Shown here piece by piece: positions 1 to 41,177 of a DNA stretch of 41,177 nucleotides. How positions within the stretch are numbered: the stretch's first letter is position 1; each line of letters begins with the position of its first letter. Location of the stretch: the IMG/VR virus record IMGVR_UViG_643886067_000001, positions 1 to 41,177 of that record. One strand, given 5' to 3'. The notes under the pieces were generated by a model. The model was not told the origin of the DNA. It did not search any database and worked only from the letters and a program-made list of their open reading frames with translations. Made by a program: the position numbers and the translations under genes. The DNA is from a virus (lineage: Duplodnaviria; Heunggongvirae; Uroviricota; Caudoviricetes).

Positions 1-262
1 GCAGCACCTCCGGATCATAATCACGACCATCGCGCGGTACCGGAATGGCCCCCACGGCGTCATTCATCATCGCCTGCAGAACAGGGCGCACCTCATCCAC
101 CGTCACATGCTTCTGTAACAGAGCAGACAGGGAAGCCAGTTTCTCTTCAAACGCCCCCGACTGTGCGGCCATCTTCTCCTCAAATGTGCGCTGTAAATCC
201 GCCAGCACCGTGGCGAATTCTTCACCCAGCGCACGGATAATGGACAGTTCACGCTCTGTCAT
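1..262 (-). CDS. Hypothetical phage structural protein, N-terminal 87 codons only (runs off window)
   Basis: ATG at 262-260 overlaps portal stop (ATGA); GGGGGA upstream; open frame MTERELSIIRALGEEF... continues to position 1. Function not recognised. Confidence 0.4.
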   Translation of the reverse strand, partial: MTERELSIIRALGEEFATVLADLQRTFEEKMAAQSGAFEEKLASLSALLQKHVTVDEVRPVLQAMMNDAVGAIPVPRDGRDYDPEVL

Positions 263-1623
263 TTTCGCAGTATCCCCCTGAACATCGCCTTCACCGCATC
301 ACGCTCTGTTTCGCTTATGGCCTTATTACCGTCAGATGCGCCGTCAGGCAGCTGTGATGAAACTGTTTTCCCGGTCGACGCGAACGGATCCTCACGGGCA
401 TCACGACGGGACAGCGCCTCCAGACTGTAGTTCTGCTGCTGAAGATACAGTGCATCACCGCCGGCCAGAGGCGGCAGGTTCTCCCGTTTACGGGCCTCAT
501 TGGGCGTGAGAAGCGTATTTTTCACCGCATCCCCCAGCGTTTTCATGCGCCGCTCACTGTCCATTCTCAGCAGCGTGGTGACATCAAATTCTGTACTCTC
601 GTTTTCCCCCGTTTCCAGCGCCTCATCCAGTAACAGTTCAATGGACTCAATCAGCGTCTGCAGGCACTGGGAATAATACTGCTGCTCCAGCGCCTCCACG
701 TTGTCACTGGAAGGCGGTTGTCCCACGCCAATCTTGTAGGCCGGGACACGGAACACCGAACAGACAATTTCAGCGGTCATCTTCAGTTGTTCCACCGTCT
801 GCGCATCCACCGGTGAAAACGTCGTGGGGTTGTATTTTGCCCCGTTGCTCAGAATGGCCGTTTTCCCCGCATTTTCGCCTGTATACCCGCTGTCCCAGTT
901 GCTCTTCAGTTTTTTCGCATTTTCTTCCGTAATACTGCCGGGGATCTCAATCACCCCGGACGGCCTGCCGCCATTTCTGAAAAAAGACGTCGAATTTTCC
1001 TGAATATGATGCCCCTGCGTGGCCGCCAGCCCGGCAGCATACACCGGCGGCAGCCCCACAAGCGGATGAAAAAAACAGTTAAACCGGTCGTGGATCACTT
1101 CCCTGGCAGGCACCGTCACCGCCTCAGTGATCCCGCAGTTCCGGTCCGGTGTAATGCGATAGAACACCTCGCCGTCATCCGCCACCAGAGGTTCAACCCG
1201 GCTCCAGTCCAGAATACGCAGTTCTTTGATCTGCCCCCGGGAGTTACGGATTTTCAACACCACCGTATTGCCGTGACGCAGTTTGGCGTTCAGCCACAGT
1301 TCAAAAAACTGGATACGATTCTGCTGTGCATTGGGACGACGACAGAGACGGGCAATATCCCCCTGTCGTTTTTCACGGCGGATCCCCTGTGTATCGGTCT
1401 GCATCAGGCGCAGCCGCATTTTGGCGATATCCTGGGATATCAGCGAAATGCAAGAAAACACCGCGTGAAAGGACAAAACGGTTTCCGGATCGGCTTTCAC
1501 ACCCTGCTGCCAGGCACCGGCAAAAGGCTCAGCCACCGCCTGAAACAGGCTGGTCCAGCCCACCTCTTTTACATCACGTCCTGATTTCTGGTTTTTTCGG
1601 GTTCGCCGCAAAAGGTTCCACAT
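259..1623 (-). CDS. Phage portal protein, HK97 family
   Basis: 454 aa; ATG start with GGAG upstream; sequence pattern typical of HK97-family portals (recalled, no search). Confidence 0.8.
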   Translation of the reverse strand: MWNLLRRTRKNQKSGRDVKEVGWTSLFQAVAEPFAGAWQQGVKADPETVLSFHAVFSCISLISQDIAKMRLRLMQTDTQGIRREKRQGDIARLCRRPNAQQNRIQFFELWLNAKLRHGNTVVLKIRNSRGQIKELRILDWSRVEPLVADDGEVFYRITPDRNCGITEAVTVPAREVIHDRFNCFFHPLVGLPPVYAAGLAATQGHHIQENSTSFFRNGGRPSGVIEIPGSITEENAKKLKSNWDSGYTGENAGKTAILSNGAKYNPTTFSPVDAQTVEQLKMTAEIVCSVFRVPAYKIGVGQPPSSDNVEALEQQYYSQCLQTLIESIELLLDEALETGENESTEFDVTTLLRMDSERRMKTLGDAVKNTLLTPNEARKRENLPPLAGGDALYLQQQNYSLEALSRRDAREDPFASTGKTVSSQLPDGASDGNKAISETERDAVKAMFRGILRK

Positions 1624-1834
1624 TCGCCATGCTCCGCATCACGTTTCTTTTTCTGACCTGCCGGACGTCGCACTGTGATGTACTCCGCCTTCCCCAGGCG
1701 AACCAGCACCTCCGCACACGGCTGTGCCACATCACGGATATCCCCGGCCCGGGCATCATGCGTGCCCTGCAGATACTGGATTTTTGCCATCAGTTACTGC
1801 GGGAAGCTCGCGCCTCCCGCCCTCCTCATCAGAC

Positions 1835-3772
1835 TCAGCCGCCGGACGCAGTTCCGTAGTTCACACCGGTGATCACCGCCACTGCCGCGGTACGGCGACG
1901 ACGCCAGTTGATCCAGCGCTCCGCACGGATGGCCACGCTGCCGGTCTGGAACATGGAGACCAGCTCCACCGGTGACGGTGTGCTGCTGTCGCTGGTCGGT
2001 TCAGACTGCATCTCCAGTGACGCTTCACGGGACATATCCACCGCCACACCGCCGTCATCAGCCAGATAAATATCCGGCGCATTCACCAGCACCAGCTGGT
2101 CACCCACGTACTGGGAGACAATCACCGGCAGGCCCTGGAAGGTGCCGCCAAGCAGGGTCATGTCCGGATATTCCTTCTGACCCAGCGCATTTTTACGCAT
2201 GGACAGCGCCAGGGCATTTGTGCTGGACATCAGCCAGACCGCACCGGTGGGCTGCAGGTTTGCTGCCACAAACTGACCAAACGCGGCTTCCGCATCCGTA
2301 TCCGGGTTACCGGTTGATGCCGTGCCCTTCACATCATGGGTGATGGACGCAGGGGAAACATCGGCCACCGCCGCTTTTTTCGGGTCCACAAAGTCTGTGT
2401 CCAGACGCGCCACCACCGCTTCCGCCAGTGCATTACGGACCAGCGCATCGGCGGCAGGACTGGAAAAACGGATCAGCTCTTCCGTCAGTACCGCAATAGC
2501 CGCCACCTTCGCATGACTGAAGGTGATGGATTCAAAATCAAACTTCGTCAGGGGTCTGGCCTTACCCTGCCCCACCCAGCCGGCAGCACCACCGGACACC
2601 TGGGCATGCACGCGAATATTGAACGGCACCTGACGAAGTGCCGGGATCCCGCCATGACCAAATCGCCCGATAATGGTCTGCGGACGCAGATAATCAATAA
2701 AGTCCTGCGCATATTCCTGATATTCAGACAGGCTGCCTGCCCACTGTGGGTCCGTGGTGGTCCCTGCCCCCACCGCCGACTTCAGGACATGATGCAGACG
2801 GCTGTCATCCGGATACTGACGACGGGCCACTTCCAGGGCTTCAGAGCGGACACCTTTAGCCGCGGCCAGTGATTTGGCAAAGCGGGCGAAACCAATCCCC
2901 TTCTCCAGTTTCTGCTCAACACGGATCACCGGCGCTGAAGCCACCGTGGCCACATTCCCGTTACCGGCCTGTTTCACCGGCTGTGCCGTGGCGGCCTTAC
3001 TGGTTTCCAGTTCACGCAGACGCTTCAGGTGCGCATCCACCTGACGGATTTCCGCTGCGGTGTTGTCGTAGTGCTCTTCCTCTTCCACATCCAGTGTGCG
3101 GCCTTCCTCTGCGGCTTTGGTCATGACCTCCTCAAGGGAGGCTGCCAGCGCCGCACGCTTGTTTTCAAAACTTTTAATCTGTTCACCAGTATTCATTGCT
3201 GACTTTTCCTTATGAAAAGAGGTTATTGACTGTGCCGAAGCGCCGGCAGAAGATGCGATTTTCACCACCGGTTTCCGGTTGCCGGACGCGGCAGAAAACG
3301 GGCGGTCGAAAGATTTAATGGTCTGGATGGTGCATTCCGCATTCGCGGGCACGGTGACGGCAGACACCTCCATCAGCTCCCAGCGCAGAAAATGCAGTCC
3401 GCCTCCGTCCAGATAAGTGTATTCATGGGGCCGGAAGCCCACAGAAAGCCCCCTGACCAGCCCGGTCTTAATGGCAGCCCATGCCTCATCCAGCCGGGCA
3501 GCCAGTTGCGACGGCATATCCGGTACGGGCTTCACCAGTGTTGCCGTGATTTCCAGCCCTTCCCTGATCCGACGCACCGTACACTGGCCTACAGGGCGGG
3601 AATGGTCATGCTGCCAGAGAAACGGGATCGTACTGCCAAACTCCGCCCCCTCCGGCTCCAGGATGTCACCATCCCGATCCGGAGAAGGCGTTGACGCAAT
3701 CCCGGTGATCACCCGTTCATCCTCACTGAAGGATTTCACCGTCAGCAGGGAACAGGCCCGTTTAAGAGTCAC
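1835..3772 (-). CDS. Prohead protease - scaffold-like linker - major capsid protein fusion (HK97 fold)
   Basis: N-terminal S78/U35-type prohead protease region, central charged coiled-coil segment, C-terminal HK97-type capsid region. Start placed at GTG 3772 (AGGAGG 5 nt upstream); the track ORF extends in-frame to 3856 across a terminator hairpin. Confidence 0.8.
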   Translation of the reverse strand: MTLKRACSLLTVKSFSEDERVITGIASTPSPDRDGDILEPEGAEFGSTIPFLWQHDHSRPVGQCTVRRIREGLEITATLVKPVPDMPSQLAARLDEAWAAIKTGLVRGLSVGFRPHEYTYLDGGGLHFLRWELMEVSAVTVPANAECTIQTIKSFDRPFSAASGNRKPVVKIASSAGASAQSITSFHKEKSAMNTGEQIKSFENKRAALAASLEEVMTKAAEEGRTLDVEEEEHYDNTAAEIRQVDAHLKRLRELETSKAATAQPVKQAGNGNVATVASAPVIRVEQKLEKGIGFARFAKSLAAAKGVRSEALEVARRQYPDDSRLHHVLKSAVGAGTTTDPQWAGSLSEYQEYAQDFIDYLRPQTIIGRFGHGGIPALRQVPFNIRVHAQVSGGAAGWVGQGKARPLTKFDFESITFSHAKVAAIAVLTEELIRFSSPAADALVRNALAEAVVARLDTDFVDPKKAAVADVSPASITHDVKGTASTGNPDTDAEAAFGQFVAANLQPTGAVWLMSSTNALALSMRKNALGQKEYPDMTLLGGTFQGLPVIVSQYVGDQLVLVNAPDIYLADDGGVAVDMSREASLEMQSEPTSDSSTPSPVELVSMFQTGSVAIRAERWINWRRRRTAAVAVITGVNYGTASGG

Positions 3773-3782
3773 ATCAGCCTCC

Positions 3783-3811
3783 TGAAAATAAAAAAAACCG
3801 CCGCAGCGGTT
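3783..3811 (-). terminator. Intrinsic terminator-like hairpin between terminase large subunit and capsid gene
   Basis: Minus strand AACCGC-tgcg-GCGGTT followed by TTTTTTTTATTTT. Confidence 0.5.
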
Positions 3812-3836
3812 CATGATGGTTACAGGGTGAGCAGGG

Positions 3837-5498
3837 TTATATGAAAAAAACCTCATACGCTTTCTTTTTCGGTTCCGGATTCAGGGACATCAGGGACACC
3901 GCATTGAAGAGCGCCATCAGCGGGTCAATTTTTCCCCGTCCGCTGGCCTGTTTGGTAATAAGGATGGCGTTACCTTTAGGCTCCACCCGGGCATTGCCGA
4001 CACACCAGGCCATCAGGGGCTGGCCACCATGCACCAGTACCCCTTCAGCCAGTTTGCGCTCGGTGGTTTTGATGGCCCCGCCCAGCTTCCAGCCCTGGCT
4101 TATCCCCACCACAATTCCGTCGGGGATCCCGGCTTCCGCCAGTGAATCCAGAATCTGCCCCACCCCTGACGGGTCAATACCGATATGGTCCAGTAACTCA
4201 GCCTCATGAATGCGACGCACATATTCCGCCACTTCCGCCGTGTCATCCCCGACACGCCGGACAATGGTCATATCTCCACAGGCAACAAGATCCTGAAACC
4301 GGGACGCCTCGCTCTTCCGTCGGACCACCGCGGTTTCATGCGCCCAGGCATGGCCCCAGCCCAGCCATTCGCGGGTCTCCCGGTCACGCCCAATCACATA
4401 CATCCCCAGCAGATCATCCAGCCCTCCGCCGTCAATCCCCACCGTCACCACATCAGCACGACGCAGGATATCGTCCAGGCTGATACAACGGCCCTGCTCT
4501 TCCCAGAAATCAGCCCCCGCCCAGCGGTCAGAGCGCAGGGCAAGACCAATTTCCACATTGGCGTGTTTTGACATGAACCCCCGGAATGTCTCTTCACCGG
4601 CTTCCCGGGCTTTACGGTACTCCCGGTACAGAAAGGCCTCATCCACTGAATAGCCGAGATTCGGATTGACCATGGCGAGGTTTTCCATCAGCAGGTGAGC
4701 CCCGCTTTCCACCATTTCAGGAGGGTGTTCAAATATCACCGGCAGAAAGTGCGGATCATGAATTTTGCCGTCGCGCACATCCCGGGCGTACTGCAGTTTC
4801 TGTCTGAACACCCCGGCAGGCGGTTCATTCGACTGGGTGGTCGTATACACCACAAACCCTTCCGGGCGGGAGGCAAGGCCGCCTATGGCTTCACGTAACA
4901 TGTCCTCCGCCTTGCACTGCTTGCCAAACAGCCACAACTCATCAATCAGCGTACCCACGGACTTGATACCGGACACCGTATTCGGATCGGCAGCCACCAC
5001 CTTCAGGGTGGTGTCTGTCACCCTGTGGGTGATGGTCCGGATATGGGTCTGTACCTGGCAGAGGTCATCCAGATCATCGTCACGTCGTACCATATCCCGG
5101 GCAGGGTTGAAGGCGTTGGCCGCCACCTCCACAGTCGGGGCCAGAATCGTGTAACCCGCCGCCTGCCGCCAGTTCAGTAACAGTGCAGTCATCATGATCC
5201 CCGCGGCCAGCGTGGACTTCGAGTTTTTCTTGGGGATAAGGATAAAAACTTCCTTGATATGGCGTACACCGGTCTGCGCATCGTAGGAGCCAAACAGGGC
5301 CGCCACCAGGTCAAACACCCACGGTGCACAGGACTCCCCGAACGTCGGGCTACCAGGTGCATCCACAATCCGCAGTTGTTTAAAAATCGCCAGGGCATGT
5401 GCGGCCTCGTCCGGATAAATCGGATCCGGAATAATCGACAGCCCCTTTTTCAGGCGCTCTGCCCAGTCCGGGCAGGCTGTGCTCCATACAGGTATCAT
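3837..5498 (-). CDS. Terminase large subunit
   Basis: 553 aa; N-terminal ATPase-like region and C-terminal RNaseH-like nuclease region (VGIDGGGLDD...); ATGA overlap with upstream small subunit. Confidence 0.85.
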   Translation of the reverse strand: MIPVWSTACPDWAERLKKGLSIIPDPIYPDEAAHALAIFKQLRIVDAPGSPTFGESCAPWVFDLVAALFGSYDAQTGVRHIKEVFILIPKKNSKSTLAAGIMMTALLLNWRQAAGYTILAPTVEVAANAFNPARDMVRRDDDLDDLCQVQTHIRTITHRVTDTTLKVVAADPNTVSGIKSVGTLIDELWLFGKQCKAEDMLREAIGGLASRPEGFVVYTTTQSNEPPAGVFRQKLQYARDVRDGKIHDPHFLPVIFEHPPEMVESGAHLLMENLAMVNPNLGYSVDEAFLYREYRKAREAGEETFRGFMSKHANVEIGLALRSDRWAGADFWEEQGRCISLDDILRRADVVTVGIDGGGLDDLLGMYVIGRDRETREWLGWGHAWAHETAVVRRKSEASRFQDLVACGDMTIVRRVGDDTAEVAEYVRRIHEAELLDHIGIDPSGVGQILDSLAEAGIPDGIVVGISQGWKLGGAIKTTERKLAEGVLVHGGQPLMAWCVGNARVEPKGNAILITKQASGRGKIDPLMALFNAVSLMSLNPEPKKKAYEVFFI

Positions 5499-6058
5499 CC
5501 GTTGCCCTCATTATCGTTATTCACCACCAGTCGGGGTGGCGGTGGCACCGCAAAACGGTTAGCCGCTTTTTTCGCGGCATCACCTTTTGCCGATTTTTTC
5601 CCGGTATCCCCTTTTTTATGGTGCGTGAACTGCGCCAGACGCCAGGCCGCATCCAGTGCCAGTTTCGGATCAATGCAGAGGTTTTCCACCAGGATCCGCC
5701 CCATGGCTTTCACCGGATCGGGAAGACCATCCTCCATATATTCAATACCAGGAGACATCACCGCGGACGGTGGCATCTCCGGATTATTTTCGTCCGGCTG
5801 AGGTATTGCAGCCGCCTCACGGCGACGGGGTTTATCCTCCTGCTCTGATTTTTTCTGCCGGTAAACAGGAACCTCATCCACCTCCACCGTCTCGCATTGT
5901 TTACGGGCTATAAACGCAAGCACCTCCGGATCTTTTGCCAGCTGCGAGCCTTTAACCCTGGCGGTCTTCGCCGAATAACCGGCGGCAATGGCTGACGCTG
6001 TTTTGTTTTTCCCGGACATGAGCGCCAGCGCAAATTTTCGTTTTTGCGTTGTCAGCAC
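5495..6058 (-). CDS. Terminase small subunit (start uncertain)
   Basis: Conserved LT.KQ.KF...AIAAGYSAKTA motif typical of phage small terminases. Track start 6133 is TTG; GTG at 6058 has GGGAGG 5 nt upstream; first in-frame ATG is at 6019. Confidence 0.65.
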   Translation of the reverse strand: MLTTQKRKFALALMSGKNKTASAIAAGYSAKTARVKGSQLAKDPEVLAFIARKQCETVEVDEVPVYRQKKSEQEDKPRRREAAAIPQPDENNPEMPPSAVMSPGIEYMEDGLPDPVKAMGRILVENLCIDPKLALDAAWRLAQFTHHKKGDTGKKSAKGDAAKKAANRFAVPPPPRLVVNNDNEGNG

Positions 6059-6133
6059 AGCCTCCTCCCGGGTCCAGAACGCACTCAGCCGGGTATGGTT
6101 CAGCCCATTTTTCCCCGGCGTCTCATGCCGCAA

Positions 6134-6255
6134 ATGTTAACTGCTGCCTGGTTAACATTTGCTGAAAAAGCCTGTTAACATTTTTTCCGCACAACAAACT
6201 GAATAATAAAGATAAAAACCGCAAAAATGCCCGGGCAGCCAGTTAACATGTTAAC
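6134..6255. repeat. Cluster of five GTTAACAT / ATGTTAAC octamers between HNH and terminase genes (candidate cos/terminase recognition sites)
   Basis: Copies at 6134-41, 6151-58, 6174-81, 6242-49 and 6248-55, in both orientations, in the non-coding gap upstream of the small terminase start. Confidence 0.5.
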
Positions 6256-6349
6256 TGCCCTGAAACGGGAATTTTTTCTCTGCGTGAGAGGGGGCGCGGT
6301 GTCCAAAGCGATCGTTTTTTACGCCGGATGATACCCCCCCCGGGTCGGG

Positions 6350-6715
6350 TTACAGTCCGATGATGTCGTCCGCTCTGTCACTACCTCCGGACACCTCCGG
6401 CAGCGTCGGGTCCGGCATACCACCCGCCGCTTCACGAGCAGACTTTTGTCGATGGCATTCGGTACAGAGCGTCCAGAGATTCGTCTCCTCATTACCACCA
6501 CCGAACTGAAGTGCAATTCGGTGATCGAGTTCACTGTCACAGAGGTCAACCACACGACCACAGATACAGCACTGCCCGGCGTCCCTCAGCCAGATATGAC
6601 GCTTGAGGGAAACACGTGCACTGCCACTGACACGACGCTGTTCCCCCTTCAGAATATTCACCCGTCGGGTATTCAGTGTTTTGATTCTGCTCTGGAGTGT
6701 ACGAAGCTCAGCCAT
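6350..6715 (-). CDS. HNH endonuclease (terminase-associated)
   Basis: 121 aa with CxxC...H...CxxCH HNH motif (CCICGRVVD...HRIALQFGG...CTECHRQK); ATG with GGGGA upstream; sits directly upstream of terminase as in cos-type HK97-like phages. Confidence 0.85.
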   Translation of the reverse strand: MAELRTLQSRIKTLNTRRVNILKGEQRRVSGSARVSLKRHIWLRDAGQCCICGRVVDLCDSELDHRIALQFGGGNEETNLWTLCTECHRQKSAREAAGGMPDPTLPEVSGGSDRADDIIGL

Positions 6716-6756
6716 GTAAAATCCCCGTCATATGGCAATCAGTAAAGGAAATAAAT

Positions 6757-6957
6757 ATGTCATCGAAAAACCGGACCCGCAGAACCACAACCCGCAATAT
6801 CCGTTTCCCCAATCACATAATTGAACAAATCAACATAGCCCTTGAGCATAAAGGGTCCGGTAACTTTTCAGCGTGGGTTATTGAAGCCTGCAGGAGAAGG
6901 CTGGCAACAGATGCAACGCATCTGCGCCCGACCAGCATGACAAATAACGAGAAATGA
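6757..6957 (+). CDS. Small DUF3950/YlcI-like protein
   Basis: 66 aa MSSKNRTRRTTTRNIRFPNHIIEQINIALEHKGSGNFSAWVIEACRRRL; AAGGAA 6 nt upstream; resembles DLP12 YlcI (from memory). Confidence 0.55.
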   Translation: MSSKNRTRRTTTRNIRFPNHIIEQINIALEHKGSGNFSAWVIEACRRRLATDATHLRPTSMTNNEK

Positions 6958-7155
6958 ACGTTCGGTTTCTTCCACCATCGCACCGGACAGGCGACTATGA
7001 GGGGACAACGCCGCGCTCCGTTAACGCGGTAAACCCCGGTGTGTATCGTTTTTGATTATCCCCGCACACTCGCGCAGAGGAGTCTCCCTGTCGGGCTGCG
7101 GTCTCTGTTAATGCAGGAATACGGCGACAATACCGCGCATGGATAATAAGGTCGC

Positions 7156-7380
7156 TCAACACACTGGCTGTAATGCAGCGGATACCATGCGGCATTTAGC
7201 GGCATTCATCGTACACTCCACGGTTAGCTCTTCATTCGTGGCATTCACCTGAAAGGTCCGGGAGTGTAATTGCGTACATTTACCACTGAACGAACCTTCA
7301 ACAAGAACACGACCACGCTGCAAAATACGGAACGGAATTGTTCCCTGAAAAGGTTCTACGGTTACCCGTAATTTCTTCAT
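7156..7380 (-). CDS. Hypothetical protein
   Basis: 74 aa; ATG overlaps Rz stop (ATGA coupling). Confidence 0.35.
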
Positions 7381-7871
7381 GTATCCTCCGGATAATAAAA
7401 AGCCAGCTTAGTGCACTGAGTGCGGATATATTCCTGCGCCCCTTCCAGCTGCTTCTGCATTGTCATCAGCCGTTCTCTGAGGATGAAATAATCCCGTTCA
7501 GCGGTGTCTGCCAGTTGGGGGCCGGTTGCATTATCCACGCGGGCGGTGCCGGTGGCTTCACGCACGGGACCTGGACAGGTGGCGTTGATACGCAGGCGCT
7601 TACGACCAGCGGCAACGTCAGCGCGAAGAGTTTCATTTTCAGCTCTCGCATCGGCTAATTCCCTCGAGTATTTTGCATCGAGCGCAGCAACATCACGCTG
7701 ACGCATCTGCATGTCAGTAATTGCCGCGTTCGCCAGCTTCAGTTCTCTGACATTTTTGTCGCGCTGGGCTTTGTAGGTTATGGCGTTATCACGGTAATGA
7801 TTCAGCCCCAGACTAAGCGCACCACAGGCCACCAGCAGGGCAATGATGACCACGCACAGTACGCGGTTCAT
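7377..7871 (-). CDS. Rz: Spanin inner-membrane subunit Rz
   Basis: 164 aa; N-terminal transmembrane helix then coiled coil; contains embedded Rz1 frame. Confidence 0.85.
7466..7651 (-). CDS. Rz1: Spanin outer-membrane lipoprotein Rz1 (embedded in Rz, +1 frame)
   Basis: 61 aa; lipobox LVVSAC; proline-rich [23 protein letters not shown] closely resembles lambda Rz1. Confidence 0.8.
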
Positions 7872-7872
7872 T

Positions 7873-7971
7873 TCACCACCAGCGTATCTGACCGATGAAA
7901 TAACCGGAGGCCATAATCACAAACACCAGCCAGATAAGAATGAACTTCCAGGTGGATAATTTTTCAGCCAT
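7873..7971 (-). CDS. Putative 32-aa transmembrane peptide upstream of Rz
   Basis: [32 protein letters not shown]; GGGAGA 8 nt upstream of ATG; stop TGA 1 nt before Rz ATG. Not in ORF track (under 60 aa). Confidence 0.25.
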
Positions 7972-8049
7972 CACTCGAATCTCCCGAATCAGTTTGCTAA
8001 AATCAAACACACTTTCTCCTTTGACTTTTCCAGAGTCAGGAAACACAAA

Positions 8050-8080
8050 ACCCCGCTTGCAGCCAACAAACGGGGTTTTT
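8050..8080. terminator. Bidirectional hairpin between endolysin and Rz block
   Basis: CCCCG-cttgcagccaacaaa-CGGGG flanked by A-run and T-run. Confidence 0.4.
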
Positions 8081-8169
8081 ACTTTTATTCACTTAGTTTT
8101 TGTCAGTTCGCAGGATTTCGTGTTATCCGTCCGTGTGAGCAAACCGCATTTTTCAGCAAAATATTCTGC

Positions 8170-8703
8170 TTATCTGTCAATTCCCCAGCACGCCAGCGCA
8201 CTCTCCTGGTCGCGACGGGATACCTGACCGTAACAGTTGTTTGAACGAATACGGCAGTCTCTGCCACCGTCCTTAATCCACCAGCGAATCGCTTCGCAGG
8301 CACCTTTTCGATCACCTGCATTAATTCGTCTGTAAAACGTCGACGGGAAACACTTACCGGGACCAATGTTGTACGGACAGAATGACGCGATCCCCGCTTT
8401 CTGGGGTTCGGTCAGTGGCACTCTGATGTTTTTCTCCACCCATGCCAGCGCCTTATCACGCTCAATGGCGTTAACCCGGTCGCATTTTGCCTTCGACAAC
8501 TTCATGCCTGGAACAACAGGTTTACCATCCACCATGATGGCACCACGGCAGATGGTCCAGATCCCCGCACCATCACGGTATGCCGTGGTGTGGTTACCTT
8601 CCTTTTCATCCAGAAACTGGTCGAGAATGTCAGGCGCAGGCGCACCAGCGGCAATCAGCGCCAGAACGGCAGCCGACAGGCCGTATCTGATTTTTGCGTT
8701 CAT
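8170..8703 (-). CDS. R: SAR endolysin (phage lysozyme, T4-lysozyme-like family)
   Basis: 177 aa; N-terminal signal-anchor-release segment LSAAVLALIAAGAPAP and lysozyme core; near-identical in pattern to the R endolysin of 933W-type phages (from memory). Confidence 0.9.
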   Translation of the reverse strand: MNAKIRYGLSAAVLALIAAGAPAPDILDQFLDEKEGNHTTAYRDGAGIWTICRGAIMVDGKPVVPGMKLSKAKCDRVNAIERDKALAWVEKNIRVPLTEPQKAGIASFCPYNIGPGKCFPSTFYRRINAGDRKGACEAIRWWIKDGGRDCRIRSNNCYGQVSRRDQESALACWGIDR

Positions 8704-8766
8704 GGATATTTATCAGGATTTATCGGTTTCTGCCCACGGACAGGTTTATCTGTTCCGGTCAGTGAA

Positions 8767-9117
8767 TTAAGGTTGTGATTCCGGTGGAGTCTTCAGAGAA
8801 CCAGTAATTCTTCCCGGTAGATTTCCTTTGTAGGTTATCCATACATTCTGCGCCTCTAAAATCACGGGGCGCTTTTCCGGCAACGGTTCGTTCCCTTCAC
8901 ATAACCCGGCAGCAACATCCATGAAAAACTGCTTCGCCTGCTTTTTCGCCTCAGCTTCGTAAAGCTCCAGCGTGGCACCTTCAGTACGGTCAAGACTAAT
9001 CGCCACATCTGGCAACAACAGTGACGGATACCCACCAACTTCCAGTGCCACAGTAACAGTAATCTTATCCGGGTAATTATTTATCCCTTTAACAACCAGT
9101 TCGTATTTTTTCTTCAT
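8767..9117 (-). CDS. Hypothetical protein inserted between holin and endolysin
   Basis: 116 aa; ATG with GGAGAG upstream; starts 4 nt after holin stop; no family recognised. Confidence 0.5.
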   Translation of the reverse strand: MKKKYELVVKGINNYPDKITVTVALEVGGYPSLLLPDVAISLDRTEGATLELYEAEAKKQAKQFFMDVAAGLCEGNEPLPEKRPVILEAQNVWITYKGNLPGRITGSLKTPPESQP

Positions 9118-9121
9118 CGCT

Positions 9122-9337
9122 TTACTCTCCCCGCGCCGCCTTACGCCGGTCCTCTCTGATTTTGAAATACAGGTTAGTCAGATATGTCAGCAGCCCAAAC
9201 AGCAGACTCCCCAGCACGCCTATTGCCGCCCACTGAGACGGGGAAACCCTGTCCAGCAACTGCAGGAACCAGTAGCCCGTTCCCACCGCTGACGTGGTGT
9301 ATGACACACCTGTTGTGATTTTTTCCATCTGGTACAT
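9122..9337 (-). CDS. S: Holin (S of 933W / EssD-like) with dual-start motif
   Basis: [28 protein letters not shown]...[13 protein letters not shown]; two in-frame ATGs (Met1, Met4) and GGGAGA upstream; track ORF extends further upstream to 9391. Confidence 0.85.
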
Positions 9338-9413
9338 ACCCCGTCTCCCGTTATCCGGAAGCTCACAACAATATAAAGACCACCGGCACACACCGATGGT
9401 CCCTTGCGCAGGC

Positions 9414-9659
9414 TTACATCATCATGTCGCTGTCAGGTGTGGGTTCACCGCCATCTGAAGCACTCCCGTCACCCGCGATACCTTCCGGCTCCGGAACCGC
9501 TGGTACGCCCAGCAGCTCATCCAGAATGGCATCCACTTCTGCATCAAGACGCGCCTCAAGGTTCTGGCGGAGTTTCTGTTTCAGTGCACTCCGGACTTCT
9601 TCAGAGCGCAGGACTTCCTTCACTGCCTCAGCAGTGACCAGGGATGTGATTTCTGACAT
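9414..9659 (-). CDS. Hypothetical acidic protein
   Basis: 81 aa from ATG 9659 ([17 protein letters not shown]...); weak ribosome-binding site. Confidence 0.35.
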
Positions 9660-9696
9660 GGGATTTTCTCGTTGAAAGGTGTTGTCAAGAAAGTGA

Positions 9697-9879
9697 CTAC
9701 GGAATGAGCGGATCTTCGGGTTTGCTTCCGGCTGACTGACTGGCGCTGATTCTCTCAGCGGCCCTTTTATCAATCTGCCTGCGCCAGAAATCGCGCACTG
9801 CCCTGTACCCACCCGAAAGAAGATACATAACACAGACTGCCGTACAGAAGTACAGCATCACCTGATGAATAAATGTCAT
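9697..9879 (-). CDS. Hypothetical small membrane protein
   Basis: 60 aa with one N-terminal hydrophobic helix; weak ribosome-binding site. Confidence 0.25.
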   Translation of the reverse strand: MTFIHQVMLYFCTAVCVMYLLSGGYRAVRDFWRRQIDKRAAERISASQSAGSKPEDPLIP

Positions 9880-10014
9880 AATTTCTTACCGTTATGGTTG
9901 ACAATGAGAACTGTTTTCATTTAAAAAACCGATATACGAAAGCATCTTTTCTTTACATTCTCCATTGGAATTACCTCCGCCAGCGTCCATTCCTGCCGCT
10001 GGCGGCTTTTTTTA

Positions 10015-11976
10015 TCATGCCGCGATGTCCGCGTTGTTCACTTCCACCTTCACACTGTCAATCAGCAGCGTATATGTCGCCGCCTTTGATATGCCTGTCA
10101 GTTGCAGTTTGTCCGCCGCCCCTGATGCCGGAGATTTCACCAGTGTGAACGGCGTCCCCCGTTTCTCATCCAGTACCGGCGTCACCTGAATGCTGTTGTT
10201 TCCGGCAAACTCAAAAGCCAGTGTGTGCCATCCGTTATCAAAGACCCCGAACGTATCCAGCTTCGCATTCGGCTTCTTGTGGTGCATCGCGTTCAGGTTC
10301 GTCGCATCCGTCTGCAGGAAGAAGGACATCAGCATGTCGTTGCCTTCCTCTGCCAGCGTCACTCCCTCCGGCAGGGACGACAACTGCCAGTAAATGCCCA
10401 GGGCAAACTGATTCGGCACCAGTGAACCCGGCAACTTAAACCGTACGCTCACACGTCCCCCCTTCTTCAGTAACTCCACTCCCTGTCCGGCTGCATCATG
10501 CTCCAGAAACCAGATGTGGTTTTCCGGTTTATTCAGTTGCAGGGCCTTACCTCCCGTAGCCCCCGCATCACTGACCACCGCTTCAGCAATGTTTTTGTTA
10601 ACATTGTCTCCGCTCGCCGGTTTGTGATAATAGCGCCAGCCCTGTGATGCCAGGTCTTCGCCGGACGCCAGCAGACTCATCAGGGTTCGGTTACTGACCG
10701 GGGCTTCCGGCTCTCTCTCCGTACCTTCACCGGAAGGTCCGGTGGGCTTCACCGTATCAGGCTGTTTTCCGGTAATGAATTCAGCGTTTCTCCCGGCATG
10801 CACAAGAATCGCCGTTGCCAGACGGTCGGAAATAATCCCACGACGTGCCCATGATCCAAAATGCGTTTTACGGTCAGCCGTCGTCCAGGTTTTGGCGTCC
10901 GTTCGACCACCGGCTCCGTAATACCCAATATCCGCAACATCCGGATCTTCTGACGGCTCGTTGGTACCCACATTTCGCCCGTTTTCATCCGTCATAAACG
11001 GCACAAAGAAGATTTTTTTTGCGGATTTCGTCTTGTATGCACCATACACCGCATCGTATTGCGAAGAATAAGTCTGCTTCCAGTAGTAGGTCGTGTCGCC
11101 ACAAATCCAGGGAACCGATGACGGAGAGCCCCCGAGACACTGACCTCCGAATTCCGACAGGTCAGAACGATATTTTTCCACCATGGAATCAAACAGCCCC
11201 GGCTGAGTGGCGTATGCACCCTGTTTCAAATCAAACTCGCCCTGCATCCAGACCACTGCAAGCAGAATATTTTTAGGGTTGGCCTTCAGTGCGGCCTGAG
11301 TACGGGTAAGCAGGTCCTTGTACAGTGGCTTATCTACACCCCAGCGTGCCGAGGTCTCGCTTGCGCCGGTGGATTCGCTGAAGGTACCTTCATCGCCCGC
11401 CAAAAATGCAGAACCACCACGGCAGCACGGAACCAGAAGAATACCGGCATTCGCCGGAATAAACGGCAACAATTTCTTCGCGATATGTAATCCCTGCCCC
11501 ACGCATCCATACTGAGCTGCGCTGGCTTTCGGGTGTGAAAACTTACTCAAATCCTGAACATCATGCAGGCAGTGGTCCGCAGGAATAATGTCATTGTAGT
11601 TACAGGACGCACCACCCGGCGTGACAGTGCTGCGACGCGCCAGCTGTTTAATACGCGGGTCCGGACGGTCATATGTCTCCGGCAGCGGAAGCCCTTCACC
11701 ATACGCCATACCGTTTGACTGCCCGGCCAGGGCAACAACAAAGTAATACTCCGGGTTGCTGGTGGTGCTGATAACTGCGCCTTCTCCATCCGACGGCTTC
11801 ACCACCACAGGTGTGGTGACATCACCTTCCGCCGCAATGGCCTGCATCAGGGTATAAGGCGTGATGGCCACCGGACTGCCAAATGGCTGCCACCCCTCCT
11901 TCAGTTTTTGTGTCAGTCGTTTCGCAAGGTCTGACGGCGATGCCGCCCTGACCACGTCATAGTGTTTAAATGCCAT
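10015..11976 (-). CDS. nanS-p: Prophage sialate O-acetylesterase NanS-p (DUF1737 + SGNH/SASA hydrolase + C-terminal domain)
   Basis: 653 aa; N-terminal DUF1737-like MAFKHYDVVRAASPSDLAKRL; SGNH motif ALAGQSNGMAYGEG; strong GGAGG site; sits between the tRNAs and the lysis cassette as in EHEC prophages. Confidence 0.85.
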   Translation of the reverse strand: MAFKHYDVVRAASPSDLAKRLTQKLKEGWQPFGSPVAITPYTLMQAIAAEGDVTTPVVVKPSDGEGAVISTTSNPEYYFVVALAGQSNGMAYGEGLPLPETYDRPDPRIKQLARRSTVTPGGASCNYNDIIPADHCLHDVQDLSKFSHPKASAAQYGCVGQGLHIAKKLLPFIPANAGILLVPCCRGGSAFLAGDEGTFSESTGASETSARWGVDKPLYKDLLTRTQAALKANPKNILLAVVWMQGEFDLKQGAYATQPGLFDSMVEKYRSDLSEFGGQCLGGSPSSVPWICGDTTYYWKQTYSSQYDAVYGAYKTKSAKKIFFVPFMTDENGRNVGTNEPSEDPDVADIGYYGAGGRTDAKTWTTADRKTHFGSWARRGIISDRLATAILVHAGRNAEFITGKQPDTVKPTGPSGEGTEREPEAPVSNRTLMSLLASGEDLASQGWRYYHKPASGDNVNKNIAEAVVSDAGATGGKALQLNKPENHIWFLEHDAAGQGVELLKKGGRVSVRFKLPGSLVPNQFALGIYWQLSSLPEGVTLAEEGNDMLMSFFLQTDATNLNAMHHKKPNAKLDTFGVFDNGWHTLAFEFAGNNSIQVTPVLDEKRGTPFTLVKSPASGAADKLQLTGISKAATYTLLIDSVKVEVNNADIAA

Positions 11977-12158
11977 GAATCCTCCCGGCCGGGATAATAT
12001 TGTGAGTAAAATAAGGAGCGGGCTGAAGTCCGGAAGTTACAGGACAATGGCAGAAGAGAGACGACAGCCCGCAATTCGAAAAAGACCGCGCAGTTGCGCA
12101 GCCTTATGAATTCTGGTTAAAATCCATTCGATTATAAAAATGTATATCTCATGCTGTT

Positions 12159-12183
12159 GCCCGAACCCACTCGGGCTTTTTTT
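12159..12183 (+). terminator. Plus-strand intrinsic terminator-like hairpin
   Basis: GCCCGA-acccac-TCGGGC followed by TTTTTTT. Confidence 0.4.
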
Positions 12184-12184
12184 G

Positions 12185-12440
12185 CCCACAAGAAAGCCCC
12201 TCCGGAGAGGGGCTAAAGCCGCGTATCTGTATCATCATGCACATGGTGCCGGGTGCCTCCCGGTGAGTTCAGCCCGGTGCCACTAAACCCGCGTCATTCT
12301 CGTTTTGATAATCAGAGATTATACCGTCACCAGTCGCCCCTCCGCTCAGGGGGATTCACCATGCGAAATTTTTTTAACAAATGCCCAGTCTGACAGGCAA
12401 CTGTCAACTTACTGAATTGTGAGCAACATAGCATTTAACG
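12185..12440. repeat. Structured non-coding direct repeat, copy A
   Basis: Shares with copy B: hairpin AGCCCCTC-cgga-GAGGGGCT, GCATGGTGCCGGGTGCCTCCCGGTGAGTTCAG, CCCCTCCGC(T/A)CAGGGGGATTCACCATGC, CAAC(T/A)GTCAAC, CTGAATTGTGAG. Confidence 0.5.
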
Positions 12441-12674
12441 GGGAACCTGTTTTCTGCAGTAAAAAGGCCCACCGGAGCGGATGGGCCTGGAAGGATAGCG
12501 GTCATGTGATGCCGGTTTCCCGGTAACTCAGCACCGGTATCTGAGTCAACGTTTTCTCTACTGGGTCATTTCCGATACGCCCTGCCTGCTGACAGGCTTT
12601 CATCACATCTGAAAATATAGCACCCTGACTGATACTGTAGTACCTAAGGTTCCAGAAACTGTGATGTATCCGGC

Positions 12675-12920
12675 ACAGAAAAGCCCCTCCGGAGAGGGGC
12701 TGGAGAGTGGCACTATGTGCCATTGCATGGTGCCGGGTGCCTCCCGGTGAGTTCAGTATCAGCACCTGAACCCGCACAGAAAGGATAAGGGTCGGTGACA
12801 AAACACCAGTTGCTGATTGCCCCTCCGCACAGGGGGATTCACCATGCCAGTTTCTTTTAACAAACTCCCCGCAAACCAGACAACAGTCAACCGCCTGAAT
12901 TGTGAGGTATTTAAAAATTT
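12675..12920. repeat. Structured non-coding direct repeat, copy B
   Basis: Second copy of the same blocks ~490 bp from copy A; sequence between the conserved blocks diverges. Confidence 0.5.
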
Positions 12921-12941
12921 CAACGGGTAACTGATACCCTG

Positions 12942-13094
12942 CTAATCGCCTGATGCTTTCTTTTTCAGCAACGGGAAAGCAACAACCACCACACCCGCCA
13001 CCAGCACACCGTCAGCCAGCACTGACATTATCCGGCTGCTGAAGTCCACCATCACCACCAGAAACAGCAGGAGCGCAACCACAGCCAGACGCAT
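12942..13094 (-). CDS. Putative 50-aa hydrophobic membrane peptide
   Basis: MRLAVVALLLFLVVMVDFSSRIMSVLADGVLVAGVVVVAFPLLKKKASGD; ATG 8 nt after the TerB-like stop; no clear Shine-Dalgarno. Not in ORF track. Confidence 0.3.
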   Translation of the reverse strand: MRLAVVALLLFLVVMVDFSSRIMSVLADGVLVAGVVVVAFPLLKKKASGD

Positions 13095-13102
13095 TTTTAC
13101 CG

Positions 13103-13534
13103 TCACAGATGATTCTCCAGACGAAGGCCCAGAACACCGGCAATCTCTTCCAGCACCTTGCGCTCTTCCGGCTCTATTTCGCCGTCTGCTTCGGCAATGG
13201 CCACCGCCACATCCAGCACGTCTTCCGCTTCACGCGTATCGTGTTTCACATCCTCGATCTCACGTAACGCCGCACGACGACCAATTTTAAAGTTCGTATC
13301 CAGCTGACCGATAATGGTTGCGCTAATCGCATTAATTTCTGACGTAAACGCGGACAAGGTGGGCTGGTTACGTAATACCTGTTCGATCTTCGCTTTCTCG
13401 GAAGCCTCACATTCACCATCGGCATAAGCCACCAGGTATGCAGCGTTAATCACTGCCTGTGCCAGATCGCGTTTTTCAAACTTTTTAATTTCCGCAGACG
13501 CTCTGCGGGTTTTCTTTTTGAAGATTCCAAGCAT
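13103..13534 (-). CDS. TerB-like (tellurite-resistance TerB fold) protein
   Basis: 143 aa from ATG 13534 (AGGA upstream); two ADGE-containing repeats (AYADGECEASEKAKIEQVL, AEADGEIEPEERKVLEEIA). Confidence 0.6.
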   Translation of the reverse strand: MLGIFKKKTRRASAEIKKFEKRDLAQAVINAAYLVAYADGECEASEKAKIEQVLRNQPTLSAFTSEINAISATIIGQLDTNFKIGRRAALREIEDVKHDTREAEDVLDVAVAIAEADGEIEPEERKVLEEIAGVLGLRLENHL

Positions 13535-13704
13535 TGTGACGTTCCTTTGGGTGGGTGAGCCAACGCCCGGGAGCGATCTGCCCACAGAGAAAGTCACACT
13601 GACCACTCCGTAAGCTCACCCCCGAAAGGCTCTGTGGTTGATATGCGCCGGGCGTGGCGCGGATACAAAAAAGGCCCGCAAAAGCGAGCCGGGAAAAATA
13701 AGTC

Positions 13705-13781
13705 TGGCGCGTTGTACTGGATTCGAACCAGTGACCGATTGCTTAGAAGGCAATTGCTCTGTCCGGCTGAGCTAACAACGC
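13705..13781 (-). tRNA. argO: tRNA-Arg (anticodon UCU)
   Basis: 77 nt; hand-folded cloverleaf GCGTTGT-TA-GCTC...GAGC-A-ATTGC-CTTCTAA-GCAAT-...-TTCGAAT-...-ACAACGC-G-CCA. Confidence 0.8.
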
Positions 13782-13795
13782 AGAATGCCGATAAA

Positions 13796-13872
13796 TGGAC
13801 CGCCATCGAGGACTCGAACCCCGCGCAACCAGCTTCGAAGGCTGGCGCTCTATCCCGATGAGCTAATGGCGG
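13796..13872 (-). tRNA. argN: tRNA-Arg (anticodon UCG)
   Basis: 77 nt; cloverleaf with anticodon loop CTTCGAA, T-loop TTCGAGT, 3' CCA; unusual C1-G72 acceptor pair. Confidence 0.7.
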
Positions 13873-13881
13873 TATGTGATA

Positions 13882-13957
13882 TGGTGGCCCTTGCTGGATT
13901 TGAACCAGCGACCTGGCGATTATGAGTCGCTCGCTCTCACCACTGAGCTAAAGGGCC
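13882..13957 (-). tRNA. ileZ: tRNA-Ile2 (anticodon CAU, lysidine type; a scanner would call Met)
   Basis: 76 nt; near-identical in pattern to E. coli ileX (GGCCCTTTAGCTCAGTGGT...CTCATAA...TTCAAAT...GGGCCACCA). Confidence 0.8.
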
Positions 13958-13997
13958 GGGCGCAGGATAATAACGGTACGTAACTAATCCTGCAATA

Positions 13998-15056
13998 TCA
14001 TCCGTTCTGACTGGCTAAATCCTGAACTTCCCTGACCGTCTGTTCAAAACGTTCAGTCTCCAGCTCAACGCCTGTAGCACGACGCCCCAGCGCCATCGCG
14101 GCTTTGACTGTCGAACCCGACCCCATGAAGAAATCTGCAACCAGGTCACCCGGACGACTGCTCGCACTGATTATCTGCTGCAGCATTTCTGCCGGTTTTT
14201 CGCACGGATGTTTCCCGGGATAGTACTGCACCGGTTTATGCGTCCACACATCCGTGTACGGCACCTGCGCCGTCACGCCAAAATACCGCCGCAGATGCTT
14301 ATATTCACTCTGCAGTTCCGCATACTGCCGGTTCAGTGAAGTATACGTCTCCAGCAGCTGGTGGTGGGGCTTTTCCAGTTCACCCCGCTGATGCTTCTCT
14401 TCTGCCACCCGGGCAAACAGCGCCTGTAATTTCAGATAATCACTTTCGTTCGGCAGCTGCCACTGACTGGCACTGAACCAGTGCGACACCATGTTTTTCT
14501 TTCCTGTGGCATCCACTATCTGTTTTGCCGTTATCCCCAGGGCAGCGCGCGCATCACGAAAGTAAGCAATCAGCGGGGCCATCACATGCTGTTTCAGTGC
14601 CCTGCCCTTCGCCTCATACCCGGCATCTTTCGGACGATACGGCCCCTGATAATGTTCCGCGAACAGAATGCGCTCTGTGGCGGGGAAATACGCCCGCAGG
14701 CTTTCCTTGTTGCACCCGTTCCAGCGTCCGGACGGCTTTGCCCAGATAATATGGTTCAGCACACTGAAGCGTTCACGCATCATGATTTCGATATCAGATG
14801 CCAGGCGATGACCACAGAACAGGTAAAGACTTCCGGCAGGTTTCAGCACCCGCCAGAACTGCGCCAGACACTGGTCCAGCCACTTCAGGTAATCATCGTC
14901 GCCCTTCCACTGGTTATCCCAGCCCTCAGGCTTCACTTTAAAGTACGGCGGGTCCGTGACTATCAGGTCAACAGAATTTTCGGGTAACGACCGGATAAAT
15001 TCCAGGCAGTCGGCGTTGATTAACTCACAACTGGATATTTTTACAGTATTAAGCAT
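13998..15056 (-). CDS. Orphan DNA methyltransferase (N6-adenine/N4-cytosine class)
   Basis: 352 aa; motif IV TDPPYF near N-terminus and motif I FFMGSGST near C-terminus; no adjacent restriction endonuclease. Confidence 0.85.
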   Translation of the reverse strand: MLNTVKISSCELINADCLEFIRSLPENSVDLIVTDPPYFKVKPEGWDNQWKGDDDYLKWLDQCLAQFWRVLKPAGSLYLFCGHRLASDIEIMMRERFSVLNHIIWAKPSGRWNGCNKESLRAYFPATERILFAEHYQGPYRPKDAGYEAKGRALKQHVMAPLIAYFRDARAALGITAKQIVDATGKKNMVSHWFSASQWQLPNESDYLKLQALFARVAEEKHQRGELEKPHHQLLETYTSLNRQYAELQSEYKHLRRYFGVTAQVPYTDVWTHKPVQYYPGKHPCEKPAEMLQQIISASSRPGDLVADFFMGSGSTVKAAMALGRRATGVELETERFEQTVREVQDLASQNG

Positions 15057-15206
15057 GGATCATTAAACCTGTCTCTGATAGGCTCATTCTGCTTTTGCGC
15101 AAAGCAGTGGGCCTGAGGTTTGCTTGTGATCCAGACGCATGAGCAGATGGCTGGTGAGTGCCCCTAACACCCACCAGCCGCCCATTTACCACAAATAAAA
15201 AAGCCT

Positions 15207-15404
15207 TCAGGACTGAAGGCGTCTGTAACAACCAAACTGATAGTCTGCCAGACCCGCCATAACCAGCTGGGTCAGTATTAACTGGCAGCGTTCGCGTGAA
15301 AGGTAAGTATTCTGCGCTATCTCCCCGACTGTCGCCGGTTCGGTAACGCTTAATTCATTAAACACCACTCTGGCGGTTTCTGTCATATCCTGCTGTTTTA
15401 GCAT
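15207..15404 (-). CDS. Hypothetical small protein
   Basis: 65 aa from ATG 15404 (AAGGGA upstream). Confidence 0.35.
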   Translation of the reverse strand: MLKQQDMTETARVVFNELSVTEPATVGEIAQNTYLSRERCQLILTQLVMAGLADYQFGCYRRLQS

Positions 15405-15519
15405 GTCTTTTTCCCTTTTCCGGTTAACGTGACACACCAATAACTCTTGTCGAAAAAGCCAGCAAGCTGAAAGACAGGTATTCACCGCCACCAGCGCGTT
15501 TACTGTACTGACGCGATTT

Positions 15520-15548
15520 CAGTCATAAAAAACCCGCCAGGCGGCGGG
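15520..15548 (-). terminator. Intrinsic terminator downstream of Q (candidate tR')
   Basis: Minus strand CCCGCC-gcct-GGCGGG followed by TTTTTTAT, ~80 nt after Q stop. Confidence 0.45.
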
Positions 15549-15630
15549 GTGTAAAAAATCTTCTAACGTCAGGCATAAAACGCCCATCGTTAGAGCAAAT
15601 TTACCACAGATTCGGGAAAAATCAACAACA

Positions 15631-16452
15631 CTATCGCGTTACCCTCTTTAACTGCCGCTCCGCCCATGCCTCTTCAATGTCAAACCGAACCACCAACGTA
15701 TCGTAAAAGCGTTTCACTGATTTTTTCCACGTATCAAGCGTGATAGCACTCGTCACTTTGCATATGGCATTAAATGCCTCCGTTGATGGCAGCCTTTCAC
15801 AGCCACGACCACCACAACGCTGGCAATCTCTGATAACAGGCATACCACGTTTTACCGACTCTTCACGATGAATGGCGACACCACGCCCACGGCAATCCTT
15901 ACAGGCGGTGGAAACCTCACCCTTTCCGCCACACTCCGGACAGGCAACTTTTACCACCTCCCTGACTTTTTTCCATTCTTCCCAGTAAGACGGATACACG
16001 CCTTTTGTGCACTTTGCCCACACTGGTGGCTTACCATCCGGATACTGGATCTTGTTTGTAAAAACCTCGCTTTCAATAAATTTTTTTCCGTGACAGCAGG
16101 GGCACTGTTTTTTGCTCGCCGCGCTACGGGCATAATCTTCAAACGCATACGAAGCCATAATGCGCATCACTACCGGTTTTATTTCTGCCGGAAGTTTTCT
16201 CAACGCCGCCACACGATCGCACCGACTGAGTGCATAATCTGCCAGTAATTCTGTTGCCCGCGCCCTGTCATTCATACTGATGCCCATTTTCCCCAGGAAC
16301 GCAGAAAACCCCATCTCAGCCCGATTCTGTGTCATGCCCTGCGCGGCCATCACATCAGTGATACTCAGCGCATCTTTTGACGTTGAGGCCGATGCATCGG
16401 TCAGGCCAGGGGATTTTGGGGAGTAGTATTTCGGTAAATCTTCCAGTTTCAT
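15631..16452 (-). CDS. Late-gene antiterminator Q-like protein (zinc-ribbon type)
   Basis: 273 aa with CPCCHG, CPECGG, CKDCRG, CQRCGG motifs; ATG overlaps rusA stop (ATGA); position between nin genes and late region; resembles QuuQ-type Q proteins (from memory). Confidence 0.65.
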   Translation of the reverse strand: MKLEDLPKYYSPKSPGLTDASASTSKDALSITDVMAAQGMTQNRAEMGFSAFLGKMGISMNDRARATELLADYALSRCDRVAALRKLPAEIKPVVMRIMASYAFEDYARSAASKKQCPCCHGKKFIESEVFTNKIQYPDGKPPVWAKCTKGVYPSYWEEWKKVREVVKVACPECGGKGEVSTACKDCRGRGVAIHREESVKRGMPVIRDCQRCGGRGCERLPSTEAFNAICKVTSAITLDTWKKSVKRFYDTLVVRFDIEEAWAERQLKRVTR

Positions 16453-16823
16453 TTTTTGACCTGCTCTTCATGCATTATGGGGTAAATCTTCACCCCCATA
16501 CGTCCACCAGATACTGGCTGACCACGAACGATATTGATTTCATCAAACTGCTCATCGTCCATTAACACTCCCGCATGCGTCAGCGCATCCAGCGGTGCTT
16601 TCAGGATATTGTCCAGGTCGCGACGACGCTTATCCGGTGGCTCTGCAATCACCTTTATCGCCAGCCTTCCGGACAGGCTTAATTTCAGCCGCTGCTGGCG
16701 AACAATAAGCGCCACAGCCCGGCGATAACGCTTTCCCTCCTCCGAGATAAAATATGTGCTGCCACGGCGTCGCCAGTAAGTGTTCACCGTCGGCGGGTAA
16801 GGTAAAACCAAATCTATGAGCAT
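16449..16823 (-). CDS. rusA: Holliday junction resolvase RusA
   Basis: 124 aa; MLIDLVLPYPPTVNTYWRRRG...RRDLDNILKAPLDALTHAGVLMDDEQ typical RusA. Confidence 0.9.
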   Translation of the reverse strand: MLIDLVLPYPPTVNTYWRRRGSTYFISEEGKRYRRAVALIVRQQRLKLSLSGRLAIKVIAEPPDKRRRDLDNILKAPLDALTHAGVLMDDEQFDEINIVRGQPVSGGRMGVKIYPIMHEEQVKK

Positions 16824-16835
16824 CAGTCACCTCTT

Positions 16836-17882
16836 TTACCCAAGCACGCCAGTTGCAAAGGCGTGATCAAGAAAACGAAAAATTAAATCAACCTGAGAAC
16901 CATGCTTTTCTTCGAACGCCAGAGGATCCGCATGAAGCTCGTTGTGATGCTCCCGACACAGCGGTAGCGTGAAAATATCGTGAGATTTTGTCCCCATTCC
17001 GCCCTGACCATGACCAATCAGGTGATGGGGATCGTCGGCTGGCTTACCACAACACGCACACGGCTGTGTCTTCACCCAGCGTGTGTATTTCTCGTTAACC
17101 CAGCGGCGACGTTTAGGTCGTTTCATGAAAGATTCCGGAGACTCAGGATCAACGGCAATGCTGACCACCGTCTCTTCCTGTGGCGGGTTTTGCTGGTGGG
17201 CGTGAGGCAGCGGCGCAAGATTTTTTGTGCGCTGCTTCAGTATGCTGGTGGCGGTCTGCTCTCCCGGTACGATGTCGCTTTCACGGTACATTGAGCGGAT
17301 TTTTTCCGCACGCAACCCCAGCGAACGACGTAATACCGCTTCCGGTAGCGCGTCCGCCACCTGATTGCGGACCGCCCACCAGGATAATTCAGCCAGCGAT
17401 AATTCCCGTTCCTGCGAGCCATTCATTGCATGGCGTATGACGTCAATCATCCATGCAGACAGGTTTTGGTGAGCAAGTTGCCCGAGTGATTCGGAGGTCT
17501 GGTCGCGCAGCTGGTTGTCGCAGTGCCAGCACAACACCATTGCGCCGGTACCATAACGGTGAATGACGGTTTCACTGTGGTGATAATCGCCGTGTGGCCA
17601 CTGGCAGGATTTAACATGGCGCAGTAACCAATCAGACAATGCGCCAGCGCCACCAGCAGCACGAATCACTCGTTCGTCGCTGAAAAATGGCAGTAATGAT
17701 TTATCCTCCGCCAGCGGCTGGCGAACGGCAGGAACGACCCCGGACGGCAGATTACGCATGCTTTTCGGTTCCGGCTCCACCAGTACCCGGGTATTGTGGA
17801 ATACCGGCATGGATTCACGGCCCGGCTTAACGATCACCAGCCCGAGTTCCGGTACCAGAACAGGTCGAAGTAATACCCGCAC
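16836..17882 (-). CDS. DUF968-family nin-region protein (start uncertain, track start is GTG)
   Basis: 348 aa; C-terminal CACCGKPADDPHHLIGHGQGGMGTKSHD...CREHHNELH cysteine/histidine-rich module. Confidence 0.6.
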   Translation of the reverse strand: MRVLLRPVLVPELGLVIVKPGRESMPVFHNTRVLVEPEPKSMRNLPSGVVPAVRQPLAEDKSLLPFFSDERVIRAAGGAGALSDWLLRHVKSCQWPHGDYHHSETVIHRYGTGAMVLCWHCDNQLRDQTSESLGQLAHQNLSAWMIDVIRHAMNGSQERELSLAELSWWAVRNQVADALPEAVLRRSLGLRAEKIRSMYRESDIVPGEQTATSILKQRTKNLAPLPHAHQQNPPQEETVVSIAVDPESPESFMKRPKRRRWVNEKYTRWVKTQPCACCGKPADDPHHLIGHGQGGMGTKSHDIFTLPLCREHHNELHADPLAFEEKHGSQVDLIFRFLDHAFATGVLG

Positions 17883-17883
17883 G

Positions 17884-18156
17884 TTACCTCCAGATGCGTT
17901 GCTGGAATGTGCGGGACGGACGCGGTGGGCGTTCGGAATAAGGGAGTCTGACGTAGATTATCCAGTGACGATAATCGAGGGTGAGGGCTTTCCTAAACTC
18001 ATATCCACGTCTGCGGTAGTTATGAATCAGCCATTCGGCCTGTTCTTCAGTACAGGGATCGTGCTGATACCAGTCATATTTGAATGCGTGAGAACGCCAC
18101 CCGTGCCTGCTGGCAAAGGCAGAATCAGAATTGCGAAATTTGAAATTATGCGCCAT
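17884..18156 (-). CDS. Hypothetical nin-region protein
   Basis: ATG 18156 with GGAG upstream (MAHNFKFRNSDSAFASRHGW...). Confidence 0.4.
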   Translation of the reverse strand: MAHNFKFRNSDSAFASRHGWRSHAFKYDWYQHDPCTEEQAEWLIHNYRRRGYEFRKALTLDYRHWIIYVRLPYSERPPRPSRTFQQRIWR

Positions 18157-18215
18157 TGTCATCTCCAATGGCGCTGCAGGTTGCCAGTTGTTCAGGCTGG
18201 CTCACGTATTATAAC

Positions 18216-18389
18216 TTATTCCCGAACTACCTTGAAACCGAGTCTTTCCAAGTATTCAATGAATGCCTCAACAGATAACACTACATGATCATCAGGAATT
18301 AACGCTGTGTAGGTAATACCCCCATTCTCAACGCGCACAGCATAGAGGCCATCTTCACTAAAAATTTCACGTAATTCTTCGATTTTCAT
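18216..18389 (-). CDS. Hypothetical small protein
   Basis: 57 aa from ATG 18389 (GGAAGGA 8 nt upstream). Confidence 0.4.
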   Translation of the reverse strand: MKIEELREIFSEDGLYAVRVENGGITYTALIPDDHVVLSVEAFIEYLERLGFKVVRE

Positions 18390-18510
18390 CAACAGAATCC
18401 TTCCAGATAAATAGCACTCCCCCTGTTCGGGGTCCATCCCTCTTCTCCCTGCGCGCTACTTAAGTATTTTTGATTCTATTCTGGCACCGTCCAAAACTTC
18501 AAACACGTTG

Positions 18511-18542
18511 AAAATAAAAACAAAAAACCCGCCGAAGCGGGT
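18511..18542 (-). terminator. Intrinsic terminator closing the two-gene cassette (direct-repeat copy 1)
   Basis: Minus strand ACCCGC-ttcg-GCGGGT followed by TTTTTTG TTTTTATTTT; the 16-nt hairpin is identical to the one at 20362-20377. Confidence 0.55.
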
Positions 18543-18546
18543 ATAC

Positions 18547-19653
18547 TCAAACAATCTGGAAAATATTTCTTGGATTTGTAATAGGTCTGTTGATGGAGAA
18601 CAACTCACGAATTAAATCTTGGCTCAAGCCAGTTTTCATAAGAATTCTTAGCCAGGTTGCATCATCCAGCATTTCAATCGCCTCGGCCAGCATGCCGGGT
18701 TCTTCAGGGCGCAAAAGTTCATCACCAGGTTCAACTCTCGTATACCCTCTGGAATTAAGATGCATATAGCCAGTTCTTGCCTGTTCCTGGGTCAATAAGC
18801 CTAATGCGCTGGCTCGATAAATACACATTTTAAGGCTGATTTTCCATCTAAGTTTAAATTCAACCAGAGCATTCCAGTCGAATTGCTTACCTCGTATTCG
18901 TGGAAATTCTTTAATGAAAGATAACCTGGGAACTAATAAGGCGCTCGAAAAGTGATCGGCTTGTGATTCCGTAAGTTTATCACCTGTCGTTATGCCCTCA
19001 TGCATTACTAAATGCCCTAATTCATGACCTAAATCAGAGCGAAATCTACATATGCTTTTTTTAACATTGTTCCTGATGATAACAGGCCTGTTATTGTGAA
19101 CAGTAAAAGCATCAACACGATCATCGACTCCCGTAACATGCGCAACGATTACCCCTAAACTCTCCGCCAATTTAACCATTGATGATATAGGGCCAAGACC
19201 TAAATTCCAGGCACGGCGACAATCTTCTGCCACTCGCTCAATATCATTCGGAGTAAGTAATTCAGCCCCTGGGTGCTCCGGTATGTTAACGTCAGGAAAT
19301 TCGATTTCACCTTCAACAGCAGAAATTATAATATTAAGAATCTCAGCCCTGGCCAATACACTATTAGTCAGCGTTTGAGTCCTGGACTTCTTACTCCGAA
19401 AATGGCAGACATCACTTTCCAGAGCGTATTTTCGTTCAGTAAAAAGAAAACTGGACTTAATCATAAGCGCTGAAGATATTAACTCAAGACATTGCTCCGA
19501 TGGCCTGCACCCCTTCTCCAGTTTGCTAACGAATTGCTTTGTCTTGCCAATTTTTTCGGCTAACTCTTCACAAGAAAGCCCAACAGCCATTCTCGCTAGT
19601 TTGAGCTTATCACCCCGATACTCAGTGAAGTTATTCACCTGATGTTCCATCAC
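18547..19653 (-). CDS. Fused XRE-family HTH + ImmA/IrrE-type zinc metallopeptidase protein (antitoxin/sensor-like)
   Basis: 368 aa; N-terminal HTH (LKLARMAVGLSCEELAEKIGKTKQFVSKLEKG); central HEXXH (LGHELGHLVMHE) in a DUF955/ImmA-like context. Confidence 0.8.
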   Translation of the reverse strand: MMEHQVNNFTEYRGDKLKLARMAVGLSCEELAEKIGKTKQFVSKLEKGCRPSEQCLELISSALMIKSSFLFTERKYALESDVCHFRSKKSRTQTLTNSVLARAEILNIIISAVEGEIEFPDVNIPEHPGAELLTPNDIERVAEDCRRAWNLGLGPISSMVKLAESLGVIVAHVTGVDDRVDAFTVHNNRPVIIRNNVKKSICRFRSDLGHELGHLVMHEGITTGDKLTESQADHFSSALLVPRLSFIKEFPRIRGKQFDWNALVEFKLRWKISLKMCIYRASALGLLTQEQARTGYMHLNSRGYTRVEPGDELLRPEEPGMLAEAIEMLDDATWLRILMKTGLSQDLIRELFSINRPITNPRNIFQIV

Positions 19654-20281
19654 TGCTCACATCCAAATCTTTATCCTTCGTACGCCGACGAAGAGGCACC
19701 TTATTAATCTCCGCTTCGTCAGGGAGTGTGTTATAATCAAGAGGCATAAGCGGCATCGATGCTGTAGATTGATGAGAAACTATACTAATCTGAGCACCAT
19801 AAGTATTAAATCCAACAAGAGCTACCTCCCAACGAGGCAGTGTGGACTCTAATTCACCATCGCCCTCTTCGGATAAAAAAGGCTCAGCTATGACTCGCCA
19901 TGTAATATCTTGCTCAGCCTCAACATCACCAAACAATGAGAGCTGCTCATACTCTACTTTATTTCGACGCAGACGATGTTTCTTTTTGGGGTTATTAATG
20001 CAATCTTTGGTAAATTGTAGCGGAACTTTATTTAAAGCAACTACATAGTCCAACCCCTTGGAAATCATCTCAAGGCCAGGAATTGCATCTTCATTTTGAA
20101 TAAGATGATTTCTGACCCAATCATAAGCCCTTACACCTTCAGACCAGTTGCTGTCTAATGCGTGCTTATGATAGTACAGCTGCTCAAGTACGTTAGCGAT
20201 CTCCGCCAACAAGTGGCGAACATAGTTTTCAGCAAGATAAGGTTGAAATTCCCAACAAGGAGCTAACTGATTTTCATTCAT
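19631..20281 (-). CDS. Hypothetical 216-aa protein, upstream partner of the HTH-ImmA gene (candidate effector/toxin)
   Basis: ATG start; 23-nt overlap with downstream gene; no recognisable motif. Confidence 0.6.
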   Translation of the reverse strand: MNENQLAPCWEFQPYLAENYVRHLLAEIANVLEQLYYHKHALDSNWSEGVRAYDWVRNHLIQNEDAIPGLEMISKGLDYVVALNKVPLQFTKDCINNPKKKHRLRRNKVEYEQLSLFGDVEAEQDITWRVIAEPFLSEEGDGELESTLPRWEVALVGFNTYGAQISIVSHQSTASMPLMPLDYNTLPDEAEINKVPLRRRTKDKDLDVSSDGTSGE

Positions 20282-20339
20282 TTCAAGTTTCGCTTTTTTT
20301 AGAATTCGTAAACCACATATTTTCGCATTTTTCTATTTT

Positions 20340-20377
20340 TGTCAACCAGACTAATGCAAAAACCCGCCGAAGCGGGT
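20340..20377 (-). promoter_or_regulatory. Terminator hairpin (direct-repeat copy 2) abutting a candidate -35 TTGACA for the cassette
   Basis: Minus strand ACCCGC-ttcg-GCGGGT TTTTGCATTAGTCTGG TTGACA ~59 nt upstream of the 216-aa gene ATG; -10 element not convincing. Confidence 0.35.
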
Positions 20378-20446
20378 TAAGTGCGGGTGCGTTGAGGATG
20401 CCTGGCACATCAGAGGTGGCGGGAGATTACTCCCCCGCCGGGTCTC

Positions 20447-20602
20447 TTACTCCTCAGGTTCGTAAGCTGTGAAGACAGCGACCTCCGTCTGGCCGGTTCG
20501 GATTCGTACCTCGCAGAGGTCTTTCCTCGTTACCAGTGCCGTCACAATGACGGTTAAACAGATGACGATCAGGGCGATTAGCATCGCCTTTTGCTGCTTC
20601 AT
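20447..20602 (-). CDS. hok: Hok/Gef-family type I toxin
   Basis: 51 aa MKQQKAMLIALIVICLTVIVTALVTRKDLCEVRIRTGQTEVAVFTAYEPEE, near-identical in pattern to HokC/Gef; hairpin at ~20415-20440 after stop. Confidence 0.85.
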   Translation of the reverse strand: MKQQKAMLIALIVICLTVIVTALVTRKDLCEVRIRTGQTEVAVFTAYEPEE

Positions 20603-20813
20603 AGCCTGCTTCTCCTTGCCTTTCGGCACGTAAGAGGCTAACCTACGTGTGTAGAGCATAGATATGGCCTCAGATTAATGTTAAGCGTCTTGCCGGACGC
20701 GTAATGTTAACTGGGGCTTTTCTCTATCTGCCTTTTGGTGTTCATGCCTGAGACAGATAGCCTCAAGCACCCGCTGCAATTCTACTTAACTCTCCTTTTC
20801 CCGCAAACCGTTT

Positions 20814-20897
20814 TTATCCCCAGCGGCAAATCGAATACACCACCAGCGCCACCGCCATCGCAATTCCTACCGTTGTTAATGCTTCAGGCCAGGTCAT
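20814..20897 (-). CDS. Putative 27-aa hydrophobic peptide
   Basis: [27 protein letters not shown]; ATG overlaps stop of upstream gene (ATGA); GGAGG 10 nt upstream. Not in ORF track. Confidence 0.2.
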
Positions 20898-21238
20898 CGT
20901 AAAATATCCTCCACGCTTATCAGTCCGTTCCGCTCCAGATAACTCATCGCCTTATCCGGTAATTTGCAGTCTGGCTTCGCTTTCCTCAGTTGCCAGGTTA
21001 ACTGCTTTACCAGCATGGTTAACTCATCGACCAGACGCTGATATCCCACTGGTTTGTATTCATGCAATTTACCGGCTGGCTCTGCTGCCAGCGATACCAG
21101 TGCGATTTCCAGAACAGCAATATCCATCTTATATGTGCGGATGATGTCATGGTCGATTGTGCCCGGTATGCACAGTCTCTGTGCTTCAATAGTCTCCTCT
21201 GCGTGAGCTATTAACTGCTCTCTGGTAAAAGTCGTCAT
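20894..21238 (-). CDS. Hypothetical protein
   Basis: 114 aa; ATG overlaps stop of upstream paralog. Confidence 0.5.
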
Positions 21239-21402
21239 GCCGTAGCCCCTTCTTGATATTTTTCAAACCAGAACACAACCGGCTCTGCTTCCAGCGATGC
21301 CAGCGCAATCCGTGCCAGTTCCATTTGTTCACCACGGGTAAGCCCGTTTTCAAGCGGGTTTTTAATGAACAATTCAATACGTTCTTTGGTAATAGTGGTC
21401 AT
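21235..21402 (-). CDS. Hypothetical 55-aa protein, paralog of the N-terminus of the following gene
   Basis: [55 protein letters not shown]; AAGGAG 8 nt upstream. Not in ORF track. Confidence 0.45.
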
Positions 21403-21412
21403 GTGTTACTCC

Positions 21413-21676
21413 TTAACCCGCAGTGCTTTCAACTGATGAGGGGAACAAAATCTTTTCATCAAACCCTGCATTCATATCATGGACAGCAACACACCAATCC
21501 ATTGACGAACGATTATCAAGAGCCTCCATGATTTCATCCATGCGGCGCAGGTCATACAGGTAAATGCTTTTATCGCCAATGGTGTAAAAACCAATTTTTT
21601 TCGGTGATGGACAGCGATCAAGAACGTCCTGTAATTCGTTCAACCATGCCTGTTCTTTTTTTGTCAAAGTTGCCAT
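21413..21676 (-). CDS. Hypothetical protein
   Basis: 87 aa from ATG 21676 (GGAAAA upstream). Confidence 0.45.
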   Translation of the reverse strand: MATLTKKEQAWLNELQDVLDRCPSPKKIGFYTIGDKSIYLYDLRRMDEIMEALDNRSSMDWCVAVHDMNAGFDEKILFPSSVESTAG

Positions 21677-21677
21677 A

Positions 21678-21896
21678 TCAGTTTTCCTTATACGGATTAA
21701 TTTTATTGTGCAGTGTGTTGAACGGAGCCCATACCACGTCGTTATACAATTCAATAACTGGCTCAATTATTTTTCCGATTCCCCATACCAGAATTAACGG
21801 GGATATCGGTATCATCAACACGATAAACAGAATGAGAAACAAAAATTCTGTCGCTCTACTTTTTCGCGGATATTCTTTTCTGAATAATGTAGGCAC
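21678..21896 (-). CDS. Hypothetical small membrane protein
   Basis: 72 aa with central hydrophobic segment FLFLILFIVLMIPISPLILVWGIG. Confidence 0.3.
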   Translation of the reverse strand: MPTLFRKEYPRKSRATEFLFLILFIVLMIPISPLILVWGIGKIIEPVIELYNDVVWAPFNTLHNKINPYKEN

Positions 21897-21897
21897 A

Positions 21898-22113
21898 TCA
21901 CTCTCCTTTGTTGCTCCTCAAAATTTTATGCCCTGGCGCAAAAGCACGCGTTTTGTCGGCACTTATTCGCCACCCATCTTTACGTGCCTCTTTTGCACAG
22001 CCAGCCCATGACGTACCGATATACTCACCAAAATCTGGCGACTGATATTTGCCATCCGTACACTGGCGGCAATCACAATAGAGATGCATGGTATAACTTG
22101 CGGCAATACCCAT
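21898..22113 (-). CDS. Hypothetical cysteine-containing small protein
   Basis: 71 aa; CDCRQC motif; tightly packed with neighbours. Confidence 0.35.
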   Translation of the reverse strand: MGIAASYTMHLYCDCRQCTDGKYQSPDFGEYIGTSWAGCAKEARKDGWRISADKTRAFAPGHKILRSNKGE

Positions 22114-22473
22114 TCAGCCTCCTTTGATGCCCGTGTTTACAACCAGGCAGGCCTCCTTGAGTACCCAGTCAATAGCGTCTTTCCATGCTCCGGTTTCAAC
22201 TGGCGGATCCTCACGCCGTACCTGTTCATAAAAGCGCACAGCTTTAACCAGTCCTTCTGATGTCACCGAAGCTGGCGGGGCCGTGAATAACGCCTGAATT
22301 TCATAGTTTGGTCTGTCGTTACAATCCTCTTTTGTCGGGACATATTTCCAGTCACCAACCCACTGCTTCCCCTGAAAGTCTGTAACGCCTTTTTTCACGT
22401 AGCGATATCGCCATGCCACTGGTTTTGCCTGCCCTACCTTTTCATGCCCTTCCTGATAATTAATCTCGCTCAT
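22114..22473 (-). CDS. Hypothetical protein
   Basis: 119 aa; ATG overlaps stop of upstream small ORF. Confidence 0.5.
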   Translation of the reverse strand: MSEINYQEGHEKVGQAKPVAWRYRYVKKGVTDFQGKQWVGDWKYVPTKEDCNDRPNYEIQALFTAPPASVTSEGLVKAVRFYEQVRREDPPVETGAWKDAIDWVLKEACLVVNTGIKGG

Positions 22474-22646
22474 TCATCGCCCCACTCATCACAATATGCT
22501 TCGACCGGTGTTTTCCCTGCTTCATAATCATCACGCCATGCTTCAGCATCAGCGGCACTTCCACCGCGTAACTCTGCATAATCCATTAACAGTTCATGCC
22601 ATTCTTCAAAACTGGCGTTATATTTAGTTGAACCAAAATCAGCCAT
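22470..22646 (-). CDS. Hypothetical 58-aa acidic protein
   Basis: MADFGSTKYNASFEEWHELLMDYAELRGGSAADAEAWRDDYEAGKTPVEAYCDEWGDE; GGAAGA upstream; ATGA coupling. Not in ORF track. Confidence 0.35.
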   Translation of the reverse strand: MADFGSTKYNASFEEWHELLMDYAELRGGSAADAEAWRDDYEAGKTPVEAYCDEWGDE

Positions 22647-22821
22647 TTTGTTCTTCCTCTTCGTCTTTTATTTCGTGGTATGAGTAATTGCAGTAGTTAA
22701 AGAAAATATCTTTAGCTTCATCCTGTATTTCATCTGGTGTTGCATCATCATCCACTTCGAATTCATCCTCGAAATCTCCACCGGCTATTCCCGTTTCAAT
22801 AATTATTTTGAATTTTCGCAT
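22639..22821 (-). CDS. Hypothetical acidic small protein
   Basis: 60-aa ORF. Confidence 0.3.
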   Translation of the reverse strand: MRKFKIIIETGIAGGDFEDEFEVDDDATPDEIQDEAKDIFFNYCNYSYHEIKDEEEEQNG

Positions 22822-22973
22822 TTCACTACCGCCCTTTCGGACGGCCTCCTGATGTTCTGAGGGTGCAGAAATCCCTCCGGTTAAGGATTTGATTTTATTT
22901 ACAGTGCTAAATTTAATTATTCAGTTCTGGATTTTGTCGCCCTGCATATCCGCGCTTTCGCGTTACGCTCAAT

Positions 22974-23273
22974 CTAAATTAACTTTTCTATATTTTTCCG
23001 CCTTTCCTGTTCCTCCTGGCGCAATAGCCTTACATCATCTGCCAGTCTGGTTTCTCTTTTCGCCACAGAGAGCATCCAGTCAAACGGCTCCACAACTGCA
23101 CCGCAGATTTTACAGCGGACCTGACGCTCTTTTTCGTCAACCCGAACAGAGGCGTGATGACAATATGGTCTTTCCGATGGCTCATAAAGAAAATTAACCT
23201 GATTACGAGGGTCATCCTCTTTTACCGGAAATAAAACGATATTGCTTAACTCATCCTCTGGTTTTATTTCCAT
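22974..23273 (-). CDS. Hypothetical protein
   Basis: 99 aa; CxxC pair (CHH...CKICG). Confidence 0.45.
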   Translation of the reverse strand: MEIKPEDELSNIVLFPVKEDDPRNQVNFLYEPSERPYCHHASVRVDEKERQVRCKICGAVVEPFDWMLSVAKRETRLADDVRLLRQEEQERRKNIEKLI

Positions 23274-23712
23274 GCTCCTCTCCTTTGATGCGAATGCCAG
23301 CGACGCGTAATGCGTGTTCTAAGTCAATCAGGTAAAGCCAACTGCCATTTTCTTTAGGTATCATGACATGTCGCTCATCTGCATTTATCGGGTGTCCATA
23401 TCGAAGGTCGTAGCGAGTCGGTAATTGAACTTCCCGCGCTTCCAGTTCAGCAATACGCTTGCTCCCATCAGAGATAACGCCTTCGTAATACTCACGCTGC
23501 TCGTTGAGTTGTGATTTTGCTTCTTCCAGTCCATCCAGCAAATCAGCGATAATATCCGCTTCCCGATGACGGATGTGACGCTTAAACGCAGCAAGAGCCG
23601 CATCACAATCCCGTTCAGCATTTGGGCTGTCCGGGATAGCCTGATACCACGCCAGCGTCGACTGATAGTTTTGTGCTGCCTCACGAAGCGCCTCATAGTT
23701 AACCTCTCTCAT
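23251..23712 (-). CDS. Hypothetical early-region protein
   Basis: 153 aa. Confidence 0.5.
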   Translation of the reverse strand: MREVNYEALREAAQNYQSTLAWYQAIPDSPNAERDCDAALAAFKRHIRHREADIIADLLDGLEEAKSQLNEQREYYEGVISDGSKRIAELEAREVQLPTRYDLRYGHPINADERHVMIPKENGSWLYLIDLEHALRVAGIRIKGEEHGNKTRG

Positions 23713-24005
23713 TGAGCCACCTCCTGATAAATCACTGCATGCCCCAGTTTCTCCGCCAGTGCCAGCTCTGCCTTAGCGCCCGCTGACCGCTGCCAGCCAT
23801 TCAGCATGTAAATCGCATCCACACAACGAATCATTGCCATGCAAATATCCATGTAGTGCGGCTGTGTCAGCCCGTCCGGAAGTACTGCCGGGTTTAAGAC
23901 GGTATGCCCTTCCCGTTTCAGTTCCTCTTCCGCCTTGTGAAACGCCTCACGGTTGAAATTTTCATATCCCGTCATTGGACCGGCAATATAAACTCTGACC
24001 CTCAC
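23709..24005 (-). CDS. DUF4406-like (nucleoside 2-deoxyribosyltransferase-like fold) protein
   Basis: GTG start at 24005 (AGGAGG 7 nt upstream; GTGA overlap with upstream stop) gives M/V-RVRVYIAGPMTGYENFN, typical N-terminal motif of this family. Confidence 0.5.
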   Translation of the reverse strand: MRVRVYIAGPMTGYENFNREAFHKAEEELKREGHTVLNPAVLPDGLTQPHYMDICMAMIRCVDAIYMLNGWQRSAGAKAELALAEKLGHAVIYQEVAQ

Positions 24006-24394
24006 TCCATCACCTCCTGAAAGTTTCCCCGATAGAACGCCAGCACACGCTGCATAACTTCGCTCTGGCGGCACTCACGACAAATTATGTTCTGCCGTCT
24101 GTTGTAACGACGTATTTCTCCGTCAGGTAACTTTCGAATCAGTGTCGGGTCAGCAGCCTTCTCCGGTGTCTTACGCCATACGCGATACGCCTGCTCTGAT
24201 GGAAATACCCCGCAACCAGAGAGCCAGACATCACCACTGGCCGCAAGCGCACCAGATAAACGACGAATAGCGGTCTTACTGACACCCGTTTTATCTGCCA
24301 GTTGTCGAAAAGTTTCTCGTCCGCTCAGGCGCACGAATTCCACAATGCGCGCCTTCACTTCTTCCCGCTCTTCTGGTGTAAATACTTTTGCCAT
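24002..24394 (-). CDS. Hypothetical protein with putative HTH
   Basis: ATG 24394 with GGAGG upstream; LADKTGVSKTAIRRL HTH-like segment. Confidence 0.5.
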   Translation of the reverse strand: MAKVFTPEEREEVKARIVEFVRLSGRETFRQLADKTGVSKTAIRRLSGALAASGDVWLSGCGVFPSEQAYRVWRKTPEKAADPTLIRKLPDGEIRRYNRRQNIICRECRQSEVMQRVLAFYRGNFQEVME

Positions 24395-24409
24395 AAGCGC
24401 CTCCGGCAA

Positions 24410-25180
24410 TCACTTTTCCGATACAACACGGCGGGAAGAATCAGTAATCTGTCGAACAATATCCCGGTGCTTGTTCACCTCCCGCAGCGCGGCGCAGACT
24501 CGCTCCCACTTCTGAACATCACTTTTCGCCCTGCGCAGCGCCAGGTTTGCCCTGCGAAGGGACGGAAAAATCAGCTCATCTGCTTGCGTTTCGGTAAACG
24601 ATGGCAACGGCTGCACAATGTCCGCCACAGTTTCTGTTTTAATTTCTTCCTGTGTTGCGGCTTCCCGGACTGGTAACGCAGCACCTGCTGGCTGAGGAAA
24701 GGCCTTACCATCACTTTCCGTTACCAGCGCGGCTTTCGGCTCTGCTGGTAAATTATCGCCCGGCATGCAGTAACGAAATTTACCGTTCTGATTAACGCGT
24801 GCCAGCCGCCCCGTTGCGGTTACCACCGCCAGCGTGGAGGCAACCTTGCGAGTACTGACGCCGAACTTACCCGCCAGTTCCTCACACGTTTTAGCACCAT
24901 CCTGACCGATAAACTCAATCATCATGTCTGCGGTAACTTTTTGTTCGACCTCCCCGGTCAGCATATCCTGTGCTTCAGATTTTACTGGCCGCTCTTCGGT
25001 TACCCGGGATTCACCTTCGCCAGCCAGAAACCAGGTGTGACCAGTTTTATCAACGACGCCATTTCTTTTGAGTTCCCACAGCTCGTTGAGAACCTCTTCA
25101 CGACTGATATCAAGTCGCGCGGCCAGTTCTACCGATGTGGCTTTTCCCATTGCTTTCAGTGCGTCAAATACGGTTTCCAT
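24410..25180 (-). CDS. Hypothetical protein with winged-helix-like repeats
   Basis: ATG 25180 with GGAGG 8 nt upstream; track start 25198 is TTG. Confidence 0.5.
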
Positions 25181-25213
25181 TAAAATTTCCTCCGACAAAA
25201 TCGTTTCTCAGAT

Positions 25214-25879
25214 TCAAATAAAACCAGCTGCCTTCCGGCGTTCGTATTCCTGTTTCAGCCGTTCAATTGGCGTTGGCCCTTGCGGGTGTTTCGCCCCTTC
25301 CAGTTGTCGTCGCACTGGCGGAACACTCATCCCGTTACCAACATGCTTTGCCCATTTCGTCAGTTGCCGTTCCGCAAGTCGTTTTAACTCACCCTGCGTC
25401 ATCTGGCGCTCAATCCCTCTGGTACGCATTTCGAGGCAGATGTGGTACAGCACAGGCTGAGGCCACGGATATTTGTCGCTTCCGTCATATCGCCAGGACT
25501 CATCACGCCAGCGGCGGTACTCCTCCATCACAGCATCCACCGTCAGGCCAAATGGATTGGCCCCGCTTTCTGAAATCAGCGCCACAAACTCAGCCAGGTC
25601 CGGAGGCCATGTTTCACCCGCCCGGCAGCGGTCCATGCACTGGCGGCAGACCTGTCGGATTTGCTGCTCAGTCATCGCGCCAATCTGTGCAATCCAGAGC
25701 TTCGAAGGTGCGGCCCCGTTCTTCTGGGTCCAGCGGTTCGAATAAACCTCCCCCATGAGTTCCCACAGCTTCCAGACCGTTTCCGTCGCTGATAAATCCG
25801 TTTTCACGTTCCCACTGCTCACGTGCTGCCCGAATTTCCTGAACTGCCCGTGATGCGGTGCCACCTGGTGCTGCTGCAT
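25214..25879 (-). CDS. Replication protein P-like (helicase loader)
   Basis: 221 aa; colinear similarity to lambda P (AEFVALI, YPWPQPVLYHICLEM, C-terminal basic region); ATG 25879 with GGGGG upstream. Confidence 0.65.
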   Translation of the reverse strand: MQQHQVAPHHGQFRKFGQHVSSGNVKTDLSATETVWKLWELMGEVYSNRWTQKNGAAPSKLWIAQIGAMTEQQIRQVCRQCMDRCRAGETWPPDLAEFVALISESGANPFGLTVDAVMEEYRRWRDESWRYDGSDKYPWPQPVLYHICLEMRTRGIERQMTQGELKRLAERQLTKWAKHVGNGMSVPPVRRQLEGAKHPQGPTPIERLKQEYERRKAAGFI

Positions 25880-26708
25880 GGTTTACCCCCTTGCTGACTG
25901 GCTTAACCTGCGCCCTGACGTGATTTACGTGACGGGCGAATTTCTGCTCCCACTGAACCTGCGTGAAAACTTTCCCCTCCGCTGCCCAGTAGTCCCGGAA
26001 AGCGGCAAGTTCAGCAGGTGTAAATTCCGGCTCCGGCAAAGCCATCCCCCACAACGCAGCCCGTCGTCGAAAATCCGGCGACGGATGCCAGTCATCGACC
26101 ATCGGAAATTTCCCGATGGGTTCGCTCAGTCCATCCAGGGATGCAGGTTCTGCTGCCTGCAACGGCGTACCACTCGACTCACTGGTCGGAGCACTCTCGC
26201 GCACGTGCGCGTTATGTGTGGGGTTTAATTCTTTATCTGTATCTTTATCTGTCGTGACTCGTCGTGACATGTCGTGACATATGCGTGACTCGTCGTGACA
26301 CCCCTCATTCTGTTTTCGTAATTTTTCCCTCTCGCGCTGCGCTCTCTTGCGCTCTGCCGGGGATTTCGCGGTTTGTGAAACGTTGCCATTGTCCTCTTTC
26401 AGTACCTGGCGTTTTTCCCATCCGGTGATTAAATCTCCATCAAGTACCCGCCCCTGCATTGCCTGTAAAATTGAATCAATTACTTCTTCCGTCACATCAA
26501 GCGCACTTGCTAAATCTTCCGTCGTGACATCAATGTGACCACGTAGTGACACGCCGTGACATGTCGTGACATTTCGTGACGCGCTCACCAGAAGGTGGAT
26601 ATACACTGCCATCACTGTTGCAATTGGCTGCCCTGACACCCTGGCAATTGTTCGCCACTTAGGGTCATTTGGCATGTCATGCCATAATCTGAGCCAGGCG
26701 TTAGCCAT
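25668..26708 (-). CDS. Replication initiator O-like protein (3' extent uncertain)
   Basis: ATG 26708 with GAGGTGA upstream; contains two iteron clusters; track frame overlaps the P-like start by ~210 nt. Confidence 0.6.
   Translation of the reverse strand: MANAWLRLWHDMPNDPKWRTIARVSGQPIATVMAVYIHLLVSASRNVTTCHGVSLRGHIDVTTEDLASALDVTEEVIDSILQAMQGRVLDGDLITGWEKRQVLKEDNGNVSQTAKSPAERKRAQREREKLRKQNEGCHDESRICHDMSRRVTTDKDTDKELNPTHNAHVRESAPTSESSGTPLQAAEPASLDGLSEPIGKFPMVDDWHPSPDFRRRAALWGMALPEPEFTPAELAAFRDYWAAEGKVFTQVQWEQKFARHVNHVRAQVKPVSKGVNHAAAPGGTASRAVQEIRAAREQWERENGFISDGNGLEAVGTHGGGLFEPLDPEERGRTFEALDCTDWRDD
26225..26299. repeat. Candidate replication origin: AT-rich tract plus five (T)CGTGAC iterons
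   Basis: TTAATTCTTTATCTGTATCTTTATCT then GTCGTGAC at 26251, 26261, 26271, 26282, 26292 (10-11 bp spacing), inside the O-like gene. Confidence 0.6.
26521..26580. repeat. Second iteron cluster (six CGTGAC-type repeats)
   Basis: Repeats at 26521, 26532, 26543, 26553, 26563, 26573 (10-11 bp spacing), in the N-terminal coding part of the O-like gene. Confidence 0.55.
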
Positions 26709-26779
26709 ACTCACCTCTTCTGATACCGAATCTTTTTACTCACAAATTGCCGGAAGTGATCCGGTATGAATATTGCGAG

Positions 26780-27205
26780 TCAATGCACAGCCACAATATT
26801 TCCTGCAGGGCCACCACGATTCATCTGGTTGAAACCAGCGATCGCCACTGCGACAAAATCATCAGCGTCTCTCACCAGTCGTTCCCGCGTCTCCACCAGC
26901 TCCCGAAAATAAGCTGAACTGTGGCTGCGCATTCGGGCCACCAGCAGAGGCGGCATTGCTTTTTCGATCGCTGGTAACAACGCCTGAATTTTTTTAACCG
27001 CATCAGGAGTGTCTTTCTCCACCCAGCGGAAAATTTTCTGGGTATTGCGAGCCAGGGCTTCCGGATGGCTGTCGTCATATAATTCCGGGAACGTCATACC
27101 AAGCTCAAAATAAGCCCGGGTTATTTCAGCTGCCGGAACTTTTTCACCGTCCGGATGCGCCCAGGCATTCATCGCCATGCGGATGTGCTCATGCCTGATT
27201 TTCAT
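26780..27205 (-). CDS. YdaT-like protein (Rac-type early gene)
   Basis: 141 aa MKIRHEHIRMAMNAWAHPDG...; GGAG upstream; overlaps the Cro-like gene by 17 nt. Confidence 0.55.
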   Translation of the reverse strand: MKIRHEHIRMAMNAWAHPDGEKVPAAEITRAYFELGMTFPELYDDSHPEALARNTQKIFRWVEKDTPDAVKKIQALLPAIEKAMPPLLVARMRSHSSAYFRELVETRERLVRDADDFVAVAIAGFNQMNRGGPAGNIVAVH

Positions 27206-27464
27206 GAATCAACTCCGATGCATTTGGTGTGTTAGCCTTGAATCCAACAGGTAAGCCGTCGGTTGGATTCGGGTAAATATCAGGCCGGAGTTCATGAGGT
27301 GTAACCTCGAAATTCGTTACTTCAGCAACACGTAATGCTTTTTCAGGGCTGAATCTTTCATAGCCCCCCAGCACTCGACTTACATGCACCTGAGATAAAC
27401 CCGTTAGCTTCCCAAACTGTAGCTGGGTGATATGTTTCTCTTTTAAATAGTCTCTTAAGTTCAT
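27189..27464 (-). CDS. Cro-like HTH regulator (YdaS-like)
   Basis: ATG 27464 (track start 27470 is TTG); HTH QLQFGKLTGLSQVHVSRVL; divergent from repressor gene. Confidence 0.6.
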   Translation of the reverse strand: MNLRDYLKEKHITQLQFGKLTGLSQVHVSRVLGGYERFSPEKALRVAEVTNFEVTPHELRPDIYPNPTDGLPVGFKANTPNASELIHENQA

Positions 27465-27571
27465 AGCCAACCTTCTACGTTATGCCTCGAGCAAATATTA
27501 GCCCCGCTAATTTTAAAGATCAATAGCCAGACTATCTTTGATAATATTGGTAAAACAAATAAACTCTATGT
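27465..27571. promoter_or_regulatory. Immunity-region operator/promoter interval
   Basis: Palindromes ATTAGC-ccc-GCTAAT (27507-27521) and ATAG-ccaga-CTAT between divergent cro-like and repressor genes. Confidence 0.5.
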
Positions 27572-28033
27572 ATGAAAAAAACACGCGAAGTGATTGCAAC
27601 TCCAGAAGCGAGCAAGAATTTAAAAGCCGCATGGAATGCAAGAAAAAAAGAGCTGAAGCTGACTCAAGAGCTGGCGGCTGAGTTGTTGGGATTCGAATCT
27701 CAAGGCACCGTTAGCCAGTATCTGAACGGCAAGATACCGGTAAATACCGACGCTGCGCTAAAATTTGCGGCTCTGTTAAAGGTAAAACCAGAGGACATTC
27801 GAGAAGACCTTAAAGACTTAATGAATTATGTAAGATCATCAGATACTTATGATGATAACTTTTCAGGCAAAGGATGGAGGCTGGTCAATGAAGAACAGGC
27901 AGAGTTACTTAACCTCTTCGAGATTCTACCTGCGTCAGAAAAAGCCAAACTCCTTAACCAGCTACGTGGACTAAACAAGCTCTACGAGGAAGCCTTCGAG
28001 AACATGCTGGCACTAAAGAAACGTAACCAGTAG
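27572..28033 (+). CDS. Prophage repressor, XRE-family HTH, no S24 peptidase domain
   Basis: 153 aa; HTH LTQELAAELLGFESQGTVSQYLNGK; no Shine-Dalgarno before ATG (possibly leaderless); C-terminal half lacks the Ser/Lys autocleavage module. Confidence 0.65.
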   Translation: MKKTREVIATPEASKNLKAAWNARKKELKLTQELAAELLGFESQGTVSQYLNGKIPVNTDAALKFAALLKVKPEDIREDLKDLMNYVRSSDTYDDNFSGKGWRLVNEEQAELLNLFEILPASEKAKLLNQLRGLNKLYEEAFENMLALKKRNQ

Positions 28034-28060
28034 CCACCGCTCACTACCCCATCCACAACA

Positions 28061-28090
28061 AAAAAACCGACGTCTTAGTCGGTTTTTTTG
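28061..28090. terminator. Bidirectional intrinsic terminator after repressor gene
   Basis: AAAAAAA-CCGAC-gtctta-GTCGG-TTTTTTT. Confidence 0.6.
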
Positions 28091-28186
28091 TGCCATAACT
28101 TCTGCAAATCAGCTGTATAACTAATATTTTTCCCTTGAAAAAACATTTACATAGTTACCAAATCAAAAATATCATACGCCATACTG

Positions 28187-28215
28187 TTGACTTAAAATAT
28201 CCGCGTTACTAATAT
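28187..28215 (+). promoter_or_regulatory. Candidate sigma70 promoter for the left (plus-strand) early operon
   Basis: TTGACT (28187-28192), 17-nt spacer, TAATAT (28210-28215). Confidence 0.45.
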
Positions 28216-28286
28216 TTCTATCAAGAACAGCACGGCGCTGTAGGTTTTAGTTCCGCCACCCGGCGTTAAGGGGAAATGAGGTCAGC

Positions 28287-28442
28287 ATGGATACTATCGA
28301 GCTTGGCAACAACGAATCTCTGGTGTACGGCGTGTTTCCCAACCAGGACGGCACATTCACCGCGATGACGTATACCAAAAGCAAAACGTTTAAAACCGAA
28401 AATGGTGCCCGTCGCTGGCTGGAAAGAAACTCAGGTGAGTGA
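28287..28442 (+). CDS. DUF1391/YdaF-like small protein
   Basis: 51 aa MDTIELGNNESLVYGVFPNQDGTFTAMTYTKSKTFKTENGARRWLERNSGE; GAGG upstream. Not in ORF track. Confidence 0.55.
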   Translation: MDTIELGNNESLVYGVFPNQDGTFTAMTYTKSKTFKTENGARRWLERNSGE

Positions 28443-28443
28443 T

Positions 28444-28572
28444 ATGGATTTCGACACAATCATGGAAAAGGCTTACGAAGAATACTTCGATGGTCTTGCC
28501 GAAGGCGAAGAAGCTCTCAGCTTCAGTGAATTTAAACAGGCGCTTTCCAGTTCGGGAAAATCTAACGGCTGA
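28444..28572 (+). CDS. Hypothetical 42-aa acidic protein
   Basis: MDFDTIMEKAYEEYFDGLAEGEEALSFSEFKQALSSSGKSNG; AGGTGA 5 nt upstream; preferred over the overlapping basic 69-aa track ORF. Confidence 0.3.
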   Translation: MDFDTIMEKAYEEYFDGLAEGEEALSFSEFKQALSSSGKSNG

Positions 28573-28601
28573 TAAGCGAAACAGCACCGCGAGGAATCAG
28601 T

Positions 28602-28841
28602 ATGCAGAAACGAGAACCCGTCATCATCGCGCCAGACTATACCGATGATGAACTTTATGAGTGGATGCGCCAGAAAATTAATGCAGTGCAGGATCTGAAA
28701 TGGGCCAATGAAGCCAGGACTAAGCAGGCTGAAAATCTGTCCGCTCTGGAGCAGGATATCACCAGGCTGGAAAAAAGCAGCGGCATTAAGCATTGCCAGA
28801 ATGGTTACATACCCACGTTAATAGCTAACCAACGAGGCTAA
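28602..28841 (+). CDS. Hypothetical protein
   Basis: 79 aa; AGGAA upstream. Confidence 0.45.
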   Translation: MQKREPVIIAPDYTDDELYEWMRQKINAVQDLKWANEARTKQAENLSALEQDITRLEKSSGIKHCQNGYIPTLIANQRG

Positions 28842-28843
28842 TA

Positions 28844-29164
28844 ATGGAATTTAAAGATTTACCAATGCCATTCCAGGAAATGGCAGCGAATATAGTTCGT
28901 TCCCAACTGGCGACTCTTGACCTGAGTACCGTAGAAAAAGAAACCATCGATACTATATCCGGTAACGTGCGTCGTGCCTTTATCGGTCTGTACGAAGAGA
29001 AGCAGCTCTCTGATAACCAGGATTTACATGAAAAATACTTCCTGGATCTAATGGACATCATTGATAAGGGGTTTGGCTTGTTAATGAAAACGAAAGGGAT
29101 TCGAATAGAACCCCTTGAAAATTACTTTGCAACAAAAAGCATTAATTCTTTTGATTCAAAATAA
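28844..29164 (+). CDS. Hypothetical protein
   Basis: 106 aa; GAGG upstream; 3 nt after previous stop. Confidence 0.45.
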   Translation: MEFKDLPMPFQEMAANIVRSQLATLDLSTVEKETIDTISGNVRRAFIGLYEEKQLSDNQDLHEKYFLDLMDIIDKGFGLLMKTKGIRIEPLENYFATKSINSFDSK

Positions 29165-29402
29165 GAGAATTAATTACAGACTTAACATGCTCTTTCTCAT
29201 GATTGAAAGTGCCGGGTTGAAGCGAGTCGATATAATCAACAAGACTCTGTCGTACGACTTCATTTTTATCCATAACAGATGCAAGAAATGAAATTGCTAA
29301 AAGAGTTATATCACTACGCGCCGCAGCATGCTGCAATGCTTTATCAAAATTATTAATCTGGCGTATCAGGGAGTTAATGATTTCATCATTTTCAGTCGAC
29401 AT
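29142..29402 (-). CDS. Hypothetical 86-aa protein, antisense to the left operon
   Basis: ATG 29402 with GGAGG upstream; AT-rich; the track ORF extends upstream to 29615. Confidence 0.4.
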   Translation of the reverse strand: MSTENDEIINSLIRQINNFDKALQHAAARSDITLLAISFLASVMDKNEVVRQSLVDYIDSLQPGTFNHEKEHVKSVINSLILNQKN

Positions 29403-29964
29403 TTCACCCTCCTGAGGGTTGGTGATTAAGGAGTTCTCCACGGGTGAGGTGGAGTGCGTGCGCCGGACACGGGTGAGCATCCGGCACTGACAGTTTACTG
29501 AAAGGATATTTCCCTGAAAAGTCAGACCATAACGCGAAAGCGCTCGGCGAGGTAGCTGGTTCATAGATAGCCTGTCGTTAAATTTTCGTCGACCGTGCGC
29601 TTCCGGTTGTGGCAATCCGCGAAATGGCGCGGCGGTAAGTATGGCGGGGTTATTCCTTCCCCCGTTGAGGACACCGGGTTGTCAGGTTGACCATACGCTT
29701 AAGTGACAACCCCGCTGCAACGCCCTCTGTTATCAATTTTCTGGTGACGTTTGGCGGTATCAGTTTTACTCCGTGACTGCTCTGCCGCCCTTTTTAAAGT
29801 GAATTTTGTGATGTGGTGAATGCGGCTGAGCGCACGCGGAACAGTTAAAACCAAAAACAGTGTTATGGGTGGATTCTCTGTATCCGGCGTTAATTGTTAA
29901 CTGGTTAACGTCACCTGGAGGCACCAGGCACCGCATCACAAAATTCATTGTTGAGGACGCGATA

Positions 29965-30153
29965 ATGGAAACGTTATTACCAAACGTTAATACGTCTGAA
30001 GGTTGTTTTGAAATTGGTGTCACTATCAGTAACCCTGTATTTACTGAAGATGCCATTAACAAGAGAAAACACGAACGGGAGTTATTAAATAAAATATGCA
30101 TTCTTTCAATGCTGGCCCGTTTACGTCCGATACAAAAAGGATGTGCACAATGA
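29965..30153 (+). CDS. Hypothetical small protein
   Basis: 62 aa from ATG 29965 (GAGGA 8 nt upstream). Confidence 0.35.
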   Translation: METLLPNVNTSEGCFEIGVTISNPVFTEDAINKRKHERELLNKICILSMLARLRPIQKGCAQ

Positions 30154-30341
30154 ATACAGCATTTGCACTTGTTCTGACAGTTTTTCTTGTTTCCGGAGAG
30201 CCAGTTGATATTGCAGTCAGTGTTCACAGGACAATGCAGGAGTGTGTGACTGCAGCAACCGAACAGAAAATTCCCGGTAACTGTTACCCGGTCGATAAAG
30301 TTATTCACCAGGATAATAACGAAATCCCGGCAGGTCTTTAA
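30150..30341 (+). CDS. Hypothetical small protein with signal-peptide-like N-terminus
   Basis: 63 aa MNTAFALVLTVFLVSGEPVDIAVSVH...; ATGA overlap with upstream stop. Confidence 0.4.
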   Translation: MNTAFALVLTVFLVSGEPVDIAVSVHRTMQECVTAATEQKIPGNCYPVDKVIHQDNNEIPAGL

Positions 30342-30433
30342 AACAGTTCCGTAATAAATATCCGGTTTCATTCTTATATGCCAGCAATGGCAGGGATTTG
30401 TTCACCCTTAAATCTGTAATGAGGTAAAACAAA

Positions 30434-32905
30434 ATGAGTAAAGTCTTTATTTGCGCCGCCATTCCGGACGAACAGGCAATAAAGGAAGAAGGTGCAGTCG
30501 CTGTAGCCACTGCCATTGAAGCCGGTGATGAACGTCGCGCCCGCGCAAAATTTCACTGGCAATTCCTGGAACATTATCCGGCTGCTCAGGACTGCGCTTA
30601 TAAATTTATTGTCTGTGAGGATAAACCCGGCATACCCCGCCCTGCCCTCGATTCCTGGGATGCTGAATATATGCAGGAAAACCGCTGGGATGAGGAGTCT
30701 GCTTCCTTTGTCCCGGTTGAGACTGAATCAGATCCGATGAACGTCACTTTTGACAAGTTGGCCCCTGAAGTACAGAACGCTGTCATGGTTAAGTTCGACA
30801 CATGTGAAAACATCACCGTTGATATGGTTATTAGCGCACAGGAATTGTTGCAGGAAGACATGGCAACATTCGACGGACATATCGTTGAAGCGTTGATGAA
30901 AATGCCAGAAGTTAACGCCATGTATCCGGAGCTTAAGCTGCATGCCATCGGGTGGGTTAAGCATAAATGTAAGCCTGGTGCCAAATGGCCCGAAATTCAG
31001 GCAGAGATGCGCATCTGGAAAAAACGTCGCGAAGGTGAACGCAAGGAAACCGGAAAATACACGTCTGTTGTTGATCTCGCCCGCGCCAGAACCAATCAAC
31101 AGCACAGTGAAAATTCAACAGGAAAAATCAGCCCGGTCATTGCTGCCATTCATCGCGAATACAAGCAGACATGGAAAACACTGGATGACGAACTGGCCTA
31201 CGCTCTCTGGCCTGGTGATGTGGATGCCGGAAACATTGACGGCAGCATCCATCGCTGGGCAAAAAATGAAGTTATCGACAACGACCGCGAAGACTGGAAG
31301 CGTATCTCGGCATCAATGCGCAAACAGCCTGATGCCCTTCGCTACGACCGCCAGACTATTTTTGGCCTTGTCCGTGAACGTCCGATCGACATTCACAAAG
31401 ACCCTGTGGCACTGAACAAATACATTACTGAATACCTGACTACAAAGGGCGTGTTTGAAGATGAAGGAAGAAATCAGAGCGCAACTGATACTCTCTCGTC
31501 GCCAGTACCAGAAACTGATGCAGTGGAAACGGCAATGCCGGACAACGAAAAAACCGAATGCGAAGTGGAAGACGAACCATCTGTAGAGCGTGAGGGACCG
31601 TTCTACTTCCTTTTCACCGATAAGGACGGCGAAAAATACGGTCGCGCAAACAAACTTTCTGGTCTGGAAAAAGCACTGGCCCTGGGAGCTACGGAAATCA
31701 CAAAAGAGGAATACTTCGCACGTAAAAACGGCACGTACTCTGGTTCACAACAAAATACTGGTGCATCTGACACGATCGCACAACCAGAGCCGGTAAAAGT
31801 TACCGCTGACGAAGTAAACAAAATTATGCAGGCAGCCAATATCAGCCAGCCTGACGCCAATAAGTTGCTTGCTGTATCACGTGGTGAATTTGTTGCAGGG
31901 ATTAGCGACCCGAATGATCCGAAATGGGTGAAGGGGATTGAAACCCGCGATTCAGTGAATCAGAACCAGCAAGAAACGGAACAGAACGGCCAGAAAGCGG
32001 AACAAAACAGCCCAAATGCGTTACAAAACGAGCCAGAAACGAAACAGCCTGAACCAGTGGCGCAACAGGAAGTGGAAAAAGTCTGCACCGCCTGCGGTCA
32101 GACCGGCGGCGGCAACTGCCCTGATTGTGGCGCGGTGATGGGCGACGCAACATACCAGGAAACATTCGATGAAGAGTATCAGGTTGAAGTTCAGGAAGAT
32201 GATCCGGAGGAAATGGAAGGCGCTGAACATCCACACAAGGAGAACACTGACGGCAATCAGCATCACGATAGCGATAATGAAACTGGCGAGACGGCAGATC
32301 ACTCAATTAAGGTGAACGGTCATCAAGAAATCACATCCACCAGCAGGACGTGTGACCATCTAATGATCGACCTTGAAACCATGGGAAAAAATCCTGATGC
32401 CCCGATCATCTCAATAGGTGCAATATTTTTCGATCCGCAAACCGGAGATATGGGACCGGAATTTAGTAAGACTATCGATCTGGAAACTGCTGGCGGGGTC
32501 ATTGATCGGGACACCATTAAATGGTGGCTTAAGCAATCACGCGAAGCGCAATCTGCCATTATGACCGATGAAATCCCGTTAGATGATGCACTGTTACAAT
32601 TGCGGGAATTTATCGACGAAAACTCCGGTGAATTTTTTGTTCAGGTCTGGGGAAATGGAGCCAACTTCGACAACACGATTTTGCGCCGTTCATACGAACG
32701 GCAGGGGATCCCCTGCCCGTGGCGTTACTACAACGATCGCGATGTACGCACAATCGTTGAGCTGGGGAAAGCCATAGACTTCGATGCCAGAACGGCTATT
32801 CCATTCGAAGGTGAGCGCCATAATGCACTTGATGACGCCCGTTACCAGGCAAAATACGTTTCAGTTATCTGGCAAAAACTGATCCCGAATCAGGCTGATT
32901 TTTAA
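30434..32905 (+). CDS. RecE-like large protein with acidic N-terminal region, central zinc ribbon and C-terminal DEDDh (DnaQ-like) 3'-5' exonuclease domain
   Basis: 823 aa; CTACGQTGGGNCPDCG; exonuclease motifs IDLETMG, GNGANFDNTIL, HNALDDARYQ; sits where recE/exo lies in Rac-type prophages, with no recT/bet-like neighbour. Confidence 0.7.
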   Translation: MSKVFICAAIPDEQAIKEEGAVAVATAIEAGDERRARAKFHWQFLEHYPAAQDCAYKFIVCEDKPGIPRPALDSWDAEYMQENRWDEESASFVPVETESDPMNVTFDKLAPEVQNAVMVKFDTCENITVDMVISAQELLQEDMATFDGHIVEALMKMPEVNAMYPELKLHAIGWVKHKCKPGAKWPEIQAEMRIWKKRREGERKETGKYTSVVDLARARTNQQHSENSTGKISPVIAAIHREYKQTWKTLDDELAYALWPGDVDAGNIDGSIHRWAKNEVIDNDREDWKRISASMRKQPDALRYDRQTIFGLVRERPIDIHKDPVALNKYITEYLTTKGVFEDEGRNQSATDTLSSPVPETDAVETAMPDNEKTECEVEDEPSVEREGPFYFLFTDKDGEKYGRANKLSGLEKALALGATEITKEEYFARKNGTYSGSQQNTGASDTIAQPEPVKVTADEVNKIMQAANISQPDANKLLAVSRGEFVAGISDPNDPKWVKGIETRDSVNQNQQETEQNGQKAEQNSPNALQNEPETKQPEPVAQQEVEKVCTACGQTGGGNCPDCGAVMGDATYQETFDEEYQVEVQEDDPEEMEGAEHPHKENTDGNQHHDSDNETGETADHSIKVNGHQEITSTSRTCDHLMIDLETMGKNPDAPIISIGAIFFDPQTGDMGPEFSKTIDLETAGGVIDRDTIKWWLKQSREAQSAIMTDEIPLDDALLQLREFIDENSGEFFVQVWGNGANFDNTILRRSYERQGIPCPWRYYNDRDVRTIVELGKAIDFDARTAIPFEGERHNALDDARYQAKYVSVIWQKLIPNQADF

Positions 32906-32969
32906 TGTTCAACCCCGGTCGTTGCCCACCAGCTATAGTGGCGGCGACCATGATTAGCGAACGACGCTC

Positions 32970-33218
32970 ATGGCAAGACTTATTCTGCTCACTGAGTGGG
33001 CAAAAGAGGAATTCAGTGAACCGGTCCCAACTCCGAGTACGTTAAGTAAATACGCTAAAGCCGGAATGATATTTCCTCTCCCCAAAAAAGTTGGAAGACG
33101 CTGGCGAGTGGATCCGCAAGCTCGCTTTGTCGGAATGGTAAACAAGCCGGAGGTGATCGCCACAGATCACCCTGCTTTGAAGAGGATACTGGAAGATGGC
33201 GCGCCCGCGAAAATATAA
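32970..33218 (+). CDS. xis: Excisionase (Xis)
   Basis: 82 aa; overlaps integrase start; lambda-Xis-like pattern. Confidence 0.7.
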   Translation: MARLILLTEWAKEEFSEPVPTPSTLSKYAKAGMIFPLPKKVGRRWRVDPQARFVGMVNKPEVIATDHPALKRILEDGAPAKI

Positions 33219-34326
33219 AACCGATGTTCCGGGATTATCTCCGTATTTTGACAAAAGAAATAACAAAGTTTACTGGCGTTACAGGCATCCCATAACAGGC
33301 AAAAATCACGGTCTCGGCAGTATTGACCAGAAACTGGCAGAAACTATTGCAGCAGAAGCGAACAGCCGTCTTGCCCGGCAGCAAATGGAACAAATGCTCA
33401 GTCTGCAGGAGAAAATTATTAGTGATACCGGCGGTTCATCAACCGTTACCATTTTTCTGAATAATTACAGAAAAATTCAACAGGAAAGATATGAAAACGG
33501 CGAGATCAAACTCAACACGCTGAAACAGAAAGCGGCCCCTCTCAGGGTATTTGATGAACGTTTTGGCACCAGACCGTTAGATGCCATAACCGTAAAAGAT
33601 GTGGTATCAGTACTGGAAGAGTACAAGGCCAGAGGACATAACAGAATGGGACAAATTTTCAGGAAAGTACTGATCGATGTTTTCCGGGAAGCTCAGCAAA
33701 CGGGCGATGTCCCGCCAGGCTTTAACCCTGCAGAATCGGCAAAAAAACCGCAGGTGCGGATATCAAGACAGCGACTGACTTTTGATGAGTGGATGATGAT
33801 TTATAACGCAGCGGAAAAGGATGGTTACTTTTTACAGCGCGGTATGCTGCTGGCACTGATGACAGGCCAGCGCCTTTCAGATATTTGCAAAATGCAATTT
33901 TCGGATATCCGGGATGGTTATCTTCATGTCGAACAGCAAAAAACAGGAACCCGGATTGCCATCCCTCTGGCTCTGCGTTGCGATAAATTAAATCTCACCC
34001 TGGATGATGTAGTGTCATCCTGCCGCGATTGCGTTCTTAGTCCGTGGCTATTGCACCACCATCACGCGAAAGGGACAGCTAAGCGCGGCGGGATGGTTAA
34101 GCCAGCAACATTAACCGTTGCATTTAAAAAAGCCCGGGATTCTGTGGATTACAACTGGCGTGCTAATGGCACCCCACCCTCTTTCCATGAGCAGAGATCT
34201 TTATCAGAGCGATTGTTCAGAGAGCAGGGGGTTGATACCAAAATTTTGCTGGGCCATTCGAATCAAAAAATGACCGATATTTACAACGACGCACGCGGTA
34301 AGGAATGGAAAAAACTGGTCATTTGA
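33196..34326 (+). CDS. int: Tyrosine integrase (lambda Int family)
   Basis: 376 aa; N-terminal arm-binding-like MARPRKYKTDVPGLSPYFDKRNNKVYWRYRHPITGK; C-terminal catalytic region (LLGHSNQKMTDIYN). Confidence 0.9.
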   Translation: MARPRKYKTDVPGLSPYFDKRNNKVYWRYRHPITGKNHGLGSIDQKLAETIAAEANSRLARQQMEQMLSLQEKIISDTGGSSTVTIFLNNYRKIQQERYENGEIKLNTLKQKAAPLRVFDERFGTRPLDAITVKDVVSVLEEYKARGHNRMGQIFRKVLIDVFREAQQTGDVPPGFNPAESAKKPQVRISRQRLTFDEWMMIYNAAEKDGYFLQRGMLLALMTGQRLSDICKMQFSDIRDGYLHVEQQKTGTRIAIPLALRCDKLNLTLDDVVSSCRDCVLSPWLLHHHHAKGTAKRGGMVKPATLTVAFKKARDSVDYNWRANGTPPSFHEQRSLSERLFREQGVDTKILLGHSNQKMTDIYNDARGKEWKKLVI

Positions 34327-34333
34327 TGACCAG

Positions 34334-34367
34334 TTTTGCAGAGGGGTTTTGCAGAGGTTTTGCAGAG
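34334..34367. repeat. Three direct TTTTGCAGAG repeats just after int (candidate arm-type integrase sites)
   Basis: Copies at 34334-43, 34347-56, 34358-67. Confidence 0.5.
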
Positions 34368-34371
34368 AAAA

Positions 34372-34497
34372 TTAAAAACGATATCCTGCGGAGAACATAA
34401 ACACCCACGGATCCAGTCGTACCGAGTCTTTTACGGTAGTAACACCAGATTTGTACTTAGCCGTGGTATCGATATCCATGTACCAGACCGTCATGCC
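34372..34497 (-). pseudogene. OmpW 3'-end fragment (about the last 40 codons), probably phage-borne copy of the attachment region
   Basis: Minus frame encodes ...TVWYMDIDTTAKYKSGVTTVKDSVRLDPWVFMFSAGYRF-stop, matching the OmpW C-terminus; no upstream ompW sequence present. Confidence 0.55.
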
Positions 34498-35776
34498 GGC
34501 TTTCATCCGGTAACCGGGCATTCGCACGGGTGGCATCCAGTGAAACAGCGCCCAGCCAGCCCATGTTTTTACCCACCCCCAGATTGAAGGCACGGTAGCG
34601 TTCAGCTATCCAGGCTCCTCCATACACCGTCCAGCCTGCCGGCAGACCATACTTCAGCGTTCCTTCAGCAAAACGGGGATTATCCTGCTGATGTCCGCCA
34701 CTGCGAAACTCTCCGGCACTGAGAGCATATTTCAGATGCCCTTCACGTTGCAGTACAGGCACCGAAGACCATGGCACATTAAATCGCTGTACACTGCCAT
34801 CAGCTTCCTGCAGGGTTACCTGTAAGTCACCTCCACTCCCGGCCGGATAAATATCGTTTATCTCGAACGGGCCTGGAGGTAGCGTACTCTGGTAAATTTC
34901 ATACCCGTTCTGGCGGATACTAATCCGGGATGTTCCCCGGGAAATACCGTGAATTGTCGGTGCATACCCTCTCTGGCTGTCCGGAACCATATTGTCATCA
35001 GAGGCCAGTTGAATCCCCCTGAAATTTACACCGTCAAAAATATCCCCCCGGGTATAACTGTCCCCCATCGTCAGACGGGAGCGCAGGGAAACTATATCCC
35101 GCTCCAGCCAGGTGTTAATGTGCTGCCAGTTATTCTGGCTGTACCCCTTTCCGGCACTGTAACTCCAGCTGGTGTTGTCCCGAAGACGCCAGCTCCCGAT
35201 ATTCAGTCCTGTTTTCAGATTCAGATAGGCATAATCGCTGGTGCCACCATAGCTGTCGCGCACCCGATTACCACTGAAGTCATAATTCAGCAATGCCGCT
35301 GTAATTCCGTTATCCCAGTATTCCGGCGCAATATAACCACGGGCCTGATTACTCATATATAACTGAGGAACGGTCAGGTACAATCGCTGCTGCCCGACAT
35401 CAAACCGGAATGTGGCACCCTGAATCATGGAATTCAGTGATGTGCAGGTGTCAGCCGGCAGTCTCTCCATACCCGGCACGGCATAACGGTTTACCCCCAT
35501 CGCACTCATATGCTCCGGACTCAGGCAGGGGGCAAGTTGCTTCCCGTCCTGACTCATCTGAAACTGCACGTCACGGGTTGAGATATACGTATCATTCAGA
35601 TAAATATCCACCCGGTACACGCCTGGCGGAAGCTCCTGCCCCTGTGTAAATGCAGACAGGTCCGCAACCGCATCCGGGTCATCAGACAGAAAACGCGGAT
35701 TAAAATAGAGCTCAGCCCGGGCCGGAGAAACAATTATCCCGATAAAAAATGCCAGCGGCAGTATATTAAATTTCAT
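34490..35776 (-). pseudogene. Fimbrial usher (FimD/SfaF/FocD-like), N-terminal ~430 aa only, truncated at the prophage junction
   Basis: Signal peptide MKFNILPLAFFIGIIVSPARA then strong colinear usher similarity (ELYFNPRFLSDDP...YRAFNLGVGKNMG...LPDESRHDG); usher similarity ends at ~34490, frame stops at 34457. Confidence 0.7.
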
Positions 35777-35920
35777 TCTGTTATTACCCCCGCCAGCAGA
35801 GCCGGTCAGTGATTTATCAGACAGGAGCTGTCCGCCATCTCCGAAAAACATGTCAGCCCCCACACTGAGCGAAAAAATAAAATCAGCAGCCAAACACAAC
35901 CAGTACCAGAAATAACTGAG

Positions 35921-36616
35921 TTACTTCACAACACCCTTCACCTGTTCAGTCAGAGCACCATAATCGTTAATTGTTTTATAAGTAATATCTCCTCCGGTGT
36001 ATCCTCCAGGGATATTCACAGTGACCTTTCCCTGTGGGGGTACCATGGTGTTTTCAAGACTTTTATTTCCGGCCTTTAAGTCAGTCACTGTCAGATAATA
36101 CGGCGTCGGATTAAACAGAGTCAGCCCTCCGTTTTCACGGGTGAACTCTAATTTACCCGGTGCCTGTTCTGGCGGAATAACCAGTCCCTGTGGACGGTAG
36201 AGCAGTTTAATTCTGCTGACAATTGCAAACTGCAGATAATTCTCGCCGGTTTTCGCCTTATCCATGGCCGGGATGGCCTTGACATTCACCCAGAACAAAC
36301 TTTCCCTGTCTTCCGGCATCTGTCCGTTTGTGGCATCAATAATTCTCAGGGTATTCTCTTTCTTTCCCTGCATGGAAAATAACGGAGGAGTAATTACAAA
36401 CCGGGCATCCTTTTTTCCCTCAGCATTTTCAATCCATGACTGAATAAGGTAACTACTTTTATCATCATTATTTGTTACCGCCAGTTGTACCTGTTTTTGC
36501 CCTTCAGGGTAAATCACACGGGTGGCCCCCAGAGCAACCCCGGCATAGCTCTGCGGAATATAAAAAAAGACTAAAAATGATGCCAGAACGGCCCATATAC
36601 GCATGTGCTTCATCAT
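35921..36616 (-). CDS. Fimbrial periplasmic chaperone (PapD/FimC family)
   Basis: 231 aa; signal peptide; GVALGATRVIYPEG...LIQSWIEN...RESLFWVNVKAIP motifs. Confidence 0.85.
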   Translation of the reverse strand: MMKHMRIWAVLASFLVFFYIPQSYAGVALGATRVIYPEGQKQVQLAVTNNDDKSSYLIQSWIENAEGKKDARFVITPPLFSMQGKKENTLRIIDATNGQMPEDRESLFWVNVKAIPAMDKAKTGENYLQFAIVSRIKLLYRPQGLVIPPEQAPGKLEFTRENGGLTLFNPTPYYLTVTDLKAGNKSLENTMVPPQGKVTVNIPGGYTGGDITYKTINDYGALTEQVKGVVK

Positions 36617-36656
36617 GTTATTAACAGCCTTAATTAAATGGCGTTATATCTGCCAG

Positions 36657-37205
36657 TTACAGATAGGTCAGAGAAAACCATACCTGTCCATTTGCCTTTC
36701 CCCCGGTGACGGGATAATGTGTGGCCTTATACCTCGCCTGCATATGCAGTTTCATATCTCCGCGGGTAAGATGCACCCAGTTCTCCGGAGGCTGATTAAG
36801 TTTTACCAGCTCTCCGCTTTCATTAAATAAAGCGATAGCGATTCCGTCTGAGGCATCATTCTCCTCATCCACCGACAGCAACTCCGGCTCGTGAATATCT
36901 GACACGCCATAAAAGGAAATCCCCACCCGCTGACTGACGACAGTGCTGCAGCCCTGAAGGTGAATATCAAAGCCCACAGAGTCCCCATACTCACCGGCGG
37001 CGTGAAATCGATTGCTGCTAAGTTGCCCCATATCCACAGTCATCTGCCTGTCTGACAGGGCAAGACTGCATGCTTCAGCAATTATTTTTCCCTGGAAGCG
37101 CATGTTTCCTCCCGGAAGCATGACATGCCAGTGGTTTCCGGCCAGTGCAGCGGGAGACAGCAAAAATAACATTATTGCCATTTTCGATATTTTCATTAAT
37201 CTCAC
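36657..37205 (-). CDS. Fimbrial minor subunit (FimI-like)
   Basis: 182 aa; signal peptide; fimbrin-like with conserved Cys pair and C-terminal beta-strand. Confidence 0.7.
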   Translation of the reverse strand: MRLMKISKMAIMLFLLSPAALAGNHWHVMLPGGNMRFQGKIIAEACSLALSDRQMTVDMGQLSSNRFHAAGEYGDSVGFDIHLQGCSTVVSQRVGISFYGVSDIHEPELLSVDEENDASDGIAIALFNESGELVKLNQPPENWVHLTRGDMKLHMQARYKATHYPVTGGKANGQVWFSLTYL

Positions 37206-37266
37206 ACCCGCATGGATAAAAACAGCCCTCCCTGGCCGGGTATATATCCGTTACACTGTTCTGATA

Positions 37267-37809
37267 TTACTGGTACTGAACTTTAAAGGTGGCGTCGGCG
37301 TTGGCAATACCAGCAGTGGCCTGTCCAGTTGCGTAGTAAACCGCCTGAAATGGAATTTTGTTGGTTCCGTCAGTTAATGTAAACGTTGAGCTTGCAGTTC
37401 CATCTAAAGGTACAACCTTGCCGGTATGGTCAGTAATCTGAACGCCGACGTTTGTTGCAGAACCCGCTGCAGAACTTTGTAAAGCAAGAACATCTGTTTT
37501 ACCAGTAACTGCTGGGCCTGAAAAGACAATTCCTGCACCAGCAGACACCTGCGAGTCACAATCATTTAATTCAATTGTAAATCCAACTGGATTGCTTTTA
37601 GCTCCATCTACTTTCAATCTTTCGGAACGAACCTGTCCAAGATTAACCGTCTGATCGAATGAGTTAGTGTTTACAGCACATGCAGCATTAACCACTTCAC
37701 CCTTAAAATGAACTGTACCACCATTAACCGTGGTGACAGCAGACGCATTTGTTGCAACACCCAGGGTCAGAGCTGAAAATACAGCCATGGAGATGAATTT
37801 TAACTTCAT
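37267..37809 (-). CDS. Major fimbrial subunit, S/F1C-type (SfaA/FocA-like)
   Basis: 180 aa; signal peptide [24 protein letters not shown]; FimA-family core; C-terminal ...ATFKVQYQ. Confidence 0.85.
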
Positions 37810-38180
37810 ATTTAATTCCTGTTTTTAATTGAACTACGCACACCGTATCTGTCATCACAACAGACACAATCAATATCCCGAACGACGGGAATCTTTTTTC
37901 AGGAGAACTTCATAAATGCAATGTGAGAAATACACTCAGGCAGCATTTATGACATTATCTCCCGATAATATTTTCCGGTTAACCGACAGGAATCTTCTCT
38001 ATAGATAAGATTCCCTGGATGATAAGCTATGAGTTAGCACTCCTGTCTCCACACTGAATGCTTTAGCAAAAGCAGAGAATGAAAGCATGCCTCGTTGATA
38101 ATACCCGCACTCTCATTTGACTGCAGGCTTATATTTCTCGCGTATTATGTATTGCCCCGGCGTTTTTTATTGTCCGTATT

Positions 38181-38510
38181 TTACAGGGAAGCAGCTTCAG
38201 CTATAGCTGATACACTATCAGTATAATAAGGAGCAAGTCTGGCAACGAGGACATTCAACCTGGTAAGGCGCCCAAGCGTTGTACTGAAATATCCATTATT
38301 CATCTGGTATTTCTCGCAGACATCTTTACGGGAATGACCACTGACCAGATAATCCTTCATAGCGAGAATAACTCTGTCACTGTGAATAGAGGAAATACCT
38401 ATCAGTAAAAAAAATTGTTCTTCAGACATGGAGCCGGATGACAGCGCGCTCTCACGTAATTTTAGTAAAAAAGCATCCCCTCCCCGGGTAATAACTTCAT
38501 GCTGTGCCAT
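38181..38510 (-). CDS. PapB/SfaB/FocB-family fimbrial regulator
   Basis: 109 aa MAQHEVITRGGDAFLLKLRES...FFLLIGISSIHSDRVILAMKDYLVSGHSRKDVCEKYQMNNGYFSTTLGRL closely matches PapB-family pattern. Confidence 0.8.
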   Translation of the reverse strand: MAQHEVITRGGDAFLLKLRESALSSGSMSEEQFFLLIGISSIHSDRVILAMKDYLVSGHSRKDVCEKYQMNNGYFSTTLGRLTRLNVLVARLAPYYTDSVSAIAEAASL

Positions 38511-38625
38511 TCGATACTCCCCACCCCGCCACCTACAGGGCTGCCTTAATATTCATCCCCCATACAGGAGGGCCTGGCTCCTTAAGATATATTTAGTTTT
38601 TTATGTTGTAAACATGTATTTTGAC

Positions 38626-38731
38626 GATCTTTTGATCTGTAAAGCTGTTTATTTTTAGGGTTACATCTTGCAATGGATTAGTGTTTTAGTGATTAATGCT
38701 GCATAAGAATTAATATTCAGTATAAAAGATC
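38626..38731. promoter_or_regulatory. Pap-like Dam/Lrp phase-variation switch (two GATC sites 102 bp apart)
   Basis: GATC at 38626-29 (acGATCtttt) and 38728-31 (aaaGATCgtt) in the intergenic region between divergent papB-like and papI-like genes; further GATC at 38634 and 38858. Confidence 0.6.
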
Positions 38732-38928
38732 GTTAAAATCGTTTTTTGCAACGTTCCTTACCATTGAAAAAACTATAAAAATAATGTGATAGAAATCCAA
38801 TCGTGAATATGTTTCGCATATTAAGTAAATACACCAAATACAATATAAAAACATGATGATCACATTTGAATTGTCAAAAACAAGTCAGCCACTTATTATC
38901 CTTTTGCTTATATAGAGAGGATGATGAT

Positions 38929-39150
38929 ATGCAGAATGAAATAATGGGTTTTCTGAGCAGACATAATGGAGGGAAAACCGCAGAAATTGCGGAGGCGCTG
39001 GCGGTAACGGATTACCAGGCACGCTATTACCTGTTATTACTGGAAAAAGAAGGTATGGTTCAGCGCTCTCCGTTAAGACGAGGCATGGCAACATACTGGT
39101 TTCTGAAAGGAGAGATGCAGGCGGGACAGAGCTGTTCTTCCACAACTTAA
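38929..39150 (+). CDS. PapI/SfaC/FocI-family fimbrial regulator
   Basis: 73 aa [61 protein letters not shown]; GAGGA upstream. Confidence 0.8.
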
Positions 39151-39341
39151 TAACTCAGTTTGTGGGCATGCTTCACTGAAACAGATAAAAGTTACATCAG
39201 AGTGCAGATTCAATTTTGCAGCATTCGTCACAAAATAAAAATCCAGCATTTTATGTCAGAATACCTCACATGATAATAAAACCTGTCCGGTTTTACTGCA
39301 TGGCCAGACATTATACAAAAGCAAATCCTGTAAACTCCATT

Positions 39342-39378
39342 CAGCCTCCTTGCTATCCGGTAACGGAGGCTGTTTTTT
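39342..39378 (+). terminator. Intrinsic terminator-like hairpin
   Basis: CAGCCTCC-ttgctatccggtaac-GGAGGCTG followed by TTTTTT. Confidence 0.4.
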
Positions 39379-39424
39379 CGTTACGCCTTTCCCCGGCAGC
39401 ATCAGTAGCAGTAATTTATAGATT

Positions 39425-40003
39425 CTACGAACTGAGACTGTCTGTCCGGGGAGAACATACGTAACCCGGCGCAAGGCTCCTGTCAATTACCTCCGGCCTC
39501 TGCTCCCTTGGTTGCCAGACAGAGTCTCTGACGACCATGCTTTCAGTGTCAGCGCCAGTGATATAAGACGGTAAATGGGGATGCGGACGATTTCCTGTAT
39601 CACGTCTGTTGGCGCTTAGCCTCAGAATATCCACCACCAGACGCTGACTGTCTGACCAAAACAGGCCGTTCAGTGCGATCACCTGCAATCCCGTTTCCAG
39701 CGCATACTTCAGTCGTTCACGGGGCGCTTTCACTTCCCGGGCAATTTGCTGCCATGGCGATGATGTATTTTCACTCCCAACCATCCGGCGAATACGATGA
39801 GACAGATGATACCGGAATATATCCGGCACACCAGAAAGACTGGCTTTCAGGCTGTACACGCAGCCAAACCGTTTATCGTTGAACACCACATTTTTCTGGC
39901 TGATATCCCATGCTTCCCGAAGTGTAACAATCAGCTGTGGCGTCCGGGTTAAAAGCAGACGAAAAGGCAGTTCAAAACTGGTGACGTAATCCACATTCAG
40001 CAA
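39425..40003 (-). CDS. Hypothetical protein, possibly distal fragment of a disrupted gene
   Basis: 192-aa ORF; out of frame with the ORF at 40236-40748; no family recognised. Confidence 0.3.
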   Translation of the reverse strand: MLNVDYVTSFELPFRLLLTRTPQLIVTLREAWDISQKNVVFNDKRFGCVYSLKASLSGVPDIFRYHLSHRIRRMVGSENTSSPWQQIAREVKAPRERLKYALETGLQVIALNGLFWSDSQRLVVDILRLSANRRDTGNRPHPHLPSYITGADTESMVVRDSVWQPREQRPEVIDRSLAPGYVCSPRTDSLSS

Positions 40004-40235
40004 TGTAATATGCAGCCGTTCTTCTGCCCCGCCTCAGTCTGCCGACACTCCTCCAGGACATCCTGCCACTGCTGGCGAAGACGTGAGGATTAATTCCGCC
40101 AAGGTAAAACAGTATTTATCCGCCATAGAGTCAATTCGTGTACACATACTGAAAAGAATTCCGTATAAAGATTCAGCAGACAAAACTTTATCAGTCTGTA
40201 AAAATTAACGGAAGAGTTGATATTTCTCCCGATCA

Positions 40236-40748
40236 TCACCGGATAATTGTTGCAATAACCAGTGGCATCAGAGACTGAACAGCTGTTTTTAACGCAACGT
40301 ATTGCTCTGATGTATCAGGCCGGGTAACCCGAAAACACCTTTCCACCCGACATTGTCCGCCAGCGTTTATCCCCCGCCAGGCCTGCTGCAGTAAATCCAC
40401 CACTTGCGAACATTCTTCATCAACTGTGGCACTGACCCGCAGATGGCAAATGCTCGCCTGGCTGAGCAGCAACAGGCATCGTATTGTTGCTCCTCCATGT
40501 TGTTCCCGCAACCAGCGTAATACCACCGGCGGTGCTGGACTGGCAGTGTGATTACGCTCAGTAATATGTTCTTGCACCTGTCGGTAAAAGGCAGTACAGA
40601 ATGCATGAATCTGTTGCCCGTTGATGTTTCCTTCTGCCGAATGGAGTGTGAAGTAAAATGCCAGCAAATGCGGCCAGTGGTCCACCGCCTGCTGAACAAA
40701 ACGCCGGATGTCTCCCGGCTCTGAAATTAAGGCTTCGGTTATTTGCAC
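40236..40748 (-). CDS. Hypothetical protein, possibly proximal fragment of a disrupted gene
   Basis: 170-aa ORF; followed by a 230-nt gap then a second ORF in another frame. Confidence 0.3.
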   Translation of the reverse strand: MQITEALISEPGDIRRFVQQAVDHWPHLLAFYFTLHSAEGNINGQQIHAFCTAFYRQVQEHITERNHTASPAPPVVLRWLREQHGGATIRCLLLLSQASICHLRVSATVDEECSQVVDLLQQAWRGINAGGQCRVERCFRVTRPDTSEQYVALKTAVQSLMPLVIATIIR

Positions 40749-41177
40749 GAAATCTTCCTTTTCAAACCCTGTTGGATTTTGTCAAGCCGGTGCAGACACA
40801 GTAAAGCGCGCATCAACACCTGAAAGGTACGATACAAACACAAGTTACAAACAATAAGAACGGAAGGACAATTAATCAGTGAGGAATAATAACTAAATTA
40901 ACCAAAAGAATGTTACTGACAATACCACCAATACTTAAATAGCAATATATTAATTAATGTAAGAACAGATGCCCGGTAAGACATATACACAATACATCCA
41001 CAAACACACTCTTTTCATTAAATAAATCACCTGATTAAACCATGAAAGTGTGATGTAAGTCAAAATTACTGACACAATCAATTGATAATGATTATCTCTA
41101 TCATTATCGTGATATTCGAGAATGAAAGGAGAAGTAGTCATTATAAGCCTTTTATAAATCGTCATCATCATAGTAAA

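Follow-up and report, generated by a model that had tools for sequence, protein, structure and literature searches.

What does a separate gene of 116 codons do between the holin gene and the endolysin gene of a lambdoid lysis cassette, and does its product take part in lysis? The locus lies in a stretch of 41,177 nucleotides, positions 1 to 41,177 of the tailed-virus record IMGVR_UViG_643886067_000001, which was analysed at its full length and is called the window below. An earlier note on this DNA had described the open reading frame (ORF), its ribosome-binding site and its spacing to both neighbours, and had proposed either a lysis regulator, such as an antiholin or an endolysin modulator, or a moron expressed together with lysis. 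Its coordinates, the length of 116 aa, the GGAGAG site and the spacings of 4 nt and 63 nt all agree with the sequence. The features of the locus and the length forms of the gene family are collected in Table 1.

Position, family and predicted structure

The target ORF starts with the ATG at 9117..9115 on the minus strand. The holin stop TAA at 9124..9122 is followed by AGCG (9121..9118) and then by this ATG, and therefore the ORF begins 4 nt past the holin stop. The GGAGAG in the end of the holin gene stands 7 nt upstream of the target ATG and is used by ydfR here and by R in phages without ydfR. At its other end, the ORF is separated from the endolysin ATG (8703) by a 63-nt spacer at 8704..8766. 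In sequence scans, nothing resembling a promoter turned up near the ORF and nothing convincing as a terminator behind it; the lone hit, inside the ORF, is weak (6 pairs, 3 of them G-C). The closest strong hairpins are at 9404..9375, upstream of S, and at 8079..8047, downstream of R. No Rfam RNA family was found inside the ORF or the spacer.

Table 1. Features of the lysis locus in the window and length forms of the YdfR family
Feature	Position	Strand	Length	Basis
NanS-p-like SASA esterase	10015..11976	-		
DUF826 gene	9414..9833	-		
P21-type class II holin S, Met codons 1 and 4	9122..9337	-	71 aa	PF04971 E 9e-33; dN/dS 0.07
Shine-Dalgarno GGAGAG in last holin codons	9125..9130	-		sequence and junction alignment with and without ydfR
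YdfR-family (DUF1327) gene, short allele, phrog_406 type	8767..9117	-	116 aa	ORF list; PF07041; PHROGs; 100% DNA match
Conserved core, codons 1-72: three beta strands and a long helix (predicted), (F/Y)YE motif	8902..9117	-		
Module EKRPxILEAQxVWITYKGxLPGRITGSLKTPP, codons 73-112, a linker in long forms	8782..8901	-		
Allele-specific end: last 4 codons (ESQP), stop and most of the 63-nt spacer	8704..8781	-		
SAR-type endolysin R (phage lysozyme)	8170..8703	-	177 aa	PF00959 E 5e-24; dN/dS 0.08
57-codon ORF	7873..8046	-		
Rz	7377..7871	-		
Rz1	7466..7651	-		
Family form: core and EKRP...TPP module, ending soon after (116 aa in the window)			112-116 aa	
Family form: core, EKRP...TPP module and coiled-coil segment			176/183 aa	
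Family form: core and K-12 tail			103 aa	
Family form: core alone, e.g. phage Evi			72 aa	

The flanking genes are a holin and a SAR endolysin, as the earlier note had them, by their Pfam matches and by the hydrophobic N-terminus of the endolysin, whose 19-residue Kyte-Doolittle maximum of 1.74 from residue 9 fits a SAR endolysin. The holin N-terminus reads MYQMEK..., with Met at 1 and 4 like the dual-start S21 71/68 pair, and its extension carries no basic residue; the S21-71 extension carries a lysine. The DUF826 ORF upstream of S has 139 codons from a GTG start and is annotated with 81 aa in identical genomes; its N-terminal extension is probably untranslated because the Pfam model matches residues 59-133 only. 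In identical contigs, the 57-codon ORF ahead of Rz (phrog_6632) is called from an inner ATG and has 45 aa. A single strong transmembrane segment spans its residues 36-54 (Kyte-Doolittle 2.13), its stop lies 1 nt ahead of the Rz ATG, and it is preceded by a 14-bp G+C-rich hairpin with a T run (8079..8047, minus strand); its position and topology would suit a membrane lysis modulator better than those of ydfR. Upstream of the NanS-p-like esterase, within 12129..12393, stand Rfam matches to AsxR, an anti-stx2 sRNA (63 bits, at its gathering score, plus strand), to the related AgvB (43.4 bits, below the gathering score of 56, plus strand) and to STnc100 (165 bits, minus strand). Such elements are typical of the late-promoter region of Stx-type prophages; the window prophage itself is without stx.

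The target ORF is no chance reading frame, having a full-length Pfam match, a repeated context and, between divergent alleles, the lowest dN/dS of the three frames. Its product matches PF07041 (DUF1327) with 149.6 bits against a cut-off of 25 (E 2.9e-44), residues 1-112 aligning to positions 1-92 of the 93 in the profile, and PHROGs families 406, 2091 and 1085 with E-values of 1e-61 to 1e-64 (7.6e-63 for phrog_406), all three listed as function-unknown. DNA that is 100% identical occurs in E. coli SCU-387, where the gene is annotated as 'YdfR family protein' (WP_000731250.1) in a stx-less lambdoid prophage with a TerB gene at the place where Stx-converting phages such as BP-4795 carry stx. In the RefSeq record of BP-4795, the order is likewise S, YdfR family protein, R, and the assembly collection lists the identical protein in 178 blocks, in the same context every time. 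The earlier note had recognised no family here; the Pfam domain, the RefSeq name and the same layout in the Qin prophage of K-12 identify the gene, at the level of sequence, as a member of the already catalogued YdfR/DUF1327 prophage family, for which a K-12 name exists. No NCBIfam model matches the target protein, and PADLOC gave no defence-system match for it, for the long forms or for the convergent partner genes described below.

E. coli K-12 YdfR (b1555, P76160), from the cryptic prophage Qin, is like the target a PF07041 member, and its gene likewise begins 4 nt past a class II holin gene, essQ, and directly precedes the lysozyme gene rrrQ. The core, 45% identical over residues 1-78, is the only part common to the two proteins: K-12 YdfR has 103 aa and an unrelated tail (SEKVESYLQHQ...), whereas the 116-aa target ends in the EKRP...TPP tail. 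The K-12 ydfR stop overlaps the rrrQ start (ATGA), in contrast to the 63-nt spacer before R in the window.

The target protein is soluble. The absence of a signal peptide or transmembrane segment stated in the earlier note holds in a 19-residue Kyte-Doolittle scan, which found neither and gave a maximum of 1.16, compared with 1.70 for the holin and 1.74 for the endolysin; the pI is 5.5. A first AlphaFold2 model from a shallow alignment reached a pLDDT of 53.5, with residues 73-116 below 50, and was set aside for a core-only model with distant homologues added (pLDDT 90.5), which predicts strands at residues 5-14, 18-27 and 37-43 and a helix at 50-73. The target core has the Y-E-L-x-V-K start and the (F/Y)YE motif of DUF1327, and Y5, L7, V9, Y53, E54 and A57 are invariant or nearly so across 30 sequences, including those from Citrobacter and Cronobacter. 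Foldseek searches of the core against PDB and BFVD returned nothing at E <= 0.001, and sequence searches of PDB with the family profile and with a long form returned noise only (E above 0.3), so that no match to a solved structure was found for either fold or sequence. As modelled, the core is a simple fold without an informative structural relative.

An optional, modular and fast-evolving gene

The gene is widespread and optional. By blastn, its DNA has matches in 3157 of 5426 complete E. coli genomes (58%), at 6733 places, nearly all chromosomal and up to 8 in a genome. Among phage records, 101 encode a YdfR relative compared with 434 that encode a P21-type holin, the gene being missing from ~77% of the latter. 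Carriage differs by phage group: ydfR is found in 41 of 47 Stx1a-converting phages, in 15 of 17 of the Stx2c group and in 2 of 124 of the Stx2a group. Wherever it occurs in the Escherichia loci examined (K-12, BP-4795, mEp460, Evi, PhiR40_1 and ~80 IMG/VR loci), ydfR stands exactly at the S-R junction and starts 4-8 nt past the S stop.

The junction of the Stx2a record Stx2a_WGPS9 shows the state without the gene. Its S and R are 98.6% and 92% identical to those of the window, and its R begins 4 nt past the S stop, with the same GGAGAG in use; ydfR is therefore an insertion/deletion polymorphism at a precise junction. In the junction alignment, the left boundary of the polymorphism is the S stop and the right boundary falls inside the first ~10 codons of R, the N-terminus of R reading MN(A/T)KIRYG after ydfR and MSRKLRYG without it. 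Cassettes are otherwise complete both with ydfR (mEp460, Evi, PhiR40_1, BP-4795) and without it (one Stx2a record), and, judged by gene content, ydfR is dispensable for lysis cassettes. The earlier note had named absence from close relatives with the same flanks as a finding that would speak against the gene. Such an absence is what Stx2a_WGPS9 presents, and it counts against an obligate lysis role; the reality of the gene is untouched by it, given the Pfam match, the 178 blocks and the lowest dN/dS in the annotated frame. The suggested moron expressed with lysis comes close to the reading favoured below: presence or absence at a precise junction fits that description, but ydfR lacks its own promoter and terminator.

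In alignments, a constant core of ~72 residues is joined to at least four different tails. The core is common to K-12 YdfR and to stand-alone homologues of 72-76 aa, whereas the module of codons 73-112 is present in forms of 114-385 aa and absent from the K-12 type and from core-only forms; this module has a pLDDT below 50 and a dN/dS of 0.23-0.52. Long ORFs behind S in IMG/VR have 263-268 aa (18 loci), 296 aa (26 loci) and up to 385 aa, proportions that are not representative since the IMG/VR loci were chosen by an N-terminal peptide pattern. These long forms (phrog_1085, 263-385 aa), found in lambdoid prophages and IMG/VR, share the S junction of the window and differ from the window allele in carrying a coiled-coil segment and an uncharacterised C-terminal domain (EWECNRPSFVVSGD...LTYLKVRI), ~185 residues that the window allele lacks. 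Examples of 296-385 aa with both parts are L049 2998-3891, L031 2032-3189 and L045 3001-3990, where the C-terminal domain has ~130 residues. The C-terminal domain has no function in Pfam, PHROGs or NCBIfam, no PADLOC match and no PDB match.

From the end of S through codon 112, the window DNA shows ~91-96% identity to the compared forms of 176-330 aa and ~90% to the phrog_1085 forms. Past codon 112, the homology to long forms breaks off; it resumes 6-28 nt before the R ATG, and ~72 nt of unrelated window sequence stand in for ~585 nt of the 296-aa form. The window gene thus represents a short allele in a family built of modules. Many alleles occupy the S-R junction, a cargo slot in which a gene is to be expected. 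One 1.7-kb contig (L094 608-946) encodes a 112-aa protein, P0241, with the coiled-coil segment first, the EKRP...TPPKW module last and no core; its gene adjoins TerB/DUF3927 genes upstream of a Phage_holin_8 gene, and P0241 is either a permuted module or a rearranged fragment.

Pooled Nei-Gojobori estimates over codons 1-112 of 24 unique close alleles gave a dN/dS of 0.65 for ydfR and of 0.70 and 1.10 for the other two frames. At the same loci, S and R each have a strong frame signal and the low ratios given in Table 1. Between divergent alleles, the core has a dN/dS of 0.25-0.43, lowest in the annotated frame. The gene thus codes for a protein that evolves several-fold faster than its neighbours. 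By length of ydfR, the ratio is 0.66 for short, 0.65 for middle and 0.87 for long forms; the short allele is not specially relaxed because the mid-length and long forms are equally high.

An exhaustive profile search of 1.84 billion representative proteins returned no more than 89 hits, some of which are stand-alone proteins of 72-94 aa with the entire core aligned, and the sources of core-only homologues in a second search include Citrobacter freundii and Cronobacter dublinensis. The core-only homologues with context examined (taken from IMG/VR and from the contigs that encode them) all lie outside lysis cassettes, in lambda-like tail modules of Citrobacter freundii, IMG/VR viral contigs and metagenome assemblies, at positions after the tape-measure gene, between gpM and gpL, after gpL, and after gpI before gpJ. 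The core domain is therefore not intrinsically tied to holins or endolysins. A small convergent gene follows each core-only homologue (L004 3001-3576, L005 3001-3486, L087 3501-4053, L090 3501-4006 and L091 3501-4321), and identity between the partners of L004 and L087 is 38% (E 9e-19), pointing to a conserved cargo unit of two genes. Phage Evi has an unrelated partner gene (L085 1744-2040).

Lysis timing, decay and initiation of R

The fixed place of ydfR in Escherichia invites the idea of a role in lysis. A trans-acting regulator, that is, a cytoplasmic modulator of the pinholin or of SAR endolysin release comparable to T4 RIII, would set lysis timing; none of the Escherichia loci examined has the gene anywhere but precisely at the S-R junction, with its Shine-Dalgarno embedded in S, and its protein would therefore be made together with the holin. 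Against such a regulator stand the absence of the gene from most phage records with a P21-type holin, including one with nearly identical S and R, the lack of a membrane segment, the distant homologues in tail modules with no holin nearby and a protein-level constraint that is weak compared with that on S and R; in addition, overexpression of K-12 ydfR gave no growth or lysis phenotype. Nor does ydfR have the marks of an antiholin, as it is a separate ORF rather than a dual-start product of the holin frame and does not consistently co-occur with a holin partner. The antiholin or endolysin modulator of the earlier note thus finds no support in a gene that is often absent, a product without a membrane segment and relatives in tail modules, and we consider a trans-acting lysis regulator decidedly unlikely. 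The literature searched yielded no lysis study of DUF1327, ydfR or essQ/rrrQ. The Keio ydfR mutant is in the supplementary hit lists of an envelope-leak screen, with no follow-up (Paradis-Bleau et al., 2014); by our reasoning, this hit could be a polar effect on the downstream lysozyme gene rrrQ.

Lysis could also be affected by the DNA rather than by the protein, the insertion of ydfR separating R from a strong Shine-Dalgarno and so setting a different, probably lower or coupled, level of endolysin. In the window, R starts behind an AU-rich leader (...CUGAUAAAUAUCC AUG) without a Shine-Dalgarno, and the ydfR-positive loci (~80 examined) have ...CTGATAAATATCC-ATG or ...AATATTTAATATATCC-ATG before R and no GGAG-like motif, whereas R is preceded by GGAGAG-N7-ATG in the one ydfR-negative locus examined. 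These sequences suggest two classes of pinholin/SAR cassettes that differ in the initiation context of R, a difference that favours an effect in cis, as does the stop-start overlap of K-12 ydfR and rrrQ. The AU-rich leader is conserved before R, at 8704..8730 in the window and also, e.g., at loci L048, L018 and L097. However, the 63-nt gap of the window is too long for tight coupling of termination and reinitiation, the RNA structure of this spacer is not significant against shuffled sequence (z 0.16), and a purely cis role would not conserve a 72-residue fold across genera. AU-rich leaders can also initiate well without a Shine-Dalgarno, which we counted against this explanation. We give a main effect in cis only a slim chance; if it were true, the two classes of cassettes would have different lysis kinetics, with a bearing on the timing of toxin release.

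A third possibility concerns function as such. The protein of 263-385 aa (phrog_1085) may be the functional one, and the 116-aa ORF a drifting 5' stump left by a deletion. The homology to long forms that stops at codon 112, with the ORF ending 4 codons on, agrees with a remnant, as do the many length variants, fusions and truncations and the dN/dS of 0.65 with three frames that are barely distinguishable in close alleles. But the ratio is equally high in the long (0.87) and mid-length (0.65) forms, and for this reason specific decay of the short allele was rejected as the main reading. Furthermore, the forms of 114-116 aa are the most populous clusters, with the reading frame intact in hundreds of genomes, phage Evi as well as other genera have core-only genes of 72-76 aa, and divergent alleles give a dN/dS of 0.25-0.43. 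A decaying remnant therefore appears improbable to us, though less so than either effect on lysis.

Proposed accessory cargo and a possible host target

Our preferred reading is that ydfR encodes a late-expressed accessory protein that binds a host factor and has no part in lysis, and to this reading as a whole we give an even chance. The protein, small, acidic, soluble and cytoplasmic, would be produced from the Q-dependent late transcript in the late phase of lytic growth, its translation starting directly behind the holin from the Shine-Dalgarno in the last holin codons. It would be accessory cargo in the lysis cassette rather than a working part of the holin, SAR-endolysin and spanin machine. 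The 72-residue core most likely serves to bind some cytoplasmic factor of the host, and the variable C-terminal modules, such as the 44-residue tail of the window allele, may tune or extend its activity. Against this reading, the fixed S-R position in Escherichia could mean a lysis-linked role rather than history, and a dN/dS of 0.65 that barely depends on frame in close alleles is also what drift of a dispensable gene gives.

The only experimental lead to the host factor comes from K-12. A bacterial two-hybrid screen with RNase G yielded residues 1-72 of K-12 YdfR; RNase E constructs gave a stronger interaction, and full-length YdfR scored positive with Rne 1-597 (Göpel et al., 2026, PMC13232886). 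Strep-tagged YdfR co-purified Rne 1-598-FLAG together with DNase-resistant nucleic acid, although the signal was weak and construct-dependent and the co-purification could be RNA-bridged (PMC13232886). Overproduction of K-12 YdfR barely changed the transcriptome and left growth unaffected, and ydfR has almost no reads in growing cells (PMC13232886). The same study discusses RapZ as a cellular binder of the Rne N-terminal domain (PMC13232886). By analogy with the K-12 protein, we infer that the target protein may bind RNase E or RNA and that this may matter for the phage; binding to the RNase E catalytic half and/or to RNA would give the phage a means of adjusting RNA decay in late infection. 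That RNase E or RNA is the actual target is a tentative idea, which we hold to be rather unlikely. With no more than 45% identity between the cores of the window protein and K-12 YdfR, the RNase E result may not transfer, and the acidic core (pI 4.6-5.3) would be unusual for a direct RNA binder.

Extended to the family, this lead would make YdfR proteins widespread late proteins of temperate phages whose core docks on the RNase E catalytic half (or RNA) and whose swappable modules redirect or blunt RNA decay while the late transcript is expressed. We regard this broader proposal as unlikely. Were it true, the rapid evolution and the exchange of modules would be signs of an ongoing conflict with the host or with rival prophages, and, with matches in 58% of complete E. 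coli genomes at up to 8 places each, the family would modify RNA metabolism very commonly when prophages are induced. Shiga-toxin phages would be among them; in most of the Stx1a and Stx2c records counted above, ydfR lies in the late operon beside the genes for toxin and virion release. If the association with RNase E or RNA is real and general, it would be the first RNase E-directed function in lambdoid phages, as we know of none described so far. The locus is otherwise ordinary for such prophages, and its interest lies in the abundance of the family, in its modular, fast-evolving design and in the recent RNase E lead.

Among known lysis proteins, T4 RIII is a small cytoplasmic antiholin cofactor, and S21-71, T4 RI and P1 LydB are membrane antiholins. 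Like these, ydfR is small, lies in or next to the lysis genes and is timed with the holin; it differs in having no membrane segment, in being mostly dispensable and in having relatives outside cassettes, and it is set apart from them on these features rather than by direct sequence comparison. On the side of the host target, T7 gp0.7, T4 Srd and phiKZ Dip are phage-encoded RNase E modulators and represent an established kind of host takeover. These known modulators belong to virulent phages, and most target the C-terminal scaffold of RNase E or work by phosphorylation. K-12 YdfR is instead reported to bind the N-terminal catalytic half; what it shares with gp0.7, Srd, Dip and RapZ, as reported, is the targeting of RNase E, and it has no sequence relationship to them.

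Follow-up and report, generated by a model that had tools for sequence, protein, structure and literature searches.

The window analysed here (41,177 nt, a virus record of IMG/VR) carries on its minus strand the gene order that had first been described for it, namely a Q-type antiterminator with terminators 3' of it, a DNA methyltransferase, three tRNA genes, a cargo interval, a nanS-p-type esterase and, 3' of the esterase on the same strand, holin, lysozyme and lysis genes (Table 1). All features named in the earlier note were recovered at the positions it gave. The tRNA trio, named tRNA-Ile, tRNA-Arg and tRNA-Arg by PGAP in an identical genome, is the upstream edge of the cargo slot, and the esterase at the other edge has homologues in ECs1207 of Sp5 and the SASA esterases of E2348/69. 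Neither stxA nor stxB is present in the slot; tciA and tciB are the sole coding genes between the tRNAs and nanS-p, and a 965-bp gap separates the DUF3927 ORF (tciB) from the esterase. The late-region order of Stx-converting phages (Q, tRNAs ileZ-argN-argO, cargo, STnc100/anti-sRNA, nanS-p, lysis genes) is thus found here, and the likeness to Stx prophages that the earlier note saw, in a slot without stx, is borne out, the window and Sakai Sp5 being homologous through argO and its terminator.

Table 1. Features of the slot and its surroundings; positions are those of the window.
Feature	Position	Strand	Evidence and details
Q-type antiterminator	16452..15631	-	Pfam Antiterm 166 bits; PGAP "antitermination protein" in identical genome
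Terminators 3' of Q	15548..15533 and 15220..15203	-	Terminator scan
DNA methyltransferase	15056..13998	-	Between Q and tRNAs
tRNA trio, ileZ-argN-argO type	13957..13705	-	ARAGORN; Rfam tRNA matches
tRNA CAT (ileZ-type)	13882-13957	-	
tRNA Arg-TCG	13796-13872	-	
tRNA Arg-TCT	13705-13781	-	
Intrinsic terminator right after last tRNA	13673..13690	-	Terminator scan; alignment with Sakai and L011
tciA, 143-aa TerB-domain protein	13103..13534	-	Pfam TerB (PF05099) 60.2 bits, cut-off 24.4
tciB, hydrophobic DUF3927 peptide	12942..13106 (GTG start, 54 aa) or ..13094 (ATG, 50 aa)	-	Pfam DUF3927 (PF13064)
STnc100 sRNA gene, copy A	12671..12920	-	RF02076 139.7 bits (GA 47), E=1e-31; Rfam match 12876..12671; scaffold from GCAUGGUG (12847); terminator 12701..12682
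Diverged third STnc100-like gene (middle element)	12456..12632	-	RF02076 30.1 bits (GA 47), own model R1 34.2 bits; extended -10 TGcTATATT, 12622..12614; own terminator 12488..12465 (terminator scan)
STnc100 sRNA gene, copy B	12184..12440	-	RF02076 165.5 bits (GA 47), E=3e-38; Rfam match 12393..12184; scaffold from 12364; terminator 12214..12195; extended -10 (TGcTATGTT) upstream, 12433..12425
AsxR/AgvB/EcOnc03-family anti-sRNA, about 55 nt	12129..12184	+	RF02703 63.0 bits; -10 TAAAAT, 12118..12123; terminator 12159..12176, T-run to 12183 (terminator scan)
nanS-p-type esterase (DUF1737 + SASA + DUF6645)	11976..10015	-	Pfam; closes slot

The cargo pair occupies exactly the stx2AB position of phage Sp5, and the ribosome-binding site AAAGGAAC precedes both tciA here and stx2A there. 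TciA is indeed a TerB-fold protein with two ADGE motifs, which are read in the translation as AYADGECE and AEADGEIE, and its residues 13-137 match the TerB structure PDB 2jxu (E=4e-8). The tightly linked hydrophobic ORF of 50 aa is present as well; the GTG start of tciB overlaps the tciA stop codon (GTGA), residues 5-51 of TciB match DUF3927 with 71.7 bits (cut-off 25), and the PGAP annotation of an identical genome agrees. Both genes are annotated under these names in phage JLK-2012, at 93.5% DNA identity. No promoter belonging to tciAB can be recognised, and with the tRNA terminator in front of them these genes would most likely be expressed from the Q-antiterminated late transcript. A "membrane-active pair" is a candidate role, judged from sequence, in a family named by TerB homology alone, and a literature search on tciA, tciB and DUF3927 returned the P1 naming by homology as the sole relevant item. 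The pair was also considered as a defence system and rejected, as PADLOC gave no meaningful match, with only a 14.9-bit partial match for TciA (PDC-S48, E=0.0025) and none for TciB.

Three tandem STnc100-type elements and a convergent anti-sRNA

The two direct repeats of about 250 bp that had been noticed in the gap are real: a repeat search finds blocks of 88 nt (80%), 31 nt (100%) and 28 nt (93%) with a start-to-start distance of 483-487, and BLAST aligns copy A with copy B at 70% identity over 206 nt. The guess that they might hold small RNAs proved right, as both are full-length STnc100 sRNA genes by Rfam, RF02076 matching each of them from 1 to 206 and above the gathering score. Our own covariance model R1 gives 169 bits for copy A and 158 bits for copy B; copy A folds with -76.8 kcal/mol (z=-3.9), and its conserved upstream segment reaches to about 12920. 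The hairpins AGCCCCTC-TCCG-GAGGGGCT of the two copies have their T-run on the minus strand only, in agreement with their reading as minus-strand terminators. Copy B aligns with the gap between stx2B and nanS-p in Sakai, where a copy with 207.7 bits lies at the same position, and on this alignment copy B is the positional homologue of EcOnc27, 3' of stx2B.

The count of two has to be corrected, since three tandem family members are present, with a diverged third one between the repeats. Its score on RF02076 (E=0.001-0.007) is below the gathering threshold, and by the criterion of Rfam it is not a member; our model R1 matches it at full length (E about 1e-6). The minimum-free-energy fold contains all five helices of the family architecture, and the element has a closing helix (AUGUGAUG/CAUCACAU), three internal hairpins and a single-stranded GACCGCUAUCCUUCCA segment. 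Its promoter and terminator are kept in an 86%-identical variant. Only two sequence variants of the element are known, which leaves little covariation by which to judge it on its own; in the phage collection the 86% variant was the only one, and when one genome per species was scanned for exact 39-mers, Escherichia albertii alone was returned. The middle element is best described as a diverged paralogue, annotated by nobody, and being below the Rfam threshold it is missed by every Rfam-based annotator.

The plus-strand terminator of the earlier note was recovered by the terminator scan, and it ends a short RNA gene that had been overlooked. Convergent with copy B, whose 3' end it adjoins from the opposite strand, this anti-sRNA lies 153 nt upstream of nanS-p, and AsxR has the same position and orientation in Sp5 (88 bits). 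Its score on the AsxR model RF02703 is exactly at the gathering threshold of 63, while the AgvB model RF02702 gives 43.4 against a threshold of 56. A run of 36 nt is identical to the conserved 3' region of EcOnc03 (Tree et al. 2014, supplement), and the gene has the build of its family, i.e., a conserved 3' region of ~42 nt with a terminator, a variable 5' region of 14-18 nt and a length of about 51-60 nt. Since none of the characterised members matches it in the 5' 17 nt, it would probably sponge a different core sRNA. RNAduplex pairing of its 5' 30 nt with FnrS (P=0.50) and GcvB (P=0.63) did not exceed that of shuffles, in a test of too little power, in which the positive control AsxR-FnrS also failed (P=0.24) and AgvB-GcvB alone gave a distinct signal (P=0.02).

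The description of the gap as a stretch without convincing coding potential holds for proteins, with no PGAP annotation in an identical genome and no Pfam match for the five longest gap ORFs, but the gap is not empty, as it holds four RNA genes. A coding reading of the gap was tried and dropped, with no Pfam matches and no frame kept between the copies.

Family architecture, proposed working and rival readings

Across 48 distinct family sequences, in an alignment that was fitted to the model and therefore leans towards structure, 98.8% of cells are paired and double changes occur in 23 of the 34 pairs, with 37-53% in slid controls; RNAalifold on an independent MAFFT alignment gives the same helices. 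The scaffold common to the three genes is a closing helix around three hairpins, and what sets the genes apart is a single-stranded segment of roughly 16-30 nt just before the terminator. The scaffold has mean identities of 0.91 and 0.83, the pre-terminator segment one of 0.27, and this hypervariable segment is probably the seed, of which the sample contains at least 10 classes. By analogy with PasD1/2 and EcOnc27, the segment would be presented by Hfq and pair in trans with host or phage mRNAs, and three copies with three seeds would give a wider target range, the function of the window genes being taken from their homologues. Pairing of the anti-sRNA or of a PasC-like RNA with the three putative seeds gave nothing above shuffles (best P=0.12), and a k-mer search for seed targets inside the window returned each seed's own antisense strand only.

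For the RNAs, expression on induction, which the earlier note thought likely for whatever is encoded here, is not what one would chiefly expect: uninduced lysogens contain their homologues in abundant, Hfq-bound form (STnc100 copies are expressed in uninduced EDL933), and each of the three tandem same-strand genes has its own promoter-like extended -10 element and intrinsic terminator. These promoter-like elements are weak matches, and a consensus scan found no minus-strand sigma-70 promoters. Discrete, Hfq-associated transcripts are known for EcOnc27, PasD and the EDL933 copies and are putative for the window copies. The 5' ends differ among the homologues, PasD2 starting with GCAUGG (about 170 nt) and EcOnc27 being an Hfq-dependent RNA of ~235/247 nt (Tree et al. 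2014), and they are uncertain for the window copies. As for the late transcript, Q-modified polymerase would on induction pass the terminator that follows argO and those of the three sRNA genes and so reach nanS-p and the lysis genes, and in the lysogen the same terminators would halt unmodified transcription before the holin. In the slot, tciA and tciB take the place of stx2AB cassette for cassette.

Taken as a whole, we consider it probable that the interval 11977-13606 is the moron slot of an stx-negative lambdoid prophage of extraintestinal E. coli plus its flanking sRNA module, with a cargo pair, three tandem STnc100/PasD-family sRNA genes and a convergent anti-sRNA, and this judgement applies to the explanation jointly. 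A possible reading, to which we give clearly less weight, is that the repeats act mainly in cis on the late transcript, as a terminator stack and as RNA-processing or stability elements which in the lysogen shield nanS-p and the lysis genes against unmodified transcription and define the 3' end of the cargo mRNA, the released RNAs being by-products. Three serial terminators between the cargo and the esterase/holin genes, with one more after the tRNAs, speak for it, and so does the fact that in hundreds of loci, with cargo of any kind, the repeated structures have a fixed place directly before nanS-p. The STnc100 scaffold is also found inside an mRNA, in the DicF-dicB spacer of both this window and K-12 Qin, where a start codon follows instead of a terminator, which fits a cis role as well. 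However, one terminator would be enough for insulation, the homologues are discrete, abundant and Hfq-bound RNAs with reproducible target sets, and a hypervariable pre-terminator segment on a conserved scaffold fits target-specifying seeds and not plain terminators. Cis and trans roles of the repeats are not mutually exclusive.

It seems very unlikely that the gap encodes small proteins (a 99-aa ORF at 12801..12502, or short ORFs from the AUG inside GCAUGGUG or from CACCAUG) and that the RNA genes are small mRNAs. Several EDL933 STnc100 copies do show ribosome-footprint/RNA ratios >1, and a GGGAGG motif stands 11 nt before the AUG of CACCAUG, but conserved helices enclose both this motif and the AUG, and the gap ORFs have neither a Pfam match nor a PGAP annotation. 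From the 5' AUG, copies A and B have candidate ORFs of unlike length (11 vs 28 aa) and unlike sequence, and others run through the terminator without a stop. Hardly any credit at all is left for ordinary dispersed intergenic repeats (REP/ERIC-like) or functionless decaying duplication scars, a reading that was already disfavoured. Genomes have related sequence at a median of 2 places, with a maximum of 13-15, and L007 carries a single A/B recombinant copy; yet the copies examined share the prophage slot instead of being scattered between core genes, a curated sRNA family is matched far above threshold, the helices carry compensatory changes, and the array, which roughly 84 genomes have with 100% conservation, was found in 669 of the 5426 complete E. 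coli genomes, where the usual layout is one copy. In place of the ERIC/REP-type repeats without a transcript for which the earlier note had allowed, there are prophage sRNA genes whose homologues are transcribed.

Some observations concern how the array changes. The recombinant of L007, which joins the 5' part of A to the 3' part of B, shows that homologous recombination adds or removes the array; in L044 the B seed goes with a unique interior, and in ATCC 11775 copy 1 the A seed goes with another one. We tentatively suggest, as an idea that is rather less likely to be right than wrong, that the STnc100 scaffold is a reusable phage RNA chassis, arrayed in tandem with swappable seed cassettes and multiplying the reach into host regulation. 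On this view seeds and internal segments recombine between copies, with L007, L044 and ATCC 11775 copy 1 as mosaics, and the middle element would be a new, unannotated family member with its own target set. If this is true, the scaffold at dicF-dicB of Qin-type early operons would point to a common scaffold function, e.g., a protein-binding or processing platform.

All parts of the interval belong to known families and the locus is mostly already described, with an account of this locus type from EHEC in 2014 and a further survey in 2025-2026. In annotation terms, pipelines show nothing for about 950 bp in hundreds of ExPEC genomes where four RNA genes lie. Current work links the STnc100 copy 3' of stx2 with the expression of virulence genes and with clinical outcome, and a natural three-seed array in a toxin-free phage of ST131/ST1193-type strains would be a clean system for studying scaffold function and seed exchange.

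Comparison with known loci

Tree et al. (2014) described convergent Hfq-bound sRNAs between a moron CDS and a conserved ORF in eight Sakai prophages, including anti-sRNAs in which the 3' end is conserved and the 5' end varies. Sakai Sp5 has the order tRNAs, stx2AB, STnc100, AsxR on the opposite strand and nanS-p. The Sp5 slot resembles that of the window on the left (tRNA trio, post-tRNA terminator, which lies upstream of stx2A there, and ribosome-binding site) and on the right (STnc100, anti-sRNA and nanS-p), and it differs in its toxin genes, of which the slot here has none, in its Q allele (144 aa vs 273 aa in the window), and in the methyltransferase and 65-aa ORF that stand between Q and the tRNAs in the window. 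Measured against Sp5, the claim that the gap is cargo stands in part: what the window has beyond Sp5 is just tciA, tciB, repeat A and the middle element, whereas repeat B, the anti-sRNA and the nanS-p leader are a conserved module found directly 3' of stx2B in Sp5. By sequence comparison, copy B, the anti-sRNA and nanS-p are the conserved frame of Tree et al. (2014) and not cargo.

The cargo pair shares with tciA/tciB of phage P1 and Escherichia phage JLK-2012, and with TerB of ter operons (PDB 2jxu), a TerB domain with paired acidic ADGE motifs and, next to it, a small DUF3927 membrane peptide. The window differs from these systems in having no tciC and no other ter genes, and JLK-2012 differs in the tRNAs before tciA (Asn/Thr/Gly) and in a different Q allele.

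STnc100 of O157:H7 (RF02076; EcOnc27 or sRNA103, 3' of stx2B in Sp5/933W) has the same helices and terminator type as the window genes, and EcOnc27 and copy B both lie upstream of nanS-p, convergent with an anti-sRNA. Unlike the window with its three tandem genes, the EcOnc27 locus has one gene; the 5' neighbour is stx2B there and tciB here, and the pre-terminator segments are AAUGGCACAUAGUGCCACUCUCC and GCAUGAUGAUACAGAUACGCGGCUUU in the window vs AGUAUACAGAGAUUAGGCAUAUACCAA in EcOnc27. PasD2 of EPEC E2348/69, an Hfq-dependent sRNA with RIL-seq targets, stands in a like slot on the late strand, after a DUF3927 gene and before a SASA esterase, and PasD1/PasD2 share the 5' GCAUGGUGAAUCC...GGAGGGGC start and the overall scaffold. 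PasD2 differs in reaching 41 bits on RF02076, in the loss of the ACCGGGAGGCACCCGGC hairpin and in its UGUGAG seed, which is absent from the window. PasD has been described as depending on Hfq and as having its seed immediately in front of the terminator (Pearl Mizrahi 2021; Zhu, Shabalina & Storz 2026), and Zhu et al. (2026) linked it to STnc100 and reported the Pas copies as distal, not tandem.

The anti-sRNA, finally, is like AsxR, AgvB and EcOnc03 in its length of ~55 nt, in a transcript start of CGAU and in its place between moron and nanS-p, convergent with an STnc100 copy. The difference lies in the 5' variable region, which is CGAUUAUUAAAACGAGU in AsxR vs CGAUUAUAAAAAUGUAU in the window (5 of 17 positions), and those of AgvB and EcOnc03 are likewise unlike the CGAUUAUAAAAAUGUAU of the window.

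The gap between tciB and the esterase

The coordinates and features proposed in the earlier note for this late region were all borne out on re-check (Table): the two direct repeats were recovered by a repeat search and BLAST, and a terminator scan found the plus-strand terminator and identified the AGCCCCTC...GAGGGGCT hairpins as minus-strand terminators. The suggestion that the repeats hold small RNAs was right, as in Rfam both are full-length STnc100 (RF02076, gathering score 47).

Features of the late region and RNA genes of the prophage
Feature	Position	Strand	Match or pre-terminator segment
Q-type antiterminator	16452..15631	-	Pfam Antiterm, 166 bits
Two intrinsic terminators around a 65-aa ORF	15548..15533 and 15220..15203	-	
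DNA methyltransferase	15056..13998	-	
Three tRNAs, ileZ-argN-argO type	13957..13705	-	
Terminator after tRNAs	13690..13673	-	
TerB-domain ORF (tciA)	13534..13103	-	Pfam TerB, 60 bits
DUF3927 peptide ORF (tciB)	13106 or 13094..12942	-	DUF3927, 72 bits
Gap without annotated genes, 965 bp	between tciB and esterase		
Copy A	12876..12671	-	RF02076, 139.7 bits; AAUGGCACAUAGUGCCACUCUCC
Middle element	12632..12459	-	RF02076, 30 bits, below threshold; GACCGCUAUCCUUCCA
Copy B	12393..12184	-	RF02076, 165.5 bits; GCAUGAUGAUACAGAUACGCGGCUUU
Anti-sRNA (AsxR/AgvB family)	12129..12184	+	Rfam AsxR, 63.0 bits
DUF1737-SASA-DUF6645 esterase, nanS-p type	11976..10015	-	
PasA/PasC/Esr41-type sRNA gene	~9895-10020	+	Rfam Esr41, only 23.9 bits
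Holin, lysozyme, spanin-type genes	beyond esterase	-	
sok antitoxin RNA	20597-20772	-	117 bits
DicF	29739-29790	+	
DicF-adjacent structure	29788-29997	+	Rfam, 38.7 bits, below gathering score
AS-pc02 antisense RNA	39300-39481	+	54.9 bits

The middle element between the two copies has an E-value of ~1e-3 on RF02076, while our own covariance model, trained on 11 family members with this element left out, matches it over its full length (34 bits, E ~1e-6 with a rough calibration). Its MFE fold has the family architecture: the closing helix is AUGUGAUG/CAUCACAU (versus GCAUGGUG/CACCAUGC in the family) with the first hairpin inside it, the hairpins ACUCAG...CUGAGU and CCGG-GAAA-CCGG replace GUUCAG...CUGAAC and CCGGG-AGGCA-CCCGG, and a single-stranded stretch and a strong terminator complete it. 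The extended -10 (TGcTATATT) aligns with TGcTATGTT upstream of copy B, and the only other known variant of the element (86% identical) keeps both promoter and terminator. From these features we read the gap as holding three genes in tandem, all from a single sRNA family, and we call the middle element a diverged paralogue, which by the Rfam criterion is not a STnc100 member.

The 5' ends of the STnc100 copies are uncertain. PasD2 starts with GCAUGG, while EcOnc27 is ~235/247 nt long; this longer size agrees with transcription beginning ~55 nt further upstream, at the conserved CACAAUUCAG, and with the ~250-bp repeat unit seen originally. The conserved leader upstream of the scaffold contains CUCACAA (12410-12421 and 12892-12903, minus strand; ~5890 in the Sakai locus L004), which is perfectly complementary to UUGUGAG, the seed of PasD, and is also the motif that PasD targets carry, although at 7 nt this may be chance.

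The plus-strand terminator ends a ~55-nt gene whose AsxR score is exactly equal to the gathering score; on AgvB it reaches 43 bits, below the threshold of 56. Over the 36 nt at its 3' end it is identical to the conserved EcOnc03 segment (Tree et al. 2014, supplement), and it starts, 6-7 nt after a TAAAAT box, with CGAU as do AsxR and AgvB. Its 5' variable region differs from that of every characterised member. This anti-sRNA would sponge a core sRNA.

Family structure and possible roles

The search of all fetched loci with our model gave 102 matches (48 distinct). On the stored structure, standard pairs occupy 98.8% of cells in the distinct sequences and 23 of the 34 pairs have changes on both sides, while sliding the partners by 1-3 columns lowers pairing to 37-53%; the alignment is fitted to the model, and an independent MAFFT/RNAalifold run gave the same helices. 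Mean pairwise identity is 0.91 in the 5' scaffold, 0.83 in the 3' scaffold, 0.42 in the internal segment and 0.27 between closing helix and terminator, where the sampled members fall into at least 10 unrelated classes. The mapped PasD seed has the same position as this pre-terminator segment, in which the EcOnc27 Hfq crosslinking peak and Northern probe also lie.

Homologous RNAs (PasD, EcOnc27, the EDL933 STnc100 copies) are transcribed in lysogens without induction, associate with Hfq and base-pair with mRNAs; over-expression of EcOnc27 raises fimZ and espA transcripts, and its variants are among the features predicting HUS. The present analysis shows the identity, anatomy, conservation and structure of the parts; by analogy, each of the three copies would be an independent trans-acting sRNA, with its specificity residing in the pre-terminator segment, and after induction Q-modified polymerase would pass all terminators of the slot. 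In a less likely reading, which may coexist with the trans role, the structures would act chiefly in cis, as a stack of terminators or a platform for processing; the fixed position, and the presence of the scaffold also between dicF and dicB, favour it, but it leaves the hypervariable pre-terminator segment and the Hfq data unexplained. REP/ERIC-type repeats are unsupported in view of the Rfam matches and the paired-change helices of the family alignment, as are small-protein genes, since no ORF of the gap has a Pfam match.

The scaffold at dicF-dicB adjoins the 3' end of DicF directly and extends as far as the region where dicB starts; this fourth STnc100-like structure scores 41.5 bits on our model (E ~1e-8), with compensatory changes in the closing helix AUGUGGUG/CACCGCAU and the CCUGG/CCAGG hairpin. 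The K-12 spacer (Qin, L090, 956-1124) scores 37.7 bits on the same model. At dicF-dicB, in the window as in K-12, a start codon stands after the scaffold in place of the terminator. Zhu et al. 2026 make no mention of this scaffold. Elsewhere in the prophage, the sok RNA implies a hok/sok module.

Spread and layouts of the array

The array query 12340-12760, containing both junctions, is at least 80% covered in 669 of 5426 complete E. coli genomes, almost exactly the count with the middle element; therefore, the three-gene array is a conserved unit in ~12% of genomes. A 1724-bp stretch of the window is 100% identical in ~84 complete genomes, mostly human extraintestinal isolates (MCJCHV-1, M1/5, O25:H4 strains), and at least 80% covered in 90 of the 5426. 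The array is also found with other cargo: it directly follows the tRNAs without tciAB in ATCC 11775, while in DA33137 a tciB remnant precedes it and iraM follows. On the viral contig L007 only one copy is present, with its 5' part from copy A and its 3' part from copy B, a hybrid which suggests that homologous recombination collapses or builds the array. Multiple Pas copies are distal, not tandem (Zhu et al. 2026), and no description of a tandem array was found in the literature searched.

Among 80 IMG/VR tciA loci, the usual order is tciA, tciB, one STnc100 and nanS-p, in many with an AgvB- or AsxR-like gene before nanS-p. Six loci (L044, L042, L046, L052, L057, L058) have an extra ~630-bp AT-rich insert (~4870-5490) between the single STnc100 and nanS-p, with an apparent opposite-strand ORF; the insert resembles a further moron at this junction, where DA33137 (L085) and E2348/69 PP5 (L087) have iraM. 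Many IMG/VR contigs (L007-L083) end no more than a few hundred bases past tciB, in or just after STnc100, consistent with assembly breaks at a multi-copy RNA gene. In many tciAB loci, namely those of the L010 type (e.g., L010, 4630-4822) and phage JLK-2012 (L001), the anti-sRNA is missing and the STnc100 scaffold has its 3' part replaced by a CU-rich tail (…CUAUCAUCAUUAUCCCUUUAUUUCC) of considerable length, similar to the 3' region of PasD; this suggests a STnc100-PasD continuum or recombinants.

The tciAB cargo and the stx position

The TerB-like ORF, in which both ADGE motifs are present, has Klebsiella TerB (2jxu, E=4e-8) as its closest solved structure. PGAP starts the hydrophobic peptide at a GTG that overlaps the stop codon of the TerB ORF (GTGA), as is typical of translationally coupled genes. 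The pair, whose names originate from phage P1, has 93.5% DNA identity with tciA/tciB of Escherichia phage JLK-2012, located there between tRNAs and the same esterase; 342 IMG/VR loci encode a TciA relative, and PADLOC gave no defence-system match. Because a terminator precedes tciAB and no promoter is recognisable, the pair would be expressed from the Q-modified late transcript.

At the 3' end of nanS-p in the window, the convergent PasA/PasC-type gene has a -35 TTGACA and a terminator GCCAGCG...CGCTGGC-TTTTTTTAT which align with E2348/69 PasC and PasA; E2348/69 PP2 apparently has two such genes in tandem there.

In Sakai Sp5 the order is tRNA trio, stx2A, stx2B, STnc100 (207.7 bits, starting 75 nt after stx2B), AsxR (88 bits, opposite strand) and nanS-p (ECs1207). 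On the left side, homology with the window extends through argO, its terminator and ~25 nt more before divergence, and the RBS AAAGGAAC is common to tciA and stx2A; therefore, tciAB is precisely in the stx2AB position. On the right side, the nanS-p leader, the anti-sRNA and copy B form a conserved frame and do not count as cargo; Tree et al. (2014) have already described this frame. E2348/69 has PasD2 in the same slot (41 bits on STnc100); Zhu, Shabalina and Storz (2026) conclude that PasD and STnc100 have a common ancestor, and note that TerB and esterase genes are typical Pas neighbours. The locus follows an architecture that was first published in 2014 and taken up again in 2025-2026; new to it are the diverged third gene, without annotation so far, the finding that the tandem array is a common unit, the 5' end of the anti-sRNA and the STnc100 scaffold adjoining DicF.

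Follow-up and report, generated by a model that had tools for sequence, protein, structure and literature searches.

The replication region of the window, that is, of the whole stretch of 41,177 nucleotides that was analysed, features a replication initiator gene with two arrays of short direct repeats embedded in its coding sequence. It is preceded by cro-like and cII-like genes in the same rightward-type operon and by a divergently transcribed cI-like repressor gene, and followed by a gene for a lambda-P-like helicase loader (Table 1). Transcription of the operon crosses array 2 first and array 1 second. An additional in-frame GTG of the initiator gene is present at 26714, and the initiators of relatives are annotated as starting at MANAWLRLW. 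The loader gene likely starts at 25675, with an 8-nt overlap with the initiator stop, as judged from the RefSeq annotation of one relative (153 aa, 8-nt overlap), and the longer loader ORF reaching up to 25879 is probably an upstream extension. A promoter and terminator scan of positions 25100-28100 gave fewer matches than in shuffled sequences, and none at the arrays; no sigma-70-like promoter was found in or near either array, no DnaA box (TTWTNCACA, at most one mismatch) in or beside them, and no RNA family within 25200-27500 in an Rfam scan of the whole window.

Table 1. Genes and sequence features of the replication region, in window coordinates.
Feature	Position	Strand	Remarks
Replication initiator gene	25668..26708	-	346 aa from ATG at 26708; ORF list, Pfam, PHROGs, AlphaFold2, Foldseek
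Lambda-P-like helicase loader gene	25214..25675	-	Pfam PF06992, E 5.2e-16; phrog_109, P-like helicase loader
cro-like gene (YdaS/HTH_3)	27470..27189	-	Upstream of initiator; ORF list, Pfam, PHROGs
cII-like gene (YdaT)	27205..26780	-	Upstream of initiator; ORF list, Pfam, PHROGs
cI-like repressor gene (HTH_3)	27572..28033	+	Divergent transcription; ORF list, Pfam, PHROGs
Array 1, five iterons	26251..26300	-	Units (A/G)(T/A)GTCACGAC on coding strand, spaced 10-11 bp; codons 137-152
Array 2, six iterons	26521..26583	-	Coding-strand core GTCAC(G), spaced 10-11 bp; codons 43-62
Single inverted core, GTCAC	26491..26495	+	Reads GTGAC on coding strand, gene nt 214; D-V-T codons
AT-rich tract, (GATAAA/GATACA)n on coding strand	26225..26252	.	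Encodes DKDTDKE, codons 153-161; abuts array 1
GC-rich perfect palindrome, CGCGCACGTGCGCG	26198..26211	.	14 nt past AT-rich tract

The family comprises 1841 clusters at 50% identity in public data, with members in prophages of pathogenic E. coli and in phages of Pseudomonas, Bordetella, Chromobacterium and others. E. coli genomes often have several prophages with such a replication module. Upstream genes and downstream loaders (P-like, DnaC-like or DnaB) vary among relatives, and the constant part is the N-terminal domain of the initiator only. The module was found in 11 records of a plasmid collection, mostly large plasmids or phage-like circles of ~50 kb, and a role as a plasmid maintenance module was rejected in view of this small number.

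The AlphaFold2 model of the initiator features an N-terminal winged-helix-like domain (aa 1 to ~100), then a basic helix (aa 117-135) and, beyond a disordered linker, a C-terminal DnaT-like domain of the type that binds single-stranded DNA. This last domain matches DnaT in Pfam (PF17948, aa 203-269, E 9.6e-18) and, in Foldseek, residues 84-153 of DnaT (4ou6; 58% identity, E 2e-5, target-normalised TM-score 0.93). Equivalence to full-length host DnaT was ruled out: the NCBIfam DnaT model NF002770 scored 97 bits against a cutoff of 201, with the match confined to profile positions 80-166, and the N-terminal 190 aa are unrelated. Two PHROGs families annotated generically as "replication initiation protein" (phrog_1408 and phrog_3729) match the initiator, with weak matches to phrog_4880 ("replisome organizer", E 4e-5) and phrog_10469 ("DnaD-like helicase loader", E 2.4e-7), and NCBI names its relatives "phage replisome organizer". 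No significant Pfam match to an organizer N-terminal domain was obtained, and Foldseek matches of the modelled N-terminal domain to solved winged-helix proteins and plasmid RepA_N initiators were weak (E > 0.3). The gene had been called O-like in the preliminary description; this stands for its position and role alone, as the protein is not a lambda O homologue, and no homology to lambda O was detectable in Pfam (E ≤ 0.01, DnaT PF17948 only) or in NCBIfam (DnaT only, below cutoff). The ydaU gene of Rac-SA53, whose product shares the C-terminal domain and has an N-terminal domain of the DUF1376 type, is devoid of iteron-like arrays, indicating that the arrays travel with the N-terminal and not with the C-terminal domain.

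The two iteron clusters reported previously in this gene were recovered in full. Array 1 has GTGAC on the + strand at 26254, 26264, 26274, 26285 and 26295 (spacing 10, 10, 11 and 10 bp, mean 10.25), and array 2 at 26524, 26535, 26546, 26556, 26566 and 26576 (spacing 11, 11, 10, 10 and 10 bp, mean 10.4), with a gap of 229 bp between the arrays. The longer motif CGTGAC is found in all five copies of array 1 and in four of the six copies of array 2, the remaining two being TGTGAC and AGTGAC; nine of its 20 sites in the whole window lie within 26253-26580, all on the same strand. No further cluster (at least three GTGAC or GTCAC per 60 nt) exists elsewhere in the window, and the Poisson chance per position at the background rate is 1e-9 for at least five GTGAC and 8e-12 for at least six. 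Tandem Repeats Finder reported period-10 arrays at 26251-26299 and 26546-26580, as well as a 12-nt tandem (TCTTTATCTGTA, twice) at 26230-26252. A single core in inverted orientation is located 33 nt downstream of array 2. GTGAC occurs at the homologous position in most GTCAC-type relatives, and the valine codon there is GTG in 18 of 18 valine-bearing sequences; in locus L030 this position reads GTTAC, in line with the GTAAC repeat type of that locus. Judged from the model, both arrays are placed in structurally tolerant parts of the protein, array 1 in the disordered interdomain linker (pLDDT 46-60), to which the AT-rich tract also belongs, and array 2 in a loop, or a short stretch of beta structure, that connects helices H29-45 and H63-70 of the DNA-binding domain (pLDDT about 70).

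Comparison of about 60 diverged homologues, from hosts of 33-69% GC, shows that both arrays are under purifying selection at the DNA level. Synonymous sites were analysed in 21 GTCACG-type homologues with 59-68% nucleotide identity to the window (one closer, at 84%) and loci of 34-69% GC. Third-position entropy in conserved four- and six-fold degenerate codons was 0.12 bit within the cores versus 1.59 bit elsewhere (Mann-Whitney p = 4.6e-5); the core codons GTC, GGT, TCA and GCG are essentially invariant, and the TCA and GTC codons of array 1 are so in 21/21. The core is read as V-T, x-H-D/E and x-S-R, i.e. in all three frames (CHD, ESR, CHD, MSR and VTT along array 1 here), so that selection on the protein does not explain its conservation. 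RNA structure does not explain it either, since folding of the two array regions gave z-scores of +0.41 and -1.44, neither of them significant. Array 2 has four copies in most relatives, and six here through an insertion of 21 nt (7 codons); among close E. coli relatives the copy number is 4 or 6 in array 2 and 4, 5, 6 or 9 in array 1, always in frame, and larger insertions are found at the array-2 loop in other lineages.

The sequence of the repeats also co-varies between the arrays. Three repeat types (GTCACG, GTAACG and CGAACG) were found, which switch jointly in both arrays, and a single core (GTCAC, GTAAC or GAACG) is dominant in both arrays of all 33 species-level loci with repeats in both zones. 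A motif-agnostic scan of 61 representatives identified 50 with a hexamer present at least three times in zone A, 46 of which share that hexamer at least twice in zone B; the density of the zone-A hexamer is 11.7/kb in zone B versus 0.86/kb in the rest of the gene. In a comparison of locus L015 with L026 and L030, whose proteins are 75-80% identical, most repeats of the two arrays flip from C to A in concert, with the other core persisting in a few. This flip is synonymous in valine codons (GTC/GTA) and non-synonymous in His/Asn codons. The GTAAC type is found on two different protein backgrounds, so the switch of repeat type happened more than once; independent switches are so few, however, that common descent confounds a comparison of repeat type with residues of the N-terminal domain. 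Array 2 is not universal, however: three loci (L029, L034 and L038) lack it and have one or two degenerate copies at array 1, and two others (L039 and L041) have an unrelated repeat in zone B only. On the strength of these sequence comparisons there is little doubt that both arrays would be functional sites of one DNA-binding protein, and very likely that this protein is the N-terminal domain of the initiator.

The AT-rich tract noted previously beside array 1 was confirmed as the least stable part of the region. The 40-mer at 26211-26250 is the least stable of 25200-27300 (-45.1 kcal/mol versus a mean of -57.2, sd 3.5), and the 40 nt following array 1 have a GC content of 0.30 here and of 0.26 on average in the 21 relatives (gene mean 0.55), a depression that persists even in genes of 65-68% GC. 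After array 2, in contrast, the mean GC content is 0.53, and an AT-rich tract is conserved next to array 1 only. The tract is a putative DNA-unwinding element, and the GC-rich palindrome beyond it is possibly an element of the origin as well: its versions differ among relatives and are mostly still palindromic (CGCGCATGCGCG, CGCGCA-TG-TGCGCG, CGCGC-GG-GCGCG), some having (CG)4 only. Neither the (GATAAA)n tract nor the GC palindrome is present at array 2. The AT-rich tract is also a mosaic recombination junction between N-terminal and C-terminal modules, megablast homology to relatives of the N-terminal or the C-terminal half only ending at 26230-26250. This break fits the picture in lambda, where the N-terminal module confers origin specificity and the C-terminal module loader specificity. 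The layout of array 1, which is located in the interdomain linker and is followed, as transcription proceeds, first by the AT-rich tract and further on by a P-like loader gene, agrees with the lambdoid origin proposed for it in the preliminary description, and it is likely, on this sequence evidence, that replication would start at array 1 and the AT-rich tract.

Since it is the DNA of both arrays, and not the protein encoded there, that is conserved in numerous related phages, the replication origin of this family is probably made up of two parts, where lambda has a single array. We propose that the N-terminal domain of the initiator binds the iteron of 10-11 bp (coding-strand core GTCACG) in two arrays of the same orientation within its own gene. 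By analogy with ori-lambda, initiators stacked on one face of the helix at array 1, with one copy per helical turn, would distort the DNA and open the AT-rich tract, and the C-terminal domain would recruit the P-like loader together with host DnaB. Array 2, with six direct copies and one inverted copy 229 bp upstream and devoid of an unwinding element, would serve as an auxiliary array of the same initiator, acting in cis on the origin complex by raising the local concentration of initiator or by looping to array 1, a role that may be likened to that of P4 crr or of the additional iterons in Stx phages. The distance between the arrays is 229 bp in this clade and 195-319 bp in others, with no constant helical phase, which argues against a rigid looped architecture; a loop of fixed phase between the arrays was dropped for this reason. 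To this complete reading, a bipartite origin of a lambdoid prophage with array 1 and the AT-rich tract as the origin proper and array 2 as auxiliary array, we assign a probability of about 0.45. Its least certain step is whether array 2 stimulates or restrains initiation, as the present computation fits either; provided that the preceding steps hold, a stimulatory role is an even bet.

The best surviving alternative, which we regard as unlikely, is that array 2 is a negative-control site of the same initiator. Handcuffing with array 1 or with a sister copy, titration, or a block to RNA polymerase arriving from the cro-side promoter would then limit synthesis of initiator and loader as well as transcriptional activation of the origin, on the model of RK2 (5+3+1), P1 (incC/incA) and F (incB/incC). 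Several features fit such a role: array 2 shares the sequence and orientation of array 1 without an unwinding element, and it lies near the 5' end of the initiator-loader segment of the operon, where all transcripts cross it. The conserved inverted half-site 33 nt away, with its valine codon fixed as GTG, is reminiscent of the operator-type inverted repeats that serve Rep autorepression in iteron plasmids, and the layout of 5 + 6(4) + 1 inverted copies resembles RK2 oriV. On the other hand, induction of a temperate phage calls for rapid, runaway replication, where restraint of copy number is of no obvious use, and the module is rare on plasmids, as mentioned above. Moreover, array 2 has no overlapping promoter-like signal, and the distant iterons of P4 crr are stimulatory. 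The same is true of the extra iterons 1' and 1'' of Stx phages (PMC7466680).

It is tempting to go further and to consider an obligatorily bipartite, self-referential origin, in which, on the pattern of ori and crr in P4, array 2 would be needed in cis and would form a loop with array 1; this we regard as very improbable. Array 2 also encodes a surface loop of the domain that would read the iteron (RGH with GTCACG, RGR with CGAACG, and the H/N codon that flips with the GTC/GTA switch), so that a change of iteron would alter the binding site and a residue of its reader together. If true, specificity and site would co-evolve through the same nucleotides, which would explain the repeated appearance of new origin specificities in the family.

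There is a slender chance that the binding protein is not the initiator but, for example, the cII-like YdaT activator or a host factor, and that the arrays serve transcriptional control instead of replication, e.g. at a promoter of the kind of lambda paQ or pRE, internal or antisense. Direct repeats spaced by 10 bp also fit lambda cII sites (TTGC-N6-TTGC), and a cII-like gene lies directly upstream in the window. Yet array-bearing relatives from Pseudomonas, Bordetella, Chromobacterium and others have no apparent YdaT-like sequence in their upstream ORFs, as judged by eye, and their downstream loaders vary as well. In addition, the arrays have 4-9 copies whereas a cII-type site needs two, no sigma-70-like promoter accompanies them, and the repeat type switches along with lineages of the N-terminal domain. 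The specificity of a host factor would not differ among phages of one host, but both GTCACG and GTAACG types are found in Enterobacterales.

The suggestion that array 2 might be a second, duplicated origin is disfavoured and very improbable. It has as many iterons as array 1 or more, the 40-mer that ranks second in the region for low stability (26462-26501, GC 0.35) follows it closely on the downstream side, and SPP1 provides a precedent of two origins served by one organizer (PMC6316719). Nevertheless, the low stability following array 2 is not conserved in the 21 relatives, the stretch concerned codes for conserved helices of the DNA-binding domain, and the tract and palindrome of array 1 have no counterpart there. 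Finally, the preliminary description had named mere coding periodicity as the observation that would undo its proposal, and repeats arising as a by-product of coding (through peptide periodicity, or through gene conversion that keeps the copies evolving in concert) and functionless as DNA are scarcely credible: both arrays are translated and the motifs NVT, RGH, DVT, ESR, CHD and VTT are conserved in the protein, but synonymous positions are near-invariant in the cores of the 21 homologues and vary freely elsewhere, the core is used in three frames, the arrays co-vary across three repeat types with a concerted synonymous GTC-to-GTA flip in both, the encoded parts are a loop of variable length and a disordered linker, "ERG" alone is kept at the loop in homologues without array 2, and RNA structure is not significant.

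The interest of the bipartite origin proposed here lies in its departure from the textbook arrangement of lambda-type phage origins, a single iteron array with an AT-rich tract, in that this family retains a second array, in the part of the gene that codes for the DNA-binding domain. No published description of the origin of the family was found in the literature searched, which included a search for the repeat sequence itself, though absence there is not proof. The family offers a natural system for the role of distal iterons in a lytic replicon, as loading enhancer or as brake, and because array 2 can be removed by synonymous recoding with the protein left untouched, unusually clean genetics are feasible. 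It also shows clearly how a protein code and a DNA code can overlap, with constraint on synonymous sites that is measurable, and its three naturally switched specificities (GTCACG, GTAACG and CGAACG) lend themselves to the study of initiator-origin co-evolution and of the rise of prophage incompatibility groups. In practical terms, the arrays serve to locate a replication module that is common among prophages, both its putative origin and its recombination junction.

Split iteron sets are well known from the plasmids RK2 (oriV, 5+3+1 inverted), P1 (incC/incA) and F (incB/incC), in which the second array acts as a copy-number brake. There, as proposed here, one iteron forms two arrays and also occurs once on its own in inverted orientation, the array next to the AT-rich element being the origin proper and the second one a modulator of initiation; unlike here, the arrays of the plasmids lie between genes, on either side of rep, the Rep proteins belong to other families, and a copy-number brake is not an obvious need of a lytic-phase phage origin. 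Phage P4 has a bipartite origin, ori and crr, with a short iteron common to the two sites; the initiator binds at either site, and crr is required. The P4 sites are ~4.5 kb apart, however, its initiator is a primase-helicase (alpha protein), and neither ori nor crr is known to code for part of its DNA-binding domain. The G38P protein of SPP1 binds two discrete repeat regions, oriL, in its own gene 38, and oriR (PMC6316719). As here, direct repeats of one phage initiator occur at two discrete places, one of them in the gene of the initiator itself, but the SPP1 sites are ~13 kb apart and each has an AT-rich unwinding element, whereas the two arrays here share a gene and an AT-rich tract is attached to just one of them.

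In lambda, four iterons of 18 bp and a 38-bp AT-rich tract are located inside gene O (PMC3349717). The present locus resembles ori-lambda in the position of array 1 within the initiator's own gene, in the linker between N-terminal origin-binding and C-terminal loader-binding modules (PMC3349717, PMC7466680), in the AT-rich tract that comes next after the iterons as transcription proceeds, in the P-like loader gene immediately downstream, and in the gene order (cro-like, cII-like, initiator, loader) with a boundary of recombination modules at the origin. It differs in its initiator, which has no detectable lambda O homology and a DnaT-like C-terminal domain, in its units of 10-11 bp, one copy per helical turn (18-19 bp in lambda), and in its two arrays 229 bp apart where lambda has one, the second being located in sequence coding for the DNA-binding domain. 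The nearest precedent for auxiliary stimulatory iterons in a lambdoid phage is found in the origins of Stx phages such as 933W and P27, which have six iterons, the extra ones being weakly bound yet required for replication (PMC7466680). These too are iterons beyond the set next to the AT-rich tract, and they add amino acids to the initiator (PMC7466680), but there they directly adjoin the main array, in phages whose initiator is a genuine homologue of lambda O, whereas here 229 bp of domain-coding sequence separate the two arrays.

Two arrays of short direct repeats lie in the same orientation within the coding sequence of the initiator gene, each with one copy per helical turn (spacing 10-11 bp). 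The positions of the GTGAC core confirm the two clusters of the preliminary description in coordinates, copy number and spacing. The longer form CGTGAC is found in all five copies of array 1 and in four of the six of array 2; on the coding strand, the repeat unit reads (A/G)(T/A)GTCACGAC. Over the whole window CGTGAC is not over-represented (20 observed, 16.6 expected), and 9 of the 20 sites fall inside the 330 bp of both arrays, all on the same strand. Nowhere else in the 41 kb do GTGAC or GTCAC occur at least three times per 60 nt, the Poisson chance per position being about 1e-9 for five copies and 8e-12 for six. Tandem Repeats Finder recovers both arrays as well as a 12-nt tandem. Only four 100-nt bins of the window hold any 5-mer at least four times in 60 nt, and the sole bin beyond both arrays with a 5-mer five times is that of TCATC (five per 60 nt at 22718-22780).

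Features of the initiator gene, its arrays and its neighbourhood
Feature	Position	Strand	Remarks
Initiator gene	25668-26708	minus	346 aa from ATG; both arrays inside
cro-like gene (YdaS/HTH_3) and cII-like gene (YdaT)		same as initiator gene	precede initiator gene
lambda-P-like helicase loader (PF06992) and DUF1627 gene		same as initiator gene	after initiator gene
cI-like repressor		divergent
Array 1	26251-26300		GTGAC (+ strand) starts 26254, 26264, 26274, 26285, 26295
Array 2	26521-26583		GTGAC (+ strand) starts 26524, 26535, 26546, 26556, 26566, 26576
Inverted copy	26491-26495		single; GTGAC on coding strand; 33 nt past array 2
AT tract	26225-26252		putative DNA-unwinding element
12-nt tandem	26230-26252		TCTTTATCTGTA x2
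Least stable 40-mer within 25200-27300	26211-26250
Low-stability stretch after array 2	26462-26501
Palindrome	26198-26211		CGCGCACGTGCGCG; GC-rich, perfect, 14 nt

The designation of this gene as O-like holds for its position and presumed role, but not for homology, as none to lambda O is detectable. PHROGs assigns the protein to "replication initiation protein" families, and its sole Pfam match is to the DnaT ssDNA-binding domain (aa 203-269, E 9.6e-18). An AlphaFold2 model with 69 input sequences features a confident, helical, winged-helix-like N-terminal domain (N-domain, aa 1-~100), a long basic helix (aa 117-135), a disordered linker and a C-terminal domain (C-domain) that superposes on residues 84-153 of E. 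coli DnaT with 58% identity. Identity between the C-domain and the ssDNA-binding domain of the host primosomal protein DnaT (4ou6, 6aeq) is 56-59%, far above what is expected of an ancient shared fold, which suggests host-phage gene exchange. The 1.2-kb segment compared (25600-26800) is 100% identical to prophages of E. coli strains 118UI and 755. An ATG at 25879 gives a longer P-like ORF that would overlap the initiator gene by about 210 nt and is probably an artefact; in a RefSeq relative, P (153 aa) starts at the equivalent of 25675 with an 8-nt overlap, and phrog_15931 (482 aa) spans the initiator and P-like proteins in a fusion-like arrangement.

Homologues of the N-domain were compared from 38 species-level genomes (Enterobacterales, Pseudomonas, Bordetella, Chromobacterium, Acidovorax, Sphingomonas and others; locus GC 33-69%), viral contigs and annotated phages. 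In most of them, GTCAC stands at gene nt 129, 139, 149 and 160 and recurs at about nt 387-430. Among 21 GTCAC-carrying genes aligned by codon, 59-68% identical to the window at the nucleotide level (one at 84%), third-position entropy is 1.3-2.0 bit at ordinary conserved Val, Thr, Gly, Ser, Pro, Ala, Arg and Leu codons. Core codons V47 GTC, T48 ACG, G57 GGT, V61 GTC, S148 TCA and V151 GTC are fixed in 21/21 genes, and S44 TCA in 20/21. Mean third-position entropy is 0.12 bit in the cores versus 1.59 bit elsewhere (Mann-Whitney p = 4.6e-5), which is true of both arrays, and the inverted copy is likewise fixed (Val codon GTG in 18/18 sequences). RNA folding of both array regions revealed no significant structure. 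With synonymous sites frozen in the cores and no significant folding, the repeats are thus selected as DNA. Coding periodicity, which the preliminary description had named as what would refute its reading, is excluded by fixed core codons amid variable synonymous sites in the 21 genes.

Both arrays fall in regions where the protein structure is tolerant. Array 2 (codons 43-62) forms a loop or short beta segment (pLDDT about 70) linking helices 29-45 and 63-70 of the DNA-binding domain, and array 1 (codons 137-152, translated as C-H-D, E-S-R, C-H-D, M-S-R, V-T-T) and the AT tract (codons 153-161) both lie within the disordered linker. Because of the unit length of 10-11 nt, the core is translated in all three frames. 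Array 2 has four copies in most relatives and six in the window, O157-type prophages and E. albertii, the extra copies being a 21-nt insertion of two units, or seven codons (TCHGVSL); other lineages feature 14- or 22-residue insertions of additional repeats at this loop. In array 1, close E. coli relatives differ in copy number (4, 5, 6 or 9), and one environmental contig has 8 copies. Such changes within the gene indicate that loop and linker are length-tolerant slots for a DNA element. Long versions of array 1 (nine copies in locus L098, IMG/VR contig 2563366853_000009; eight in locus L240) encode peptide runs such as CHAHVTTCHDESRTCHDESRTCHDVSRHVTT. The gap between the arrays is 229 bp in the window and its clade and 195-319 bp elsewhere, and helical phase is not constant. 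Three homologous loci (L029, L034, L038) have no array 2, with array 1 reduced to one or two degenerate copies, and two from Serratia and Pantoea genomes (L039, L041) have a ACTACGTAGTA-like repeat only in the stretch corresponding to array 1 (gene nt 320-470), with no loop array and the same N-domain joined to another C-terminal part (YYVY...GIS.NPWAR). The ydaU gene of phage Rac-SA53 (1569-2639) encodes a DUF1376-type initiator with the same C-domain, a KDTDTD AT tract and a GC-rich element; iteron-like arrays are absent within this gene, so that its origin-recognition sites must be organised differently.

The two arrays also co-vary. N-domain lineages with another core have that core at both sites, either GTAACG (loci L008, L026, L030, L036, L149, L205) or CGAACG(C) (L033, L035, L037, L040 and many environmental viral contigs), and one core is dominant in both zones of all 33 species-level loci with repeats in both. 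A motif-agnostic scan of 61 non-redundant representatives, with zone A (holding array 2) set at gene nt 100-250 and zone B (holding array 1) at nt 321-600, found some hexamer at least three times in zone A in 50/61; it recurs at least twice in zone B in 46 of these 50, at a density of 11.7/kb versus 0.86/kb in the rest of the gene. The cleanest case is that of L015 (Erwinia, GTCACG) versus L026 and L030 (Pantoea, Enterobacter; GTAACG), whose N-domains are 75-80% identical: the third core base changes from C to A at homologous positions of both arrays, silently in Val (GTC to GTA) and as His to Asn in second-frame copies. Two protein backgrounds carry GTAACG, one with a 9-residue insertion after the wing and one lacking it, and the switch therefore happened more than once. 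Judged from these sequences, it would appear that both arrays must be recognised by one sequence-specific reader.

An AT tract adjoins array 1 only. The 40 nt after array 1 are (GATAAA/GATACA)n in 21/21 GTCACG-type genes, with a mean GC of 0.26 versus a gene mean of 0.55, and of 0.28-0.33 even in genes of 65-68% GC. Homology begins at 26230 in relatives with the N-half only (689R5, Evi, Tritos, UTI89 prophage) and stops at 26234-26250 in those with only the C-half and P (Rac-SA53, PPompW), so the AT tract is also a module junction, as is the case at ori-lambda. The palindrome beyond it becomes CGCGCATGCGCG, CGCGCA-TG-TGCGCG or CGCGC-GG-GCGCG in relatives, or (CG)4 alone in some, palindromy being mostly kept while letters change, and a conserved AAACCCCACACATAA lies between AT tract and palindrome. 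Scans for DnaA boxes, promoter-like sites and Rfam families gave nothing associated with the array region. Rfam matches elsewhere in the prophage (12129-12876, 13708-13957, 20597-20772, 29739-29790, 39300-39481) comprise two STnc100, AsxR (anti-stx2 sRNA), three tRNA genes, sok antitoxin RNA, DicF and AS-pc02. Prediction of a real iteron-type origin in this region is well supported by sequence.

The family comprises 1841 clusters at 50% identity, 914 of these at E <= 1e-10. Of 5426 complete E. coli genomes, 2562 have matches to parts of the 1.2-kb region, many in one gene half only, and the N-domain is present in only 25 deposited phage genomes and in no model phage. Database entries for the initiator protein are very often "partial", with contigs ending inside the gene, probably because a genome has several prophages with parts of this mosaic gene in common, which breaks short-read assemblies. 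A literature search found no description of such an origin; what appears undescribed, as far as found, is the second conserved array within the stretch of the gene that encodes the initiator's DNA-binding domain. It is of interest to specialists in phage replication, exemplifies overlapping codes and overturns nothing.

We propose that the N-domain binds the iteron core, and that initiator molecules stacking on array 1 would distort the DNA so that the neighbouring AT tract opens, after which the C-domain and the P-like loader may bring DnaB, like lambda O and P. The lambda origin, also within O, has four iterons of 18 bp with an AT-rich tract of 38 bp adjoining them (PMC3349717). For array 2 we favour, as the least certain part of this proposal, an auxiliary role in cis, as an array for loading or looping. 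The main rival is that array 2 acts as a brake, via handcuffing, titration or a roadblock to the initiator/loader transcript, which the conserved inverted half-site near array 2 fits and for which the split iteron sets of plasmids RK2, P1 and F are the models. That array 2 is a second independent origin, the duplication envisaged in the preliminary description, is unlikely because it has no conserved unwinding element: the 40 nt after it have a mean GC of 0.53 in the 21 GTCACG-type genes, and the low-stability stretch seen there in the window is not conserved and codes for domain helices. Binding of the arrays by a protein other than the initiator is also unlikely, since neighbouring genes vary among relatives, both upstream and downstream (P-like, DnaC-like or DnaB helicase), and the N-domain gene alone is constantly found with the arrays. 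An auxiliary loading or looping array would find analogies in several known systems. Replication of P4 requires crr in addition to ori. In Stx phages, extra iterons are weakly occupied yet needed for replication (PMC7466680), and the organizer of SPP1 has two separate repeat regions as binding sites, one of them within its own gene (PMC6316719).

Follow-up and report, generated by a model that had tools for sequence, protein, structure and literature searches.

The window (the whole stretch of 41,177 nucleotides analysed here) contains the int-proximal part of a lambda-like prophage, with its recombination genes and attachment region, directly abutting a truncated usher gene and the adjoining genes of an F1C fimbrial operon. 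Its features are as follows:

1-34490: int-proximal part (~34.5 kb) of a lambdoid prophage of ~53 kb belonging to the PPompW (ompW-integrating) family, from collinearity with MCJCHV-1 and PPompW records
32970-33218, plus strand: xis, excisionase (Pfam PF07825 Exc, E 1.3e-7; excisionase or xisE in related annotations)
33196-34326, plus strand: int, lambda-type tyrosine integrase with an N-terminal arm-binding domain (Pfam PF09003 and PF00589; phmmer)
34334-34367, plus strand: three tandem TTTTGCAGAG repeats, candidate arm-type Int-binding sites of the int-proximal arm (exact copies at 34334, 34347 and 34358)
34372-34490, minus strand: phage-borne ompW 3' end, last ~39 codons and stop, equal to the 121-bp "att" block of PPompW (Pfam, LC567822, lysogen annotation)
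34465-34490: 26-bp common core GGTATCGATATCCATGTACCAGACCG, the sole stretch identical between both prophage ends in an ompW lysogen (MCJCHV-1 junctions compared)
34484-34490: predicted 7-bp overlap (strand-exchange) region CAGACCG, from the flanking inverted repeat and the focD and ycaO joints
34457-35851, minus strand: focD', truncated usher, FocD residues 1-455 plus 9 out-of-frame residues with the stop inside the ompW block (CFT073 comparison, Pfam)
35921-39150: promoter-proximal remainder of the F1C (foc/sfa) operon, named after the CFT073 annotation, comprising the next five entries
35921-36616, minus strand: focC, chaperone
36657-37205, minus strand: sfaD
37267-37809, minus strand: focA, major subunit
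38181-38510, minus strand: regulator
38866-39150, plus strand: sfaC, regulator

Positions 1-30053 of the window are collinear with, and 99.86% identical to, the ompW prophage of MCJCHV-1, and the int-att segment is 99.5-99.8% identical to PPompW phage records (1,290 bp, 12 phage records). The 121-bp ompW-derived att block of the PPompW prophages has been verified by attP PCR (Nakamura et al. 2021, PMC8112680; LC567818-LC567841). The int and xis genes of this type, the same three arm repeats and the att block (34370-34490) are all present in the window. PPompW prophages, however, sit in ompW and rebuild the gene, whereas the chromosomal side here is focD from 34486 on, and the block that abuts it encodes nothing functional. 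They also differ in their late and moron regions, the window representing a UPEC-type 53-kb variant without T3SS effector loci. Judged from its sequence, the window prophage is a member of the PPompW family by machinery, located at a non-canonical site. The remaining, distal ~19 kb lies outside the window, past its left end; individual distal-arm proteins, which are not cluster representatives, are present on 253 to >1,000 contigs. Among 5,426 complete E. coli genomes, about 1,720 have the int-ompW' unit located in ompW, in keeping with the sequence-only reading, which had taken an ompW 3' end beside int to mean that ompW is the normal target.

The integrase matched the arm-binding and catalytic families PF09003 (E 7e-22) and PF00589 (E 1e-16), and its central domain reached 24.3 bits with PF22022, under the curated cut-off of 27 bits. 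In phmmer it aligned over its full length (residues 14-375) with the lambda Int structures 1Z1B, 1Z1G and 5J0N (E about 1e-55). These domain and structure matches describe a heterobivalent Int with arm-binding, core-binding and catalytic domains. The exact TTTTGCAGAG repeat occurs three times against 0.12 copies expected, a number reached in none of 100 shuffles. The int-side copies start 153, 140 and 129 bp from the overlap centre, the array spanning 153 to 120 bp, and would be analogues of lambda P'1-P'3. In MCJCHV-1 and FDAARGOS_1281, which carry the same phage, the distal arm has a fourth copy 124-133 bp beyond the overlap centre, and the diverged O145 PPompW carries TTTTGCAGGA there, so that the position is conserved. 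Candidate arm-type sites are thus repeated on both attP arms, far from the core, and the copy at the mirror position strengthens the earlier description of the three repeats as arm-site-like.

The minus-strand ORF at 34372-34593 ends in ...VWYMDIDTTAKYKSGVTTVKDSVRLDPWVFMFSAGYRF and matches the C-terminal 41 positions of Pfam OmpW (155-195 of 195, E 4.6e-13), as expected of the OmpW C-terminus that had been proposed to follow int. The block coincides with the annotated 121-bp duplication of LC567822, and in ordinary lysogens the annotated ompW gene ends, on its 3' side, in this same DNA. In attP the heptamer reads ATGTAC-CAGACCG-GTAGAT, its flanks forming what appears to be an inverted repeat. 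The empty attB of CFT073 has CAGACTG where the phage has CAGACCG; this primary-site mismatch was considered as a reason for secondary-site use and left as speculation, since the T allele at attL is seen as well in many ompW lysogens whose int arm is identical.

Phage and focD share 5 bp, GACCG, at the junction: identity to focD starts at 34486 and identity to ompW and phage ends at 34490. From 34486 to 41177 the window is collinear with CFT073 at 99.9% identity; for the focD portion, identity is 100% with sfaF/FocD from both CFT073 and Nissle 1917. The focD target reads CTGACCG, matching the phage CAGACCG at six of seven positions, and the joint falls inside the overlap, as in secondary-site integration. 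The target partially matches the left core site (C-N-A-T-N-T) and shows poor similarity to the right-hand one. By chance alone, an E. coli genome would offer around 13,000 matches to the heptamer at six or more of its seven positions, so this likeness does not account for the choice of focD. The first 455 residues of focD' are identical to CFT073 SfaF/FocD (876 aa); the gene breaks after codon 455 and continues out of frame for nine residues (LVHGYRYHG). The sequence-only reading was therefore right about a switch to a FimD-type usher near 34490 (joint at 34486-34490), while the residue it gave for the cut, ~430, has to be corrected to 455 of 876. Pfam finds PapC_N and positions 1-246 of the 549 of the Usher profile in focD', with PapC_C unmatched, and residues 456-876 are missing from this copy of the gene. 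As the usher lacks half its barrel and both C-terminal domains, we predict that F1C fimbriae cannot be assembled with it.

The same prophage lies inside ycaO in FDAARGOS_1281, with both halves of the target gene flanking it. The crossover occurred in the same heptamer as in focD, with the joints in CCAGA (34483-34487). Put back together, the two ycaO halves show 100% identity with the uninterrupted gene along 218 bp; recombination was therefore conservative, neither adding nor deleting a base. The focD joint (within 34486-34490) and the ycaO joint (within 34483-34487) together bracket the exchange to 34483-34490, and we infer the exact boundaries of the overlap within attP from these joints and the flanking repeat. 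Two natural pseudo-site events, in focD and ycaO, thus map the strand-exchange region of this prophage family.

CFT073 and Nissle 1917, with which the foc region of the window was compared, are close relatives (ST73) of E. coli 83972, an asymptomatic-bacteriuria (ABU) strain for which a similar insertion has been published. According to Zdziarski 2010 (PMC2928814), "Prophage 2" of 83972 is "similar to EHEC prophages" and "inserted into the focD gene", inactivating F1C; its published size is ~70 genes. The 83972 gene list in PMC12263705 has a "C terminal part of... usher SfaF" together with sfaG/S/H/Y/X. The order of the island, microcin, F1C, salmochelin, is also that of the window. The likeness between the window element and 83972 (CP001671) prophage 2 is one of description, and ompW, the att site and a secondary-site mechanism go unmentioned for 83972 in the searched passages of both papers. 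The insertion into focD is accordingly already known, and the att-level detail alone is new.

Taken together, the evidence makes it very probable that the window holds a lambda-like, ompW-targeting prophage that integrated, by ordinary secondary-site recombination, at a look-alike site midway along focD and split the F1C usher gene. The ompW 3' end is duplicated in the phage attP as a block of 121 bp, with which normal integration restores ompW. Strand exchange would take place at the outer edge of this block, in the 7-bp overlap CAGACCG (34484-34490), flanked by putative inverted core-type sites and, some 120-150 bp off on both arms, by the arm-type TTTTGCAGAG. Recombination at the focD heptamer CTGACCG, presumably catalysed by Int, would put the whole prophage between focD codons 455 and 456. 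The junction in the window would then be the int-proximal end, attL in lambda terms, and the focD 3' half followed by focFGH-sfaYX would be expected beyond the far end of the prophage, some 19 kb to the left of the window. We infer that the distal junction would read ...AACGATATGACTGACCG joined to GTAGATTATAAAAAATG..., or, with the overlap base written out, ...CAGAAAACGATATGAC[T/A]GACCG joined to GTAGATTATAAAAAATGTAATAAC..., continuing into focD codons 456-876. In lambda, a mismatch in the overlap lowers the efficiency of recombination; the phage and focD overlaps differ at one base.

Could the junction be an assembly chimera, in which the end of an ompW-prophage contig was joined to a focD contig? 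The att block is a repeat at both prophage ends, where assemblers break, and the junction is in no complete RefSeq genome; it was absent from all 5,426 complete E. coli genomes, including the about 1,720 with the int-att unit in ompW. However, four Logan contigs, separately assembled from several sequencing runs, match the window across the junction along as much as 14.5 kb, with 100% identity (12 contig-sample occurrences, one contig being recorded in 9 samples), and the exact 464-aa focD' product is on 4 Logan contigs. Since independent read-run assemblies reproduce the junction without a difference, it is not a misassembly; moreover, this insertion is also reported for another, independently published genome (PMC2928814). 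We regard a chimera as extremely improbable. On the other side of the break, a 381-aa FocD C-terminal ORF, starting at the first ATG past the break, is on 5 contigs from Logan and ENA assemblies. Such an ORF would be called only where an in-frame disruption falls between codons 430 and 496, and the fragment probably comes from the same genomes as the junction. A homology search with it (P0121) returned other fragment-length clusters only, neither P0121 itself nor full-length FocD being among them, and the predicted junction-spanning ORFs of 29 and 42 aa were not in the protein collection. Exact-pattern scans for the observed and the predicted reciprocal junction gave 0 matches in genome, viral and metagenome contig collections, which is uninformative because the lineage is not in those collections.

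The other explanations start from a lysogen with the prophage in ompW. A microhomology-mediated illegitimate deletion or rearrangement could have fused the prophage end to focD, removing the focD 3' half and the tip and adhesin genes; the 5 bp (GACCG) shared at the junction are typical of such joins, and the downstream foc genes are absent from the window. Yet a break within a few bases of the att strand-exchange site would be an unlikely coincidence, the insertion of the same phage into ycaO, a second pseudo-site, is conservative and likewise joined in the heptamer, and a FocD C-terminal fragment starting just past the break is present in assemblies. In CFT073, ompW and focD lie on the same strand, in direct orientation and 365 kb apart, so an intrachromosomal join would be a 365-kb deletion, and the loss of that much from a CFT073-like chromosome would be expected to include essential genes. 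Finally, published work on 83972 describes an insertion that left the downstream genes in place. A deletion of this kind thus seems highly improbable. Int itself could instead have recombined attL of the ompW-resident prophage with the focD pseudo-site within the chromosome, giving a large inversion and not a fresh integration; the local junction would be the same, with its joint in the overlap region, and int and xis are intact. The direct orientation of ompW and focD in CFT073 would, however, give a deletion instead; the ompW5'::focD3' hybrid proteins predicted for an inversion are absent from a collection of 15 billion proteins, a weak argument given that this look-up is allele-specific; and what has been published is a prophage of ~70 genes inserted into focD. 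We consider an inversion very unlikely. The sequence-only reading had left two alternatives open, a secondary site inside the usher or a deletion that removed the usher C-terminus and any tip or adhesin genes. The break in the heptamer, the ycaO insertion, the 381-aa FocD fragment and the 83972 literature argue for the former, i.e. Int-mediated integration at a secondary site; the latter finds no support, given that the FocD C-terminal fragment exists and that 83972 keeps sfaG/S/H/Y/X.

Beyond the integration itself, the prophage might act as a reversible switch ("active lysogeny"), its precise excision rebuilding full-length focD and restoring F1C in a subpopulation. With int and xis intact and the insertion presumably conservative, precise excision would rebuild focD; that it operates as such a switch we nonetheless think unlikely. 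Were it true, F1C expression in this lineage would hinge on prophage induction, and the rebuilt focD would carry at most Q456L, should the phage-type overlap base stay.

Secondary-site integration by lambda offers a close precedent, in that a heterobivalent Int joins attP to a chromosomal site only partly matching the 7-bp overlap, with the joint inside the overlap, a conservative insertion and a disrupted target gene. The present case concerns another phage with another core, and the focD and ycaO events come from natural isolates, not from attB-deleted laboratory hosts. With e14 and icd-type modules, the window phage shares a diverged replacement of the target 3' end, exchange at the 5' edge of the duplicated block and, in related records, the gene names intE/xisE; it differs in its target gene and in that its replacement fragment is orphaned.

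Urinary-tract and probiotic E. coli use F1C fimbriae to adhere and to form biofilms, and losing them through the focD insertion is among the attenuating lesions that have been described in the therapeutic bacteriuria strain 83972. Little is added here: focD was disrupted by an ompW-specific phage gone to a pseudo-site. About one complete E. coli genome in three contains a prophage of this family, and the mapping of its strand-exchange region by two pseudo-site events, although no surprise to a specialist, is useful for annotating prophage boundaries and for predicting off-target integration.

The int-proximal end of the prophage, which we show to carry a lambda-type Int/Xis/attP system, and the adjoining DNA are organized in the window as follows:

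30434-32905, plus strand: exonuclease gene, 823 aa
32970-33218, plus strand: excisionase gene (excisionase family, Pfam)
33196-34326, plus strand: integrase gene, 376 aa, with lambda arm-binding and catalytic domains (Pfam)
34334, 34347 and 34358, plus strand: three exact TTTTGCAGAG repeats
Minus strand: ompW 3' piece, encoding ...VWYMDIDTTAKYKSGVTTVKDSVRLDPWVFMFSAGYRF-stop
Right of the joint: F1C fimbrial locus with usher focD, chaperone focC, sfaD, focA and two regulators (CFT073 annotation)

The integrase aligned end to end with lambda Int crystal structures (E ~1e-55), and the ...VWYMDIDTTAKYKSGVTTVKDSVRLDPWVFMFSAGYRF peptide corresponds to the C-terminal 41 positions of the Pfam OmpW model (E 4.6e-13), as the sequence-only reading had proposed in placing an ompW 3' end beside int. 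The three repeats, previously called arm-site-like (0.12 expected; a count of three was reached by no shuffle), lie, on the int side, 153 to 120 bp from the centre of the predicted overlap (heptamer CAGACCG, 34484-34490). A fourth exact TTTTGCAGAG in the same orientation is present 124-133 bp distal of the overlap centre in the prophages of E. coli MCJCHV-1 and FDAARGOS_1281, and the diverged O145 PPompW carries TTTTGCAGGA at the matching distal position, with arm homology stopping just past it. These distal copies support the label, and all are candidate arm sites.

The int-att segment (33196-34485) is 99.5-99.8% identical to "PPompW" phage records and was found at a coverage of at least 80% in 1,720 of 5,426 complete E. 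coli genomes, ompW being annotated under the match almost always among the matches listed. Among 60 records sampled at a spread across the 1,730 int-positive ones, 59 rows had ompW under the match, the remaining one being a mere 73-bp partial match to an unnamed gene, which indicates that secondary insertions are rare. The ompW prophage of MCJCHV-1 (53 kb) and the prophage part of the window are 99.86% identical across 30 kb; the latter thus represents the int-proximal 34.5 kb of such an element, whose distal end would lie ~19 kb past the left edge. For PPompW phages, Nakamura et al. 2021 (PMC8112680) defined a 121-bp att, which the attP sequence of excised circles confirmed, and this annotated block maps to window positions 34370-34490. 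The two prophage ends of MCJCHV-1 have just 26 bp in common (GGTATCGATATCCATGTACCAGACCG, window 34465-34490): to the left, the ompW 3' end carried by the phage differs clearly from the native one, and to the right follows either ompW 5' DNA (ACATATT...) or the distal phage arm (GTAGATTAT...).

From 34486 rightward, the window is 99.9% identical to and collinear with the CFT073 F1C locus. The usher frame equals CFT073 FocD over 455 residues, runs through nine out-of-frame codons in the ompW piece and stops, and the Pfam usher domain covers profile positions 1-246 of 549 only. The fusion to the middle of an usher gene had therefore been described correctly, but the break falls after residue 455 of the 876-aa precursor and not at ~430. 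Phage identity runs through 34490 and focD identity begins at 34486, the last phage-specific base being the A at 34485 (T in focD) and the first focD-specific base the T at 34491, which places the joint within GACCG, inside the heptamer. The corresponding focD heptamer, CTGACCG, matches CAGACCG at six of seven positions, and a break at random would be unlikely to fall there. The junction is spanned by none of the 5,426 complete RefSeq E. coli genomes and was not found in viral, metagenome and species-representative genome collections. An assembly chimera is nevertheless excluded for practical purposes, since the exact 464-aa fused usher product occurs on four Logan contigs (one of them in nine samples), all 100% identical to the window over the junction, up to 14.5 kb; the junction thus exists in several sequencing runs.

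An independent event is found in FDAARGOS_1281, among the first 25 matches listed, where an identical int-att unit stands beside a truncated ycaO instead of ompW. As this genome is complete (NZ_CP070134.1), both prophage ends could be read: the element sits between focA-pflB and ycaP-serC (L010 4130-4400 and L011 8097-8910, the two end loci), its int end reading ...CATGTACCAGA|AGGGCTG (ycaO 3' part, focA-pflB side) and its distal end ...GATGTGCCAGA|CCGGTAGATTAT (ycaO 5' part, ycaP-serC side). Rejoined at the common CCAGA, the ycaO halves gave 218 bp 100% identical to the intact gene of other genomes, and ycaO is uninterrupted at this point in 5,423 of 5,426 genomes. Bases were neither added nor removed, as is characteristic of conservative site-specific recombination. 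ycaO is therefore a second natural secondary attachment site of the ompW-type phage, and the joint of this conservative insertion and the focD joint of the same phage fall in one heptamer.

The joints fall at 34483-34487 (ycaO) and 34486-34490 (focD) which, with an assumed 7-bp overlap, leaves CCAGACC or CAGACCG only. The right edge of attP, ATGTAC-CAGACCG-GTAGAT, is an imperfect inverted repeat around the heptamer, with the geometry of lambda, where core-type sites flank a 7-bp overlap; the centre of this repeat favours CAGACCG as the predicted overlap. Both pseudo-sites match the ompW left core site at C-N-A-T-N-T (4/8 and 6/8 positions), a weak signal. The predicted heptamer varies at synonymous codon positions of ompW: the MCJCHV-1 lysogen has CAGACCG, many lysogens and the empty CFT073 site have CAGACTG, and the O145 lysogen has CACACTG. 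Both prophage ends of each lysogen examined share one allele, which is what a requirement for identity at this place would predict. The CFT073-type CAGACTG has one mismatch to the phage heptamer, no better than focD, and it is tempting to speculate that this could help to explain pseudo-site use; we did not adopt this idea, because the T allele also occurs at attL in many ompW lysogens whose int arm is the same.

We propose that Int catalysed recombination between attP and focD, tolerating one overlap mismatch. The phage-type A at 34485 suggests that the lineage inherited the strand joined at the right-hand boundary, in which case the distal focD junction should read ...GATATGACTGACCG|GTAGATTAT. 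The two FDAARGOS_1281 joints are both at the left boundary, which would fit the sister strand or Holliday-junction resolution before the heterology.

Integration at a secondary site in the usher and a deletion or rearrangement removing its C-terminus and tip genes had both been put forward, and three lines of evidence argue that the focD 3' half and downstream genes were retained. The distal side is predicted to encode a 381-aa ORF beginning at the first ATG past the break, and this product occurs on five Logan/ENA contigs in a 15-billion-protein collection (longest 11.3 kb). In-frame starts of the intact gene fall at codons 409, 426 and 430 and then not before 496, so that the 381-aa call presupposes an interruption between codons 430 and 496. 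In CFT073, ompW is unoccupied (plus strand, 1.558 Mb) and focD lies 365 kb away in direct orientation (plus strand, 1.190 Mb). An intrachromosomal join would therefore delete a large region, expected to include essential genes, whereas an inversion would yield hybrid ompW::focD proteins, which are not on record, none being found in the same protein collection.

CFT073 and the window are nearly identical in the foc region, and in the focD part the window is 100% identical to CFT073 and Nissle 1917, which we take to be ST73 relatives of E. coli 83972; the window is thus very probably the 83972 focD locus or a close relative of it. As the third line of evidence, in this asymptomatic bacteriuria strain "Prophage 2" (ECABU_c11290-c11990), "similar to EHEC prophages", is reported to lie in focD and to inactivate F1C fimbriae, within an island ordered microcin - F1C - salmochelin (Zdziarski et al. 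2010, PMC2928814), and a 2025 transcriptome paper on the strain names, alongside sfaG, sfaS, sfaH, sfaY and sfaX, the "C terminal part of... usher protein SfaF" (PMC12263705). Altogether, the joint in the att heptamer, the ycaO insertion, the 381-aa ORF and these reports speak for secondary-site integration; the ORF, the CFT073 geometry and the 83972 reports count against the deletion.

Some additional features were observed. The phage-borne ompW 3' end (34372-34490, compared with the CFT073 ompW locus, L013 5945-6583) changes native ...TTANYKLGGAQQHDSV... to ...TTAKYKSGVTTVKDSV... between the last two beta-strands, so that integration in ordinary lysogens rewrites the putative last OmpW surface loop, as assigned from 8-stranded barrel topology; this may represent a receptor-altering lysogenic conversion. 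At the MCJCHV-1 distal end (NZ_CP030111.1, L009 1-320), the native ompW 3' fragment displaced by the prophage carries a frameshift annotation and directly adjoins trpA; yciE and yciF, between ompW and trpA in CFT073, are missing from MCJCHV-1. A partial YkgJ-family remnant lies just upstream of ompW in CFT073 (L013 5616-5705) and MCJCHV-1 (L002 6054-6143), and the prophage distal arm has a complete ykgJ-like gene ~1.1 kb from att (L009 1405-1737); phages that passed through this locus earlier may have left such a scar. Small RNA genes detected in the prophage by Rfam and ARAGORN (29739-29790 (+), 20597-20772 (-), 12129-12876, 13705-13957 (-)) comprise DicF upstream of dicB, a hok/sok module, two STnc100 copies with an AsxR-like sRNA match exactly at the gathering threshold, and three tRNAs (Arg-TCT, Arg-TCG, Met/Ile-CAT). 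AS-pc02, an antisense RNA family from plasmid pHK01, matched island DNA upstream of the foc regulators (39300-39481 (+), 54.9 bits, gathering score 40).

Since the truncated usher lacks the distal half-barrel and both C-terminal domains, F1C fimbriae cannot be assembled, in line with the phenotype annotated in the literature. With int and xis intact and the insertion conservative, excision could reversibly restore focD, although we consider this very improbable. Integration at secondary sites is textbook behaviour for lambda-type integrases. The prophage insertion into focD was itself already known, having been published in 2010; what is new is that the disrupting element is identified as an ompW-specific phage, that two natural pseudo-site events place its strand-exchange region, and that ycaO provides a second pseudo-site. 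These details are useful for annotation and come as no surprise.

Follow-up and report, generated by a model that had tools for sequence, protein, structure and literature searches.

The locus analysed here raises the question of whether a fimbrial regulatory region that borders a prophage-truncated operon carries a DNA-methylation switch of the Pap type, and whether such a switch would still operate. The window, that is, the whole stretch of DNA analysed (41,177 nucleotides, IMG/VR record IMGVR_UViG_643886067_000001), includes a gap between two divergent regulator genes for which a sequence-only reading had proposed a Dam/Lrp epigenetic switch. In the pap operon, Lrp has six binding sites, and the two GATC sequences lie in sites 2 and 5. 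The promoter is blocked by Lrp at sites 1-3, PapI moves Lrp to sites 4-6, each state is locked via Dam methylation of the unoccupied site, and activation and feedback come from CRP and PapB (PMC11316696, PMC9820224). The signature of the family is a pair of GATC boxes at 102 bp together with a PapI-like protein (PMC2909390).

Positions 34486-41177 are the promoter-proximal part of the Escherichia coli F1C (foc) fimbrial cluster, with 100% identity over 6.7 kb to complete genomes that include UPEC132, CU39ES-1, and 18AR0366. Identical loci are annotated with the sfaF/FocD usher, the SfaE/FocC chaperone, the SfaD minor subunit, the FocA major subunit, the S/F1C operon regulator, and sfaC; by this DNA identity, both the foc gene order downstream of focB and the FocA major subunit are present. 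The genes of the locus and the region between the two regulators are as follows.

34457-35851, minus strand: truncated usher gene focD', 455 of 876 residues plus 9 foreign residues
35921-36616, minus strand: focC/sfaE, periplasmic chaperone, from the annotation of identical loci
36657-37205, minus strand: sfaD-type minor subunit, from the annotation of identical loci
37267-37809, minus strand: focA, F1C major subunit, RefSeq focA at the identical locus and a FimA-type pilin by NCBIfam
38181-38510, minus strand: focB/sfaB, PapB-family regulator and first gene of the operon, Pfam PapB E 6.8e-37
38511-38928, no strand: focB-sfaC intergenic regulatory region, very likely holding the switch, 418 bp, 32.5% G+C against 50.0% for the whole window
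38929-39150, plus strand: sfaC, foc homologue of PapI, 73 aa, Lrp co-regulator, Pfam FaeA/PapI E 6.8e-30

Three elements of the sequence-only reading are borne out by this inventory. The flanking genes described there as PapI-like and PapB-like belong to those families by their Pfam matches and are divergent, the AT-rich gap estimated at about 420 bp has the length and composition given above, and the operon called truncated is indeed so, since focD matches intact FocD over 455 of its 876 residues and then continues through 9 foreign codons to a stop.

Both local regulator genes, focB and sfaC, are full length and intact. FocB shows 100% identity to the protein of the FocB crystal structure (PDB 3M8J) and 81.6% identity to PapB of strain S88, and SfaC aligns over residues 1-73 with the NMR structure of PapI (PDB 2HTJ) and is 89% identical to S88 PapI. 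In RefSeq, sfaC is modelled as a 94-aa product from a TTG at 38866, a start that lies 21 codons beyond the Met1 of PapI in the 2HTJ alignment, and this model engulfs the predicted sfaC promoter at 38871-38899. The 73-aa product from the ATG at 38929 is the more likely of the two, and the 94-aa model is probably too long. Past sfaC lie a truncated ECs1377-family gene (39425-40003, minus strand), which the RefSeq records of relatives annotate as a pseudogene with a frameshift, and a conserved hypothetical gene (40236-40748, minus strand). In UPEC132, the same island runs on into the microcin genes mcmA and mchF, and the foc cluster therefore belongs to the microcin/F1C island type.

A 970-bp regulatory module (38181-39150), comprising focB, the intergenic region, and sfaC, matches the foc loci of at least 10 complete E. 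coli genomes at 100% identity; strains with complete operons carry the identical module. The 418-bp intergenic region is likewise 100% identical to the foc loci of UPEC132, A0 34/86, NCTC9022, and others. The elements located in or predicted for it are listed below.

38584-38612, minus strand: predicted sigma-70 focBA promoter from a consensus scan, TTTACA / 17-nt spacer / TATCTT, 14 bp from the proximal GATC
38605-38752, no strand: imperfect inverted repeat with 29-nt arms (38605-38633 and 38724-38752), 79% complementary, 90-nt spacer
38624-38633, plus strand: promoter-proximal GATC box ACGATCTTTT, GATC at 38626-38629, equivalent of pap GATCprox / Lrp site 2, invariant in 8 family members
38634-38637, no strand: third GATC, context GACGATCTTTTGATCTG, 8 bp to the distal side of GATCprox, specific to foc/sfa
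38724-38733, minus strand: distal GATC box ACGATCTTTT, GATC at 38728-38731, equivalent of pap GATCdist / Lrp site 5
38785-38800, no strand: CRP-like site TGTGATAGAAATCCAA, 80% identical to pap, with T..GA.A...ATC.AA kept in 8 family members
38858-38861, no strand: fourth GATC, just upstream of the predicted sfaC promoter, variable
38871-38899, plus strand: predicted sfaC promoter from a consensus scan, TTGTCA / 17-nt spacer / TATTAT, 10/12 matches

GATC sites had been noticed at 38626 and 38728, 102 bp apart, and both the positions and the start-to-start spacing are correct; the region holds four such sites, however, those at 38634 and 38858 having been overlooked. The shared context (A/C)GATC(T/G)TT attributed to the pair is literally right; a better description is that the 10-mer ACGATCTTTT occurs here twice, in inverted orientation. 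Exact copies of ACGATCTTTT occur in the 41-kb window at these two places only, against a chance expectation of about 0.08 (2 x 41177 / 4^10). The four GATCs in 418 bp compare with 0.95 expected from the density of the window (94 per 41177; Poisson P about 0.016). The window as a whole is poor in GATC, with 94 sites against 156 +/- 10 in dinucleotide-preserving shuffles, and the prophage contains GATC-free stretches of several kilobases (for example, 22210-26757 and 10948-13255), in contrast to the four sites of the switch region.

The two boxes form the inner ends of the inverted-repeat arms, and a weaker extension of the repeat reaches out to 38587 and 38782. Each box includes the hexamer ACGATC within its exact ACGATCTTTT copy, on the plus strand at 38624 and on the minus strand at 38733. 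According to work of Hernday and colleagues dating from 2003, this hexamer is reportedly needed for PapI-dependent binding of Lrp.

Transcription of focBA would start near 38577, about 7 nt past the -10 element of the predicted promoter. With a start at about that position, the CRP-like site would be centred at about -215.5, the proximal GATC at about -50, and the distal GATC at about -152; the position of CAP at pap is said to be -215.5 (Weyand and colleagues, 2001). The switch region shows no enrichment of the generic Lrp SELEX consensus YAGHAWATTWTDCTR, which gives 3-mismatch hits only there; across the window, 64 matches were counted against 51.5 expected, and this consensus is thus non-discriminating.

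The relationship to pap was examined in a three-way alignment of the window, the foc region of CFT073, and the papI-papB region of S88. Both GATCs of the window pair coincide with the two GATCs of pap, and the alignment is free of gaps between them. Identity between foc and pap across the entire intergenic region is about 48% and is concentrated in three islands.

38581-38633: predicted promoter and proximal box, foc-pap identity 75-100%
38711-38740: distal box, foc-pap identity 80%
38781-38800: CRP-like site TGTGATAGAAATCCAA, foc-pap identity 80%
Remainder of the intergenic region: foc-pap identity 30-50%

Within the first island, the block 38591-38610 around the focBA promoter is 100% identical to pap. 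The proposal of a pap-type switch, for which alignment to pap had been named as a check, therefore holds at the level of alignment, with both boxes, their spacing, the promoter block, and the CRP-like site conserved. The two systems share divergent PapI (89%) and PapB (82%) homologues, inverted ACGATCTTTT boxes 102 bp apart, the identical promoter block, and a CRP-like site at an equal distance. They differ in that pap has two GATCs, whereas foc has four, and in that a perfect tandem repeat with a 9-bp unit, AGCAAACAC x 4.2, lies upstream of papI in pap alone. Tandem Repeats Finder, which detected the pap repeat, found no 9-bp repeat of the PapB type in foc. We take the pap repeat AGCAAACAC to be the high-affinity site of PapB (PapB site 1); its absence from foc means that operator usage by FocB may differ.

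The spacing of the boxes was then followed through the family, the PapI-like gene, and not a DNA motif, serving as the anchor for collecting relatives. The 102-bp GATC pair is present in sfaI, sfaII, a third sfa-like variant (strain DEF2), pap, afa-3, an operon of an O170 plasmid, and a fae-like operon of pSE11-3. An eight-way alignment leaves ACGATCTTT and ATAAAAGATCG, the latter covering the distal box and invariant across the 8 family members, as the sole long stretches without variation. The skeleton of the CRP-like site is likewise kept, and this site, located between the distal box and sfaC, is conserved, at the sequence level, with pap and six other operons.

The sfa loci are the nearest relatives. 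FocB has the same sequence as SfaB from the sfaI locus, the SfaC proteins match completely or almost completely, and the intergenic region has the same length of 418 bp, is 96-97% identical, and holds the same three GATCs (the proximal, the one 8 bp from it, and the distal) with the 102-bp spacing. The differences are in the major subunit, which is SfaA in place of FocA, in 14-16 substitutions located chiefly in the spacer between the boxes, and in the fourth GATC of foc (38858), which sfaI and sfaII lack. The afa/daa, fae-like, and other plasmid operons of the PapI/PapB type also have PapI- and PapB-family genes and GATC boxes at 102 bp, but their PapI homologues are 40-50% identical and their intergenic lengths vary, reaching 801 bp in afa-3. 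Some relatives are without the signature, as in an S. salamae plasmid, where the spacing is 160 bp, and a TL-14 plasmid with a single GATC.

Metagenomic PapI-family loci extend this pattern. The set comprised the 71 loci that had enough upstream sequence, with 54 distinct upstream sequences among them, and in 69 of the 71 loci the distance between the boxes is exactly 102 bp. The remaining two are pap-type alleles with a proximal GATC mutated to GATA. In both (L189 and L191), about 310 bp upstream of papI, the box ACGATCTTTT has become ACGATATTTT and the Dam site is lost; the pap model predicts that such copies can neither enter nor maintain the ON state. A comparison of 19 distinct foc/sfa-type alleles shows zero indels across 38584-38928, and variable columns account for 21/73 positions of the spacer against 4/54 and 3/42 in the box regions. 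The same pattern of a variable spacer and quiet boxes is also seen with 5 alleles. Since indels are absent while the spacer drifts, the spacing is conserved and the spacer sequence is free to change, a combination that a constraint of helical phase or of protein bridging predicts.

A pattern scan of GTDB genomes (CGATCTTTT-N(80-100)-AAAAGATCG) was set aside as a source for the distribution of spacings in the family, as it gave mostly chance hits; the spacings listed spread over 92-112 with no peak at 102, and among the matches listed, a homologue of FocB or SfaC lies nearby in 2 of 120 loci. Two genome contigs (L056 and L093) are of separate interest. One locus, in Edwardsiella hoshinae, has a 102-bp GATC-box pair beside a FocB homologue (49% identical), and another has a 103-bp pair beside a SfaC homologue (44% identical). 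The two loci suggest Pap-type switches outside Escherichia and Salmonella.

The third GATC is a feature of the foc region with no counterpart in pap. GATC 38634 is found in foc, sfaI, sfaII, and the DEF2 variant and is missing from pap, afa, and the relatives on plasmids. All 19 distinct foc/sfa alleles that were compared retain it, and the segment 38619-38643 is without a variable column. No mention of this extra foc/sfa-specific site was traced in the literature accessible to search. The fourth GATC, at 38858, is present in foc and DEF2 alleles and absent from sfaI and sfaII, and columns 38858 and 38859 are variable. GATC 38634 could provide a second methyl input to the proximal site, one that pap lacks.

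It is conceivable that the region is a working switch whose properties are unlike those of pap owing to GATC 38634 and the missing 9-bp PapB repeat, the possible differences being in switching rates or in a need for double methylation at the proximal site. The presence of GATC 38634 in all 19 distinct foc/sfa alleles and in none of the pap-type loci speaks for this view, as does the confinement of the 9-bp repeat to pap; yet GATC 38634 may be a neutral lineage marker within a block that is conserved for other reasons, and we regard such a departure from pap behaviour as possible but somewhat unlikely. The extra GATCs and the missing repeat are not in conflict with membership of the Pap family and may reflect tuning of the switch.

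The second part of the question concerns the interruption of the operon. The complete foc operon is not present, as focD ends at residue 455 and focF/G/H, sfaY, and sfaX are absent from the window. To the left of 34486 the DNA is a lambdoid prophage with the following features.

259-1623: portal protein
1835-3856: major head protein
3837-5498: large terminase
10015-11976: NanS-p-like esterase (DUF1737 + SASA + DUF6645)
13705-13957: tRNA genes Met/Arg/Arg
13998-15056, minus strand: beta-class DNA methyltransferase, 352 aa, with the motifs DPPY and FxGxG and a match to Pfam N6_N4_Mtase
15631-16452: Q antiterminator
25668-26714: replication protein
30434-32905: RecE-like exonuclease
Upstream of the integrase gene: excisionase (xis)
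33196-34326, plus strand: lambda-type integrase (int) of the prophage that interrupts focD, Pfam Arm-DNA-bind_1 and Phage_integrase
34486-34494, no strand: focD-prophage junction, a 9-bp sequence GACCGTCAT common to both sides, inside which the change from phage to focD falls

The int-proximal arm of the prophage ends in a 125-bp mimic of the 3' end of ompW (34370-34494), which is 81% identical to K-12 ompW. Among complete E. coli genomes, the same arm adjoins ompW-family genes in more than 1600 and focD in none. IMG/VR contigs with this arm are of two kinds, those that run into ompW (attL) and those that run into AT-rich phage DNA (attP), and the attP and attL contigs part from each other within the same 9 bases as the junction. 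The 9-base stretch would thus be the core of the att crossover, and the prophage most plausibly entered focD by integrase-mediated insertion into a secondary att site. The junction is absent from all 5,426 complete genomes examined, with no complete E. coli genome spanning it, and the exact 37-mer of the focD/prophage junction gave zero matches in metagenome and viral contigs. The other end of the prophage is outside the window.

The methyltransferase gene of this prophage deserves mention beside a methylation-dependent switch. Its product is 98.9% identical to the enzyme of phage 1720a-02, which is listed in PMC5778455 as closely resembling M.EcoGII, an adenine methyltransferase of no sequence specificity. 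A role as a second Dam was considered and rejected, the enzyme being of the beta-class N6_N4, M.EcoGII type and not of the Dam family. If expressed, it would methylate the GATCs of the switch without Dam; enzymes of the M.EcoGII type are reportedly silent in lysogens. The segment 10015-16452 (minus strand), with Q, the methyltransferase, tRNA-Met/Arg/Arg, and the NanS-p-like esterase, has the order of the late region of Stx2-converting phages, and the best matches of the methyltransferase are in Stx2a phages, one of them named PPompW. Carriage of stx was also rejected, there being no stx-sized ORF between the tRNAs and the esterase gene; a 167-aa ORF (13103-13606) occupies part of this interval.

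A prophage in the usher gene admits a more elaborate arrangement, in which two switches would be stacked, one of the Dam/Lrp kind at the promoter and the other a reversible insertion of the prophage in focD. We consider this unlikely. Were it true, precise excision could restore focD and the assembly of F1C fimbriae, comparable to 'active lysogeny', the orphaned switch would keep FocB phase-variable and hence maintain cross-talk with other fimbrial operons, and the usher-less output of subunits may feed back via envelope stress.

The same interruption could instead have left the switch a dead relic, the operon having been inactivated by the prophage and the regulatory region, released from selection, no longer working. 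The cut of focD at codon 455/876 and the lack of focF/G/H, sfaY, and sfaX in the window are what such a history would leave. Against it stand zero substitutions in 970 bp relative to strains with intact operons, the full-length focB and sfaC, and the clean junction with its 9-bp microhomology, which is unique among the 5,426 complete genomes; a clean and unique junction indicates a recent insertion, with no decay visible. A relic is, on these grounds, very improbable.

For the nature of the switch itself, the most direct guide is sfa. Papers that cite van der Woude & Low 1994 (Mol Microbiol 11:605) attribute to it that sfa is under Lrp/Dam phase variation (PMC12388093 ref 48, PMC9820224), and mutually exclusive ON/OFF methylation of the GATCs and dependence on Dam, Lrp, and a PapI homologue are reported for sfa and pap (PMC12388093 ref 48, PMC9820224, PMC11316696). 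The direct Dam/Lrp experiments that can be cited thus concern sfa, with its 96-97% identical region, and pap, foc being assigned from its sequence. No foc-specific methylation study was found in the literature that could be searched. This absence, and reviews that describe control of sfa by SfaB/SfaC and through H-NS derepression (PMC12388093), might be taken to mean that the GATCs and their spacing are coincidental or simply inherited and that foc is governed mainly by H-NS, CRP, and FocB/SfaC as ordinary transcription factors, with no heritable methylation states, but this reading is very improbable, given that the boxes are the sole invariant blocks across operons otherwise 30-50% identical, that the distance is 102 bp in 69 of 71 loci and free of indels though the spacer is the most variable segment, and that the citing papers report Lrp/Dam phase variation for sfa.

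The region is therefore, with high confidence, the native foc regulatory region and a bona fide Dam/Lrp epigenetic phase-variation switch of the Pap family. Since sfa is 96-97% identical and shares FocB/SfaB, SfaC, and three GATCs, the interpretation as a switch is correct and was already known; the sfa/foc Lrp/Dam switch has been known for three decades (sfa was published in 1994), and it is textbook material and no new biology.

By homology with pap and sfa, the switch would operate as follows. In the OFF state, Lrp on the promoter-proximal sites around GATC 38626 would block the focBA promoter and shield this GATC from Dam, while GATC 38728 would be methylated. After replication, SfaC, as the PapI homologue, would aid the shift of Lrp to the distal sites around GATC 38728. 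The proximal GATC would then be methylated by Dam and, with CRP bound upstream, focBA would be transcribed; FocB would stimulate sfaC and so lock the ON state. The binding of Lrp, SfaC, and CRP, the differential methylation, and the switching itself are thus put forward for this strain on the model of its relatives. The genes dam, lrp, and crp are host genes that lie outside the window.

The feedback loop of the Pap type needs just the cis region, the PapB and PapI homologues, and host Dam, Lrp, and CRP. Because the locally encoded parts are intact and match their counterparts in strains whose operons are complete at 100% identity, the switch is expected to toggle here, and we consider it likely that it still does so in this strain. 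Its output would be crippled, as the halving of the usher gene focD by the prophage leaves no fimbriae; ON cells would make FocB, FocA, the SfaD minor subunit, and the FocC chaperone, but not the fimbriae themselves. Phosphorylated CpxR is said to compete with Lrp at pap and so to bias the switch to OFF (Hernday and colleagues, 2004). By that competition, a build-up of usher-less subunits in ON cells might drive this copy towards OFF, which we offer as a prediction.

The case indicates that a reader of sequence alone is able to recognise a Pap-type epigenetic switch. At the scale of the family, it adds support in the form of a 102-bp spacing that is conserved while the sequence of the spacer drifts. 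At the scale of the organism, a strain whose switch has been disconnected by a prophage from the assembly of fimbriae would offer a natural test bed for the output of FocB in cross-talk.

Follow-up and report, generated by a model that had tools for sequence, protein, structure and literature searches.

The AT-rich end of a serX-island sequence probably joins an attR-type island repeat to the Fur-repressed promoter region of mcmT

The final 428 bp (positions 40750–41177) of the 41,177-nt stretch of DNA analysed here (the window; IMG/VR record IMGVR_UViG_643886067_000001) very likely consist of two joined pieces: an attR-type repeat from the end of a genomic island, and the Fur-repressed promoter region of the gene mcmT. 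The left piece would be a repeat that many CP4-like islands also carry at their empty integration sites, and the right piece would belong to the microcin island and be the control region of mcmT. In the mechanism proposed, when iron is present Fur-Fe2+ would sit on positions 41078–41108, over the –35 element, the spacer and the –10 element, and RNA polymerase would be blocked; under iron limitation the promoter would be freed and mcmT expressed in response to the signal to which the Fur-controlled genes mchB–F also respond. The exact position of the mcmT transcription start is something that we infer, and the same would hold for a function of the other 190 bp of AT-rich DNA.

Origin of the window and genes around the segment

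The window originates from the serX pathogenicity island of E. coli CFT073/Nissle 1917. Positions 40200–41177 were 100% identical to the corresponding DNA of CFT073 (NC_004431.1, 1184845–1185822, reverse strand), Nissle 1917, ATCC 25922, clone D and other B2 strains. According to the CFT073 RefSeq annotation, the genes for F1C fimbriae and those for microcins H47 and M both lie inside the serX island. Coordinates were converted using the CFT073 region with its flanks (L001), the window position being L001 + 32199, and that in the NC_004431.1 record being 1193822 – L001 + 1. A search of a phage collection gave no match, and a plasmid search matched only Escherichia records, several of which exceed 1 Mb and resemble mis-binned chromosomal DNA; that the segment belongs to a phage or a plasmid is improbable. 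The features to which the analysis refers are as follows (window coordinates).

foc/sfa, minus strand: F1C fimbrial operon (CFT073 RefSeq annotation)
38181–38510, minus strand: sfaB (CFT073 RefSeq annotation)
38866–39150, plus strand: sfaC (CFT073 RefSeq annotation)
39425–40003, minus strand: frameshifted pseudogene of the ECs1377 family
40236–40748, minus strand: 170-aa gene, C_RS05795, 'hypothetical' in RefSeq and elsewhere named Inovirus Gp2 family protein (ORF list and annotation)
40714–40886: attR-type imperfect direct repeat, ∼41% GC (aligned with the attL side of 042 and that of O111)
Between the 170-aa gene (minus) and the 152-aa gene (plus, start 41206): divergent spacer of 457 bp (CFT073 annotation)
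40887–41205 (40887–41177 within the window): island-internal AT-rich region upstream of mcmT, ∼29% GC
40950–41171, minus strand: ORF of 73 aa (78 aa if begun at a GTG beyond the window), the only one of more than 50 aa in the segment
41078–41108: Fur operator of 31 bp, made of three 19-mers in 6-bp phase
41078–41096, 41084–41102 and 41090–41108: the three Fur-box 19-mers (14/19, 17/19 and 15/19 matches, respectively)
41082–41110, plus strand: predicted sigma-70 promoter of mcmT (consensus scan)
41206 (L001 9007; 29 nt past the window end), plus strand: start of C_RS26585, 152 aa, three transmembrane (TM) segments

The segment thus makes up most of the divergent spacer. On its left, the 170-aa gene begins at a GTG (position 40748) preceded by the ribosome-binding site AAGGAAG; searches of Pfam and NCBIfam with its product returned no family, and the gene is also found in the CP4-like island backbones of XDL, O111, Sakai and 042. 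On the other side, past the window end, the gene order in CFT073 is C_RS26585 (152 aa, plus strand), a gene for a 228-aa CPBP/Rce1-like membrane protease (plus strand) and mcmA, and it continues with mchF and a gene for a HlyD-family exporter on to mchB. A small ORF upstream of, and overlapping, mcmA is taken to be mcmI.

The island around the spacer is a mosaic with IS-mediated truncations and pseudogenes. A boundary of the large island, or of an IS element, was considered for this position and rejected: IS-type terminal repeats are absent, and the serX island runs on at both sides.

Composition of the segment

The segment had been singled out from the letters alone as strongly AT-rich, rich in short repeats and devoid of any credible long ORF. 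The first of these claims was borne out: its GC content is 32.5%, compared with 50.0% for the whole window, and only 0.23% of all 428-bp windows have a GC content that low. The sole other tract in the window that is equally GC-poor is the sfaB–sfaC spacer (about 38450–39076). Within the segment the GC content is uneven, at 41% in positions 40749–40882 and 28.8% in 40883–41177, the attR-type repeat corresponding to the less AT-rich first third.

The absence of a credible long ORF was likewise upheld. The longest, of 73 or 78 aa depending on the start, had no family match in Pfam or NCBIfam; its frame is broken in the diverged copies of GPEC1165 and 22AH104, and it was judged spurious. When the window was extended into CFT073, no conserved gene was found to span the segment, the next gene in the annotation beginning beyond the window end. 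The 'many short repeats', in contrast, did not stand up to scrutiny: repeated 7–9-mers, direct or inverted, were equalled in 7–37% of dinucleotide shuffles, and a scan for tandem repeats found none in the segment. The one meaningful repeat was a perfect 9-nt inverted repeat, GATAATGAT-N7-ATCATTATC, at 41084–41108. Terminator-like sites were also absent from the spacer, both of those found being located inside the 170-aa gene.

An attR-type repeat forms the left part

As judged by comparison of sequences, positions 40714–40886 are an attR-type repeat, that is, one end of the mobilisable microcin H47/M genomic island. This island has been described as a 12.6-kb element flanked by imperfect direct repeats, attL (148 bp) and attR (144 bp), which are 76% identical; it encodes no integrase and yet excises and integrates, as shown for strain H47 and for plasmid clones (Azpiroz 2011, PMC3191183). 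The same work reported that E. coli 042 carries the whole island, that CFT073-type strains keep part of the microcin genes together with attR, and that hybrid empty sites (attC) are widespread (PMC3191183).

The assignment is based on the repeat pairs present in O111 and 042, on alignment to the attL side of 042, and on the existence of hybrid sites. In 042, two copies of the repeat flank the island (L010, 4046–4152 and 16825–16934) and are 81% identical over 110 bp; the attL side of this strain was 72.7% identical to window positions 40714–40886 over 176 positions. In O111, a repeat pair (L002, 5964–6144 and 9723–9937) flanks a remnant running from mcmT to mcmL. This remnant island, seen in O111 and also in O157, consists of mcmT, an mcmM disrupted by IS1, a shortened mcmK, and mcmL. 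Hybrid empty sites were found in XDL and AR0149, in which the left half is attR-like and the right half attL-like, leading directly into an alpA-like gene; past the repeat, these strains have GC-rich DNA with a small ORF and the alpA-like regulator gene, and they are without the AT-rich tract.

To delimit the repeat, the window was aligned with the attL side of 042 and with that of O111. The first ∼135 bp of the segment, and nothing beyond, matched hundreds of E. coli islands at 74–88% identity, and the homology to generic island backbones ends at about 40882–40886. Of the repeat, 35 bp fall within the start of the 170-aa gene and the other 138 bp lie upstream, where they include its AAGGAAG and presumably the promoter of this gene too. 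No second copy of the repeat (attL) was found in the 34 kb of CFT073 examined, and the attR of this strain would therefore be unable to recombine by itself. The other end of the CFT073 microcin cluster is disrupted by IS elements.

The original prediction had proposed nucleoid-protein-bound regulatory or island-boundary DNA of the kind that adjoins fimbrial islands; the protein with published binding at this site is Fur. As to the kind of DNA, this fits what was found, namely non-coding regulatory DNA that holds an island boundary; as to the island, it does not, since the boundary belongs to the small, nested microcin H47/M island, as given by the attR-type repeat, and not to the foc/sfa cluster or the large pathogenicity island.

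A Fur operator overlaps the predicted promoter of the right part

The best of the three Fur boxes, at 41084–41102 on the minus strand, matched the consensus GATAATGATAATCATTATC at 17 of 19 positions. Allowing up to three mismatches, a scan of the whole 41-kb window returned this one site, 0.01 being expected by chance. The perfect 9-nt dyad GATAATGAT-N7-ATCATTATC is included in the operator. When the copies from CFT073, O111 11128, GPEC1165 and 22AH104 were compared, the block CAATTGATAATGATTATCTCTATCATTATCGTGA was invariant, with flanks that differ by 10–15%. The AT-rich tract as a whole accompanies mcmT in every locus type examined, with 85–98% identity in O111, O157, GPEC1165 and 22AH104. 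A search with the exact 27-nt operator core in one genome per species gave no matches, and the promoter is thus apparently limited to E. coli island lineages.

The predicted promoter consists of a –35 element TTGATA (41082–41087), a 17-nt spacer and a –10 element TATCGT (41105–41110); it lies beneath the Fur operator, ∼96 nt ahead of the mcmT ATG. Promoter-like sites in the region were not above the level seen in shuffled sequences in the consensus scan, and the choice of 41082–41110 as the putative mcmT promoter is based on its overlap with the Fur box, its orientation and its invariance across the copies.

Two genome-wide studies report Fur at this site. A ChIP-seq peak was recorded in CFT073 at 1184948, with a height of 382, between c1234 and c1235 in the pathogenicity island (Banerjee 2020, PMC7157518, Table S5A); for comparison, the peak heights of mchB and acnA in the same table were 625 and 315, respectively. 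This position converts to window 41074, which is 10 bp from the 17/19 box. A ChIP-exo peak, P42 (CFT073 1184936–1184948), was observed in iron-replete cells only, was classed as intergenic and was assigned to the target C_RS26585 (Gao 2023, PMC10164565, Dataset 2); it converts to window 41074–41086. C_RS26585 is included in the Fur regulon of that study with a log2(fur mutant/WT) of 1.39, that is, 2.6-fold (PMC10164565, Dataset 4). In strain Sakai, the iron-replete intergenic peak P47 was assigned to ECs1374 (PMC10164565); its coordinates (1429214–1429226) differ from those of the operator in NC_002695.2 (1429333–1429357) and probably refer to an older version of the record. Both c1234 and c1235 appear in the ChIP peak table only and are absent from the table of directly Fur-regulated operons (PMC7157518), so Fur regulation of expression at this site rests on one dataset and a modest 2.6-fold change.

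In the reviews consulted, the Fur boxes mentioned are those ahead of mchX and mceX, and the present site is not described. A paper on the TosR regulon and another on the transcriptome after a temperature shift mention mch genes and contain nothing on this spacer; searching the literature under the old locus tags returned no relevant match.

The downstream gene is probably mcmT

The gene that the predicted promoter would serve, C_RS26585, is probably mcmT, as suggested by the agreement in length, number of TM segments, strain and O157 context. McmT was described, in a 2019 review citing a doctoral thesis, as a 156-aa protein with three TM domains cloned from Nissle 1917 (PMC6795089). Read from its first ATG, the extended C_RS26585 ORF specifies 156 aa with three hydrophobic segments. 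The review also reports a McmT homolog in O157:H7, in a region that contains the glycosyltransferase gene mchA (PMC6795089); in Sakai, the homolog ECs_1374 is identical at 146 of 153 positions and lies near the glucosyl-transferase gene ECs_1370. According to the unpublished thesis, as cited in the review, McmT confers resistance to microcins H47 and M (PMC6795089). The review further describes mcmM as coding for a 228-aa protein with seven TM segments, similar to mceF (PMC6795089); we infer the 228-aa CPBP gene to be mcmM, and to be co-transcribed with mcmT.

When searched against Pfam and NCBIfam, McmT had no family, DUF5313 being the only hit and sub-threshold. Relatives were found on a plasmid of Klebsiella sp. 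(59% identity) and in Raoultella lignicola (49%). Both start with MKIYW, which favours the RefSeq start (L001 9007, window 41206). Upstream of these Klebsiella and Raoultella genes the DNA is unrelated and has no Fur box.

Distribution and strain variation

mcmT was present in 1026 of 5426 complete E. coli genomes and mcmA–mcmI in 252; the 428-bp tract was found at a coverage of at least 80% in 1024 complete E. coli genomes. Carriers of mcmT without microcin M include EHEC of serotypes O157, O111, O26, O145 and O103. In O157, O111 and other EHEC serotypes, mcmT is intact, the promoter region is 98% identical and the Fur operator is unchanged, with the rest of the microcin island wrecked. A second locus type, seen in 257 genomes, contains mcmT, a short CPBP gene, and genes for a 321-aa protein, a beta-helix protein and an MFS transporter; it is without microcin genes, examples being 22AH104, GPEC1165 and Nissle-derived assemblies.

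Strain 042 differs by a deletion of 524 bp (L001 8627–9150, from window position 40826 to the equivalent of 41349). Lost with it are the inner portion of the repeat, the AT-rich tract in its entirety, the Fur operator and roughly 48 codons from the start of mcmT, which is annotated as a pseudogene in this strain; the deletion also accounts for the shorter repeat of 042 (∼107–110 bp).

These distributions suggest, tentatively, a further reading: mcmT and its Fur-gated promoter might form a stand-alone 'orphan' module for resistance to siderophore microcins, induced by iron starvation, which we consider possible and somewhat doubtful. The thesis ascribes to McmT cross-resistance to MccH47, MccM, MccE492 and MccV. 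If this is true, O157:H7 and similar strains would hold an iron-induced shield against microcin-producing probiotics such as Nissle. An intact, Fur-gated mcmT that is widespread in strains without microcin M, EHEC among them, offers a testable lead on the resistance of pathogens to such probiotics.

Other explanations for the AT-rich tract

The tract might instead serve mainly for the binding of H-NS/StpA and the silencing of horizontally acquired DNA, with Fur in a secondary role. H-NS prefers AT-rich DNA of this composition, and the tract has a GC content of 28.8% over ∼300 bp in a 50% GC context, including ∼190 bp of conserved AT-rich DNA (40887–41077) that lie upstream of the Fur operator. 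AT-richness by itself, however, is no evidence of occupancy. A literature search on H-NS ChIP and Nissle found no study covering the locus, and Fur is the sole protein whose occupancy has been demonstrated here. H-NS binding is plausible from composition and would supplement the Fur model, not replace it; as the main function of the tract we hold it to be a minority view, though one with some substance.

That the tract is a functionless, decayed remnant of island rearrangements would agree with the mosaic nature of the island, with its IS truncations and pseudogenes, and with the fact that 042 lost the tract yet kept its microcin H47 genes. It is nevertheless very improbable, given that the tract has been kept with mcmT at 85–98% identity across over 1000 genomes and three types of locus, and that the operator is invariant and bound by Fur in vivo (published ChIP). 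Comparably slim are the chances that the tract encodes a small RNA or a structured leader acting in cis. At ∼90 nt, the 5′ UTR predicted for mcmT is highly conserved, but this can be explained by the promoter and the operator. The Rfam search in E-value mode over the spacer and its flanks returned only SNORD11, a eukaryotic snoRNA model, inside mcmT (20.6 bits against a gathering score of 55; E = 0.65), so nothing matched below E 0.65, and a leader or small RNA would also have to do without a terminator-like site in the spacer.

A real small protein gene at 40950–41171, probably the old Sakai gene call ECs1375, is scarcely credible: the ORF is present, the number falls between ECs1374 and ECs1376, and the ECs1375 array probe changed 2.9-fold in spinach lysate, but that signal is equally explicable by the mcmT 5′ UTR, an 11-bp deletion that takes the ATG and a 4-bp deletion that shifts the frame occur in the diverged, otherwise conserved copies, no family was matched, and ECs1375 has been dropped from the current RefSeq annotation.

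Comparison with known systems

Taken as an attR-type repeat joined to a Fur-repressed mcmT promoter region, the segment is made of components already published: attR was reported in 2011, the Fur peak is listed in the supplements to two regulon studies, and mcmT is mentioned in the 2019 review. What is added here is, first, the probable identity of C_RS26585, the Fur target between c1234 and c1235, as mcmT; second, that the mcmT operator and promoter would sit just inside the attR of the island; and third, a difference in the length of the repeat, which in CFT073 and EHEC exceeds that of the H47/042 reference, in which the 524-bp deletion took the promoter and the 5′ end of mcmT.

Like the attR of Azpiroz, the repeat described here is direct and imperfect and lies where the microcin cluster ends on the mcmA/mcmM side; it shares homology with a second copy beyond mchA/mcmL and with the hybrid empty sites of other islands. 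It differs in length, the similarity to the attL side extending over ∼173 bp (40714–40886) in CFT073 and EHEC, compared with the published 144 and 148 bp and the ∼107–110 bp of 042, and in that the CFT073 copy, being without attL, is a relic.

The spacers of papI–papB and sfaC–sfaB, which are silenced by H-NS, are also divergent, AT-rich and located in pathogenicity islands, and the sfaB–sfaC spacer, which lies in the window at a distance of 2 kb, matches the mcmT spacer in composition. The likeness is one of composition and layout: the mcmT spacer has fimbrial genes at neither side, and no GATC (Dam/Lrp) sites, compared with four in the sfaB–sfaC spacer.

The closest parallels are the Fur-repressed promoters of iron-uptake and siderophore-microcin genes, such as those of mchX, mceX and mchBCDEF, with which the mcmT region shares a consensus-type Fur box, here one that would overlap the predicted core promoter, and Fur occupancy in iron-replete cells with derepression in a fur mutant (published data); the Fur-controlled genes mchB–F lie in the same island. 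The present site differs from these promoters in being known solely from supplementary-table entries of two genome-wide studies, and in the modest extent of its derepression (log2 1.39). It also departs from a single 9-1-9 Fur box, the mcmT operator being a 9-N7-9 dyad that arises from three phased boxes.

Carriage of mcmT and of the microcin M genes in E. coli

The distribution of mcmT was compared with that of the microcin M genes, which in the CFT073 locus (L001) lie as follows:

L001 9007-9465, plus strand: mcmT, just beyond the window end
L001 10426-10928: the stretch set against mcmT (mcmA-mcmI)

Among 5426 complete E. coli genomes mcmT was found in 1026, while mcmA-mcmI was present in only 252. 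About three quarters of the mcmT carriers have an intact mcmT together with its Fur-box promoter, yet lack the microcin M genes; these include EHEC of serogroups O157, O111, O26, O145 and O103. mcmT may be an orphan immunity gene. Two arrangements without the complete microcin M system were analysed:

L002 7015-8127 (O111) and L009 27828-28595 (O157:H7 Sakai): reduced microcin island in EHEC
L006 4960-6722 and L007 4960-6393: second mcmT locus type

The EHEC remnant consists of mcmT, an 83-bp mcmM stub, IS1, an mcmK fragment and an intact mcmL/mchA glycosyltransferase gene; this structure suggests that the toxin and export genes were all lost by IS1-mediated deletion. The second locus type, present in 257 genomes (Nissle-derived and ATCC 25922 assemblies among them), shares the attR-like stretch, the AT-rich tract, an invariant Fur operator and mcmT. 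Downstream of mcmT there follow a shortened CPBP gene and genes for a protein of 321 aa, one with beta-helix repeats and an MFS transporter; this locus type lacks microcin genes.

The Sakai locus also bears on an old gene call upstream of mcmT:

L009 29237-29693: spacer between ECs_1374 and ECs_1376

ECs1375, included in the original Sakai annotation and since removed from RefSeq, is placed in this spacer by its number. In an array study it was induced 2.9-fold in spinach leaf lysate. It was probably the spacer's spurious minus-strand ORF, or else the signal came from the mcmT 5′ UTR.

McmT relatives outside E. coli

Two relatives of McmT were found in other genera:

L011 4001-4465: relative with 59% identity, Klebsiella sp. 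WOUb02 plasmid
L012 4001-4456: relative with 49% identity, Raoultella lignicola

Since both begin with MKIYW, the 152-aa start of mcmT is favoured over the 156-aa one. In both cases the upstream DNA is unrelated and lacks a Fur box, and another gene immediately precedes that of the McmT relative.

Neighbouring tracts in the window

window 38511-38865: sfaB-sfaC spacer
window 39425-40003, minus strand: frameshifted pseudogene of an ECs1377-family 'DNA-binding protein'

The sfaB-sfaC spacer, the sole other tract in the window that is equally AT-rich, contains four GATC sites (38626, 38634, 38728 and 38858). A Fur ChIP-exo peak has been reported within it at CFT073 1187315-1187327 (approximately window 38695-38707), in iron-replete and iron-starved cells alike (Gao 2023, PMC10164565). 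Despite this peak, a Fur-box search of the spacer returned zero sites at ≤6 mismatches.

The pseudogene is separated from a 170-aa gene by a 232-bp gap, which is partly AT-rich (37.5% GC over 40100-40299). Window 39425-40235 is a piece of decayed CP4-like backbone, flanked by the foc operon on one side and the microcin islet on the other.

A deletion in the H47-type island of strain 042

L010 4152-4160 (E. coli 042), corresponding to L001 8627-9150: deletion

This 524-bp deletion removed the AT-rich tract and the Fur operator, along with the inner part of attR and ∼48 codons of mcmT. The repeat detectable in 042 is ∼107–110 bp long, compared with ∼173 bp in CFT073 and EHEC; the H47 attachment repeats have been published as 144 and 148 bp (PMC3191183).
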